64,000 nucleotides of DNA, from assembly GCA_032718475.1 (NCBI GenBank), contig JAUCBJ010009116.1, positions 1 through 64,000 on the forward strand. Direction: 5' to 3'. The DNA is from Nemertoderma westbladi. Taxonomy: Eukaryota > Animalia > Xenacoelomorpha. Below, in pieces: positions 1 through 64,000 of this stretch (positions are counted from its first letter, which is position 1; the number at the start of each line of letters is the position of its first letter). The notes below the pieces were generated by a model that did not search any database, had not been told where the DNA came from, and saw nothing but the letters and a program-made list of their open reading frames with translations. Both the position numbers and the translations under genes were made by a program.

Positions 1-3000
1 TTCGTCTGTCTTTCTATCCCACACGATTCCCAATGCCTTCTGCTGAGATTCTGTTCTCTTAATCGCCATGTCCTGCCCTTTGGCTGTTGTGGGGTTATCC
101 ATGGTCGATTCTGGTTTCCTGTCCTCTATGGCTTTGATAAATTCTTCCGAACTGGATTGGAATTTGGTCAGGTTAAAGCCGGATCCTTTTAGGATGTCGC
201 GAACCTCGCGCCCTGTATCCAGTATCTCCTTAACCGTATTCCCAGACTCCATTCCGTCGTCTACGTAGAAGCCGCGTCGAATCATATCGACGGCCCTACT
301 GCTGTATCTATCTTCCTTCCCCTTTACTGTATCTCTCACCGCCATAGTCGTCGTGAATGAAGACGACTTGGCCCCCATGTTCTGTACTACCATCTTATAT
401 GCTGGTATTATCGGCGGTTCTTCTTCGCCGTTATACCATAAGAAGCGTTGACTGTCGCTGTCTTCTTCCGTTACACGGACTTGGTTGAACATGCCTTCTA
501 TGTCACACGTGAAGGCGTGTTTCCCATTTCGAAATCTAAGTAACACCTCTATGCCCGAATTGTAAATGTTTGGGCCTTCTAACAGGTAGTCGTTTAAGCA
601 CTTTCCGTCGGTCTTTGCCGATGCGTCGACTACCATCCTTAGTTTACCTTTCTTTGGATCTAAAGCCACGTGCAGTGGCAGGTAATATGTTCTATCCGTG
701 TTCGGCTCGTCGACCGGTAACTCCACGGCCCATCCTTTCTCGACGTACTTCTTAATCGTCCTGTGGATGTACTCATTCTTCTCGGGGCTCCGTTTTAGTG
801 TTTGTTTCAGCTTGCGGAGTCTCGTGAGTACCATCCCCCTATTGTCGGGTAACGGTATCTTCGGTAGTTTCCATACCATTCCTATAGTATACCGTCCCTC
901 ATCGCACGTCATTGATTCCTCCACGCTTTGTAATGCCTGTTTGTCTTCTACCGAGGTCCCGACCCCGGTTTCTTTCAGTCCCTCGAAATCTTGTCTGAGC
1001 AGTCTTTTGAGCTGCTCCTCTGCTCCCTCGTCACTCATTTCCTGCATTGTTCCCGCGAACATGCATCCTGATGTCTCCGACATCCTAAATGGTATCTTGC
1101 TCTTGATTGGACCACTCAGTGTCCACCCGAATGGTGTTAATATGGCCACCGGGTCACTCTGCTTGTCTTCGCCGAAGACCGTTTGCATTCTTTCGTGGGC
1201 TGTTGGGCAGTCCATACCTACTATGATGGATACCTTCCTAACGTCCACGTCTGGGATTGAGAAGTCAATGTTGTCCAGGAATTTGTACTGCTCAACCTCG
1301 ATGTTGGTTGGCCGCCTGGCATTGATATTAATTGACTCTATCACTTGAATGGGGTCGATAGTTGCCCCATAGTCGCATCCTGGTGCCACTGCTGCAATTG
1401 CGCACCGTCCTGTCCTCATCTCCAGGATCTCATCTTTGCTAGAGATGGTTGTTACCGCCATCCTGCTTGGCCTCGTTCTCAATCCTATCTCCTCGGCCAC
1501 CCATTCCTCGACTAATGTGAAGGCAGCTCCACTATCAACCAGCATTAGTGTTGTTACTGATCGATTGCCTTCCCCGATCACTCGTACTGGTACTACTCCA
1601 AGTAGCACCGTTCCTCTCTTCTTCGCCCCTACTGTGCTCGTCGCCATCGTTTGGCCTCTCCTTTGACCAAATTTCATTGGCTTCTCCTTACACTCCCTTG
1701 CTCTATGTCCACTCATTACACATCGCGAGCAGATTTTATTGCTGAACGCATAATCTATCTGATCTTGCCTAGGTAGCGCCTGCCAGTACCTGCAGTTCAT
1801 AGTTTGATGAAGCGCATTTGCGTGTAGCTGACATTTGCTCTTTGGGTCGTAGCCCTCTTTATAGAGTGCATTGCGTATCGCAGTTGCGTTCGTGCCAAAG
1901 TCCCTACTATTCTTATTGTTTGGGTTTTGCCGATTGGACGTACTGGGGTTATGTTTATTCGTGTTATTATTATTTCCCTGTCCGTTCCATGATGTTGTCT
2001 TATTCTCGGCTAGCTGTGGACTTGCAGTCCCCTGCGTCGCTGCATATGGCAATGATTGCCTAAGTTTCGGTAATGCGTTCGATGTGTTGTGCTCTGGTTT
2101 CGGTCTATGGTAGTCTGTCTTCGGTCCCTTTCCCAGGCTGTCTTCGCTATAGACTGGGTCAGTTATTAGTTCAGCCTCGTAGTTTAAGAAGTTTGACATT
2201 TCTTCTAAACCCGGTTCCGCACCCTTCTTATCTCGAGTAGAGAAGGCGATTTTTCTCCACTTGTTGCGCAGCCAGTTTGGTAGTGCCTGCGCTATCGTGG
2301 TGATGTTGTTGGACGCATTGAGCTCGTACGGCGCGTCTAGCGTCTTCAGCACGATTAGCGCCTTTTCGACTTTGTTAGCGAACGTCTTAATGCTAACGGG
2401 ATTATCCTGTAGGCCACCCGATGTTATGCCTCTCAGCGTCTGCCTGATGATCTTGGCCGGGTGCCCGTATTCCCTATCCAGTGCCCGCCATGCTGTCGTG
2501 AAGCCGCCCTCTATTCCCTGATATTGCCTCACGATGTCGTATGCTGGGCCTCCCGTGTACACTTGTAGATACTTTAGGCACTCCGCCTGCGTCAAGTTTT
2601 TTGTTAGTATTTCGTTACTATACATTCGCCGAAACTGTAAATATTCTTCCGGCCTACTCCCATCGAACTTGAATGGTTCCACGGGTGGTAACTCGATCCT
2701 CGTTTTCAACGCATCGATCAACGTGGCCATCCCTATCGCCTGCGCTTCCAATGGATTCGATGGGTGCTGCATAGTTTCTCCTGTCTGGTGCGTTCCGTCT
2801 GTCCTATTTCTTGACTTTCTCTGGCTTGGGTATGTCATCGGGGGTAGCGGCCCCCTCCATATATCTGTGTCACACGACCTGTTTTCGTCCAAGGGTCTCG
2901 TTGTTCTTGCTACTATCGGGGTATATTGTTGATATTGTGATGGGGGAATGTCACCCTGTCCCCCCCCCACCGGTATGTTTGGTACTGGGGTTGATGTTAA

Positions 3001-3840
3001 TATGTTGGGGCCCATGCACCTATCCGCAATAATTCCCCCCTCCCCTGGGTATATGTTATGTCCCTGCATGCTGTAGTCATACTGCTGTGCTGGTACCGGT
3101 ATAGGCCTATCAGCTTCTGGCCTACCCGCCGGTATGTATTCCGCGACTTCCGGGTTTAATCCCGTTGTCCACGCTATCCTATCGTCTACATTGCCTCTCT
3201 CAGTATGGCCTACGGTATGTGCAGTAAGGCCTACAGTATGTCCTACAGTCTGCATGTGTTGTTCGGGATCGAAGTTTATTCTTCTCGAATAATCCTCCCC
3301 GCGGCTACCGTATTCTCGATCGATAGGTGTATTCCGTCGGAAAGTTTCTCTTCGACCCCCCCCTCTACTGTTCTCATCTTCGTACCGGTACATCGCGTAC
3401 CCCTCTCTCGGCGCGTAGTGCGCCTCGCCGGGTCGCATCTCTCCGGGGCGACGGCAATCTCCCGGAGTCCGACCCCACTGACTCTCCGTTCTCATCTCAA
3501 CCACCGACGGCTCGCTATCCGTCCTCGCTCTTCTATCGTTCGCGGCGATACCTCTACTACTGTCTTCTCTTCTTCTCCTTTCAGTGGAGTATTCCCGCTC
3601 GTGAGATCTCTCGTCGACCTCCCGGTTAAACCCCACTGTTCTTCTTCCCTCTTCTGATCGGGCTCGACGCTTCGTCCGCCCTCTTACGACGTCAACCTGT
3701 CTCTCTCTGCTCGGTCGCACGCCGCTGGGGATACTCGCAATCCCCCTATTACTTTCCGTCGCCGGTTGTTGCGGTTTACCTATTTCGGCCCTCGCATTAT
3801 CCGCTGACGGCTGTGGGACACTCTCTGCCCCCCCCCCCCT
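1..3840 (-). CDS. A1 gag-pol polyprotein, main frame (Gag core, zinc knuckles, protease, RT); runs off the window
   Basis: I read this frame as open from about 3840 down to 2641 (RIELPPVEPFKFDGSRPEEY). It is in register with the homologous A2 ORF 60696-63998. It is missing from the ORF track, presumably because no stop lies inside the window. Confidence 0.85.
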
Positions 3841-4634
3841 TTCGCCGCTAACTCGCTGTTGTGGGGTTCTCGTAGCCCCCCCCCCCATTCGCCACATCCA
3901 ACTTCGCCACTCCTCACCCCGCTACTATTTCCCTCTCCAGTCGACACATCAAGCCTACCGCGGTCGGGTCTATTCACCCCCGCCTCTCTCTCTGCTATTG
4001 CGTGGCCTACCAGGCCCTCTACCCCCTGCCTACTAACTATGTGGCCTACCAGGCCCTCGCTGGGTCTACCCAACCCAGCCACTCCCTGCCTACCAACTGC
4101 GTGGCCTACCAGGCCCTCGCTGGGTCTACCTAACCCGGCCACTCCTTGCCTACCAACTACGTGGCCTACCAGGCCCTCGTCTGTCTGACCATACACGCCC
4201 GACGTATTTACATTAATAGCACCCGTATTGGAAACGGAATTAATTTGTCCGTTCGAGATAAAATCACTTGGATTATATTGCGCGACTACACTATCTGAAT
4301 TATTTTGTAAATTCGGGCTTGGATCATTATTTAAATTATTTGGATTATTCTGCGTAATCGCGTTATTTAAATTATTTTGTAAGTTCGAATTTGGGTTATT
4401 ACCCTGATTAATTGGATTATTTTGCGTAGCTACATTAATATTAGAATTATTTTCTACATTAATACTAGGGACGTTCTGATTTAAATTTAAATTACTACCA
4501 CTAGGTAAAGTATTTCCTGCAATAAAGGTTTGATTAGAGTTGTCCCATACGGTACTATTAATATTAACCACGTCTACTGTACCATTATCATTATTACCCC
4601 CCCCCCCCCCCCACCCCCGCCCGTACGGTCGCAC
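3780..4634 (-). CDS. A1 gag N-terminal extension, segment 2 (Asn-rich, 20-aa GLVGHAVGRQGVAGLGRPSE repeats)
   Basis: ORF track. It is bounded by G homopolymer runs (4597-4620, 3828-3839) where the frame shifts, and the TVWDN motif is conserved in A3. Confidence 0.7.
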   Translation of the reverse strand: MRPYGRGWGGGGGNNDNGTVDVVNINSTVWDNSNQTFIAGNTLPSGSNLNLNQNVPSINVENNSNINVATQNNPINQGNNPNSNLQNNLNNAITQNNPNNLNNDPSPNLQNNSDSVVAQYNPSDFISNGQINSVSNTGAINVNTSGVYGQTDEGLVGHVVGRQGVAGLGRPSEGLVGHAVGRQGVAGLGRPSEGLVGHIVSRQGVEGLVGHAIAEREAGVNRPDRGRLDVSTGEGNSSGVRSGEVGCGEWGGGLREPHNSELAAKGGGGQRVSHSRQRIMRGPK

Positions 4635-6160
4635 CAGTTTTGAGTCTGTCGTGCGGTCCCTGTCAGTGGGGTATCAATAAATGTATCTACGGCCCCCGGC
4701 TCCCCAAAAATACTCGAGCCGGTCCCGCTTTCAGACGGCGACGCTTGCACCAGTTGCAACTCGTGCGCCCGTCTAATCTTATCTTCCGCAAGCACACTCT
4801 GGCGTCTCTTTAATTCCTTTTGCTCTCGTTCAGCCTCTGCCATTCTCCTCTCACACTCCTGGGTGTCCCGGGCGGCCGACTCCGCCACACTCCTAATGCT
4901 CTCCCTTCGTCTCACCTCGCGCTCCTTGCGTTCCTTTTCCCTTCTCGCCTCATATTCCTTGCGTTCCGCCTCACGCTCTTTGCGTTCCGCCTCACGCTCT
5001 TTGCGTTCCGCCTCACGCTCTTTGCGTTCCCTATCCTCCCTCGCCTCACGCTCCCTACACTCCTTTTCTTCTATTTCCTCACACTCCCTAAGGCTTCTCA
5101 AAGCCCTTTCGGCCCTCTCTCCGGTTTCTCTAATCAATGCCGCTTCCCTCGCTAACCGCACTCTCCCCTCCTCTAACCGTTCCTCCATTTCCCTCTGACC
5201 TTGTTCTACCATGCTGAGACGGTATGTGGCACCTATCTCTCTCACCACTCTTTCTTTCGCGGAGGATGTAGCAGACTTATCGGTTACAGCGGACCCCCTC
5301 CGCCTTCCCGACCTACTAACTTTCCCCCGCTTCCCGGAACTTTCTCCGACCGACGAGGCCGAATCCTCGGGGTTAACCTCGGATCCGCCCCCCTCGGGTC
5401 CCCTCCAACCCACTAATCTTACTCCCCGGGCATCGACCAAGTATGGCCCTATGTACACTGGCGCTACGCTAGGTTCCATACTCCCACACTCCCATAGTTC
5501 AAACAGTTCGCCGGCAACCCCTTTTGCTCTCTCCTCGGCTAGTTCTCTCTGCCCAAAACGTATTAGGTAATTAAAGTGTCTCTCCGACTCACCTAGCCGC
5601 TTTCTCAGTCTCACCTCGTCTACCTTCGCCCCTTCCTTCTTGGCGTCCTTCATCAGCTTCCGGGTCGCGTTGTAGGCCCGTCGAAGTCGCTCTGAAACCC
5701 CGACGTCCTCGTCGCCGACCTCTCCTCCGTCCCTCCGGGTTCGACGTCGTACCGGCGGCTCCACCGTTGCCGTTCCGGTGGGCCGTCCGTCGCCCTCGGC
5801 CTGTAGCTGGCCGGCGACATCGGTACCGATGCCTCCTCCGTCTCTTCGCGTCCGGCGTCGCACCGTCGGCCCCACCGTCGCCGTTTCGGTGGGCCGCTCG
5901 TCGCCCTCGGCCTGTAGCTGGCCGGCGACATCGGTGCGCCGATCTCCGTCCCGTGTCGACTCATCTCCGTCTTCCTCCGTCTCGCTCTCCCTTCCTCTCG
6001 GCTCGACCTCTTGTTCCAGGCTCCCCTCGTCTTGAACTTCCGGTTCGCCCGTTATCGATGGCTCCGGTGTCGTGGGTCTGTATCGCCTGGTTGCGGCCTC
6101 ACGGATCGTTTGGTCTTCGTCCGGGATCCGCGTCGGTGTCGTGTCACCTGACTGACTCAT
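4574..6160 (-). CDS. A1 gag N-terminal segment 1 (528 aa, charged coiled-coil)
   Basis: ATG lies about 150 nt after the 5' LTR and the protein has E/R/K-rich heptads. It is homologous to degenerate A3 (LRRAYNA/LRRGYNA, YIGPYL/GPYL, EVNPEDS). Confidence 0.8.
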   Translation of the reverse strand: MSQSGDTTPTRIPDEDQTIREAATRRYRPTTPEPSITGEPEVQDEGSLEQEVEPRGRESETEEDGDESTRDGDRRTDVAGQLQAEGDERPTETATVGPTVRRRTRRDGGGIGTDVAGQLQAEGDGRPTGTATVEPPVRRRTRRDGGEVGDEDVGVSERLRRAYNATRKLMKDAKKEGAKVDEVRLRKRLGESERHFNYLIRFGQRELAEERAKGVAGELFELWECGSMEPSVAPVYIGPYLVDARGVRLVGWRGPEGGGSEVNPEDSASSVGESSGKRGKVSRSGRRRGSAVTDKSATSSAKERVVREIGATYRLSMVEQGQREMEERLEEGRVRLAREAALIRETGERAERALRSLRECEEIEEKECREREAREDRERKEREAERKEREAERKEREAERKEYEARREKERKEREVRRRESIRSVAESAARDTQECERRMAEAEREQKELKRRQSVLAEDKIRRAHELQLVQASPSESGTGSSIFGEPGAVDTFIDTPLTGTARQTQNWCDRTGGGGGGGGVIMIMVQ

Positions 6161-6199
6161 CCTCTTCTGCAGGTTTCGGTGGCTAGTGGTTATCGAGTT

Positions 6200-6309
6200 T
6201 TATCTGGGGCGGCAGCTGGTTTTAGTTACTTTTACAGTTTAGCTAGGGCGGCAGCTCGATTTTAGTTACTTCTACAGTTTAGCTAGGGCGGCAGCTCGAT
6301 TTTAGTTAC
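6200..6309 (-). repeat. About three copies of a ~40-bp unit at the PBS position of A1
   Basis: Sense unit GTAACTAAAATCGAGCTGCCGCCCTAGCTAAACTGTAGAA starts at the first base after the LTR. Confidence 0.85.
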
Positions 6310-6837
6310 TGTGACGGGATCCAGGAGGGATCCCGATTTATCCGGTATTTTAGTTTACGCGTCCCCGCCGTGTATAAAGAGTAAACGAAACGGTGAATGA
6401 GTTCTGATGTTCGGTGTATAATAATCGATGGGTATAGATATAGATATAGATATGTGGAAGGCGGGATACGGTAACTAAAGTCCCGTGCTCCCCTATCTAA
6501 ACTAACTAACCTAAGCTAGCACTACTGCACTTGAGATAACTGAATTACTGATTAATAGGTTACTGATTATATTACACGGTTGGCCTAATTACTACCTAAT
6601 CGATGCCTTGCCCCCCTCTGATTGGTTGATACCCTTGTTGGCGCCCCGTGGAGTGTTCCCGTTCACTCCACCTGTTCTCTCTGGGTTAGGGGTTTGGCCC
6701 CTGACCCTCTATTGTGTGCTTCCTTCCCACTCTTATTGGGATGGCACGAGTTGGTTAACTATCCAATCTCGTGGCTCCCAATATTGCTTATCGGCTTACA
6801 ACTTTATGGGGTGTTAGCGGGATTGGATAAGCTAACA
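6310..6837 (-). repeat. 5' LTR of A1 (528 bp, sense TGTTAG...GTCACA)
   Basis: TGT...ACA termini and homology to 57728-58264. On the sense strand it has a CCAAT box (accaatcag), a TATA-like gtaatataat and an Inr-like ttcagtt. Confidence 0.93.
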
Positions 6838-7059
6838 CGGGGGCTTGTGTTGCCCCCCCCCCCCCCCCCCAAATGTTGGTTGTGATACGAGATTAATATT
6901 GCTAATCTTGTATCTCCAACATATTGCTGAAAATGCCACTATCCCATTTTCTGGTGGGTAATGAGGCGGAATTGAATCCGCTTACACCCCCACATAAAAG
7001 TAAAACAAAAATGGATATACATAATAAAAACAAGATAAACTTAATAAACGCATCATTAC

Positions 7060-7211
7060 CTGGGAAATGTAAGTTGTGTTAGAAAGTTTCACCAATGGAT
7101 AATCTGATAAAAGTTGGCCTTCTAAATCCACCATAGTGAGTCGCAGGTTGTTTCCTAGATATTCATAAACATCATCGGCTCCAAACAAGGTAAGTAATAG
7201 CGAGAGGCTCC
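7060..7211 (-). CDS. Host VWA7/hemicentin-like gene, exon (GSLSLLLTLFGADDVYEYLGNNLRLTMVDLEGQLLSDYPLVKLSNTTYISQ)
   Basis: Acceptor ttatag| and donor cag|gtaatg. The phase-1 start matches the exon 23060-23299. Confidence 0.75.
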
Positions 7212-7236
7212 CTATAATCAGATAAATGAATCGAGC

Positions 7237-7845
7237 TGAGTGACATAACCAGGCGACAACACGAAAGTTAACTGAGTGACATAACCAGGCGACAACTCGA
7301 AAGTTAACCGAGGGACATAACCAGACGACAACTCGAAAGTTAACTGAGGGACATAACCAGGCGACAACTCGAAAGTTAACTGAGGGACATAACCACGCGA
7401 CAACTCGAATGTTAACTGAGGGACATAACCAGGCGACAACTCGAAAGTTAACTGAGGGACATAACCACGCGACAACTCGAAAGTTAACTGAGGGACATAA
7501 CCAGGCGACAACTCGAAAGTTAACCGAGGGACATAACCAGGCGACAACTCGAAAGTTAACTGAGGGACATAACCAGGCGACAACTCGAAAGTTAACTGAG
7601 GGACATAACCAGGCGACAACTCGAAAGTTAACTGAGGGACATAACCAGGCGACAACTCGAAAGTTAACTGAGTGACATAACCAGGCGACAACTCGAAAGT
7701 TAACTGAGGGACATAACCACGCGACAACTCGAATGTTAACTGAGGGACATAACCAGGCGACAACTCGAAAGTTAACTGAGGGACATAACCAAGCGACAAC
7801 TCGAAAGTTAACTGAGGGACATAACCACGCAACAACTCGAAAATT
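7237..7845. repeat. 36-bp minisatellite, about 17 copies
   Basis: Unit AACTCGAAAGTTAACTGAGGGACATAACCAGGCGAC, ending about 25 nt from the exon acceptor. Confidence 0.97.
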
Positions 7846-7879
7846 AAATTGTAATGTAAACCCTATTCTGCTAATCGAT

Positions 7880-8305
7880 ATCTAATTTATCAGTTATCAT
7901 TATTAAAATAACTACATTTTTCAAAAACTTGTCTTAGCTGCCGTTAAATTCGAATCCAATGTTACGATATTCCAATACGGCGGGGCCTTTGTGCAGAACG
8001 AGAGTTACATATTATTAGCCTTCAAATATTAGTCGACAGACCGAAATGCAGACAGACCGAAAGACAGACAGACTGAAAGACAGACTGACTGACAGGCAGA
8101 CCGACAGACAGAACAACCGAGAGACAGACCAACTGACAGACAGACCAACCGACAAACAAACCGACAGACAGACCGACAGACAGACCGACAGACAGACTGA
8201 CCGACAGGCAGACCAACCGACCTAGATAAAACGGCTAAAACAGCGACTAAGCGAGATTACCTTACGTGTGTAAGGTAATCTCGCTTAGTCGCTCGCCTCA
8301 ATAAT
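7880..8305 (-). mobile_element. Probable non-autonomous Helentron-like (DINE-1/HINE-type) element
   Basis: A (GACA/GACC)n microsatellite at 8035-8220 sits next to a perfect 24-bp inverted repeat at 8242-8293 and an A/T-rich terminus. The boundaries are approximate. Confidence 0.5.
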
Positions 8306-9911
8306 AAGTTATTAGGTTCCAATTATTTGCTGATTTACAGTGAACTGTAATTTCGTTTTATAAAATCTATGTGAAATGTATAATTGTGGATTGTACATCT
8401 TTATCGTTTATCGTCTTTATCATTGCAACACTCAAGGTAAAGTGTCTTATATTATTGTTTTGTTTTAAGTTAGCTTTTAATTAACGAGAGAAAGCCGCCC
8501 CAATATTAGATTATAACAACAACATTTCCATTGGGTAAGAAAGTGGAGAAGAGCCAGGCCCGACTCTCAATTTTTTAGTTTATATTACGCGATCAATTTT
8601 TACTCATCTCGTCATGAACACAACATGTATGTAAACTTTTGATAAATTTGTTGGCTATGTGTTTGCGGCTGTTTGGGCGGGGTGTGGTAGGCCTACACTT
8701 TTCACACTGAAACATTTAGGTTGTGAAATGTTCAGGGCACAGCGATCTGAGATATTTCATTTATATTTTATTATGAGAGGAAGAAGAACATACAACGTTA
8801 TTTACTATGTAACAAAATAATTGTTTTCGGGTTTAACTTGGAAGCCTCCCCAAAGAGTTGATATACGATTATATTTAAAATTATTTCCATGGTCATGGTC
8901 ATTCACCCGTCTTTAATTAGAAATTTGTTTGCATGAAAGACAGTTTAGTTTAGTTTTTACTGATTTATTATCTCTTATCTGACTGGGGTAATAATAAAGG
9001 ATAGGATAAATGGAAGCAAATATATATATTTCCCCGTCACCCTAGCATGTCTTAAGTATACGATATCTAAAAGGGGGAAGTTTGGATTCACTGCATAAAT
9101 GAAGTTCACCAAACTTCCCCCGAATGCACACTGTAACTTCCCCCTTCCCCCAAATATCCACTGTTAAATTAATTTGAAGCGATATAATAAGTACAAAATT
9201 GTGCGAGTTTTTAATTGTGTAGTCCATTTGTTATTTGATCTCTATTTATTGTTTAAAGTGCATTTAATATCACACTGGTTTTTTAGAATATTACAACCTT
9301 ATGTTTTATTTATTAACCCAATCGAAGCCTTAATAAGGGCCGCTTATTTGTACGCATATCCCTAATGCGCTCAGTAAGGTTCAAACAACATATTAATATG
9401 AAAATAAAGTATCTGCAAAGAAAAGAACCCAATACTATATAATTTGACCTTATTAAAAAATTTGCACTTTTGCACACTTATTTGTACAAGTGCACTTCAG
9501 CAGATCGTAATGGTGGTTCTTATTTAACAAACTTATGTTTATCCTCTACCGATCTACGGTGGTGTATGATCAAGTGTTAGTCACTAAAAGTGTAAAAAAT
9601 GTAATTTAATAAATCGCGACATTTGCGATTTTGGACCATATTCATGGGCATTTTAAGTCACTTTATATACATAAAAAGTTAAACAAATGTTACAGTAAAA
9701 ATTATAGTTAGAAATCACTCCAAACTACATTTTAATCCAAAAAATAACATTCTACGATGAATGGAACTGGAAATAATAGTGTTTGAAATATCGAAAAAAT
9801 GTGTACTTTTTAAGTGCATTATGCACTAAGTGCACACGCGTTTTCCCAAGTTGTATCCTATTTCACACACTATCTATCTATCTATCCTCTTATCCTCTTA
9901 ATCTATCCTCT

Positions 9912-11083
9912 TGTAAAAGCTTTTGCGGATATACTCAGTCCCCCTCGCCCGCAAGATACCGTTATAGGTGTTTTAACGGACATAAAAGTCATTCTTCGAT
10001 ATATGTGCTTTGGTGGACATGGTAAGGCAAAAAACCCGCAATGCGTAAAATACCCTGGCACAGCTTAGCCTTGATGATTCAGATTACGACATCTAACAGC
10101 TGGTTGCTGACATGGAAACGGCCATTGGACACATGGTTCTTTGTTTAGCTTAACAGCCAATCAGAGCGATTTTTTCTGTGGATGTGGAGATATTTGGCCG
10201 ATCGTGCTAGGAGTGTTCAGTCTTACTGTTTTTCTTGATACTGTTGTGTTGTTTCTATCTAGGCCAGGAACACCGGCTCTAGAGTCAATTCGTTTCAGAC
10301 TTTAGAAGAAACATTAGTAGGCTTAAGATTATAGAGCGTATAACTGTTATCAGTTCATAACTTGTCATATCATATCTTAACCTACCGTCTTAATGCTTTT
10401 TACTGTTGTCATATTTTGTATCAGTTGGTTGAATATTATTTGGAGAACATTTATAAAGAACCCAAATTTCCCAATTTTCTTGATACACTACAGGTTAGAG
10501 AGACAGGTTACATATAGCGATTGCGACTTATATTATTGTGGTTTGTAGTGAATTTAATGCTATTTGATAAGCACTACATGAGTCAGTTGCTGTTCTCTTT
10601 ATATATGATAAAATTCATTGACGGTCGGCAAATAAGTGAGCAGTATTGTGTGTTACCGGTAGTGTGCATGATTGTGACTGATAACTAAGCATTTCCTAAA
10701 GAATGCGCCTCATACGTGAATCATAAGCCTTACCGACTTACCGTTGTGATTAGTATAAGTCATATCTCTGTTTACCTAGATAGAGCGCCACGTCCTAAAG
10801 GAACTGTTAATATTTCCCGAAAGTGAATAATATTAGTCAGAAATTATTTATTAATGATCAATCGAATAATACAGTAAGCTTACACTGCAATAATAATCTA
10901 AGCCCTCAGAATCCAGTCTCCCGGGTATATCCAGCGGGTGAATGGACGCGCACTAGGCTGGCTTCTGCTAATGTTGTGTTTATTGGTATTAAATATTTGT
11001 CAATTTCTAAAGTCTATTTATAAACCAAAAGACATATAAATTTTGGCAGGTTAAACTGCTAAAGGTCTTCAAAAGCGCGTACA
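9912..11083 (+). repeat. 5' LTR of B1 (~1.17 kb)
   Basis: TGTAAAAGCTTTTGCGG start and GCGCGTACA end, homologous to the other B LTRs. CCAAT box at about 10157 and Inr-like TTCAGTC at about 10215. Confidence 0.9.
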
Positions 11084-11152
11084 ATAACAGTTATTGTCTT
11101 TATTGCAGTAAGCAATAAAGTTGAAAGTACCGGTCGACCGGTAAACCTGAAC

Positions 11153-11390
11153 CGGTACTGCTGTAGGTCCGTAGGCCCAACTGCCAGAATCGGTACTGCT
11201 GTAGGTCCGTAGGCCCAACTGCTTGAATCGGTACTGCTGTAGGTCCGTAGGCCCAACTGCCAGAATCGGTACTGCTGTAGGTCCGTAGGCCCAACTGCTT
11301 GAACCGGTACTGCTGTAGGTCCGTAGGCCCAACTGCCAGAATCGGTACTGCCGTAGATCTGTAGGCCCAACCGTCCTAACCGGTACTTCC
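11153..11390. repeat. 38-bp tandem repeat (~6 copies) in the B1 leader
   Basis: Unit CGGTACTGCTGTAGGTCCGTAGGCCCAACTGCCAGAAT at 11153, 11191, 11229, 11267, 11305, 11343. It is not amplified in B2. Confidence 0.95.
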
Positions 11391-11607
11391 AGTATAAGTA
11401 CATTAGTATTATTCGGTTTTGATTATTGTATACCGGTAGGTCTTAGTATTTAATCAGGGACTGCAGCCCTGGTTTTTTATTGAGACTTTACTTATTTCTG
11501 TCAGTTTTATTTCCTAGTAAGTTAATATTGAGCTGAAGACGTGTAAGTCTGCTCAGATTGTTCAGATAATTGTAGGCCGGACTGTTGTTGGGTTTGGAGG
11601 GATTACG

Positions 11608-12130
11608 GCGTGTGTAGAGTTTGTCTGATAGAGTGCCAGTTAGTAAGTTGGGGCAGCCATAGCTGTAAGGTCAATCCCCTCTTAAAGAATAAGTCATACT
11701 ACCGTGTTAGAACGCATACTAACTAACCATTTTGGAATCTGCACATACTGTAGTTTATTTAGGCTTGACAGTATTCTGCCAGCGTTTTGGTCTGTGTTTG
11801 TTTGTGTGGTCTGTTCAGGTACCGTAATAGTTATTACTCAGATATTTTGTAGGCTGGATTGTTGTCTAGCTATTATTAGGTCTGAAGAGATTGCTGCGTG
11901 TGTAGAGTTTGTCTGATAAAGTGCCAGTTAGTAAGTTGGGGCAGCCATAGCTGTAAGGTCAATCCCCTCTTAAAGAATAAGTCGTACTACCGTGTTAGAA
12001 CGCATACTAACTAACCATTTCGGAATCTATACGTACGGTAGTTTATTTAGGCTTGGTGGTAGTCTGCCAGCGTTTGGTTTGTATTTGTTTGAGTATTCTG
12101 TACGGGTAGCGTAATATTTATTATTCAGAG
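11608..12130. repeat. ~290-bp tandem duplication in the B1 leader
   Basis: GCGTGTGTAGAGTTTGTCTGATA... occurs at about 11608 and 11896. Confidence 0.85.
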
Positions 12131-13421
12131 TTTATGCGATTATTCGCAACATTCATGTCCCCAAGTTTATTCCTACAGTAATTGTGCTTGTTACACATAC
12201 CGTTATAGTTAAATTAACCCCGGTACTACACGGGCTGCTTGGCGTAGGAAAAGACTGGTGACTTTGTGCTTCGGTCACTCCAGCAGATGCCGTGGTTCTT
12301 TTAACTGTTCAAGTATATTTAACTACTGATTATTTGTTGTACCAGTACTTGTACCTAATTTAGGGTTTAGTGTACAGTGCTTTCCGAAAGTAATTAGTGT
12401 GTAGGCAGTATATTTGTGTTGTAAAGTGGTTAATAGGCACGTTGGATCTGGTAGTCCGCGGTAATTAACTTCTAGGTAGGAACACTCCATGATACATAAC
12501 GTAGTACCTATAGCGATACGGCTATAGGTCATCAGGCGGTGGTATTTTCCTATCTGGACAGTGCAATATATTTACTACTACTTATTATTTTCAAATACCG
12601 TAGTACCCTGTCCGTTGTAATAAACAGAATTCTAACCCTTCGTTAGACTGGTTTGTAGACTTCCTGTAAAATTACCCTAAAATTTCGTACGTAATATTTT
12701 TGTTGTGTTTAATTAGAGAATTAATCTCACCCGTATCGTAAGTAATTTGTAGTATTAAGTAACTTAGGTAAATTAGAATAATCTGTTTTAGTGTCCCATA
12801 AGTAGCACTTCACTGAGAGCGCACAGCTTCTGTGTAGTGACTTCCCCAGAAATAATAACATTTATTTCAAATATTGACAACACCCCTTTTAAACGGGTAT
12901 ATATCTATTATAAATCAACTCAAACGATTTATAAATAGTAGGCCTGCCATACAACAACTAGGTCTCAATATCAGTTGGACTACTGCTTAAATAGCGGTAA
13001 TAAAGTAAGTTAAAGTAACCAAGTAACCCTAAAATATTCAGAAATTCAATTATTCTAAAATAATTGACATACCGGTATTTACCATAGGCTTATTATATTT
13101 ATTTCTATAAATTTGGGCTGAAATCATACCGGTACTCTGTAATTAATTCTAGTTCATAATTATACTTATATATACTATAAGTGTAAGCTGTATACCGGTA
13201 TTCACGATAGGCCTATTATATATTTATATATATTTGTGCTAAATTTATATACCGGTACTCTGTGACAAAACTAGTTTACAATACTTATATATATTATAAG
13301 TGTATACCGGTATTCTAATATACTGCAATAAATTACCGGTACTAGGCCAACGGTCATACTGAATTAATAGACTTGCTTTAACTGTAACTATAGCAGTAGA
13401 CATTCAACTGTATAGCTAAAC

Positions 13422-16400
13422 ATGTCTGACACCCAGCAAAACCTGTCAGACAGTCTAATCGATACAACCATCTGTGACACAGATAGGAGTGTGGAGCGAT
13501 TAAGAAAGGAGTTCAGCTCACCTCCTACTGAAAGAAAGGTCATCCCTCCAGTAGTAGTATCAGACCCTAAGCTAATCCAACACCGTAGGTCTATCATCGG
13601 CACTCGGGCCCAAGTCAAACGGAACCAGGAAGCAGCTGTCCAACAGCAGCAACATCCTAGTCAAGAAACTTGTTCCCAGCGATCAGATAGCTCCAGTAGT
13701 TCGGATACTGTAGAGCTGACCCCCGAACGCGGATTGCAGATGGCGGCTACAGCCTACTCGGACCCCCTTCTCACCCTTCCTGCCGCAGTACTAACTACTA
13801 TATTGATTGCGGTGGAAGAACATCAAGCCGATTGGGCGAGAAGTATGAGAGCGACCCAAGATAATTATGCGGGATACGCCAGGGAAGAATTGATGTCTAT
13901 TGTCGAGTCACAATGGAACTTTCCCGGACCCGGACTCCCGTTAGATTTGTCCGAAGCTACTTGGGAAGATATACACAGGATGGGAGTGGCTAAAGATACG
14001 ATGGATCCAGCTGTTTGGAAGAGGTCGGCAGCAGGATATGTGCAGGGATTCTTCGGCTCCTTAGAGCGATTGGAAGAACAATTGTTTCGACAACCCCAAG
14101 GACCTCAAGAGCAGGAAGAGCTGCTTTATCAAATACGTGAAAGAACCCTACGCATTAGACTAATCCTATCAGCCTTTGAGGAAACTTCCAAAAGAAGACA
14201 GGACACGTCGCTGCAGGTTGCTGTCAAAACTTGGTTCCAGCGGGTAGGTCTCAAAGTACAAGAAACGGACCAGTGGAAATCCCAGCTGTCTGAGAGACTA
14301 ACCTATGAAGAACCAACCGATGCCACCCTTTCTCAAGTAGAAGGCGAAGAGACCGCAGAGAGACCACGAACGAGAGACGCCATCGACATTTATCTGTCCG
14401 ACTATCAGCGATTCCTAGGAGACGAAGAGTTGAGGAGACGGCTGTCTGGTCTTTCCCCTAATAGTGAAGGAACCCAGCGTGTGTTAGACTCAATCGATGC
14501 TGAAATGTTAGCTGCTAACCAAGCTGAATTTGATAAAAAACTCCGCCTCACTAAGAGTCCAAGAAGAACAGGTAAAGAAAAGGCGGATAGAGGACCGAAA
14601 GGCAGCTGCAGTAACAGCGGCAATGGCCGAAGTGGAAGCAGAAAGAAAAGCAGCAAAGGCAGTGGCAGAAGCAGAACGGAGAGCCTCTGAGGAGACTACC
14701 CAACTGGAGTTGGAAAATCTGCAAGAGACGCAAGACAACATAAATAAACAGTTAACTGCTAGTCACATGCAGATGATGAGAAGATCTACTCCCAAACGCC
14801 AGGGATATACGTCATCGGAGGAAAGCGAAACCACCGATCCTGAAGGCGGAGGAAATAGATCTCGTCTAAGCAGGCGTAGAAAAACATCTTACCGTCACAA
14901 ATTGCCTGATTTGCCCCCAGCTGTGAGAAGGCAACTAGCTAGCACAGACTTAGGTAGAATAGAACCTACAGACCAAATTATTAAGGTCAAAAAACTCCCT
15001 ACTATAGGGAGTATAATGAGCCTGAAATAATTAGGCCTGTCGTTACCAAAGTCACTCCTGCGCTAGAGACCCCTGTACTTCCAGAGCTTAACTCTAAGTT
15101 CCCTTTACACAGTACTACACTGCCTGTACCTGGTAGAACAGTCCATGAGAATATCCCTGTCCTGGAAGCTGAGAGAGAAATCAAAGATTTGTCTCCCGCC
15201 GTCCCGCGTCAGCCCGCTACAATGTTGGCGACTCCCGCTTCGGCGGTTGAGTGGGTAGAGGAGGGACGGCGGGGGATGAATCTCCTGCTCGGACAGATGC
15301 AGGAGACTGTCCACCAACTTAAGGGAACAGTAAGGGAAGGTAGGGCCGAATTGCAAGAAGTGCAGCAAAGTATCGCGCTAGAACGCGTCAAATTAGTCAA
15401 CATACAAAAGGGTATACCCATACCCCCTGTAACATTGTGTCAACCTGTTAGGTCTGAAGTATTACATGCGCAAGGTGTGGAGCCTACACGCATCTATACT
15501 GCTAGTGAAGTAGAAACTCCTATAGCAAACCCTATTAGGGGTGATTATAAACCTGTTGTTGATGATATTCCCTATAGACCTGATAATAATCCGGGAAATT
15601 TATATACCAATAATTCGATATTAAATAACACGATGGCCCAAGAAAGCTTTACGCGTCAGATGGCTAGAACAGAAGCCCGCCAAGCGGTCAAAGTGGGAGA
15701 AATCGTCAAATTCAATGGAGATGAGATGAAATGGTTACCTTTCAATGAATATTACAAAGATAGCATACAGAACTCTGTACTATCTAACGGAGAGAAACTT
15801 AGATTCCTCATCAAGTGCTTGGAAGGACCTCCCAAGTTAATGGCGTTAAAGTTTATTGGACATCCAGATGGATTAAGACAAGTTTGGGATATATTAAACA
15901 TCAGGTATGGTAACAAGGATAACATAGCTAAGTATTTGTATGCAAAATTAGTAGCCTCCCGAAAGTTCCTTAGTAGCGGGATTATAGAGTTTTCCGATGA
16001 GATTCAGGAGATCTGTAGACAATTGGATTGGTTAGGTAAGTCTCATGAATATCAGAGTTCCATGGTTATTGGAGCCGTAGTCTCTACTTTACCAAAGGGT
16101 GGAGTATGTACACGCTGGGACAAGAAAGTGTTGTATATGAATGAGCAGCAACGACGAGGCCCTACCATGGCTGATCTCATGTCCTTCTTAGATAGTGAAG
16201 TAAAATTACAACTCATAAAGCAGTCCAGAGAGAAAACATCGGAAAATAAGGTAAGTGAGAAACCCGTTTCTAGGAGAAGGGTAACACCAGTGTGTTATAC
16301 TGACGACGGCGAAAGCCAAGCATCTCAAGAAGAGGACAGCGGGAAAGACACAGCAAAATCTTACTATGACAAATTTTACTACGTTAACAAAACCTCAAAA

Positions 16401-17990
16401 GACGTAAGTAAATACAAGGCTCGAACCAACGATAGGAGAGAACAGGTTGCCAAGACTCCTCTTCAGTCTCCTAAGAGAATTCACGGAAGAAAGCCCGAAG
16501 AAAGAACGAGAGTGCATAACGTTACCCAAGGTAAAGTGAGTAACATCAAACCAAAATGTGCGCTGTGCGACGGGCCCCACCGTTTGAGTGTGTGTGCTGA
16601 ATTCCTAAAGAAATCCTTGGTAGACAGACGTGAAGTCATGTGGGATAAGCGGTTATGCTATAATTGCCTCAGACAAGGACACCAACGGCGAACCTGTTAC
16701 TCCGACGTAAAGTGTGCAAAGTGCGGTGCGAAACATCACATCTTGTTACACAGTGAATTCGAACGAAACAACCCGAGTCAGGTAAGTGAGCCCGAACTAC
16801 ATGTCCAATTCAGTGATGTAAATGACACTGATCAAGAATCTGAGATGGAAGGATTCTATACGGACGAATTCTCCGACGCCAACGAATCCTGTTACCTAAT
16901 AAATACCGCAGTGTATCGAGCACTTACGTATGAAAAGGACACCGATAATGAGTTCCCCCCAACTACCTTTGACAGACAACCATCTTGGAAACCTCCAACT
17001 TCCAACGTAGGAATCAGAGAATTTCCTGTAGTGCAGGTAAGAGTTCACGGTCCTAACAAAAGTTACATAGTGAACGCCCTCCTTGACTCCGGCAGCACAG
17101 GAACATTCATCGATCAAGAACTAGCCGAAGACATCTTTGCTGGACAACCCAAATTCCGAACTAAGTTGAATATGTCAGGAATTATGCAGGTTTGGAAATC
17201 TACCATAACGGCAGATTACTATGTAGGTGCGTTGTCCACCCCCCAGGATAAATTAGGAGAACAAAGTATAAGGTCAGTAAAAATGGTGGCTATAAAGAAC
17301 TTCGCTACTACCCAAGTAGAACCTTATAACTGGGACGAGGACGAGAGCATCCAGCAGTTTAAGATACCTCGATTCCACACAGATTATCCTGGAGTGCAAA
17401 TACTCATCGGCCAAAACGCGCATGAGGCGCTAGAGACATTGGAGAAACGGCCTGCTCAACCACAGCCACTACAAACCTATGCGGTAAGAACTAGAGTAGG
17501 TTGGTACTTCACTGGCCCTTCCCGTAGAACTCTCAAAGAGAGATTACCTCAACAACAGGTATACCAAGTAAAGGAATGGGAAGTGGAGAGCAGTGAGGTG
17601 GACGAACTAACTGAGGGAACACCATACTCCTCAGATAATGACGATATTAACTCCAATGTAGATAAATGGAGACATTGCCTTGGGACGATTAATCCAGCCG
17701 ACATCGCTTCCAGAGGAGCAACTCCTCAAGAACTGATAGATACTCCAGGCTGGTTAGGTGGATCCGACTTCTTAAGTAAAGAAGAAGAAGAATGGCCTCC
17801 TCATCTTACCACGGCGGAGATTAGACAGGCCAAGGGAGCGGAGAAAGTAACACAACAACTCAATCGCCCAGCTGGTCGTTTATGTTTACTGGAAAGAGAC
17901 CGAAAACTGTCCGGAAACTATGGAAGGCAAGATACTCTTCCTACGACCACTTCCCTAATCCGACAAATATCTAGGGACTCCATAACATAA
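13422..17990 (+). pseudogene. B1 gag-protease polyprotein (two frameshifts, ~14535 and ~15015), RT/RNaseH/IN deleted
   Basis: ORFs 13422-14690, 14530-15030 and 15189-17990. Motifs: KFNGDEMKWLPF Gag core; CALCDGPHRLSVC / CYNCLRQGHQRRTC / CAKCGAKHHILLH; ALLDSGS. These are followed directly by WRHCLGTINPADIASRG and the terminal RPAGRLCLLE. Confidence 0.9.
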
Positions 17991-19639
17991 TAACATATGG
18001 AGTGGGCGTGTGACTATATCATTTTATATTTGTTTTTATTTTATATTTATGTATGTATTATTATGTAATTTTATTATAATCGTTTTCTTTAATTTTATTT
18101 AGTAGAATGTTCTTTTAGTGATTATTTAGTAGATTAGTGCAATATATTAGTGTTTATTACGTACGTAATTACTTATAATATATATTTAGTGCGACGGCGA
18201 GAAATAATTATTTTTTCTCTTTCTTTACTGTCCGTATCATATTATAAATACGTGACTACAGTAAGATGAAATGTCCGTACTTATTAAAGTACAATAAAGC
18301 CACTACTATATTCAAGTATTATTGGTAGGCAGAGTATTAGGAATACAAAGTTCAGATCCTCGTGTCTCGGCTAAACCAAGCTCTGGGTAGACCTTGGAAA
18401 CGACTTGCCTCTTCACACTGACATTGCTTCGTGCGATATTGCTCTCACACCATATATAATAATACATATAGTAGCGTGATGTCCCTCTAACAGTAGCGTA
18501 TAACGCAAAATAAAGCTGTTAAACCCTTTGACCATCTGCAATTCTAGTCGATTAAGATATCGCGGCACCCACCGATATACTTGAAAGACAAATTCTAGAA
18601 TCAGTGGTTAACGTCCCCAGACCAGTTCTGGAATAAATTGGTGCCCATCTCAAATATTAATTATTTAATATTTATAAATCTATAAATCAAAATCTGTAAA
18701 ATTCAGATCCTTTAACAATTCTAGTCGATTAAGATATCGTAGCACTTACCGATACTCTTAAAAGACAATTTTCATAGAATTAAGGATCCTATGTTCCCAG
18801 ACCTGCTCTGGAATCAAATTGTGTCAATTGTACTATCAAATAATAAAATTTCAGGGAATAAATTTAAATTCATATTTTAATGAATTTGATAAATTGTCAT
18901 TCTGTGCAATTTATAACATTCCCAAAATCCCATTAATTAATAGATCACGGGAGCGGAGATTCATCCTATTAATTGTGTTAGAGTGTGAGAATCTCCCATG
19001 TATGAGTCAATAGCCGATAAAATTTATAAAATCATGTATAAACGAGATATTGGACCATTAAAGAATTACTATTAGGTAGCATCCCAGATCTGTGTGCATT
19101 GGAATTAACCTAATTCTACCGCTAGCTTTCCATAATGTCACCATAGTAACACCCACGCTAGAATTAGAAGCAAGTTAAAAAGAACAATAGAAAGCTTGCC
19201 CCATTGCATAGTAAGAAATAAATAGCGCACTGCTAGTATCCAAGGATACATAATAATAACGTGGCATTCTGGAAGGCACTGACTAACGGACAAATGGCCC
19301 GAGTATGTGTAATTTGTGACAGTTGTGTGTGTGGAATTTGTGAGTTTATAGGCGAATGTTACTACTAAGGTGTGTTTACAGTAGCGAGTCGCAATTGTGA
19401 AAGTAACCCTAACTCTCCAGTAAGAACCTGAAGTGTATCTAAGCCTTTGGGACGGACAGTGGAGTGACTCGTGCTAGTGTCGTTGTCGTTGTGTAGCTAC
19501 ATGTTGGCGGAAAACACAGCGGCGACGATACATTTGCGCTGAGGCTCTTACACTGTCCGGGGGCTGATTGGGGTAGGCAGCGACGCTCGCTAGCCTAATT
19601 ATAAGCTCATTATAATATTAATAAACTCATATATAGCAG

Positions 19640-20927
19640 ATATAACGGAGTTGATAGAAGATGGTCTTGGTATCGGGGAGCGATATACTCTACCTTTACA
19701 AGTTTTTGTTGATAGCTTGATACGCGGCGACGCTAGTCCAACTACTACGGAGGACGATGGTCGTTATATCGAACCGACGATTTCCTAGAAGCAACTTACG
19801 CGTGAATTGGACTATGGAAAATTCACCGCTCGCTACACGCATCGTAATAGTACGTATATGGACTTCTTAACCATTGGCCATTCTATCGATTCATACGATA
19901 CGGACTATGTCGAACATATATCCTACCCAGCGGAGTCGGAACGATAAACTGAAATTCGAATGCGAAAATTCTATTCGAAATCGACTCGAAAGAAAAGACA
20001 TTAGAGAGACAAATGGACGCGGTAACTCTAACGTATATTTTGGAATTCTTGATAGAAGCATTGTAACAACAAATAAATATCATCCGCGTTTCCCCTACCA
20101 GACGTGCGTCTTTGGTATTATTACGATAAATGCCCTAGACCCAACTAATAAACAGAAAGACATAAACATCCACGGAAACCGAAACTTGTTTGACATATCA
20201 CCTACGCTCGCTCGACTCAGACGATCCTTGAGTAAACCTACGATCATAGTTCTGGAATACTCGGTCAGACCACCTCGTTCCTTGATTAGACCTCAGACTT
20301 TCGATTCTGATGGTATCCCGGATCCTCACGAGCTGTATTCACTGTTCAAAGATCTAGTGCTACCCTAACAATTAATCGGTAACACTCCAGCAGCGAGCTC
20401 TAGCTAGCCGCCCATCTTACCTAGCCGTATTGGGACGCGGACACCTAATATCACCATTCAACCGTATGGTCGTCCCAGTTTAACGCGATACAACCCTTCA
20501 TCAAGTTGAAGGAGAACGTTGTACGAAACGAGTTAAACGCTATTCTACAAAGATCAGAAAGGAAACCTGCGTTTGTTCAGATAAACGTAAGTTATAACAG
20601 CAAGTCCAAGCGGTAAACGAATTGGCTTTATCTCAGTTCGATTGGGAAATCTTGAATCTCTAAGAAGATATCGAGCTTAGACAACCCTATTCTCTGCGAG
20701 AGTTTTGGACGAGCGTGTCTAACGACAAGCGGAGGAAAATCAGCTCGAGGAGAAGCAGATCAAAATGGACGAGACACTGACCGTAACCCTAAACCTTCTG
20801 ATGCAATTGTATTGCACCCTTCACCCAGGAGTTATAGCCTCCTAGTAAAGTGGCTCGCTCCAAAGAGAAAAGGACTCTTGCTAGTCTCAAGAAACTGCGT
20901 AAACGCCGTCCGCGCAAGAAAAACTAA
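19640..20927 (+). pseudogene. B1 degenerate accessory 3' ORF (unknown function)
   Basis: Colinear with B2 40783-39234 (LTRELDY, TQRSRNDKL, ELYSLFKDLVLP, SDAIVLHPS, KKLRKRR), with stops and frameshifts. Confidence 0.7.
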
Positions 20928-21005
20928 CTGTTTAGAGTATCTTTATATTTTAGAAACTGTGATTTTTTATATTTTATAGACTAAAATCCCATTTTCTGGG
21001 AGCGG

Positions 21006-22225
21006 TGTAAAAGCTTTTGCGGAATTGCCCGGTTATTTTCCCCGTAAAGTACTCTGTAGTTGGTTTAGCAGGCATAAAAGGCCGTGTCATTGCTGTACCG
21101 GTGTTTTTAGGGGACATAAAAGCTATTTCTTCTGTATGTGTACTTTAGAGGACATAATTAGCAATTCTATGACGCAACGCCCTAGATCCTCTTGAAACAG
21201 TGTCGTTACTATGACGACAGCTAACGGCTGAGCTTTACATGTGTAGCTTGCTCAGAGCCTTGCCTTGGTTCTTTGTTCTGCTCAGCTCAAAATGACGACA
21301 TCTATCAGCTGTGTCCACGTGGAGCTCTTTGCCATTCGACCAATCAGAGATTCCCTCTTTGTGTAAAAGCTGTACAGCAGAATTACAGGGTTCAGTACTG
21401 ACGTTTCCCCCACGCCTAGAACACCGGCCGGGGAATGTTTTCTGACATTAGAGCGTCTTTAATTATAAGATCATCAAACGGTTATCACGGTTTTGCACCT
21501 CGGCATCTGATTAATCACCCTGACGTAAACTGCTTTTCGCCGCATTATTTACTGCTATTTACTGTGTTGTTAATTGTATCGTTCGTTTACATATTATTAT
21601 TGGGAAGAATATTGATAACGATCCGAAAACCCAATCTTCTTGATACACTAAGGTTAGAGAGACCGGTTACATATAACAATTTGCGACATACATTATCGTG
21701 GTTTGTAGTGAGTTAAATGCTACTTAATAGGCCCTACAAATGTCGGTTGTTATTCTCTTTATATATGATTAAAATCAGTGAATGTCGGCAATTCAGTGTG
21801 CAGTTGTGTGCAATAGTCTGTGTGTACTTGACCGAGTAACAAAGCATTTCCTAAAGAATGCACTTTGGTGATCTATAAGACATACTGTTGTGTATAGTGT
21901 AAGTCATAGCTCTGTTTAAATAGATAGAGCGCCACGTCCTAAAGGAACTGCTAATATTTCCCGAAAGTGAATAATATTCGTCAGAGATTATATATTAACG
22001 ATCAATCGAATAGTACGGTAGGCCTGCACCGCAATCAAATTAAAGCATCCAAATCCAGTCTCCCGGGTATATCCAGCGGGTGAATGGTCGCGCACAGACT
22101 GGCTTTGGCTAATGTTAGAATTATTATAGGTGTTCAATACTTGTCATAGGCTGGAGTAGATTTATAACCTAGAAGACATATAGATTTGGCGGGTTAAACT
22201 GCCAAAGGTCTTAAAAGCGCGAACA
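21006..22225 (+). repeat. 3' LTR of B1 (~1.22 kb), preceded by PPT-position motif CCCATTTTCTGGGAGCGG
   Basis: TGTAAAAGCTTTTGCGG...AAGCGCGAACA, clearly diverged from the B1 5' LTR. Confidence 0.9.
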
Positions 22226-23059
22226 CCCACTCGTCATCATTCCAACCGCGTTACTTTCGTTCCCGTACGATAAATAGTAGCCGAGTTATTACGGATCCCG
22301 CAAAGTCATTTTGTCCGTTTTTTCAACTTTGACGGACAATAGCCGGAAAACAAGCCCGGAGGCGGGGTATTCCAAGAAGTGGAAACGTCTAATTTAGACC
22401 CCCTCTTTCGATTCTCGGTGTCTCTGGATGCGTCAAATAGAGGTTTTTTAAGAGTCCTAGTGTAAAAAAAGACAAAAAAACCAGACAATTGTCCGTCATG
22501 TCCGTCAAAACGATAGATTCGCTAAAAGCTCTGAAGAATCTTATTTTTTTGGCATTACGCGTCTCCCCTCGAAAAATCGAGAAAATCGTACCTCGGGAAA
22601 TAGGTCGAATGGGGGGGGGGGGGGGGAACACCATTTTCGCAGTAACTACGCGTCCAGTATGTAGACTGCGTCCTTTAGGTGGGGCGGCGAATTCACCTCA
22701 CTCAACGCCGCCCATACTGAATGTTTTTAAAAAATGTTTCTTCCCACCAAGTCTCCCTTCGAAATAAACTCCAAAGCCCATGTTATGGTTATGGATATGG
22801 CCCATTATATTATAACGATGTTATGTTGGATAATATAATACCTATAATACAATTGAGGACGAATTCCACTTCACATGCAATTGCCCTGTGTTGAAGCGAA
22901 ACACCTAAAAGTTGGCGGATACTCCTACTTCCTTTAATTCAATTCACATAATGTATAAATTTACATCCATTCCAAACAAAGGAAATCTGGTAGGCTTTTA
23001 TGGCACAATCTTACGGTGTAAACACAGACCTGATAAATACTCGATGTAGTGTAACCTAC

Positions 23060-23299
23060 CTATAGGCGGTTGACCTTTAATAGACGCGAACCCGGGATGC
23101 AGTATGTCGCTGCTGGGGTAAACAAATTGGTATATAAAGTTCAATGAACTTTGACCTGTTGCTGATAGCTGGTACTCGGTTCCGACGCCGAAGATAACTA
23201 CAACCCATTGGCCAATGATGTTGCCATGGCCACCAATTTGTAGTACAGTTAATGAATCAATCGGCTCTTGTAGAAAGACAGGATCAGATAATATCGACC
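23060..23299 (-). CDS. Host VWA7/hemicentin-like gene, exon (SILSDPVFLQEPIDSLTVLQIGGHGNIIGQWVVVIFGVGTEYQLSATGQSSLNFIYQFVYPSSDILHPGFASIKGQPPIG)
   Basis: Acceptor tttttag|, donor g|gtaggt, 240 bp, phase 1-1. The GxW...GQSSLNF...HPG motif resembles the VWA7 post-vWA domain. Confidence 0.85.
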
Positions 23300-23574
23300 C
23301 TAAAAATAAAACAGCATGTACGGTAACAACTTGTTACTATGTAAAGACCGGTAACTCTTAAACAATAATCTCAAACGGTACTGACATATTATGTAATATT
23401 ATGGTTTTGTTCAGAAATGGAAAAAATGAGAAAGCGCGTCACCGGGTGTTGAACCAGCAGCGCTATACTATATTACACTGGTCAATCACAAAACAAAGCA
23501 TAGGGTGGGCGTTCCTATCTTTTAGAGGTAGATATAACAATATTATCTAGAGTAGTGTTCTACACTCCACTTAC

Positions 23575-23710
23575 CATCGGGTCTAATCAATGTGTAGTTC
23601 CTTACATCTCCTGTAATCATTATGGTAACATTGGTAACAGTCTCATCAACAGTAATCGTATGTCGGGTGCCATTTGGGGAACTTATATTAGATTCCTTTA
23701 GCAATGTGAC
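23575..23710 (-). CDS. Host VWA7/hemicentin-like gene, exon (VTLLKESNISSPNGTRHTITVDETVTNVTIMITGDVRNYTLIRPDG)
   Basis: Acceptor catgcag|, donor g|gtaagt, phase 0-1. It matches the VD..V..VTI.I.G....L..P.G pattern that follows the vWA domain. Confidence 0.85.
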
Positions 23711-26277
23711 CTGCATGAATAAACCCGCAACATTATTTAGGTTAAGTATAAAGTGCTAATGGCACATGGAGGTCAGGTTATAACGTGGGTCCGCATCCAG
23801 GTTACAACCGGGCACCGTGTTTATTGTTTGGTTCTAATTAAGGTTTAAAAAAATTATAGTGTAAGCAGATCCACTCCACTACACGCCACCTACCGGCAGA
23901 ATTGGGAGGTAGACTGATTTACGAATCAGTTAAGGTATGAACATTGCATACCAGAGAATGTAGGAAGCAATTTTGGCCAGGAGATAGTTTAACAACCCAT
24001 ATCAGGGAAGAGAGTCTAACACAGGGCAGGAGGGGGGGCATGGGATTGTAGGAGTGGAATAAGGCGACCTATGCGAGGGCCACAACTGGCGATCATGTAT
24101 CTGTATCGATTGGTTGGTCAACCTAAGTGTTAGGACTGTGTAATACATTCCCCTCAATTTTCCATATATATACTGTCATCATATGATTACTAGTTCAGTT
24201 GGTTATTTTATTGGTGTAGTAGTTACATAGTTTTCCACCGTCATCTGTTATATACTGATTATGTGTTCGCGCTTTTAGATCTTTAACAGTTTAACCTGTT
24301 AATTTACGTGTCTATGATGTCTGACAGCCCGTACAAAATATGAACACAGCCGAAGCCAGTCTAGCACGGCGTACGACCCACAGGAGGGGGTGGGAGATTG
24401 GATTCTATGGCAGAGAGAGGTGTAGGCTACTTTGTATTATTCGATTGATCTCTACTATATAATTTCCAAAAACTATGTTTATTTTCAATGAAATACCAAC
24501 AGTTCCTTTCAGGTGCTATGCTTGAAATACAACGCAGAGTTATGACTTATACTAATTACAACGGATGGGCATGAGAAAACGCAAATGTTTACATTATTTA
24601 GGAATGTACTATTAATCGTTCACACTCACGCAACTGGAATAGTACTGAAACACACTAATTTGCCGACTGTCACCAATTTTACTCACATATTTTAGGAGAA
24701 ATTTAGATCACATACGTTGGAGACTATAAAACAGCATGAACTCATACCAACCACTGTATTCTGAGCCAAGCAATTGTTACTGGTATTCCCCCCCCCCCCC
24801 CCCCCCCCCCCCCCCACCCCGCTTACCTCAATAATCAATAAAGCCAAGAGAGCTACCGGTTATTCGTGAGTATTCTCCAAATATTAGCATTAATCAATCA
24901 AATAGGTTACAAACACAGTACAGTATATTATATCAGCATAAAACAGTATATAGTATGCGGCAGCGGCAGTGGCAATAGTCAGATGTGACGGGAAGTCAGG
25001 ATGTGCCACTGGTTAATCACTCCAGTTGTCAGATGGTGAAGAAAAGAAAGGTCGAGTGGATTTGTATTCTGTGATCTCTCTGGCCACTGAGAATCGCAGA
25101 ATGCGACAGGAAGAGTGGAATTTGCCGTATTGCGTCATTTCATATATATCACAAGGGCAGGAAATCGAAAATCGCACTGATTGGCCGAAACATACATAAC
25201 ATGGGCCCTACGCATAAAGAAACAGCTGGCAGATTTTGTCATTGATAACCCGATACCAAAACAGATGCTAGAGGGCATAAGTCTATAAAACTCTATAGTT
25301 CTATAAAATAATGCTGACACTTTTAGAGTAGTTCGCCAATTGCACAAAATGCCACATTTTTGCCACAAAACCTTTAACACCACTCCCAGAAAATGGGACT
25401 TAAGTCTATAAAATATACATCGAGTCACAGTTTCTTAATAAAATAACTACTCTAAACAATCAATCCTTCTTTCTAGAACGACGTTTATGGAGTTTTTTAA
25501 ACCTTTGCGTAGTCGTAGTCTTTTTCTCCACAGCCCGAGCCACTTTATTAGGAGGGCTATAACTCCTCGGAGAAGGGTGCAACACAATTGCATCAGAAGG
25601 GTTGGGGTTGCGGTCAGTGTATCCGCCGGTCGAGGTACCTGGTTGGTAAATATCCATAGGAGGTCCTCTTCGTTCCTGTGGGGGAACTTCGATATCGACA
25701 CGTTTATCAAAGGGCCAAAGGGGTCGAGGGCGCACAACCTTTAAGGCCCGTCTCAGGAAGCAGCTTGCACTGGTCCCGCTTTAGTCATCTGCATGACTGC
25801 CATTGGTAGGCCGTTAGTGGTGAGGAATTTCCGGGGTTTCACAGTTCTCGCCATATACTCATAAGATCGTCGGTGGACTTCTTGCAGTTCGGGGTGCGCA
25901 TTTATAACTCTCTCACCGTATTCCAGGTCTAGGCTAATGAAACTAATCAAATTGTACGAGTCTAGATTATTTGGGTTAATATTTCTCAAATATTTTCTGA
26001 CATATTTGGTGGAAATACACTCACCAATGCGTTTGAGTAATTCGTAACTGGGGATACGAGTTTTCTTTTCGATTAGGGGAAATAGATAGGGGTGAAATGC
26101 GCATACTCCCTCATAGGCTCATTCCTGGATAGTAACGATGGCGCGACTCGCAGTGAAGATCTGCACTAGCTTCCCAAGCTCGTATGTATCGAAATACAAT
26201 TAACTCGTCTACGCATTCAATGTCTGGGCTAAAAGGGCAATCCCAACTAGCGTGTCCCTTCAGTTGGCAGTAATGAC

Positions 26278-27345
26278 TAGGGCTCGATCGGAGTTCCGGC
26301 TCCGGCTCCGGCCGGAGTTTCTTATATCCGGCTCCGAACCGGAGCGAGTTACAAAAATCACCGGAGCCGGAGTTTTTTTTAATAATGTATGTTTTATATT
26401 AATGTACATGATATATAGCCTAGGCTAGGCTAGGCTAGTATCGGCTGTTACCGAAGTTACATCTGGTCCTTTGTGATAACGCGCTAAATATCGTTAACGG
26501 TCTCTCGGCCAACGGATGGCCTAACGACAGTGACCCGGATATGAGTACTAATGACAGCGACCCGGATATGAGTACCGATGACGGCGACCCAGATATGAGT
26601 ACCGACGACGGCGACCCGGATATGAGTACCAACGATGGCGACCCAGATATGAGTACCGACGACGGTGACCCGGATATGAGTACCGACGACGGCGACCCGG
26701 ATATGAGTACTGACGACGGCGACCCGGATATGAGTTCAGAGAATACGGATCCGGGTTGCGAATGAGACGATATCGAAAAATATTGTTATATTTACGCAGT
26801 TATATTACTTATATTGTTACATACTGTCAAATATTGTTGTATGATTTATTAGTAAATACAACATAACAACAGCAGTAAATACATAATATGTTATATAAAA
26901 GTTTTTGTTCAATATCTTACCCTTCCCATATCCATTTGCGAATGGCTTCCGAATATTTATTCACTAAAATAGTATCTATCTAATGGGTCTGACGCGCAGT
27001 GCATTTTTATGCACCATGTGAAGTATACCAGACTTTCTGCTGTTATATTTCACTTTGCAGTTTACCCCTATGTAAAGAATACCGGGATTCACTAAAAACC
27101 AAGTTACAGAAGGGTTGAATGTAACCAAATAATAAACGAATTAGTATCTCTAAAGATAGGAATAAACTGAAAATTTACCATAGTTCCAAAAAAGTACATA
27201 ACCCCTTTTTGGGAATATAAATTACGGCAGAAATTTGGCAAATTGACATAACAGTACAATAGTCTGATAGTACTGAACTGACATTGAACACTGCTACACA
27301 TAGGGAAAAACTCCGGCTCCTGTCAAACTCCGGCATTATTTTTTC
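26278..27345. mobile_element. Truncated non-autonomous DNA transposon-like insertion (hAT-like end) inside B3
   Basis: It starts TAGGGCTCGATCGGAG with clustered subterminal CCGGCT/CCGGAG motifs, which recur at about 27310-27335. No second TIR is visible. Confidence 0.45.
26520..26735. repeat. 27-bp minisatellite (~8 copies)
   Basis: Unit GACCCGGATATGAGTACCGACGACGGC. Confidence 0.93.
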
Positions 27346-30300
27346 CACTAAAACTCTCCTGAGCCATCGTATTGTTCAATATCGAATTGTCCAAATATAT
27401 ATTTCTAGGATTATTGTCAGGCGCATATGGGATATCATAAGTTAGTCTATTAATATGATTAGTATGTTTTGCTATAGGAGTTTCCACTTCACTAGCCGTA
27501 TAGATGCGTGTAGGCTCTACACCTTGTGCATGATATGATTCAGACCTAAGAGGTTGAAAGGCAGTTACAGGGGGTGGTGATATACCCCTTTTTATATTTA
27601 CTAATTTTTCACTTTAAAGAGCGATTCGTTGCTGTACTTCTTGCAACTCGATTTTATTATCTCGTACTGTTCCCTTCAATGAGCCGACAGTACCTTCCAA
27701 ATCCTTCAACTGGTCCGCGGACCTTGATTTATTTTGGGCCAACTGCCTAAGCAGTTCGTCCATCTCCCTCTGCCCTTCCTCCATCCACTCGACTGCTGGT
27801 ACGGGAGACGCCAACGGAGCTGCAGGATGGCCCATCGGGGCGACGGGGGGCAACCCTTGCCCGAACAATTTTCGTTCCATGGGCTTACTGCCACTCTGTG
27901 ATACAGCGATTTGGCTACTGGTCAAGGGAGAATTTGTACTTTCTAAAAGGGAATCTAGAATCAGGTTCAAACAGTAAGGGATTCTCCACTAATGGAGTAG
28001 ACTTAACGACAGGCCTAATTACTTCAGGCTCGTCTATAATGGTGGGAAGCCTATCAGATTCCATCACCTGAGTTATTAACTCACCAGATTTTAAATCTGT
28101 GCTCGCCAGTTCTATCTCACTGGAGGGGGAAAGTTGGGCAACTTGCTCATCTACGTCCATTTGAGGTGGATTTGTAACTCTTACATTCTGATTCTGTCAT
28201 CGTACCTTCATCTGAGGAGGTAATAAATCCTTGTCTATTAGGAGTTGAACGACTTCTGAGTTGTGCCTGAGCCATGTGCGTTTTCGTAGTAGTTCTTGTC
28301 TTTTTTTGGATAGTCTATTGTTCCAGTTGAGCTAACGCTTCAGCTGAAGCTGCTTCAGCTTCTATCTTCGCCTTTTCCGTAGCTGCTTCAGCCTCCCTCT
28401 TCGCCTTTTCCATAGCTGCTTCAGCTTCTATCTTCATCTTTTCCATAACTGCTGCAGCTTCTATCTTGGCCCTTTCTGTAGCTGCTTCAGCTTCTCTCTT
28501 CGCCTTTTCCGTAGCTGCTTCAACCTCTCTCTTTGCTTTCTCCGCAGCTTCTTCAGCCTCCATCATCGCCGTTGCCTCAGCTGCTTCAGCCTCTCTCTTA
28601 GCTTTATCGTCGATTAATCTCCGCTTCACTTCTCTAGCATTCTCTAATGCGAGAAGTGCTCCTTCGTCCTCTTTAACCTGGTCAGCGGCTAACATTTCCA
28701 AGTCCAGTACGTCTAGAATATGTTGGGCTGCTTCACTACGTGGGTGTAGACCAGCTAGACGTCTCCTTAACTCCTGGTCTCCTATGAATCGCTGGTAATC
28801 CAACAAATAAATGTCGACTGCGTCTCTCTTCGGTTGCCATTCGAGTGCTGCCTCGCCTTCTCCATAAGAAAGATTGGTATCAGTGGATTCCCCGTAAACG
28901 AGTTGATCTGCTAACTGAGCTTTCCACGTGGTTATTCCCTGAACGTTGTCATTCACTCGTTGAAATCAGATTCGTACTGCCACCTGCAGTGAAGTATCCT
29001 GTCTCCTTATTGAGGCTTCTTTGAATGCTTACAGAATTAATCTAATCTTTAATATCTGCTCCCTCACTTGATACAGAAGTCATCCTTGTGCTTGAGGTTC
29101 TAACTGTCCTCGGAATAGCTGAGTTTCCACTCATCCTAATGAGTTAAAGAATTCCAGGACATACCCAGATGCCGACCTCTTCCACACCGTTGGGTCTCTG
29201 GTATCTCTAGCAACTCCTAGCAGATGTAGATCTTCCCAAGGAACCTCAGAGAGGTTAAAGGGTATTCCGGGTCTGGGGAAGTTCCATTGTGTTTCTACCA
29301 TGGACTCTAATTCTTCGCGCGAGTACCTGGCGTAATTCTCCTTTGTTGATCTCTTATTCTGTATCCAATCGGCCAGATTTTCTTCTATGGCTGGAAGAAT
29401 TTTTTGAGTGAGCATTCCTCCAGGAAGAGAGAAGAGTGGGTTGGCGTTGACCACTTCCCCCATTCTCGGACCAACCTCCGAAGGTGTTAGTTGCTCTGTG
29501 CTGGAGCAGTAATTACTGGATTGCGTCGGGGTAACTTCCCAGTCAGTTTGACGTCATACTATATAATCTCCCAAAACTCGTAGGAACTATAACATCTATT
29601 AACCAGTCAGAATCCCTCGCCAACTGTGATCCCATCACAGTGGAAAACTATTGCTATCAAAGTTGAAACTTAGAAGACATCATGGAGAAGTTGAACCCAG
29701 CTGCCACCATCGACCTTAACTCCAAAGCGACAATGCCAACAATGAACGATGAGCGAACAACACTGAGCACCCCAGGGTTCGGATGGGGGTGGAAGTCTGC
29801 TGGGCACTCCCAGGGAGAGAGCTGTAACGATTCGGGAGGCGGCGACACAAAGATATCAGGCACACTACACCGGATCTGCCAGCAGATGATGGATCGGTTG
29901 GAGAGGAGGAATGCGGACATGTACAGGAGGAAGAACGCATGCGACAACAACAGCAACGAGCGTAATGGAGCCTTCAGCCAACCAGTGCAGTGGCTACAGG
30001 TGGCGAGTGGTCCACCGGAATGGTGATGGGAGGGCCGACAGTATGACGCCGGATGAAGAGCGATGAGGAACGAATAGAGGAGGAGGACATCACAAAGTGC
30101 GATTGTCTGAGAAGGGGCTACAATGCGGCCTGGAGGCTCCTCAAAAACGCAAAGGAGGAAGGACGAGTGGACCAGGATAAGTTGAACCGTAAACTCGGTG
30201 AGTGTGATAAACATTTTAGATATTTAGCTCGATTCGAGCAGGGAGGATTAGTGAACCAGAGGGTGAGGGAGGTCGCCACCCAACTGTATGAACTGAGGCA

Positions 30301-31468
30301 ATCAGGGGTAATCTCCTAAGATAACGTGTACATAGGTAGGGCCTTATCTGATCGATATACAGGGGATTAAGTTAGTGGTATGGGCGGGTTCGAACAACAC
30401 CGATCCCGAGGTAAACCTGGAGGATTCGGTGTCATCCATCAGTGATAACGTGTACGGCCATTAGAACTAACAAAATTAGTAGGCGATGGGGGTCCATCGC
30501 AACCGAAAAGTCTGAAACATCCTCTGTAAAAGCAAGGTGGGTGTTAGAAATTGATGTGGCATGTCAGTTAGACATGGCTGTGTGGGACCAAAAGGAGTTA
30601 GAGAGACAGCTGGAAGAGAGGAATGCATTGTTAGAGAGGGAAATGGTGTTGGTGAGAGAGTGTAAGGGCTGAGAAAGTGGCAAGTGAATGTAGAGAGAGG
30701 GCTGTCAGCCAGGCAGAGTGAGAAATGATAGAGGCGAATGAGTGTAGAGAGCGAGATGTGAGAGAAGCAGAGAGGGTTGAGAGGGAAAACGCGCTAGCGG
30801 ACCAGAGTATTAGGGAGGATAGAGAAAGAGAGATAGCTGGGAAGATAATGCAGGATGATATGCATACCCGGTTGAGAGGGTTAATGGAATATCATGCAAA
30901 GCAAAAACGCCGATTAGAACTAGCAAAAATTGGAATATTAGGAAGCGTGGCTGTTTCGTGTAGCGTATATGAAGAACCAGGTGTAATGGAAACCTTTGTT
31001 AATTCCCCACTAAGTGGGACCAGATGGCAGAAAGATGACTGGTGTGACCGGATCGGTGATGGGGGGGGGGGGGGGGGGGGGGTAATAACATTACACCTAG
31101 CAATAATAACGCTAATAATACTGTATGGGATAATCCCAATAATAATGAAGTTAACAAAATGATATAATACATACCCAGGGAGAGGGGGGTATTGCAGATA
31201 GGTGTACAGTTCCCCATAATAAAATACTGACATCGACCCCAATGCAAAATATATCAAGGGCGGGGGGGACATGATAATGCGCCGTATCCACAATATACGC
31301 AGCATGCCGAAAGAATGTCTACAGTTCCGGAGGATGTATAGCAATGAAATACTTACAAAGAATCTGACACAGTCGGAGTACCTAACATATTTACAAGTCT
31401 ATACAGGGGGGCCAGCCTATGATATTGTAAGGCAATACCAGGGAATAGAAGGCGGTTTTACAGCAGCC

Positions 31469-32945
31469 AACAATTATCCACCATTATTATCCAACATTAC
31501 ACTATATACACTATATACCATTTAATATCACCACTAGAATGTTTCAATGACTAACCCCTGTGATTCGTATTTTCTTTGGACTATATATTTTGTCTCTTTG
31601 ATTTATCACTCTTAGCATTTCAAAATTGTTTGATTTTTGCTATAATTTGAATATAAGCTATTCTACATGATTGGTTAGAAAAATTTTATTTTTCGCTATT
31701 TAATATTAGTTAATACAAGGTAACAATAAAAATATTGGTTGCGCTTAATACCCTATGGCTTTTACAGTTTTGAACCTAATCACATGAAAGTTTTTTATAT
31801 GATAGATCAACGATGGGGCAACATAACTATCAGGCGAAATTTGTGAAAATAATTTTGCACCTCTAGGTGGCGCTGTAAATTCATGCTAATTTTTTAGGAT
31901 CGTTATAAATAGTATTAAATTTTATTAACAAACAATTTCAAATAGTTGTCTGAAATTTTTATACAGGGTGGCTATGTAGACACCCACAGAAATTTTCAGA
32001 CCTCAAATTAATTGGAGAAATAGTAGGGTTTTGAAGTTGACAATTTCGTAAAAAAAATATTTGGAGATAATCGACCTTTATTATACATAGTACTGTAATA
32101 GTAATTTCAATAGGTCTCCCTAAATGGAAATTATTATAACTTGAAAACTAAAAGAGCTATTAAATAGCGGTTTTCAGATATGGAAATCAATCTTGATTAT
32201 TATAGATCATAAAAATTATTTTGACATATTTTGGACCAAAATTAATTGTGTACCCCTCTCCTTAATAATTTTAACATCTGAAATATAATAATTTCCAACG
32301 TTTTCTATGTGACTTCCAAATCGTGGACAGCACAATGCTGCCGATTAATGCCTTTCCCTGCAGTATTCGAAATCAGGAATGGTAGATGAAAGATGTAGGT
32401 ATTGGCGCACATTGAGCACATTTGAAGAAATTTATCTCCAGTGCAAATTACATTGGTTAGAAAATGCCGATACTGTAACCTGCTCCTTTCCCGTAATGTA
32501 TTAAATGATAATTATTTAATATACACAGCCACGCGGGGTAAATGGTAAAATCCGATATACAGTATAACCTAATTAGAGTTTACAACATTATTATCCAACA
32601 AACCTTAATGGGAATATTATAGGAAGGGATCTAGGGGTCTTTACCTCGAATGATAAGTTTATTTTACCGAAAATAACTTATCTTTTATTGGCGCAATTGT
32701 AGGACTAATCCCATCACATGCGTACTTTTTAACCTGGTTGTGTACAAATTTAGGAATCGCGTAATTTTTCTTGAAATTAATATCTCATATCTCTCCAAAC
32801 CACCTCTCTCTCATCAGCGTGGTGTCGGATTCGAACCTGGGACCTCGAGGTGGAAGCCGAGACTACAACCACTAGGCCACAGGTTCTTTAGATATGGAGT
32901 ATTAATTTCAAAGCCATCTGCCATTTTATTAGCCCTTGATTTTTT
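31469..32945. mobile_element. AT-rich insertion(s) interrupting A3 gag
   Basis: A-family homology stops after ...GGFTAA (31468) and resumes at RGITSGG (~32947). Confidence 0.65.
32815..32886 (-). mobile_element. tRNA-derived SINE head / tRNA pseudogene
   Basis: The minus strand has A box TGGCCTAGTGG and B box GGTTCGAATCC at tRNA-like spacing, but the acceptor stem does not close. Confidence 0.6.
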
Positions 32946-35940
32946 AAGGGGAATAACATCGGGTGGACTCACGGATAACCCCATCAGTATCAAAGCCTTT
33001 GCAGCTAAAGTAGAAAAGGCACTGATAGTCCTAAAGACGCTGGAAGCACCATACAATCTCAACGCTTTGAATAACTACACAATGATAGTGCAGGCACTAC
33101 CGATATGGTTGAGGAATAAATGAAGAAAAATTGCTTTCTCTACTCGAGAAAAGAAGAACACAGAGCAAGGGTTAGAAGAAATGTCGAGTTTCCTTTCATA
33201 TGAGGCAGAGTTGATAACAGACCCAGTGTACAGCGAGGAGAGTCTCAGAAAGGTACCAAAACCGGATTACAACTGACCTAAACCGGAACACAACGTGGCA
33301 GACTCACTTCCGAGAGTGAGGCAATCGTTGCCATATGCGACAGCACAGGGGACTGAAAGTCCACAACGCCAAAACACTATACAGAGAGCATTATAATCCT
33401 AATTACAAGTCTCAGCTGCACAGAAATGGAACGCATAAGATGATCGACTGTGAACAGTGGCAGATGTTATTAAAAATTGACCCAAACTCTTATACTGGAT
33501 GGTTCGAACTATGTCATAGATGTGGAGTATGAAGACATTAGAAAGGACTGGTGTCGATAACAAGAACCGAACTATGGGAGTGAATACAACGGAGAACTTA
33601 AAGAAGAGAAGAATAATAGTGTTGATCGGAGTAAGGATGATCGGGGAGAATGGGTGATCGGTAACAATACTGATTTTGATCGACAGTGGGGCAGCATTCA
33701 CATTGACAGAAAGCTGGATAGCGGAGAGGCTGAAACAAAAGATGAAGTCGAAGACGATGGTGGTCACCACCATATCCGCCAAAGACGAAATTATTCCAAT
33801 GAGAACAGGAAGGTGTCGAATAGGGGCTATAGCTCCCAGTTGCGACTATGGGGCAACCATAGAGCCCATACGAATTACCGAGTCCATCAACATCAATGCC
33901 AGGCGACCGACACAGTTCGAGGTCGAACAATATCGGCACCTGGACTTCTCTAGACTTCTATAGACTTTGCGACACCCCACCTCGACGTGCTGAAAGTATC
34001 CCTAATAGTCAGGATGGATTGCCGATAACCCATGAAATGATTCAAACCATATTTGGTGATGATAAGAAGCAAGACACAGTGGCGATCTTGACGCCATTTG
34101 GATGGGTGCTAAGCGGGCCTATTAAATCCAGAACCCTGTTCAAAATGTCAGAGACATCGGGATGCATGCCATCTGGAGCCATTAGGGACTTAGAGCAGGA
34201 AATGACAGGACAAGAGGCTATATAGAGAGGATGGTAGGACAAATATGAATCCGGGAACAGAACCTGGACAAGTTGAAGAGGGGATCAGTGTCTTCCAGTG
34301 GGTTTCGGTTTGAAGAGGAAGAGAGCCGGATAATGAGTTATCTGGAGGGATTGCCGATTCAATCGATGTCCGGGATGCTGAGGATGCCGATACCTGCAGG
34401 ATCCTAGGGCGAATATGGGAGTAAGAAGTCGAAGAAGGGCGATGGGGAGGTCTCATATGGAAATGGACCGGGGAAGGATATCAGGAGTCGGGGGCGATTC
34501 CAGGTCTGGAACCACACCCAGTGGAAAGGATGGATGATGATGAGTTTGGAGAAATACCACCGATAGAGGAGATCGGATGAGTAGCGACATCAGGGGGATG
34601 GGAGGAGGAGAATGGGTTCAACGCACAGCACCTGGATGTGATGGGATGGAACACAGACGTCTCCAGCTATTATCAGTACGAGGATGAAGAAGGGTGGATG
34701 ATGAGGTATCCTGAAGGGATGCCGATCCAAACTAATTTGGGTGCTGTATATTTACATGGGCGCAGTACAAACATTTATAACCGATGCACAGTGTATTTAC
34801 AGTGAATATTAAATAGGAATGCCATAAATGCCATATTGCGACCGAATTTGATAGTAAAATGTACAGCCACAGTAATTCCTTTAAAAATAATTAGTATTAT
34901 GGCAATGGACCCATAGAAGCTATTGTAGGTCTATCAAGACAGATTCATTACCATATATGATAATAATTTTAGGTATTTTTGGAGTTCAAGAACCATACTC
35001 CAGGTCACTCATTGGTTTAACTACTTTAGGTGTGTCTAATGCAAGTAGGTATAGTTAGTTATTCAGCCAATGGTGACTCATTTGTCATGCTTCATGTGTG
35101 TTGCTACATATACTTATGTTACTTTTTATATGTATTATTATTGTATACCCTGGACTTACAGTATTATAATTTCCTAGATTCCCCCGCTAGATTTAAAGTT
35201 ATTAATTTGTGTCATGTGATTTTATTGTTGAATTGTGCTGTTTTATACTTTCGCCACGATTTATGGAATAATTGTACCGTGAAAGACTGACTTTGGCTAA
35301 TATTATGTAATCAGTTTTCTAAACTTGACTGCGTTATTAGTTACTGCTTTATGCAGTCTCTACTAACCTACAGCTAGTATGACAGACTGCACAATGGAGT
35401 AGTGTGTGCGGGAGGGACTACCGGCAGCGCGGTGATGGGAACGGGTGGACAGATGACAGACTACGGGGTTTCTACTTATTAAAGGGAAGTAATGGGCGTG
35501 TTTAGGGATTAATGGGATGGGGCAGATGCCATAGGGGGAGTTCTGCTTCACATCTGGTCCTTGGTGAAAGGTTTAACTTAATGACATGTGTAAACACTCT
35601 ATGTATATCAGTCCAAATAGCCAACAGACGAATTAGATCATTCCGAATCAATTAGATAAACAGTCTGACTTAGCTAATTTCAATTAATTAAACCAAACAT
35701 TTGAGTTCAGACCACGGTCTAAACTATCATGCTGACGAATCCTCCGTTGTAGCGGAACCAGCTGATGCTACTGTTTACAAATGGAGCGTTGGGGCGGACT
35801 CTTCGACTAAGCCTGCTAAATCGGATGGAACAGTCTACTGTATTGGGTGGTAGTGCAGATGTTTCTGTACATGTAGTACCGTCAGACGTTCAGGGGATGC
35901 AGCAAGGATCAGTTATACTGGGAAAGATGGGAGTGCTAGG

Positions 35941-36582
35941 AATGAGATGGATTTGGAGTTCGAAAGAGCTTATCTACCAGGTCGTTAGTCTTGTATGCAT
36001 TGTGGTGCTTCTAACCATTGATCCAACAAGTGTACATCTCAAGTACCTGATGAAGTGTTATTGTGCGGATGGAGTCAGATTGAACCTTGCAATCATACAT
36101 TCTACACTTGTCCGTTGTTTATGACGCAATGTGGATATTGTTACACTAAAGGTCATAGCACTTCGCAGTGCCAGTTGGCAGCGATTCCGTATGCAGAACA
36201 CCCGCCGGAGTTGATGCAGAGATTCTTTGGTATTTGGGAGAAGCTAGCCGATTCGCATATGAAGGCTTAATTCTGTGGCTTTCCGATGAGAGCTCACCTT
36301 GGATTCTGGGCGGTCAAACCGCGTGTCGTGATGAACGAGGCGTATCGAGCACAGATGCCAGATTACGAGGAGTTGTTGAATGTGGTTCTAGATATGCCAT
36401 ATGAAACAGGAGTATTAGTGGTGAGGAATTATTTCCAGGCGATTAATCTCCAGCATAAGCATACTTGGAGGTTTAACAAGGCGATGGATCACGAGGTGGA
36501 GATTATTCACGATATCGTAAGGATAAACGTAACACTGGAGAGTATAGAACTGCTTCAGTGGATATATGTAATCAATGGTTGA
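35941..36582 (+). pseudogene. Degenerate triple zinc-knuckle accessory ORF (homolog of the A2 3' ORF)
   Basis: CMHCGASNH*SNKC...CGWSQIEPCNHTFYTCP...CGYCYTKGHSTSQC...FGIWEKLAD...LGFW in one frame, with in-frame stops. Confidence 0.7.
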
Positions 36583-36869
36583 AACACTATATTGTTCGAG
36601 AACGGATTAGCGATCGCGAGATAGAAGTTGCATCCGGGAGGCCGGTTCAGCAACCTAAGGTTGACAGAGCGACCGACGACAAAGGAAAGAAAGTGTCGAT
36701 GAGGAAACAGTTAGTAGCGGCGTCCAAGCTGGGACAAAGCATCAAACATAGTTTGAACATAGCAGAGGGGAGATCTGTCCCCAGTAGACCCGCGTCTGAG
36801 AGATACTATAATGAGATGGTGGTACCGGAAACGCGACCACAAGGAATATGACCTAGAGGATTAGGGAGC

Positions 36870-37982
36870 TTGTTCGATTTTGTTAGCTTCACTCTCATCC
36901 GTTCGATTTTGTTAGCTCCACTCTCACCCATTCGATTTTGTTAGCTCCACTCTCACCCATTCGATTTTGTTAGCTCCACTCTCACCTTGTTCGATTTTGT
37001 TAGCTCCACTCTCACCCCTTCGATTTTGTTAGCTCCACCCTCACCCATTCGATTTTGTTAGCTTCACTCTCATCTGTTAGATTTTGTTAGCTCCACTCTC
37101 ACCTTGTTCGATTTTGTTAGCTCCATGCCCACCTGTTCGATTTTGTTAGCTCCACTTTCACCCGTTCGATTTTGTTAACTCCACTCTCACCCGTTCGATT
37201 TTGTTAGCTCCCCTCTCACCTTATTCGATTTTGTTAGCTCCACGTCCACCTTGTTCGATTTTGTTAGCTCCACTTTCACCCGTTCGATTTTGTTAGCTCC
37301 ACTCTCACCTTGTTCGATTTTGTTAGCTCCACTCTCACCTTGTTCGATTTTGTTAGCTCCCCTCTCACCTTATTCGATTTTGTTAGCTCCACGCCCACCT
37401 TGTTCGATTTTGTTAGCTCCACTTTCACCCGTTCGATTTTGTTAGCTCCACTCTCACCTTGTTCGATTTTGTTAGCTCCACTCTCACCTTGTTCGATTTT
37501 GTTAGCTCCCCTCTCACCTTATTCGATTTTGTTAGCTCCACGCCCACCTTGTTCGATTTTATTAGCTCCACTTTCACCCATTCGATTTTGTTAGCTCCAC
37601 TTTCACCCGTTCGATTTTGTGAGCTCCACTCTCATCTTGTTCGATTTTGTTAGCTCCACTCTCACCCGTTCGATTTTGTTAGCTCCACTCTCACCCGTTC
37701 GATTTTGTTAGCTCCCCTCTCACCTTATTCGATTTTGTTAGCTCCACGTCCACCTTGTTCGATTTTGTTAGCTCCCCTCTCACCTTATTCGATTTTGTTA
37801 GCTTCACTCTCATCCGTTCGATTTTGTTAGCTCCACTCTCACCCATTCGATTTTGTTAGCTCCCCTCTCACCTTGTTCGATTTTGTTAGCTCCACTCTCA
37901 CCCATTCGATTTTGTTAGCTCCTCTCTCACCTGTTCGATTTTGTTAGCTCCACTCTTACCTTGATCGATTTTGTTCGCTCCA
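36870..37982. repeat. 29/30-bp minisatellite (~37 copies), distal part of the splice-donor array
   Basis: Unit TTGTTCGATTTTGTTAGCTCCACTCTCACC, continuing at 49547-49725 on the other side of B2. Confidence 0.97.
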
Positions 37983-39155
37983 TGTTCGCGCTTTTAGACC
38001 TTTAGCAGTTTAACCTACCAATTTTAATTGTCTTTTGTATATCAATTATTTAATGTACTGAAGTTACATCAGCCGAAGCCAGCCTGTGCGCGACCATTCA
38101 CCCACAGTTAAGGGAGACTGGATTCGGATGCTTTGATAGTGATTGCAGTGTAGACCTACTGTATTATTCGATTGATCGTCAATATATAATCTCTGACAAT
38201 ATTATTCACTTTCGGGGAAATATTAACAGTTCCTTTAGGACGTGGCGCTTTAAGTATAAAACAGAGTTATGACTTATACTAATCACAACTGGATGGCTAC
38301 TGAGTTTCGTAAAAAGCGCATTCTTTAGGAGATGCTTTATTAACCTTCACACTACTTACACGACTTCACACCAGTTCACACTACTGCGCACTGATCTGCC
38401 AACCGTCACTGAATTTGATCATATATAAGGAGGATCGCAACTGACACATGTAGGGATTATGAAATAGCACAAACACAATTCACACAAAAACCACTATAAT
38501 GTAAGTCGCAGTTGCTACTGGTAAACATGTTCCTCTAACCTTTAGTAATCAAAGAGATTGGGGGTTTTATGATTATTCATCGGTATTCTCCAAATATATC
38601 AGCAATATATACCAACATAACACCAATTAATAACAGAATCAAATAATGCGGTGAACAGTCAGTATGTGTAGTTGAATTGCGTTGCATAGTGCCGCGGTGT
38701 GGCGATGTTTCAGTAGTTGAATCATTAATAGTTTTACGTTCTTTTAATCAAAGCCATCTGATGTTTCTGATGTTTAGGTCAAAGTCTGAAACTTCCACAG
38801 AAGTACAGAAGAATCCTAAGCCGGTGTTCTGGGCTTAGAAAAGATACACACTGACTGAATTGCGTGGGTTTCTGTAGGCACTGTCCAACACAAAAAGAAA
38901 ATCGCTCTGATTGGCTGAGCCGAACAAAGAACAAAGAGAGATTCAGGTTCCGCGTTGGCAGTAAATCAGCTGACAGATTGCGTCATCTGAGTCATCTTTT
39001 AGAGTATTAAGCGAATTGCGGCAGAATGGCTAGTTATGTCCGCTAAAGCACGCATACAGACATAACGGGTAAAAATGGCTTGTTATGTCTGCTAAAAGCA
39101 CCTACACGGTACATTGCGGAGAAAATGACTGGTTATATCCGCAAAAGCTTTTACA
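37983..39155 (-). repeat. 3' LTR of B2
   Basis: Direct repeat of 48378-49546, preceded on the sense strand by CCCATTTTCTGGGAGCGG. Confidence 0.97.
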
Positions 39156-39233
39156 CCGCTCCCAGAAAATGGGATTTAATTCTATAAAATATAAAAAATC
39201 ACAGTTTCTAAAATATAAAAATACTCTAAACAG

Positions 39234-40783
39234 TTAGTCCTTCTTACGCGAACGGCGTTTACGCAGTTTTTTGAGGCTAGCAAGAGTCCTTTTCTCTTTG
39301 GGGCGAGCCACTTTACTAGGAGGGCTATAACTCCTGGATGAAGGGTGCAATACAATTGCATCGGAAGGTTTAGGATGACGGTCTGTGTATCTGCCGGTCG
39401 AGGTACTCGGTTGATCGGTATCAACCTCAGTGGAACGAGGTCGAACAACCTTCAGAGCGCGTTTCAAGACAGCAGCTCTTACTGGTCCCTGACGATTCGT
39501 CTGCACAAGAGCGGTAGGTGGACCGTGTGTAGTGAGAAATTTCCTCGGTTTGATGGTTCTTTCCGACTCGCGTTCTCAGGCTCTGTCGAAATCGATATGC
39601 TTCTCCTCGAGCTGATTTTCCTCCGCTTGTTGTTGGAAGCATTCGTCTAAAACTCGTTTAGAGAGTAGGGTCGTCCAAGTTCGATATCTTCTTAGAGATT
39701 CTGGATTTCCCGATCGAACTGATATAAAGCTAATTCGCTTACCGCTTGGACTTGTTGCTGCAAATTACGTTTTTCTAAACAATCGTAGGTTCCTTTTCCG
39801 ATCTTTTATCGAATAGTGTCTAACGCGTGCGTACAATTTTCTCCTCCACCTCGGTGACAGGTTGTATTGGGTTAAACCGGGATGATTATACGGGTTGAAC
39901 GGCGATATTAGGTGTCCGCGTCCCAATCCGACTAGGTAAGATGGGCGAATATCTAGGGAGCCCACAACCGGAGTGCCACCGACTAATTGTTCGGGTAACA
40001 CTAGATCTTTGAACAATGAGTACAGCTCAGGAGGATCCGTCATACTATTAGGATCAAGAGTCTGAGGTTTCACCAGGGAATGAGGAGATCTGACCGAGTA
40101 TTCCGGAACTCTGATCATCGGTTTATTTAAGGATCGTTTGCGTCGAGCGAGCGTAGGTGATACGTCCAACAAGTTTCGCTCGAAACTCCCGTAAATATAG
40201 CGAGTAAAACTGTGTTTAGCGCAACGTCTCCGCGGATGTTTATGTCTTTCCGTGTGTTGGTTGGGTCTAGGGCATTCATCGTAATAATACCAAAGACGCA
40301 CGTCTTGTAGGGGAAACGCGGGTGATCTTTCTCCAGTTTTACAATGTCTCTCTCAAGAATTCCAAATATACATTGAAATCACTGCGTTTATCCAGTTCTT
40401 TAACGTCTTCTCTTTCGAGTTGGTTTCGAATAGAATTTTCGTGTTCGATTCTCAGTTTATCGTTCCGACTCCGCTGGGTATGATATTTAAATAGGATCGT
40501 TTCCCTTTCGGTGTCTACATCGTCCATATCTTGTAAATCGATAGGATGGCCAGTAGTTAAGAAGTCCATATACGTACCATTACGATACGTATAGCGAGCG
40601 GTGAATTTTCTATAGTCCAATTCACGCGTGAGTTGTTCCTTGGACATTGGCGGTTCGATATAACGGTCATAGTCCTCCGTAGTAGAGGGACTAGCGTCAC
40701 CGCGTATTAAACTATCAACAATGCTTGCAATGGTAGGGTATATCGCTCCCTGATACCAAGATCATCTTCTATCAACTCAGACA
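39234..40783 (-). pseudogene. B2 accessory 3' ORF (~500 codons, frameshifted; unknown function, basic C-terminus)
   Basis: ATG TCT GAG TTG at about 40783. ORF fragments 40339-40647, 39765-40301 and 39234-39506. Protein-level conservation with B1 and B3. Confidence 0.75.
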
Positions 40784-42570
40784 TAGCTGCTATGTGAGTT
40801 TATCAATATTATAATTAATTATAATTAGGCTAGCGGGCGTCGCTGCCTACCCCTCACGGCCCCCGGACAGCGCAAGATCCTCAGCGCTGATGTACTGTCA
40901 CCGCTGTGTCTATCGCCAACGTTGTAGCTGCACAACGACAACAACAACCAGCGCGAGTCACTCCACTGTCCGTCCCAAGGGCTTAGATTTACTTCAGGTT
41001 CTTACTGCAGGGTTAGGGCTACTTTCACAACTGCGACTCTCTACTGTAAACACAATTTAGTAGTAACATTCACCTATAAACGCACAAATTCCACACAACT
41101 GTCACAAATTTTACACACTCGGGCCATTTGTCCGTTAGTCAAGTGCCTTCCAGAATGTCACGTTATTATTATGTATCCCTGGATACTAGCAGTGCGCTAT
41201 TTATTCCGTATGCTATTCAATGGGGCAAGCTTTTTATTGTTCTTTTAACTCACTTCTAATTCTAGCGTGGTTGTTGCCATGGTGACATTATGGAAGCTAG
41301 CAGTAGAATTAGGGTAATTCTCATGCATACAGATCTGGGATGCTATTTAATAGTAATTCTTTAATTGTCAATATTCCCCCTTATACATGATTTTATGAAT
41401 TTTATCGGCTATTGACTATATATTGGAAATTCTCTCACGCTAATATACTTAATAGGGTGAATCTCCGCTCCCATGATCTATTAATTAATGGAATTTTGGG
41501 AATGTTATAAATTATATAGAATGACAATTTATCAAATTCATGAGAGGATATGAATTTAAATTTATTCCCGTAAATTTTATTATTTAATATTAAAATAGAC
41601 ACAATTTTATTCCAGAACATGTCTGGGGACTGGGATCCTTGATTCTAGGAAATTTGTCTTTTAAGAGTATCAGTAAGTGCTACGATATCTTAATCGACTA
41701 GAATTTTAAAGGATCTGAATTTTAACAGATTTTAGATTTTCTTGGTTTACAACTTCTCAGAGTTTATTTGTCGGCATTTACTCTATTATATTTGTTTTAA
41801 TAGATTTTTATAAATATTAAATAGTTAATATTTAAGATGGGCACCGATTTATTCCAGAACTTGTCTGGGGACGTTAACCATTGATTCTAGAATTTTGTCT
41901 TTCAAGTATATCGGTGGGTGCCGCGATATCTTAATCGACTAGAATTACAGATGGTCAAAGGGTTTAACAGATTTATTTGCGTTGTATGCGACGGTTAAAG
42001 GGACATCACGCTACTATATGTATTATTTTATATACGGTATGAGAGCAATATTGCAAGAAGCAATGTCAGTGAGAAGAGGCAAGTCGTTTCCAAGGTCTAC
42101 CCAGAGCTTGGTTTAGCTGAGACACGAGGATCTAAACTTTGCATTCCTAATACTCTACTTACCAATAATACTTGAGTATAGTAGGAGCTTTATTGTACTT
42201 TAATAAGTACGGATATTTCATCTTACTGTAGTCACGCATTTATAATATGATACGGACAGTAAGGAAAGAGAAAAAGAATTATTTCTCGCCGTTGCACTAA
42301 ATATATAATATAATATAAGTAAGTAAGTAATAAACACTAATATATATTGCACTAATCTATTAAATAATCGCTAAAATAACATTCTACTAAATAAAATTAA
42401 AGAAAACGATTATAATAAAATTACATAATAATACATACATAAATATAAAATAATAAAAACAAATATAAAATAATATAGTCACACACCCACTCCAGACGCT
42501 GTTACGTTGGGGAGTCCCTAGATGTTTGTTGGATTAGGGAGGTGGTCGTGGGAAGAGTATCTTGCCTTCC

Positions 42571-45500
42571 CTAGTTTCCGGACAGTTCTCGGTCTCTTTC
42601 CAGTAAACATAAACGACCAACTGGGCGATTGAGTTGTTGTGTTTCGAATACAATTCCAGGTTTCCTCTTCGTCCTGGAATAGTGACGATAGAAACATCGC
42701 TTCAAATACACGACGGCCTTACAAATCCGATTCCAGGAGCTATAGTGGTTTATCGCTCCCTGCAGGAGAGGTGAGAGTCCCTGCGAGACGTCTGGTGTTC
42801 CAGATTTCCAGTCTCTTTCTCTGATTTCCACAACAGAGTTATTTGCGGCGGGGGAGTTTAGACCCACAGTGTCGTCCCCTGAAATGTGTAGTACAGACAG
42901 ATCAATCGTGGGTTTAAATAACTTTGATTTACTCGTCCGGGTTTTAGGTTTGACTTTCTCCGCTCCCTTGGCTTGTCTAATCTCAGCCGTGGTGAGATGA
43001 GGAGGCCATTCATCATCTTCTTTACTTAGGAAGTCGGGTCCACCTAACCAGTCTGGAGTATCTATCAGTTCTTGAGGAGTTGCTCCTCTGGAAGCGATGT
43101 TGGCTGGATTAATCATCCCAAGGCAATGTCTCCATTGATCTACATTAGAGTTAATATCGTCATTATCTGAGGAGTATGGTGTTCCCTCAGTTGTGGTTGT
43201 CTCTCCCTCACTGATGTCTTCTTCCCATTCACTCACCTGATGGACCTGATCTTTGGGTAGCCTTTCCATGAGTGTCCTACGGGAAGGTCCAGTGAAGTAC
43301 CAACCTACACTTGTTCTTCCCGCATAGGTTTGCAATGGTTGTGGTCGAGCAGGCTGTTTCTCTAATGTCTCAAGCGCCTCATGCGCATTTTGGCCGATGA
43401 GTATCTGTACCCCTGGGTAGTCGGTGTTGAATCTAGTTATCTCATGCTGCTGGGTGAAATCGTCTTCATCCCAGTTATAAGGTTACACTTGGTTGGTAGC
43501 GAAGTTCTTTATCACCACCATTTTTACTGACCTTATACTGTGTTCTCCTAGTTCATCCTGGGGGGTGGACAACGCGCCTACATAGTAGTCTGTAGCTACT
43601 GTAGATTTCCAAACCTGCATAATTCCTGAAAGGTTCAACTTAGTTCGGAACTTGGGTTGTCCAGCAAAGATGTCTTTGGCTAGTTCTTTGTCGATGAATG
43701 TTCCTGTGCTGCCGGAGTCAATAGCTCTTTTTTAACCCGTGGACTCTCAACTGCACTACGGGAAATTCCCGGGTTCCTACGTTGGAAGTTGGCGTTTTCC
43801 AAGATGGTTGTTGGTCCGGAATAGTTAGGGGGAGCTCGCTATCGGTTTCAGTCTCATACGTAAGTGCTCGATACACTGCGGTGTTTATTAGATAACAGGA
43901 TTCGTTTTCGTCGGAGAATTCATCCGTGTAGAATCCTTCCATCTCAGAACTTTGGTCAGTGTCGTTCACATCACTGAATTGGACATGTAGTTCGGGCTCA
44001 CTTACCTGACTCGGGCTGTTTCTTTCGAATTCGGTGTGCAGCAAGATATGATGTTTCGCGCCACACTTAGCACACCTCGCGTCGGAGTAACAGGTTCGCC
44101 GTTGGTGTCCTCGTCTGAAACAATTATAACACAACCGCTTATCCCACTAACCGTCTATCCTTAAGGGATTTCTTCAGGAATTCATCACACCCACTCAAGC
44201 GATGTGGCCCGTCGCACAATACACATTTGGGCTTGATGTTACTTACTTTACCCTGTGTGGTGTTGTGCACACTTGTTCTTTCCTGGGCTTTCTTCCATGA
44301 ATTCTCTTAGGAGACGTGGGAGGAGTTTTTGTTGTCTGTTCTCTCCTGTCACTGGTTCAAGACTTAAATTTACTTACGTCCTTTGGTGTTTTGTTGACAT
44401 AATAAGATCTTTCGGTGTCTTTCCCGCTGTTCTCCTCGTAGGAGGTTTGGCTTTCACCGTCGTCTGTATAACACACTGGTATTACCTTTCTCCTAGAAAC
44501 GGGTTTTTCACTTACCTCACTTTCTGGAGTCTTCTCTCGAGACTGTTTTAGGAGTTGTAATCTTACCTCTCTGTTTAAGAATGACAGAAGGTCCATCATG
44601 GTTGGATCTCTATGTTGTTGGTCCATCAAATATAGAACTCTTTGGTCCAGCGAGTACCTACTCCACCCTTTGGCAAAGTTGATGCTAAGGCTCCTACAAC
44701 CATAGAATTCTGGTATTCATGAGACTTACCTAACCAATCTAGTTGTCTACAGATCTCCTGAATCTCGTCGGAAAACTCTATAATCCCGCTGCTAAGAAAC
44801 TTTCGGGGCGCCATTAATTTCGCATACAAATACCTAGCTATGTTAGTCCTATTACCATACCTGATGTTTAGGGTATCCCAAACTTGTCTTAATCCATCGG
44901 GATGTCCAATAAACTTTAACGCCATTAACTTGGGAGGTCCTTCCAAGCACTCGATGAGGAATCTAAGTTTCTCTCCGTTAGATAGTACAGAGTTCTGTAT
45001 GTTATCTTTATAATATTCATTAAAAGGTAACCATTTCATCTCATCTCCATTGAACTTCACGATCTCTCCCACCTTTACCGCTTGACGGGCTTCGGTTCTA
45101 GCCATTTGACGAGTAAAACTTTCTTGGGCCATCATATTATTTAATATCGAGTTATCGGTATATAAATTTCTCGGATTAGGATCAGGTCTATATGGAATAT
45201 CATTATTAACAGGTTTATAATTACCCTTAATAGGGTTCACTATAGGAGTTTCTACTTCACTAGCAGTATAGATGCGTGTAGGCTCCACACCTTGCACATG
45301 AAATACTTCAGACCTAACAGGTTGACACATTGTTACAGGGGGTGGTGGTACACCCAATTGTATATTTACTAATTTATCGCGTTCTAACGCGATACTCTGC
45401 TGCACTTCTTGCAACGCTAACCTACCCTCTCTTACTGCTCCCTTTAACTGCTGAACAGTCCCTTCCAACTCCCGGACCTGCTGGGAGGAACATTTACAAT

Positions 45501-46398
45501 GTTCCCTCAGCTGCCCGAGCAGGAGACCCATCTCCCACCGTACCTCATCCACCCACTCTACCGCCGAAGCGGGAGCCGCCAACATAGTGGCGGGCGGACG
45601 AGGGATGACGGGCGATAAATCGTTGATGTCTCGCTCGGCGTCCAGGACGGGGATTGACTCAGGGGCTGTTTTACTGGGCATAGTTAGTTTAGTACTGTGC
45701 AAAGGGGATTTAGAGTTAGGATCTGGAAGTACAGGTATTTCTATCACAGAGGGGGTGACTACGAAAACAGGCCTAATTATTTCAGGATCATCCACTATAG
45801 TAGGGAGTCTGTCTACCCCAATAATATGGTCTGTGGATTCAGGATTACCTAAGTCTACACTAGCCAGTTGCCCTCTCAACGCAGGAGGTAACATCCGCTT
45901 GAACGTCTGTCTACGTCCGCTTGGACGAGATTTATTACCTCTACCTTCGGGATCTCTTATATCACCTTCATCGGAGGAGGCAAATCCCTGTCTTCTGGTT
46001 TGTTTCTTCAAGTAATCTTGTTTCGCCTGAAGGTTTTCCAGCTCTAGTTGGGTAGTCGCTTCAGACGCCTTCCGTTCTGCTTCAGCCACTGCCGCTTTCC
46101 TTTCAGATTCTGCCGCGGCCGCTGACCTTTGGTCTTCTATTTGCCGTTTCTTTAATTGTTCCTCTTGTTCCATTGCCATGAGGACCTTAATAGGCCTATG
46201 GTGCTGTACTAGCCAAGGGTCTGACACTACTACTGTAGGGATGACCTTTCTTACAGTAGGAGGGGACTTGGACTTTGGCCTGGGATGTTCTATACTTTGA
46301 TCTTGGTCACAGATCCTTTCAAGACACTGTCCAAGTCTAAGACTCATTCTAACACCTTCCAAAAGACTATCTGACAGTGCCCGTTTTGTGTCAGACAT
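42571..46398 (-). pseudogene. B2 gag-protease polyprotein, disrupted; RT and integrase deleted
   Basis: ORFs 44626-46398, 44357-44629, 43718-44134 and 42571-43335. Same motifs as B1, with a small deletion just before the protease DSG (~43720). Confidence 0.9.
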
Positions 46399-48377
46399 GT
46401 TTGATTGTACAGTTGAATGCCAACTACTATAACGAAAGTTAAAGCAAGTCTAGTAATTCAGTATCCACTGAAAGCCTAGTAATTAATTACCGATACTGTT
46501 ACTCAGTGTAACGTGATATATATATAATATATTAGAATACCGGTATACACTTATAGTATATATATAAGTATTATTACAGACTAGGGTTTGTCACAGAATA
46601 CCGGTATATAATTTCAGCATAAATATATATAAATATATAATAAGCCTACTGTGAATACCGGTATACAGCTAACACTTATAGTATATATAAGTATGATTAT
46701 AGACTAGAATTAATTACAGAATACCGGTATATAATTTCAGCATAAATTTATAGAAATAAATAGAATAAGCCTATCGTAAATACCGGTATGTCAATTATTT
46801 TATAATAACTGAATTTCTGAATTTTAGGGTTACTTTTCTTTACTTTATTACTGTTATTAAGCAGTAGTCCAACTGATATTAAGACCTAATTGATGGATAA
46901 CAGGCCTACTATTTTATAAATCGGTTTGAGTTGATTCATAATATATATATACCCGTATAATGGGTTTTGACAATATTTGAAATAAATGTTATTATTTCTA
47001 GGTAAGGAGTCACTTCACAGAAGCTGAACGCTCTCAGTGGAGTGCTACTTATTGGACACTAAAACAAATAATTCTAATTTACTAAGTTACTTATTACTAC
47101 AAATTATGTACAATTACGGGGTGAGATTACAATCTCTAAATAAACACAAAAAAAAATTACACGTACAAATTTTAGGGTAATTTTACAGGAAATCTACAAA
47201 CCAGCCTAACAAGGGGTTAGAATTTCTGGTTATTACAAACAGACAGGAAACTACGGTATTTGAAAATAATAAAGCAGTAGTAAATATATTGCGTTGTCTA
47301 GATAAGAAAATACCACCGTCTGACGACTTATAGTCTCTAGCTTTACAGCTCTATAAGTACTACGTTATGTACCCGGAATGTCCCTACCTAGAAGTTAATT
47401 ACCGCAGCCTACCAGAGCTAACGTGCCTATTAACCACTTTACAACACAAATATACCACCTACACACTAATTACCTTCGGAAAGTACTGTACACTAAACCC
47501 TAAATTAGGTACAAGTACTTATACAACAAATAACCAGCAGTTAAAATACTTGTACAGCTAAAAGAACCACGGTATATGCTGGAGTGACTAGAGCATAAAA
47601 TCACCAGTCTTTACCTACGCCAAGCAGCCCTGATGTAGTACCGGGGTTAATTTAACTATAACGGTATGTATAACAAGCACAATTACTGTAGGAATAAACT
47701 TGGGGTTGTGTATGTTGCGAATAATCGCATAAACTCTGAATAATAAATATTACGCTACCCGTACAGACTACACAAACAAAATACAGACCAAACGCTGGCA
47801 GACTACTATCAATCCTAAATAAACTACAGTATATGCAGACTCCGAAATGGTTAGTTAGTATGCGTTCTAACCGAGTAGTACGACTTATTCCTTCGGAGGG
47901 GATTTACCTAACAACACTGGATGCCCCCACCTTCCTAACTAGCACTTTATCGGACAGACACTCTACACACACTGCAATCTCTTCAGACCTAACAACAGCC
48001 AGACAACAATCCAGCCTACAAATTATTTATACAATCTGAGCAGGCTTACACGCCTTCTGCAGTTCTGCTCAATATTACACTTACAGATAAATAAAACTGA
48101 CAGAGATAAGTAAACCATACAAAGGAATAAGGGATGATCATCCCTAATCCCCTAACAGCCTACAATATACAATATATCACAATCGAACTAATACTGGTAC
48201 CCGCAAGTACCGGTTCCGGTGGTTAGGTAGTTAGGCCTACAGGTTACCGTCCGACCGGTACATTCGAATTTATTTGCCTACGTGCAATCAAGAGTTTAAA
48301 ACTATTAATGTTCTTACCAGAACATTAGACAAAATATATTTATTGCCTACACTGCAATCAGAAACTGAAACTATTAA

Positions 48378-49546
48378 TGTTCGCGCTTTTAGACCTTTAG
48401 CAGTTTAACCTGCCAATTTTAATTGTCTTTTGTATATCAATTATTTAATGTACTGAAGTTACATCAGCCGAAGCCAGCCTGTGCGCGACCATTCACCCAC
48501 AGTTAAGGGAGACTGGATTCGGATGCTTTGATAGTGATTGCAGTGTAGACCTACTGTATTATTCGATTGATCGTCAATATATAATCTCTGACAATATTAT
48601 TCACGTTCGGGGAAATATTAACAGTTCCTTTAGGACGTGGCGCTTTAAGTATAAAACAGAGTTATGACTTATACTAATCACAACTGGATGGCTACTGAGT
48701 TTCGTAAAAAGCGCATTCTTTAGGAGATGCTTTATTAACCTTCACACTACTTACACGACTTCACACCAGTTCACACTACTGCGCACTGATCTGCCGACCG
48801 TCACTGAATTTGATCATATATAAGGAGGATCGCAACTGACACATGTAGGGATTATGAAATAGCATTCAATTCACACAAAAACCACTATAATGTAAGTCGC
48901 AGTTGCTACCGGTAAACCTGTTCCTCTAACCTTTAGTAATCAAAGAGATTGAGGGTTTTATGATTATTCATCGGTATTCTTCAAATATATCAGCAATATA
49001 TACCAACATAACACCAATTAATAACAGAATCAAATAATGCGGTGAACAGTCAGTATGTGTAGTTGAATCGCATTGCGTAGTGCCGCGGTGTGGCGATGTT
49101 TCAGTAGTTGAATCGTTAATAGTTTTACGTTCTTTTAATCAAAGCCATCTGATGTTTCTGATGTTTAGGTCAAAGTCTGAAACTTCCACAGAAGTACAGA
49201 AGAATCCTAAGCCGGTGTTCTGGGCTTAGAAAATATACACACTGACTGAATTGCGTGGGTTTCTGTAGGCACTGTCCAACACAAAAAGAAAATCGCTCTG
49301 ATTGGCTGAGCCGAACAAAGAACAAAGAGAGATTCAGGTTCCGCGTTGGCAGTAAATCAGCTGACAGATTGCGTCATCTGGGTCATCTTTTAGAGTATTA
49401 AGCGAATTGCGGCAGAATGGCTAGTTATGTCCGCTAAAGCACGCATACAGACATAACGGGTAAAAATGGCTTGTTATGTCCGCTAAAAGCACCTACACGG
49501 TACATTGCGGAGAAAATGACTGGTTATATCCGCAAAAGCTTTTACA
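48378..49546 (-). repeat. 5' LTR of B2
   Basis: Sense TGTAAAAGCTTTTGCGG...CGCGAACA. Confidence 0.97.
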
Positions 49547-49725
49547 CTCCACTATTATCTTGTTCGATTTTGTTAGCTCCACTCTCACCTTGATCGATTT
49601 TGTTAGCTCCCCTCTCACCTGTTCGATTTTGTTAGCTCCACTCTCATCTTGTTCGATTTTGTTAGCTCCACTCTTACCTTGTTCGATTTTGTTAGCTCCA
49701 CTCTTACCTTGTTCGATTTTGTTAG
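49547..49725. repeat. 30-bp minisatellite, exon-proximal part (~6 units, overlaps exon end and donor)
   Basis: Sense unit CTAACAAAATCGAACAAG|GTRAGAGTGGAG. Confidence 0.95.
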
Positions 49726-49852
49726 TTCGTCTATAAGATAAGAAGCTCGATACAAGTCAGTCTTATTTACTTCAATCCATATTCCCCCTGTTGCCTTGGA
49801 GATATCGTAATAAACTCGGAACGGATCTCTCGATGTCGTAATCTTTGTTGGT
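49708..49852 (-). CDS. Host VWA7/hemicentin-like gene, exon (PTKITTSRDPFRVYYDISKATGGIWIEVNKTDLYRASYLIDELTKSNK)
   Basis: Acceptor ttctccgaag|, donor aag|gtaaga, 145 bp, phase 2-0. The Y..I...TGG motif is the vWA C-terminal helix/strand. Confidence 0.85.
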
Positions 49853-50512
49853 CTTCGGAGAAATAATAAAGATACGTATATTTATATATTATATATACAC
49901 AATTAAACATAACAATTTAAAGTTATAATGCTGTATATTACAAAGTGAACACCACGCCGTATTAGTCTGTCCCCCTGGCCGCTCACATATGTAATATGTA
50001 TACCATTTCCTAACTAGCGATCTTTGTGTAAATAAATTAATGAGTTAATGCATACTTACGGAGATAAAAAATTGAGATGATATTTACCGGTATATAAATA
50101 ACACATAGAAATAGTTTATATTAGATAGTCTTGCATGCTAATTATATTAATTGGATCTACTCATACTTTGCAATAAAACTAGTTAAACATTTTCAGATTA
50201 AGAGGAAAATTGTGACGTATAAAGAAATAAAGCTTACTGTTTAGAGCAACTTTAGGCTCCGTCACGTGATTTAAGTGATCGAATAATGAATTGGTTATGA
50301 TGACGGTGTAATTATTATTGACTGTAAACTCAATTGATATAAATAATGTATACTAATTATAGTATTATAATTATACTACTAATTATAGTATGCTTTAAAT
50401 ACAAACCAACATACTAATTATAGTATTGAAGTTCAAGTTAGTTATAGTATAGTAAAGTATGCTTTAAATACAAACCAACTTACTAATTATTGCGACAAAA
50501 TGACTAACTTAC

Positions 50513-50826
50513 ATTTGGATTTGTTTATCTTTGTCCAATGATGTCTTCGGAGGTTTTCTACCTTCAGAGGAAGTAGGAAGTTGTAGTTCATTATCATCTG
50601 ATGACTGAAGTTCTGTATCATTATAAAATATTTGTCTATCGTCTTCAACGGAATTTAGATCTTGCTTTTCATCATTCACATAAGACTTAGAATCATTCAC
50701 CGAATCGGTGGTAAACTTGTATATCAACGTGGAAGGTGGATATTCCGCATTCGGACCCAAATCTTGCGGACCAAATGTGACAACTTCACGGGAACTACAG
50801 GTGTCAAGAGTGAGGAGGAAAACAAT
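50513..50826 (-). CDS. Host VWA7/hemicentin-like gene, exon (IVFLLTLDTCSSREVVTFGPQDLGPNAEY...DKDKQIQ)
   Basis: Acceptor ttccctcttatag|, donor at|gtaagt, 314 bp, phase 0-2. IVFLLTLDTC corresponds to hemicentin VVFVLTGDC. Confidence 0.8.
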
Positions 50827-50884
50827 CTATAAGAGGGAATATAGAGGGAATGCAACTGCGATAATGAAGTACAAAGAACAATAC

Positions 50885-52168
50885 CAATGGTTGTATAACC
50901 GAACATATCACTCACCAATACCTATGGTTGTATAACCGAACATATCACTCACCAATACCTGTGGTTGTATAACCGAAAATATCACTCACCAATACCTATG
51001 GTTGTATAACCGAACATATCACTCACCAATACCTATGGTTGTATAACCGAACATATCACTCACCAATACCTATGGTTGTATAACCGAACATATCACTCAC
51101 CAATACCTATGGTTGTATAACCGAACATATCACTCACCAATACCTGTGGTTGTATAACCGAACATATCACTCACCAATACCTATGGTTGTATAACCGAAC
51201 ATATCACTCACCAATACCTGTGGTTGTATAACCGAACATATCACTCACCAATACCTATGGTTGTATAACCGAACATATCACTCACCAATACCTATGGTTG
51301 TATAACCGAACATATCACTCACCAATACCTGTGGTTGTATAACCGAACATATCACTCACCAATACCTATGGTTGTATAACCGAACATATCACTCACCAAT
51401 ACCTGTGGTTGTATAACCGAACATATCACTCACCAATACCTATGGTTGTATAACCGAACATATCACTCACCAATACCTATGGTTGTATAACCGAACATAT
51501 CACTCACCAATACCTATGGTTGTATAACCGAACATATCACTCACCAATACCTATGGTTGTATAACCGAACATATCACTCACCAATACCTATGGTTGTATA
51601 ACCGAACATATCACTCACCAATACCTATGGTTGTATAACCGAACATATCACTCACCAATACCTATGGTTGTATAACCGAACATATCACTCACCAATACCT
51701 ATGGTTGTATAACCGAACATATCACTCACCAATACCTATGGTTGTATAACCGAACATATCACTCACCAATACCTATGGTTGTATAACCAAACATATCACT
51801 CACCAATACCTATGGTTGTATAACCGAACATATCACTCACCAATACCTATGGTTGTATAACCGAACATATCACTCACCAATACCTATGGTTGTATAACCG
51901 AACATATCACTCACCAATACCTATGGTTGTATAACCGAACATATCACTCACCAATACCTATGGTTGTATAACCGAACATATCACTCACCAATACCTATGG
52001 TTGTATAACCGAACATATCACTCACCAATACCTATGGTTGTATAACCGAAAATATCACTCACCAATACCAATGGTTGTATAACCGAACATATCACTCACC
52101 AATACCTGTGGTTGTATAACCGAACATATCACTCACCAATACCAATGGTTGTATAACCGAACATATCA
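50885..52168. repeat. 37-bp minisatellite (~35 copies)
   Basis: Unit TATCACTCACCAATACCTATGGTTGTATAACCGAACA, highly homogeneous and without spacers. Confidence 0.98.
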
Positions 52169-52373
52169 CAAGAAATACAGACATCTTGCTGTTATCTTTG
52201 TTGTGATGATTCAATTGGCTCTGCGGTTTATGAATAAGAATCTTCCAGGTCCAGGATTTTGGGTGGACAATAATGTTTGGGTGGAGAACCAAAATATTTC
52301 AGTAATAATTACAATGTTATGTAACACAGCGAAAATTAATTAGTTACTTACCGTTCTATTGTTGTTTATTTAC

Positions 52374-52603
52374 CTGTAGATTTTTATGGCGCGCTAAATC
52401 CTTCACTTTATTGACTTTATCAACATCTTTGGGCTCTGCGTCAGTAAATATAAATATAGCGTCACCGTCATTGGCTAATTCGATGGCCAATAGGATAGCA
52501 GATAAAGACATCTCAGGACAGTCACTGCCATCGGATGGGGTTACAGAGGTCAACCATTGGATAAATATATCTGAGTCATCGGTTTCCTGAGCCGGTCCGA
52601 AAT
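52374..52603 (-). CDS. Host VWA7/hemicentin-like gene, vWA-domain exon (DFGPAQETDDSDIFIQWLTSVTPSDGSDCPEMSLSAILLAIELANDGDAIFIFTDAEPKDVDKVNKVKDLARHKNLQ)
   Basis: The DCPEMS...IFIFTDA..KD signature matches the hemicentin/VWA7 vWA domain. Acceptor taatcag|, donor cag|gtaaat. Confidence 0.92.
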
Positions 52604-52859
52604 CTGATTAAAGTTTCATAAACATCTTATAGGCAATAAGAAGCAGCGGCGACCTTCTAGCAATTATATTAACTGTGAAATACGGTATGCTATTCTTACT
52701 ACTGATTTACGGTCACACTACTACAGTACTACTGCTACTACGATTGGCATGCTGCATTGCAGCTACATTATATATATTACATATATTAATAGAGCTGTGC
52801 CGGCTTATCGACAAATTTGCGCCGCCACAACTCCCTATCATCCACGACATTTGCTAGAT

Positions 52860-53590
52860 CATCCGCATCTTCAAGGCCAGTGTCCTTTAATATGCGTCTC
52901 AAGAAAGTCATGGGCTGTCCACCATACTTATTCACTCCATGAGGTCGCCAAAGTTAAATATTATACACTGGGTGGTCCTCACGGCGAAAACAATGTCCTG
53001 CAAATTGGAAGAGGCTCCCTCCGTTCAAGTGTCAAGCTAGGGGAGACTAATGAAACACCTCCAATGTTGTATGGAGTCTGATTGGAGATATGTTCATTGT
53101 ACTTACCACAATGAACCCGGCGCAGCATTCTTTTGAAAGTGCCATCCAGTGATTTGGTATCCTCTGCAGTTAGAGCCCAGCATCGACTCCTATATAAGAG
53201 TACTGGTACTACTACAGCCATTGACTATTAACGCTTCCCATTCCTTCCCCTTATGTATCCAAAGGTCTTCACCTGACTTTCCATGATCCCAAGTAGCAGA
53301 AGTCATCCACGTGCTCAAGCAAGCCATCCATGGAGCTAATGCCCTTACGACCACACATTTCTTGAGGGCTCTCTAGGTTCACTGTCATAATTTTGGTCTT
53401 ATTGGAGTTTATGAAAAGACCAGCACTAGAAGCAACCTACTCCAATGAGCAGAAGAGCGTTTGGGCAAAGTCATCGGCAAAGTCTAGATCAGTAAGGTAC
53501 TTTGATGGATTTCCTACTTCTTGTGCCTGTGGGGGGTGATACCAACACCCCATCATTATTAAGATGGTCTAAGGACATGCGCAGAAGTCA
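52860..53590 (-). mobile_element. Degenerate RTE-clade LINE fragment (RT C-terminal region)
   Basis: AVVVPVLLY...WALT..DTKSLDGTFKRMLRR..HISN, plus a DLDFADD remnant at about 53470-53490. Confidence 0.7.
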
Positions 53591-53605
53591 GTCAGGTCAG
53601 GTCCC

Positions 53606-53609
53606 CAAA

Positions 53610-53641
<32 letters not shown>

Positions 53642-55799
53642 ATTCAAATTTCAAATCAAATTCAAATTCATATATTTCTTTCACTTATAACTAAAACATA
53701 CACGAATTGCACAGATTAACATAGTAAATATTGGCAGCAGAGGCGCAGGCAATAGCAGAGCTAGTGGAGCCAGGGCCAATGCGTAAGTCATAAGTGGGAG
53801 GGGGGGGGGGGGGGGTAGGAGGAGTGGGGGAGGAGGGGGTGGGGGGGGGGGGTGCGTTTTGTTGCTCAGATTAGGGTGAATTTAATGAAGTGCTCATGGA
53901 GTACAGTATGCTGCAATTTAAGTAGTACCGAGGTGGATCATTTCAAACACAGGACGTTATGTCTTGAAAAATAAATGGGGTTATCGCATGGACGTTATGC
54001 CTTGAAAAATAAATGGGGTTATCGCATGGCGTATGTTGGAATAGAGTTATGTTATCAGAGATTTAAATATAATTTAGAATATGTCGTTTATATGCCTTTG
54101 AGAATGAGTTTTTAGAATTTTTGATCTTGATTTCAGAGGGAACCGAGTTCCAGATGGTTGGGCCCTGATAACGGATAGAGCATTGGGAGGAATCTAATCT
54201 AACTAAAGGGACGATGAAGCCAAAAGAGGCAGCTAAGCGGGTAGAATATCCATGAGAGATTTTTTTAAATAATTTACCGATGGGGGAGGTTGGAAGAATA
54301 GTGTTATTATTTGCGTCGTACATAAGTAAGGCGGTTTGATGTTTGTATAGAAGGTCAATGGGTAAAATAGATAACGATTTGTAAATAGGGTTGGATGATG
54401 AACGGCTGTGAGAAAATGTAATACAACGAATTATTTTATTAATTTTGGTACGTAGGGGTTTAAGCGTAGAAGAATGGGTTTTTCCCCAAATTAAGATACC
54501 ATATAATAGATAGGGGTGGATAAGGGAAAAATATAGTTGGCGTAAGATATTTAATGGAAAAATGTATCTGAGTTTATAGAATAAACCACCGGTTTTGGAG
54601 ATTTTTTTAATTATTGAATTAATATGTGACTTCCAGCAAAGTTTATTATCAACCGAAATACCTAAAAATTTTGTTGAGATTTTAAAATCGATAAGAGTAT
54701 TATTTATTTGAATTTTAAGATCTGTGGGGTTAAAACGTTTGTTAGAAAGGATAGTATATTCAGTTTTGGTTAGATTTAAGGAGAGTTTGTTATCAGACAG
54801 CCAATCAGAGAGGGTGTTGAGTTCAGAGTTAACAAAGTCGCTTAGTAGAGGTAAGTTCGAACCAGTGGCGTATAGAGTAGTGTCATCGGCAAAGAGCGTA
54901 GTGAAAAGTCGGGTAGCGTTTGGGAGGTCGTTAATGTAAAGGAGGAATAGGAGGGGGGACAAGGTGGCGCCTTGAGGGACGCCGGTGTTTAGAGGAAGGT
55001 AGGAGGATGTATTATTTCCAATAGAAACGCATTGGGTGCGAGCAGAGAGATAGCTGGAAAATAATTGTAGTGGTAGGCCGCGGATACCATAGCAGGAGAG
55101 TTTTTGGAGAAGTATATCGTGGTTAATTGTGTCGAACGCTTTTTTTAGATCAATATATATTACACAGGAATAATTTTTATTGTCGAGGTACTGGTGTAAA
55201 TTTTCAATGACGGATAGTAGGGCATGAGAGGTGGTAGTCTTGGGGCGGAAACCATATTGGCAGGATGAAAGGATCGATAATTTATGTATGTAGGAGAGAA
55301 GCTGCGAGTTAATTAATTGTTCAAAAATTTTACTAAGAATTGGCAAGAGAGAGATGGGACGGTAATTATTTCGATCGCAGTGTTCACCTGATTTAAAAAC
55401 TGGGATAACTTTGGCTTTTTTTAAAGTGTCCGGGAAAAAACCGTGGGAAATAGATATATTAAATAGATAACTTAGGATATGAGATAATTGCTTAGCAGCT
55501 AGAATAAGTAAGCGAGTTGGAAAAGGGTCATTGGAGGCAGTGTGTGGGTCTAGTTGTAGTAGTTTATATTCAACTTCAATAGGACAGGTTTCGATTAACG
55601 AGAAAGAATTGCGAGGTGGATTTATGTGGCGAGTTGGTCTGCGTGGTGAAGAGGGAATTGTACTAGCTAGTGATTGGCCAATAGTGGAAAAGTGTTGATT
55701 GAATAGATCTGCTATAGAAGTTGGGTCAGTAATTGTTTCAGTAGAAAGATCAGTTTTAACAGTGAGTTTAGTTGGGAGTTTGGAGGAGTTGTTTCCCAA
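53606..55799 (-). mobile_element. 5'-truncated CR1/L2-group (Crack/Daphne-like) LINE with (TTTGAA)n tail
   Basis: The RT ORF is followed by a 3' UTR and a tandem TTTGAA/TGAATT tail at 53606-53670. Confidence 0.88.
54063..55799 (-). CDS. Non-LTR retrotransposon reverse transcriptase (ORF2 C-terminal 578 aa)
   Basis: NYRPISLL, QYGFR, DLKKAFDTI, GVPQGATLSPLLFLLYINDL, LFADDT. The frame is uninterrupted. Confidence 0.93.
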   Translation of the reverse strand: MGNNSSKLPTKLTVKTDLSTETITDPTSIADLFNQHFSTIGQSLASTIPSSPRRPTRHINPPRNSFSLIETCPIEVEYKLLQLDPHTASNDPFPTRLLILAAKQLSHILSYLFNISISHGFFPDTLKKAKVIPVFKSGEHCDRNNYRPISLLPILSKIFEQLINSQLLSYIHKLSILSSCQYGFRPKTTTSHALLSVIENLHQYLDNKNYSCVIYIDLKKAFDTINHDILLQKLSCYGIRGLPLQLFSSYLSARTQCVSIGNNTSSYLPLNTGVPQGATLSPLLFLLYINDLPNATRLFTTLFADDTTLYATGSNLPLLSDFVNSELNTLSDWLSDNKLSLNLTKTEYTILSNKRFNPTDLKIQINNTLIDFKISTKFLGISVDNKLCWKSHINSIIKKISKTGGLFYKLRYIFPLNILRQLYFSLIHPYLLYGILIWGKTHSSTLKPLRTKINKIIRCITFSHSRSSSNPIYKSLSILPIDLLYKHQTALLMYDANNNTILPTSPIGKLFKKISHGYSTRLAASFGFIVPLVRLDSSQCSIRYQGPTIWNSVPSEIKIKNSKNSFSKAYKRHILNYI

Positions 55800-57727
55800 G
55801 ACAACAGTTATATGTTGCTACAGTCCAACCAATGCATCAAAGCCAGAACAAGCAGTCAAGTTTTATGAAGAACTGACTGGACTTATAAAGGACATTCCGA
55901 AACACAATGTTAAAGTCATTGCTGGGATGCGCAAATTGGCCCAGACAGGTACTTACTAACAGGGCTAACAGGTACTTACTTTTAGACCTAATGGAAGAAA
56001 AGAATGTGAATTGATACCAACAAACAACACATTCGAAAAGAGTAAGGGGAAGCTATGGACCTTACAATACCCTAATGGAACCAAAGCACAACTGGATTAC
56101 ATCCTTATAAACAAAGAGTAGAGAAACAACATGATCAACTGTGAGGCATACAGCTCGTTCAACCTAATTGGTTTGGACCACAGAAATGTGACTGCAGAGA
56201 TCAGACTCAGTTTGAGAGCCAGCAAACCCAGGACAAGCAAGCAAATCAACTATGACTGGGAGAAACTCAGAACTGACAATGCTGTAAAGGATGCTTATAC
56301 AGTAGAAGTTCAAAACTGCTTTGAAGCACTTCAGTCAATGGATGAAGACCACTCCACCGATTCAATATACCAGAATATAATAACAGCCCACAAGGAATCA
56401 GCTAAGAAGCATATCCCCCAGAAACCCAAACGAAAACAGTATGTGCCATGGCAAAACTCTGAGGTTACTTGTAAGAGAGAAGATCTTAAGATAGCCTACA
56501 AAGTTAAAACCGAACAACCAACAACAGAAAACATTAACGAGGTTGAGAAAGCTAAGGAGGATCTTAAATTGGCCTACATGATCAGCCAGGAAAAGTACAT
56601 ACAGTATAAAATTGAAGCAATTACAACTGCTCACATACAGCAACAATCAAGACTTACCTGGCAAACTGTAAATGAGGTTTCTGGTCGGAAAAGTTGTGCA
56701 AAGGGGCGCCTCAAAGCCGATAGTCCTGAAGAACGTGTTGGGAAGTGGAAAAATCACTTCAGCAACTTGCTTGGGCAGCCACCAAACATCGAGGTCAGCC
56801 CTACAAGGAAAATATATGACAAGACACTACCTATAGAAACAGGGGACTTCACACCTGCCGAACTCCAAAGAAGCATTAAAAGCATGTCCAATAATAAAGC
56901 GAGTGGATTAGATGAAATCCCAGCGGAGGTATGGAAAACCGGAGTGCTAAACAGACCATTATTGAATGTTTGCAACCGGATGTTAAAAGGGGAAAAGCCC
57001 CACCAATTTGGACTAAAGGTCAACTAAAGCCTCTCCCCAAGAAAGGAGACCTCGGCATACCAACAAACTATCGTGGGATCTGTCTGCTTGTGGTAGCTGC
57101 CAAAATATACAATAAAATGATTCTATATAGGATTAGGCCTCACATAGAGAAACTACTGCGTAACAGCCAGAACGGATTCCGACCAAGTAGATCAACAATA
57201 GCTCAGATACTTGTACTACGGAGACTGATTGAAGGAATTAAGTCAAAGAATCCCCCCCCAAGTCATGACTTTTGTGAACTTCAAGAAGGCATTCGACTCC
57301 ATCCATAGAGGTAAAATGCTTGAAATCCTAAGAGCTTATGGAATACCAGAAGTAATTGTTGGAGGCATTGGATTGTTATATTGTGACACAAGCGCAGGTA
57401 CTCTCACCAGATGGTGAAACTGAGTTTTTCTCAATCCTGGCTGGGGTACTGCAAGGTGACACATTAGCACCATTACTATTTGTAATTGTGCTGGATTACG
57501 CAATGAGGACAGCTACAAAGGGTGAAGACCTGGTATTCACACTTCAAGAACGCATAAGTAGTAGATATCCAGCAACTACAGTCACAGAGACCGACTTTGC
57601 GGAAGACATCGCCCTGCTCTCTAATACGCTAGCAGATGCACAGCTTCTACTAAATAAAGTGGAGAGGGCTGCTAAGGAGGTTGGATTGCATATAAATGCT
57701 ACCAAGACCGAATTCATGACCTTTAAT
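55795..57727 (+). mobile_element. Degenerate RTE-clade LINE (APE endonuclease + RT), interrupted by A2
   Basis: TTVICCYSPT, QLDYILIN, NYRGICL, QNGFRPSRST, FKKAFDSIHR, GVLQGDTLAP and DFAEDIALL across frameshifted ORFs. It stops abruptly at the A2 LTR. Confidence 0.88.
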
Positions 57728-58264
57728 TGTGACGGGATCCAAGAGGGATCCCGGTTTATCCGGTTTTAGTTCACGCGTCCCCGCCGTGTATAAAGAGTGA
57801 ATGAGTTCTGATGTTGTTTGTCGTATATAATATGATATGCGGATATAGATATAGATATAGTATTGTCGTATATGGAAGGCGGGATACGGTAACTAAAGTC
57901 CCGGTCCTTCCCTATCTAAAACTATGTAATAACCTAAACTAGCACCGGTATTGCACTGAGATAACTGAATTGGTATTATTACTGCCAAGTGGCTATATTG
58001 CACGGTTGGCCTTGTTACTCTACCTAATCGATGCCTTTCCCCCCTCTGATTGGTTGATACCCTTGTTGGCGCCCTTTGGAGTGTTCCCGTTCACTCCACC
58101 TATTCTCTCTGGGTTAGGGGTTTGGCCCCTGACCCTCTTTGTGTGCTTCCTTCCCACTCTTATTGGGATGGCACGAGTTGGTTAATTATCCAATCTCGTG
58201 GCTCCCAATATTGCTTATCGGCTTATAACTTTATGGGGTGTTAGCGGGATTGAATAAGCTAACA
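57728..58264 (-). repeat. 3' LTR of A2
   Basis: Homologous to 6310-6837, with the same TGT...ACA termini. Confidence 0.95.
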
Positions 58265-58273
58265 CTCCCCCCC
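58265..58273 (-). other. Polypurine tract of A2
   Basis: Sense GGGGGGGAG immediately before the 3' LTR. Confidence 0.85.
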
Positions 58274-59040
58274 ATGCTATCTTCCCGGTAAGAAGATAGC
58301 ATCAACCAAAAAAGTGCGCTACAATCCCGCTGGATCCCGATCTAGTATCGGGTGTGGGGTGGAATTCTTTTCTCTCGGGGTCGGCTTTCCAGGCCGCCCC
58401 CTATGGGTATGATAACGCTACCCTGAGTGCCTTGCGTCTCATGTCGGGCCGATCGCGCTCACCTCTCACGCAACTTTTGTTTCCCCAACACTTCCGCCCT
58501 ATCTCTTCTTCACTCTCACCCTAACTCTCTCACACTCGGACCTCCTCGTCCCTCACTCAGCCTCTTATTCTCCCCCCCCCCCCACACTAGAATTGCGTCC
58601 GCACTCTCTCCGCACTCCGCACTTACTACTCTGTCCCTCAACCCTACTTCGACTGCCTCATCCCCTCTGACGAATCTCCCCCCCCCCCCTTTTGTGCCGT
58701 CGCACTCAAGAAGTGTGAAATTGTCTGGTGTCTCGTCCATAGTGCCATAGTCAGTTATCCCCCAGTCCCAGTAGCTAATTGAGAAAGGTTGTATGACTAT
58801 AGTACTTACTCCCAGCGTATATTCGTAGATTACTAATTACTACATACGTACATACAAATTGCACTTATATGATTATTTGCATTAATTAAATTTGTACTTA
58901 ATAGTTCGTACATCCCACGCGGCGCCTTCCAGGCGTACCACGTCCAAGTCCCAGTCTCTCTCCCTCGACTCTGGGAACCTATCTGTTCCTCCGGGGGTAG
59001 TTCCCCCTGGCGTCCTCTTCCCTGGGTCGTTTCTTGGTTA

Positions 59041-60822
59041 TCACCGTTCCTCTGGCATCATCCGCTTTCTGCTTTCGGACCTTCGCCGCCACTTCCTTGC
59101 TGATCCCGGTCGTTGGCTCCTTGGGCGCTGTGTTATTAGTGCCCGATATCGCTTCGCCGGTGGCCCCTCAGAGTGGCCCGGTTGTCTCCCTCTAGTGGCG
59201 TCCCATATGATCATTTTCATTGCCTTTGGTACATGCTCCGCCAAGAAATCCCTAAACTCCCTTCGGTTCTCTGGCGTCCACCTGTCCAGATACCTTTGCG
59301 TGTTCATCACTCCAGCGTACGACGCCGCCGTTGCTACCTCTTGGTAGGTAAACGGTAGCCTCCGCTTTATGATTTCCATGTGAGTCTCCTGATTGATAAG
59401 GAAGAAACCCCACTTGAACTCCTGGGCCTTCATGCGCTGGCGCGTCATGGCCCCGACGTCGGCCCACTCCTCGAATCTTGTGAACTTCTCCTCGTCGTTC
59501 ATCCAGTCGCACTCGCGTCCGTAGTGTACCCGAAAATGGCACTTTGGACATCGGTTATGCAACCGTGGACACGCCCCCATCCTGTGGCTTGGTTCTCTGC
59601 AGTAGAGACAAAAGGTTCCCTTTTGGAACCGGTATAGGCAGCTGCTTTCCCGATGGGTCTGTCTCCCACAGTAGTCGCAGCCGAGTACCAATGTCTCCCG
59701 TCCCACCTCGTCTTTCGTCCCAAGCGATCTCCGCGGTCTGTGGAGTCGCTGGTAGGCGAACTTCTCTACGTTGGTCTCTCTATCTACGTCGATCACTGCA
59801 ATCGTCCCACCTTTGCGGTCCCTAAACCTTTCTAAGGCGTTAATGAACGCTGATGCCGTTGCATCTTGGGCGAGTTCTATCCCTACCGCCCGCGTATTGT
59901 TGCATACGAAGATAATGCCGTAGCGTTTCTCCGTGTGTCGCATCACTTTGATCTTTATCGGTCCAAACATGTCCACACCGCAATGCGTAAATGGCGGGTC
60001 GTGCTGTCTTACCCTACTCGCCGGTAGTGGCGCCATCTCCTGTACGGCTCGCTCCTTCTTCGCTCGTCGGCAGGTCTGGCACTGCCCCACTACCGCTTTT
60101 ACCTTCTTCCTCAGTTGTTTGACCCAATAGGTCCTCCTTATCTCTGTGAGGGTTCGGTTGGTGCCCCCATGTAATATCGATTTGTGGGAGTCCCATATGA
60201 TCTGGTGGACTATTGGCGATCCTGTAGGAATGATGATGGGTTTCGGTGGTACGACTATGCTGTTGTTGTATCCCACCCTAGAATTCATTACTAGAATCCT
60301 GTCGTCATTGAGTTGTGGCGACAGCGTAATCAGCTCGCTGTCCCGTCGGAGGTGCTGTTGGTTACCGACGCGTTCCACCTCGTCGCCGTAGTTCTTCCGT
60401 TGTTCATAGCGGATCACTGCCTTGGCCGCTCCTTCCAGATCTATGGTTGTCCTGATCTTCTCGTCCTTGCCGACTCCCGCAAGGAAATTCCCGAAGGCTC
60501 TCCAGTACGCCACTAGTTTCTTGGTCTTATACCAACTAGAACTGTAGCTGAGGAGTTTATCCGTCGGGTTATCGCACAGTTCCCGTCCTGGTTGCACGTC
60601 CCTAATCTCCCTCACCATCTGGGAGTATATCTCTTCTCCCTCTGAATCTCCCTCTTCTCCTTCTGATACTACTTCCGAGCCCGGGTCCACCTTCCTCATC
60701 GGCGGCCAGGCCTCCCTTGTGGCCCATGTTGCCACAATACTTCCTTCTTCAGGAAAGTATGGCGTTCCACGCCCCTCGACAGCAAGTCCGCTGGGTTCTC
60801 GTCTGTTGGGCAGTAGTGCCAC
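59041..60822 (-). CDS. A2 truncated integrase (HHCC + first catalytic D) fused in frame to a triple-CCHC accessory protein
   Basis: SHKSILHGG...CQTC, GVDMFGP and FINALERF, but no SDNG or E35 motif. These are followed by CDYC..H..C, CLYC..H..C and CPKC..H..C. Confidence 0.85.
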   Translation of the reverse strand: MALLPNRREPSGLAVEGRGTPYFPEEGSIVATWATREAWPPMRKVDPGSEVVSEGEEGDSEGEEIYSQMVREIRDVQPGRELCDNPTDKLLSYSSSWYKTKKLVAYWRAFGNFLAGVGKDEKIRTTIDLEGAAKAVIRYEQRKNYGDEVERVGNQQHLRRDSELITLSPQLNDDRILVMNSRVGYNNSIVVPPKPIIIPTGSPIVHQIIWDSHKSILHGGTNRTLTEIRRTYWVKQLRKKVKAVVGQCQTCRRAKKERAVQEMAPLPASRVRQHDPPFTHCGVDMFGPIKIKVMRHTEKRYGIIFVCNNTRAVGIELAQDATASAFINALERFRDRKGGTIAVIDVDRETNVEKFAYQRLHRPRRSLGTKDEVGRETLVLGCDYCGRQTHRESSCLYRFQKGTFCLYCREPSHRMGACPRLHNRCPKCHFRVHYGRECDWMNDEEKFTRFEEWADVGAMTRQRMKAQEFKWGFFLINQETHMEIIKRRLPFTYQEVATAASYAGVMNTQRYLDRWTPENRREFRDFLAEHVPKAMKMIIWDATRGRQPGHSEGPPAKRYRALITQRPRSQRPGSARKWRRRSESRKRMMPEER

Positions 60823-63800
60823 CTTTCCAGTTCTGTGCTCGCCCTTATTTCGTCCACTCTATTCGCGACGAATATCGGGTATCTCGTCCTTTCGTTATGT
60901 AGCCAACCAAGCACTACCATGGAGTCCGTCCAGTAGTGTGTCTCCACTATGTTGGGAATAGTATCCACTAGGTAGGCTGTGGCTCTTACTCCTAGTCTCG
61001 CAGCTGTCAATTCTAACTTGGGAACTGATGCTGAATCTGGTGGCGTTGACTTTGCTTTACTAAAGGCTAGTCTTGGCTTATGAGCCCCCTCTCGTTGTAC
61101 TAAGTAGAGTGCCGCTCCGTACGCTTCCAACGACGCGTCGGAGAACATGTGTAGGTCCAGATTCGTCATGTTCCCATCCGGGAAATACACCCTTGGCATG
61201 TTGTATGTTCCCATCTTCTCCAAGTTTCCTGTCCACTTGCTCCACTGTTTCTTGATTTCCTCTGGTACCTCTACGTCCCACTCATCTTTCAATTTGTATA
61301 CTCTCTTGAGTATCTGTTTCCCCGTGACTAATAATGGGGATGCTAGGCCTAGGGGATCGTATATCCTTGCTATATACGATACATAGCCCCTCTTCGTGTG
61401 GATGTCTGCGCCCTCCTGGCTCAGCTGATACTTCAGTTCGTCTGTCTTTCTATCCCACACGATTCCCAATGCCTTCTGCTGGGATTCCGTTCTCTTAATC
61501 GCCATGTCCTGCCCTTTGGCTGTTGTGGGATTATCCATGGTCGATTCTGGTTTCCTGTCCTCTATGGCTTTGATAAATTCTTCCGAACTGGATTGGAATT
61601 TGGTCAGGTTAAAGCCGGATCCTTTTAGGATGTCGCGAACCTCGCGCCCTGTATCCAGTATCTCCTTAACCGTATTTCCAGACTCCATTCCGTCGTCTAC
61701 GTAGAAGCCGCGTCGAATCATATCGACGGCCCTACTGCTGTATCTATCTTCCCTCCCCTTTACTGTGTCTCTCACTGCCATAGTCGTCGTAAATGAAGAC
61801 GACTTGGCCCCCATGTTCTGTACTACCATCTTATATGCCGGTATTATCGACGGTTCTTCCTCGCCGTTATACCATAAGAAGCGCTGACTGTCGCTATCTT
61901 CTTCCGTTACACGGACTTGGTTGAACATGCCTTCTATGTCACATGTGAAGGCGTGTTTCCCATTTCTAAATCTAAGTAACACCTCTATGCCCGAATTGTA
62001 AATGTTTGGGCCTTCTAACAGGTAGTCGTTTAAGCACTTTCCGTCGGTCTTTGCCGATGCGTCGACTACCATCCTTAGTTTACCTTTCTTTGGATCTAAA
62101 GCCACGTGCAGTGGCAGGTAATATGTTCTATCCGTGTTCGGCTCGTCGACCGGTAACTCCACGGCCCATCCTTTCTCGACGTACTTCTTAATTGTTCTGT
62201 GGATGTACTCATTCTTCTCGGGGCTCCGTTTTAGTGTTTGTTTCAGTTTGCGGAGTCTCGTGAGTACCATCCCCCTATTGTCGGGCAGCGGTATCTTCGG
62301 TAGTTTCCATACCATTCCTATAGTATACCGTCCCTCATCGCACGTCATTGATTCCTCCACGCTTTGTAGAGCCTGCTTGTCTTCTACCGAGGTCCCGACC
62401 CCGGTTTCTTTCAGTCCCTCGAAATCTTGTCTGAGCAGTCTTTTGAGCTGCTCCTCTGCTCCCTCGTCACCCATTTCCTGCATTGTTCCCGCGAACATGC
62501 ATCCTGATGTCTCCGACATCCTAAATGGTATCTTGCTCTTGATTGGACCACTCAGCGTCCACCCGAATGGTGTTAATATGGCCACCGGGTCACTCTGCTT
62601 GTCTTCGCCGAAGACCGTTTGCATTCTTTCGTGGGCCGTTGGGCAGTCCATACCTACTATGATGGATACCTTCCTAACGTCCACGTCTGGGATTGAGAAG
62701 TCAATGTTGTCCAGGAATTTATACTGCTCGACCTCGATGTTGGTTGGCCGCCTGGCATTGATATTAATTGACTCTATCACTTGAATGGGGTCGATGGTTG
62801 CCCCATAGTCGCATCCTGGTGCCACTGCTGCAATTGCGCACCGTCCTGTTCTCATCTCCAGGATCTCATCTTTGCTAGAGATGGTTGTTACCGCCATCCT
62901 GCTTGGCCTCGTTCTCAATCCTATCTCCTCGGCCACCCATTCCTCGACTAATGTGAAGGCAGCTCCACTATCAACCAGCATTAGTGTTGTTACTGATCGA
63001 TTGCCTTCCCCGATCACTCGTACTGGTACTACTCCAAGTAGCACCGTTCCTCTCTTCTTCGCCCCTACTGTGCTCGTCGCCATCGTTTGGCCTCTCCTTT
63101 GACCAAATTTCATTGGCTTCTCCTTGCACTCCCTTGCTCTATGTCCACTCATTACACATCGCGAGCAGATTTTATTGCTGAACGCATAATCTATCTGATC
63201 TTGCCTAGGTAGCGCCTGCCAGTACCTGCAGTTCATAGTTTGATGAAGCGCATTTGCGTGTAGCTGACATTTGCTCTTTGGGTCGTAGCCCTCTTTATAC
63301 AGTGCATTGCGTATCGCAGTTGCGTTCGTACCAAAGTCCCTACTATTCTTATTGTTTGGGTTTTGCCTATTGGACGTACTGGGGTTATGTTTATTCGTGT
63401 TATTATTGTTTCCCTGTCCGTTCCATGATGTTGTCTTATCCTCGGCTAGCTGTGGACTTGCAGTCCCCTGCGTCGCTGCATATGGCAATGATTGCCTGAG
63501 TCTCGGTAATGCGTTCGATGTGTTGTGCTCTGGTTTCGGTCTATGGTAGTCTGTCTTCGGTCCCTTTCCCAGGCTGTCTTCGCTATAGACTGGGTCAGTT
63601 ATTAGTTCAGCCTCGTAGTTTAAGAAGTTTGACATTTCTTCTAAACCCGGTTCCGCACCCTTCTTATCTCGAGTGGAGAAGGCGATTTTCCTCCACTTGT
63701 TGCGCAGCCAGTTTGGTAGTGCCTGCGCTATCGTGGTGATGTTGTTGGACGCATTGAGCTCGTACGGCGCGTCTAGCGTCTTCAGCACGATTAGCGCCTT

Positions 63801-64000
63801 TTCGACTTTGTTAGCGAACGTCTTAATGCTAACGGGATTATCCTGTAGGCCACCCGATGTTATGCCTCTCAGCGTCTGCCTGATGATCTTGGCCGGGTGC
63901 CCGTATTCCCTATCCAGTGCCCGCCATGCTGTCGTGAAGCCGCCCTCTATTCCTTGATATTGCCTCACGATGTCGTATGCTGGGCCTCCCGTGTACACTT
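60696..64000 (-). CDS. A2 gag-pol (Gag core, protease, RT, RNase H); frameshift near 60715
   Basis: 1100-aa ORF with LVDSGA, YYLPLH, RMVVDAS, LNDYLLEGP, CDIEGMF, FYVDD and the Pao-type RNase H (Peptidase_A17 region) motifs. Confidence 0.95.
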   Translation of the reverse strand, partial: VYTGGPAYDIVRQYQGIEGGFTTAWRALDREYGHPAKIIRQTLRGITSGGLQDNPVSIKTFANKVEKALIVLKTLDAPYELNASNNITTIAQALPNWLRNKWRKIAFSTRDKKGAEPGLEEMSNFLNYEAELITDPVYSEDSLGKGPKTDYHRPKPEHNTSNALPRLRQSLPYAATQGTASPQLAEDKTTSWNGQGNNNNTNKHNPSTSNRQNPNNKNSRDFGTNATAIRNALYKEGYDPKSKCQLHANALHQTMNCRYWQALPRQDQIDYAFSNKICSRCVMSGHRARECKEKPMKFGQRRGQTMATSTVGAKKRGTVLLGVVPVRVIGEGNRSVTTLMLVDSGAAFTLVEEWVAEEIGLRTRPSRMAVTTISSKDEILEMRTGRCAIAAVAPGCDYGATIDPIQVIESININARRPTNIEVEQYKFLDNIDFSIPDVDVRKVSIIVGMDCPTAHERMQTVFGEDKQSDPVAILTPFGWTLSGPIKSKIPFRMSETSGCMFAGTMQEMGDEGAEEQLKRLLRQDFEGLKETGVGTSVEDKQALQSVEESMTCDEGRYTIGMVWKLPKIPLPDNRGMVLTRLRKLKQTLKRSPEKNEYIHRTIKKYVEKGWAVELPVDEPNTDRTYYLPLHVALDPKKGKLRMVVDASAKTDGKCLNDYLLEGPNIYNSGIEVLLRFRNGKHAFTCDIEGMFNQVRVTEEDSDSQRFLWYNGEEEPSIIPAYKMVVQNMGAKSSSFTTTMAVRDTVKGREDRYSSRAVDMIRRGFYVDDGMESGNTVKEILDTGREVRDILKGSGFNLTKFQSSSEEFIKAIEDRKPESTMDNPTTAKGQDMAIKRTESQQKALGIVWDRKTDELKYQLSQEGADIHTKRGYVSYIARIYDPLGLASPLLVTGKQILKRVYKLKDEWDVEVPEEIKKQWSKWTGNLEKMGTYNMPRVYFPDGNMTNLDLHMFSDASLEAYGAALYLVQREGAHKPRLAFSKAKSTPPDSASVPKLELTAARLGVRATAYLVDTIPNIVETHYWTDSMVVLGWLHNERTRYPIFVANRVDEIRASTELERWHYCPTDENPADLLSRGVERHTFLKKEVLWQHGPQGRPGRR

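Follow-up and report, generated by a model that had tools for sequence, protein, structure and literature searches.

An LTR-internal site complementary to the PBS position in Bel/Pao elements of Nemertoderma westbladi, a candidate self-primer

What primes reverse transcription in an LTR retrotransposon whose leader carries no recognisable tRNA site? According to the ICTV profile, members of Belpaoviridae are primed by host tRNA, through an 18-nt PBS for tRNA-Arg or tRNA-Gly, and how they replicate is poorly understood (PMC8742986). A stretch of 64,000 nt from Nemertoderma westbladi (hereafter, the window) carries Bel/Pao-type elements, and in three of them, B1, B2 and A1, no such 18-nt PBS was found. 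The absence of a TGG-initiated tRNA PBS, noted in the preliminary description of this DNA, was confirmed for the first 12 nt of the leader in B1, B2 and A1, and extended to ten relatives. Priming without tRNA is known from Tf1, which uses the first 11 bases of its own RNA as a primer, cut by RNase H (PMC7175516, PMC4600332). The preliminary description had likewise proposed tRNA-independent priming in the present elements, based on complementarity between the PBS position and a site inside the LTR.

LTR retrotransposons of the window

The 64-kb window is packed with LTR retrotransposons of two families, A and B, together with a remnant, C, and every LTR in it has TGT...ACA ends. The features to which the text refers are listed below, where partner site denotes the LTR-internal site complementary to the PBS position.

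1..3921, minus strand: A1 gag-pol frame, continuing past the window edge
6301..6309, minus strand: A1 PBS position, 9 nt, first unit of a 40-nt leader repeat
6310..6837, minus strand: A1 5′ LTR, 528 nt; partner site at 6479-6471
9912..11083, plus strand: B1 5′ LTR, 1172 nt, TGT...ACA
10340..10350, plus strand: B1 partner site, predicted 3′ end of the self-primer
11084..11094, plus strand: B1 PBS position, reverse complement of 10340-10350, without TGG
13416..14690, plus strand: B1 extra frame 5′ of gag, without Pfam match
14985..17990, plus strand: B1 gag (DUF1759) and protease-like region, without RT
21006..22225, plus strand: downstream B-type LTR of another subfamily (LTR 21006); third partner-site variant at 21476-21485, its own PBS lying outside the window
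24264..25379, minus strand: B3 3′ LTR, the 5′ end of the element being missing
29485..29639, plus strand: element C, a 155-nt LTR-like stretch of an A-like remnant
37983..39155, minus strand: B2 3′ LTR, 98.3% identical to the B2 5′ LTR, with a 5-bp target-site duplication at both flanks of the element
48368..48377, minus strand: B2 PBS position, 10 nt; leader arm of a second helix at 48360-48347 (14 nt exact)
48378..49546, minus strand: B2 5′ LTR; partner site at 49125-49116, second-helix arm at 48548-48535
57728..58264, minus strand: A0 3′ LTR; same partner site as A1, at 57897-57889
59041..63998, minus strand: A0 pol in two frames, with protease, RT (YVDD), RNase H motifs and a shortened integrase

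Family A consists of A1 (5′ part, 6837 to 1) and A0 (3′ part, 64000 to 57728), both on the minus strand and 98.4% identical in gag-pol where they overlap. Despite this identity, the A1 and A0 LTRs (6310-6837 and 57728-58264) are just 86% identical. The family codes for a DUF1759 gag, a protease, an RT with YVDD, a Pao A17/RNase H domain and a shortened integrase. The pol order in A0 is PR-RT-RH-IN, with the protease motif at 341, YVDD at 765 and RNase H motifs at 951-1076, while the integrase zinc domain sits in the next frame; the catalytic motifs of RT and RNase H are kept. Family B (B1, B2 and B3) codes for an extra frame, a DUF1759 gag and a protease-like region, and its gag is 20-27% identical to that of A. 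B1 and B2 encode no RT, and B is also without IN. Pfam generated hits on DUF1759 (7.7e-11) and Peptidase_A17 (1.5e-40) for A, and on DUF1759 (1.2e-12 and 3.7e-13) without an A17 match for B. Judged by sequence, the proteins of both families are of Bel/Pao type and not of Ty3/gypsy (chromovirus) type; among the named Bel/Pao clades (Sinbad, Suzu, Pao, Bel, Tas, Dan, Flow), the elements may be Suzu/Sinbad-like. Extra frames without a Pfam match are located 5′ of gag in both families (13416-14690, 3780-6199, 28663-29388 and 30107-31054).

The LTR identity and the target-site duplication of B2 mark it as a clean insertion. B2 is embedded in a tandem array (36869-37982 and 49547-49728), and two further arrays nearby have units of 74 nt and 36/72 nt (50879-52169; 7236-7847). 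B1 is composite: the 3′-most 700 nt of its downstream LTR (21006-22225) are only about 79% similar to the 5′ LTR, and no target-site duplication was found at the B1 flanks. B1 (9912-22225) looks recombinant, with internal identity to B2 ranging from about 80% in the 5′ half to 92% in 3′ parts, and its two LTRs belong to different subfamilies. A minus-strand RVT_1 frame at 54063-57027 (E 1.1e-35), probably a non-LTR element, adjoins the A0 3′ LTR. Many diverged B copies occur in contigs of four public runs over 9800-11400 (11,178 contigs in X1). The 64-kb window contains no tRNA genes detectable by ARAGORN and no Rfam families.

Complementarity between the LTR and the leader

In B1, the 11 nt directly behind the 5′ LTR (11084-11094) are the exact reverse complement of 10340-10350 inside it; the preliminary description had reported this match at exactly these coordinates, and its statement that pairing stops precisely at the LTR boundary also holds, the flanking pair being mismatched on each side. 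In B2 (minus strand), 48377-48368 pairs with 49125-49116 over 10 nt, and the LTR site aligns with that of B1. The same arrangement, as had been asserted for family A, was found in A1 (minus strand), where 6309-6301 pairs with 6479-6471 over 9 nt. Dinucleotide-shuffled LTRs reached the observed length in 7/5000 cases for B1, 22/5000 for B2 and 10/5000 for A1, and random leaders taken from the internal region did so in 3/1500, 10/1500 and 7/1500, respectively; a control with random window positions was inflated because it included the LTRs' own opposite strands. The geometry is that required of a primer, the 3′ end of the LTR site pairing with the first base past the LTR. As the B1 site is a near-palindrome with 10 of 11 letters the same as the PBS position itself, B1 alone cannot separate an inverted from a direct repeat; B2 and A1 can.

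The two sites change together. B1 differs from B2 at positions 1, 5 and 10 of the PBS, and each change is matched in the LTR site (three double changes), which bears out the covariation proposed earlier for this pair, the one element pair that shows it within the window. Each leader fits its own LTR only: the B1 leader matches the B2 LTR over 7 nt and the B2 leader matches the B1 LTR over 6 nt. LTR 21006 carries a third variant of the partner site at the aligned position (21476-21485).

Three of the four window elements with a testable LTR-leader junction show the match. The exception, element C, has none (best 3-5 nt) and carries TGG at leader position 2; it is either a counter-example or an element with a deleted LTR, its LTR-like stretch being only 155 nt. 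A spliced partner was also considered for B1, B2 and A1 and was rejected because the best split matches (10, 6 and 8 nt) were shorter than the contiguous ones. The leaders carry tandem repeats. That of A1 (6309-6210, minus strand) has a 40-nt unit that starts at the LTR edge, with three repeats of the PBS sequence, and that of B1 has a 38-nt unit at 11146-11387.

A profile-free search yielded Bel/Pao RT-RNase H relatives with best identities of 30-39%; a word-based protein search found no relative at E <= 1e-20. Among 20 relatives looked up, the named ones were from sea urchins, an acorn worm and a pseudoscorpion, plus one bacterial protein record (P0118) that is probably contamination. Patterns derived from ten relative proteins identified 79 metagenome loci and 16 MAG loci. 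The Bel/Pao elements in the 16 prokaryotic MAG contigs (L081-L096) most likely represent host DNA contamination. Three viral-contig scans gave one weak locus, L001, which was left out of the counts. In an RT tree with the relatives, A0 sat on a long branch, outside the clade that the tested loci form, with a support of 0.30; labels from a scan blind to the LTR edge were not counted in this tree. As the position of A0 is unsupported and B is without RT, a common origin of A, B and the relatives is unproven, and A and B may have a separate origin or be a distant part of the relatives' origin.

The LTR edge was fixed in nine loci from a comparison between the element's own two LTRs, and in L074 and L022 by a sister locus. 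All 11 loci with an independently fixed edge, representing 10 families, carry the signature, with matches of 10-15 nt at offsets of 0-5 and TGG in none. With the offset limited to <=3, eight of the nine loci matched over 11-15 nt (random leaders, 0-4/1500). L079, which failed at this limit, passed at <=6 (10 nt, offset 4, 0/600), so that 9/9 loci and L074 matched at <=6; L022 matched at offset 0. Random leaders reached the match lengths of the relatives in 0-5/600 cases, this control covering the loci other than L022. Two other loci gave weak matches under the preset test, L037 with 9 nt (22/600) and L009 with 8 nt (66/600). Post hoc, L071 gave 11 nt (1/300) with an edge set by eye, and L009 gave 13 nt (0/300) only when any GT was allowed; both results are kept outside the 11. 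L049 (repeat in gag, not in the LTR) and L069 (unclear edge) were excluded, as were L060, L018, L028, L066 and L072, which belong to the same families as tested loci; the rest of the loci had no fixed edge.

The match is contiguous in three of the 11 loci (L019, L079 and L022), and in the other eight it spans an exon-exon junction, formed by removal of a GT-AG intron of 76-388 nt within the LTR. Their acceptors are U-rich, and GTAAGT is among the donors. L022 shares 90% identity with L017 and is missing precisely the 168-nt intron of the latter (L017:7051-7218; L022:7115), and its 11-nt partner is contiguous where L017 has the intron. L022 thus shows that the junction is made, whether the contig represents DNA or RNA, and that the contiguous form of A and B can be an intron-less state of the same system. 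MAFFT misaligned the LTR 21006 site and left the intron gap unopened, and its alignments were not relied on for these two comparisons.

Promoter motifs, RNA folding and candidate routes of priming

The predicted promoter and RNA structures of B1 are as follows.

10157..10161 and 10217..10221, plus strand: CCAAT box and Inr-like TCAGT of the B1 LTR, predicted promoter from motif matches
10494..11049, plus strand: candidate intron-like GT...AG stretch, its acceptor AG missing in one of four B LTRs
10878..10893, plus strand: predicted LTR arm of the second helix, pairing with the leader past the PBS position
11041..11064, plus strand: hairpin near the LTR 3′ end, kept with changed letters in all four B-type LTRs
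11100..11113, plus strand: predicted leader arm of the second helix, alternatively a local hairpin

A CCAAT box followed 50-80 nt later by TCAGT is common to B1, B2, LTR 21006 and A1, and A1 and LTR 21006 have a TATA-like word about 30 nt 5′ of TCAGT. The partner had been described as lying well downstream of TCAGT, and it does so throughout, ending at +133 in B1 and B2, +93 in LTR 21006 and +72 in A1 when counted from this motif. In the relatives, with the intron removed, a TATA box lies upstream of the partner's end by 135 nt in L019, 148 nt in L063, 176 nt in L071 and 60 nt in L088. The word A[AT]TAAA occurs 0-97 nt 3′ of the partner in 9/9 relatives (the value for L079 being from a discarded match); with their poly(A) signal behind it, the partner is placed in R. 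No poly(A) signal was found close behind the partner in A or B. The partner's end was also considered as a poly(A) site in B, as ATTATA/ATTAAA lies about 20 nt upstream of it in B1 and B2; this reading was ruled out, since A is without a signal there and the signal of the relatives is downstream instead.

The helix between partner and PBS position is present in the minimum-energy fold of A1 with a pair probability of about 0.35, as part of a duplex with about 39 nt on each side (-31.9 kcal/mol, 4/1000 shuffles) that adjoins a terminal hairpin. In nested folding of B1 and B2, its probability is 0.0, and imposing it raises the energy by 12 and 17 kcal/mol. The isolated partner-PBS duplexes are weak (-10.1, -6.6 and -7.3 kcal/mol), and extended duplexes do not exceed shuffles (87/1000 for B1, 716/1000 for B2). 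The second helix is exact over 14 nt in B2 (0/60 shuffles) and not beyond shuffles in B1 (8/60). As this helix encloses the PBS, the partner pairing would be a pseudoknot, which is outside a nested folding program, or would involve a second RNA.

The distance from the partner to the LTR end is 733-738 nt in B versus 44-203 nt elsewhere, and removal of the candidate intron at 10494-11049 would cut it to 177 nt. The 40 contig rows listed, out of 224, cover neither pairing site and have no joint at the intron-like stretch, and so speak neither for nor against it. Conservation in the B LTRs (10440-11083, aligned with B2, B3 and LTR 21006) is higher over the 3′ 650 nt than in U3 or around the partner, a pattern suggestive of another RNA element. 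Within the B1 LTR, a palindrome of 10 nt (10875-10884) overlaps the second-helix arm and is imperfect in B2; it could be a dimerisation site.

Taken together, these observations support the earlier proposal of tRNA-independent priming as far as sequence can, and the related families extend the pattern. The spliced partner of the relatives and the second LTR-leader helix of B go beyond that proposal. Self-priming in one form or another, with a long or a short primer, is very likely, and a long primer cut inside the RNA is its probable form. In the long form, transcription would start at the TCAGT motif, so that the primer would be a capped fragment of 70-130 nt (about 130 nt in B and about 70 nt in A). 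The LTR site would pair with the 9-11 nt behind the 5′ LTR, and a cut just 3′ of the partner site, made by the RNase H of the element by analogy with Tf1, would leave a 3′ end that reverse transcriptase extends into U5. Strand transfer would then use the portion of R that lies 3′ of the cut, and the two sites would stay matched through the copying of the primer end during plus-strand synthesis. In B, the second LTR-leader helix and the terminal hairpin would hold the PBS open, the primer pairing would take the form of a pseudoknot or of a pairing between two RNAs, and RT would be supplied in trans by an autonomous relative outside the window. In many relatives, the partner would be made by splicing of the LTR intron, A and B being the intron-less form. 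Were the RNA cut at the partner, only the downstream part would be copied into strong-stop DNA and the upstream sequence would come from the 3′ LTR, and in this way the LTR could keep its intron. The idea can be tested directly, as it places the primer ends at exact positions.

A wider proposal is put forward tentatively, and could nearly as readily hold as fail: a broad part of the Bel/Pao superfamily would have dropped tRNA priming for a long capped primer from its own RNA, cut internally, with splicing building the primer end in many families, A and B being intron-less, and B joining primer and PBS over a distance of 730 nt, either through a pseudoknot or from one RNA to another.

The principal alternative is a short, Tf1-like form of self-priming, in which transcription starts at the partner itself and the leading 9-15 nt of the RNA would serve as primer, the first exon being very short where the partner is spliced. 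We consider it unlikely, though deserving of some weight. It needs first exons of 3-9 nt in the spliced families, and exons of this length are unusual. The CCAAT and TCAGT motifs precede the partner's end by 70-130 nt, the TATA boxes of three relatives do so by 135-176 nt, and the A1 duplex reaches 30 nt upstream of the core, all of which fit poorly with a start at the partner, although the match is 11 nt in B1 and in seven of the 11 relatives, the same length as the Tf1 primer (PMC7175516).

The pairing may instead be real but serve RNA folding (packaging, dimerisation, translation or splicing control), with priming by another route. Other conserved helices around the PBS position in B and a B1 leader that can adopt either a local hairpin or a long-range helix favour such a role, which is nevertheless improbable given that the match lies 0-5 nt past the LTR edge, in primer direction, in 14 elements with different letters, and that the surroundings of the edge revealed no other primer site.

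Priming by a tRNA fragment or another host RNA, with the LTR match as a by-product, is very improbable. The PBS letters differ at 3/10 positions between B1 and B2, and freely among the relatives, always tracking their own LTR, and a conserved host RNA would not track a PBS that varies in this way; on the other side stand the TGG at leader position 2 of C and the half-tRNA priming that occurs in Ty1/copia lineages (PMC6317226). Chance in AT-rich sequence, for which one might cite the shortness of single 9-11 nt matches, the near-palindromic B1 site and the lack of separation from complement-only and reverse-only controls in a scan of 53 loci blind to the LTR edge, is hardly credible; the match recurs at one fixed position in sequences that are unrelated, which refutes it, and anchored tests gave 0.1-2% each in the three window elements and 0-0.8% in ten relatives.

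Comparison with known priming systems

The Bel/Pao survey PMC3118150 contains no occurrence of primer, PBS, tRNA or priming, the Sinbad paper PMC554778 contains none of PBS, tRNA or priming, and the accessible parts of PMC3601003 and PMC8220671 hold nothing on Bel/Pao self-priming. No report of a self-priming Bel/Pao element was found in the literature searched, most subscription papers, Repbase notes and supplements lying outside the search. If true, self-priming through an internal LTR site would make Bel/Pao a third superfamily with self-priming, make the onset of reverse transcription depend on host splicing, release the elements from control via tRNA supply, and explain why PBS-dependent annotation misses such elements.

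Cer7 of C. elegans, a Bel/Pao-type element, has reportedly been proposed to encode its own tRNA-like primer; this would be a tRNA mimic, unlike the LTR site considered here. U5-IR and U5-leader stems are present in retroviruses, whose primer is a tRNA, and in Tf1. Family B resembles them in having a terminal U5 hairpin and an LTR-leader helix enclosing the PBS, both being predicted folds.

With Belpaoviridae, the elements share the DUF1759 gag, the Pao A17/RNase H domain, the PR-RT-RH-IN order and TG...CA LTRs within 0.2-1.2 kb (PMC8742986), but B1, B2 and A1 differ in the missing tRNA PBS of the ICTV type; a self-priming branch, if true, would correct the family-wide host-tRNA priming of the ICTV profile. 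Family membership is decided by the proteins and not by this PBS trait. Self-priming has been predicted from sequence in the plant Tcn1 (gypsy) and TAR (copia) lineages, which places its emergence in more than one superfamily (PMC6317226, available part). These are plant elements of other superfamilies, and an internal or spliced partner is not mentioned in that part of the source.

Tf1/Tf2 and Tj1 of fission yeasts (Tf1/sushi, Ty3/gypsy) are similar in having a PBS complementary to their own LTR RNA over about 11 nt and no tRNA site (PMC7175516, PMC4600332). They differ in belonging to another superfamily, and the partner would be internal in A and B, judged by promoter motifs, and spliced in the relatives. 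Self-priming itself is known from other groups, and what is new here is an internal, and in relatives spliced, candidate primer in Bel/Pao. The predicted mechanism works like Tf1 self-priming in elements that are not members of the Tf1/sushi group.
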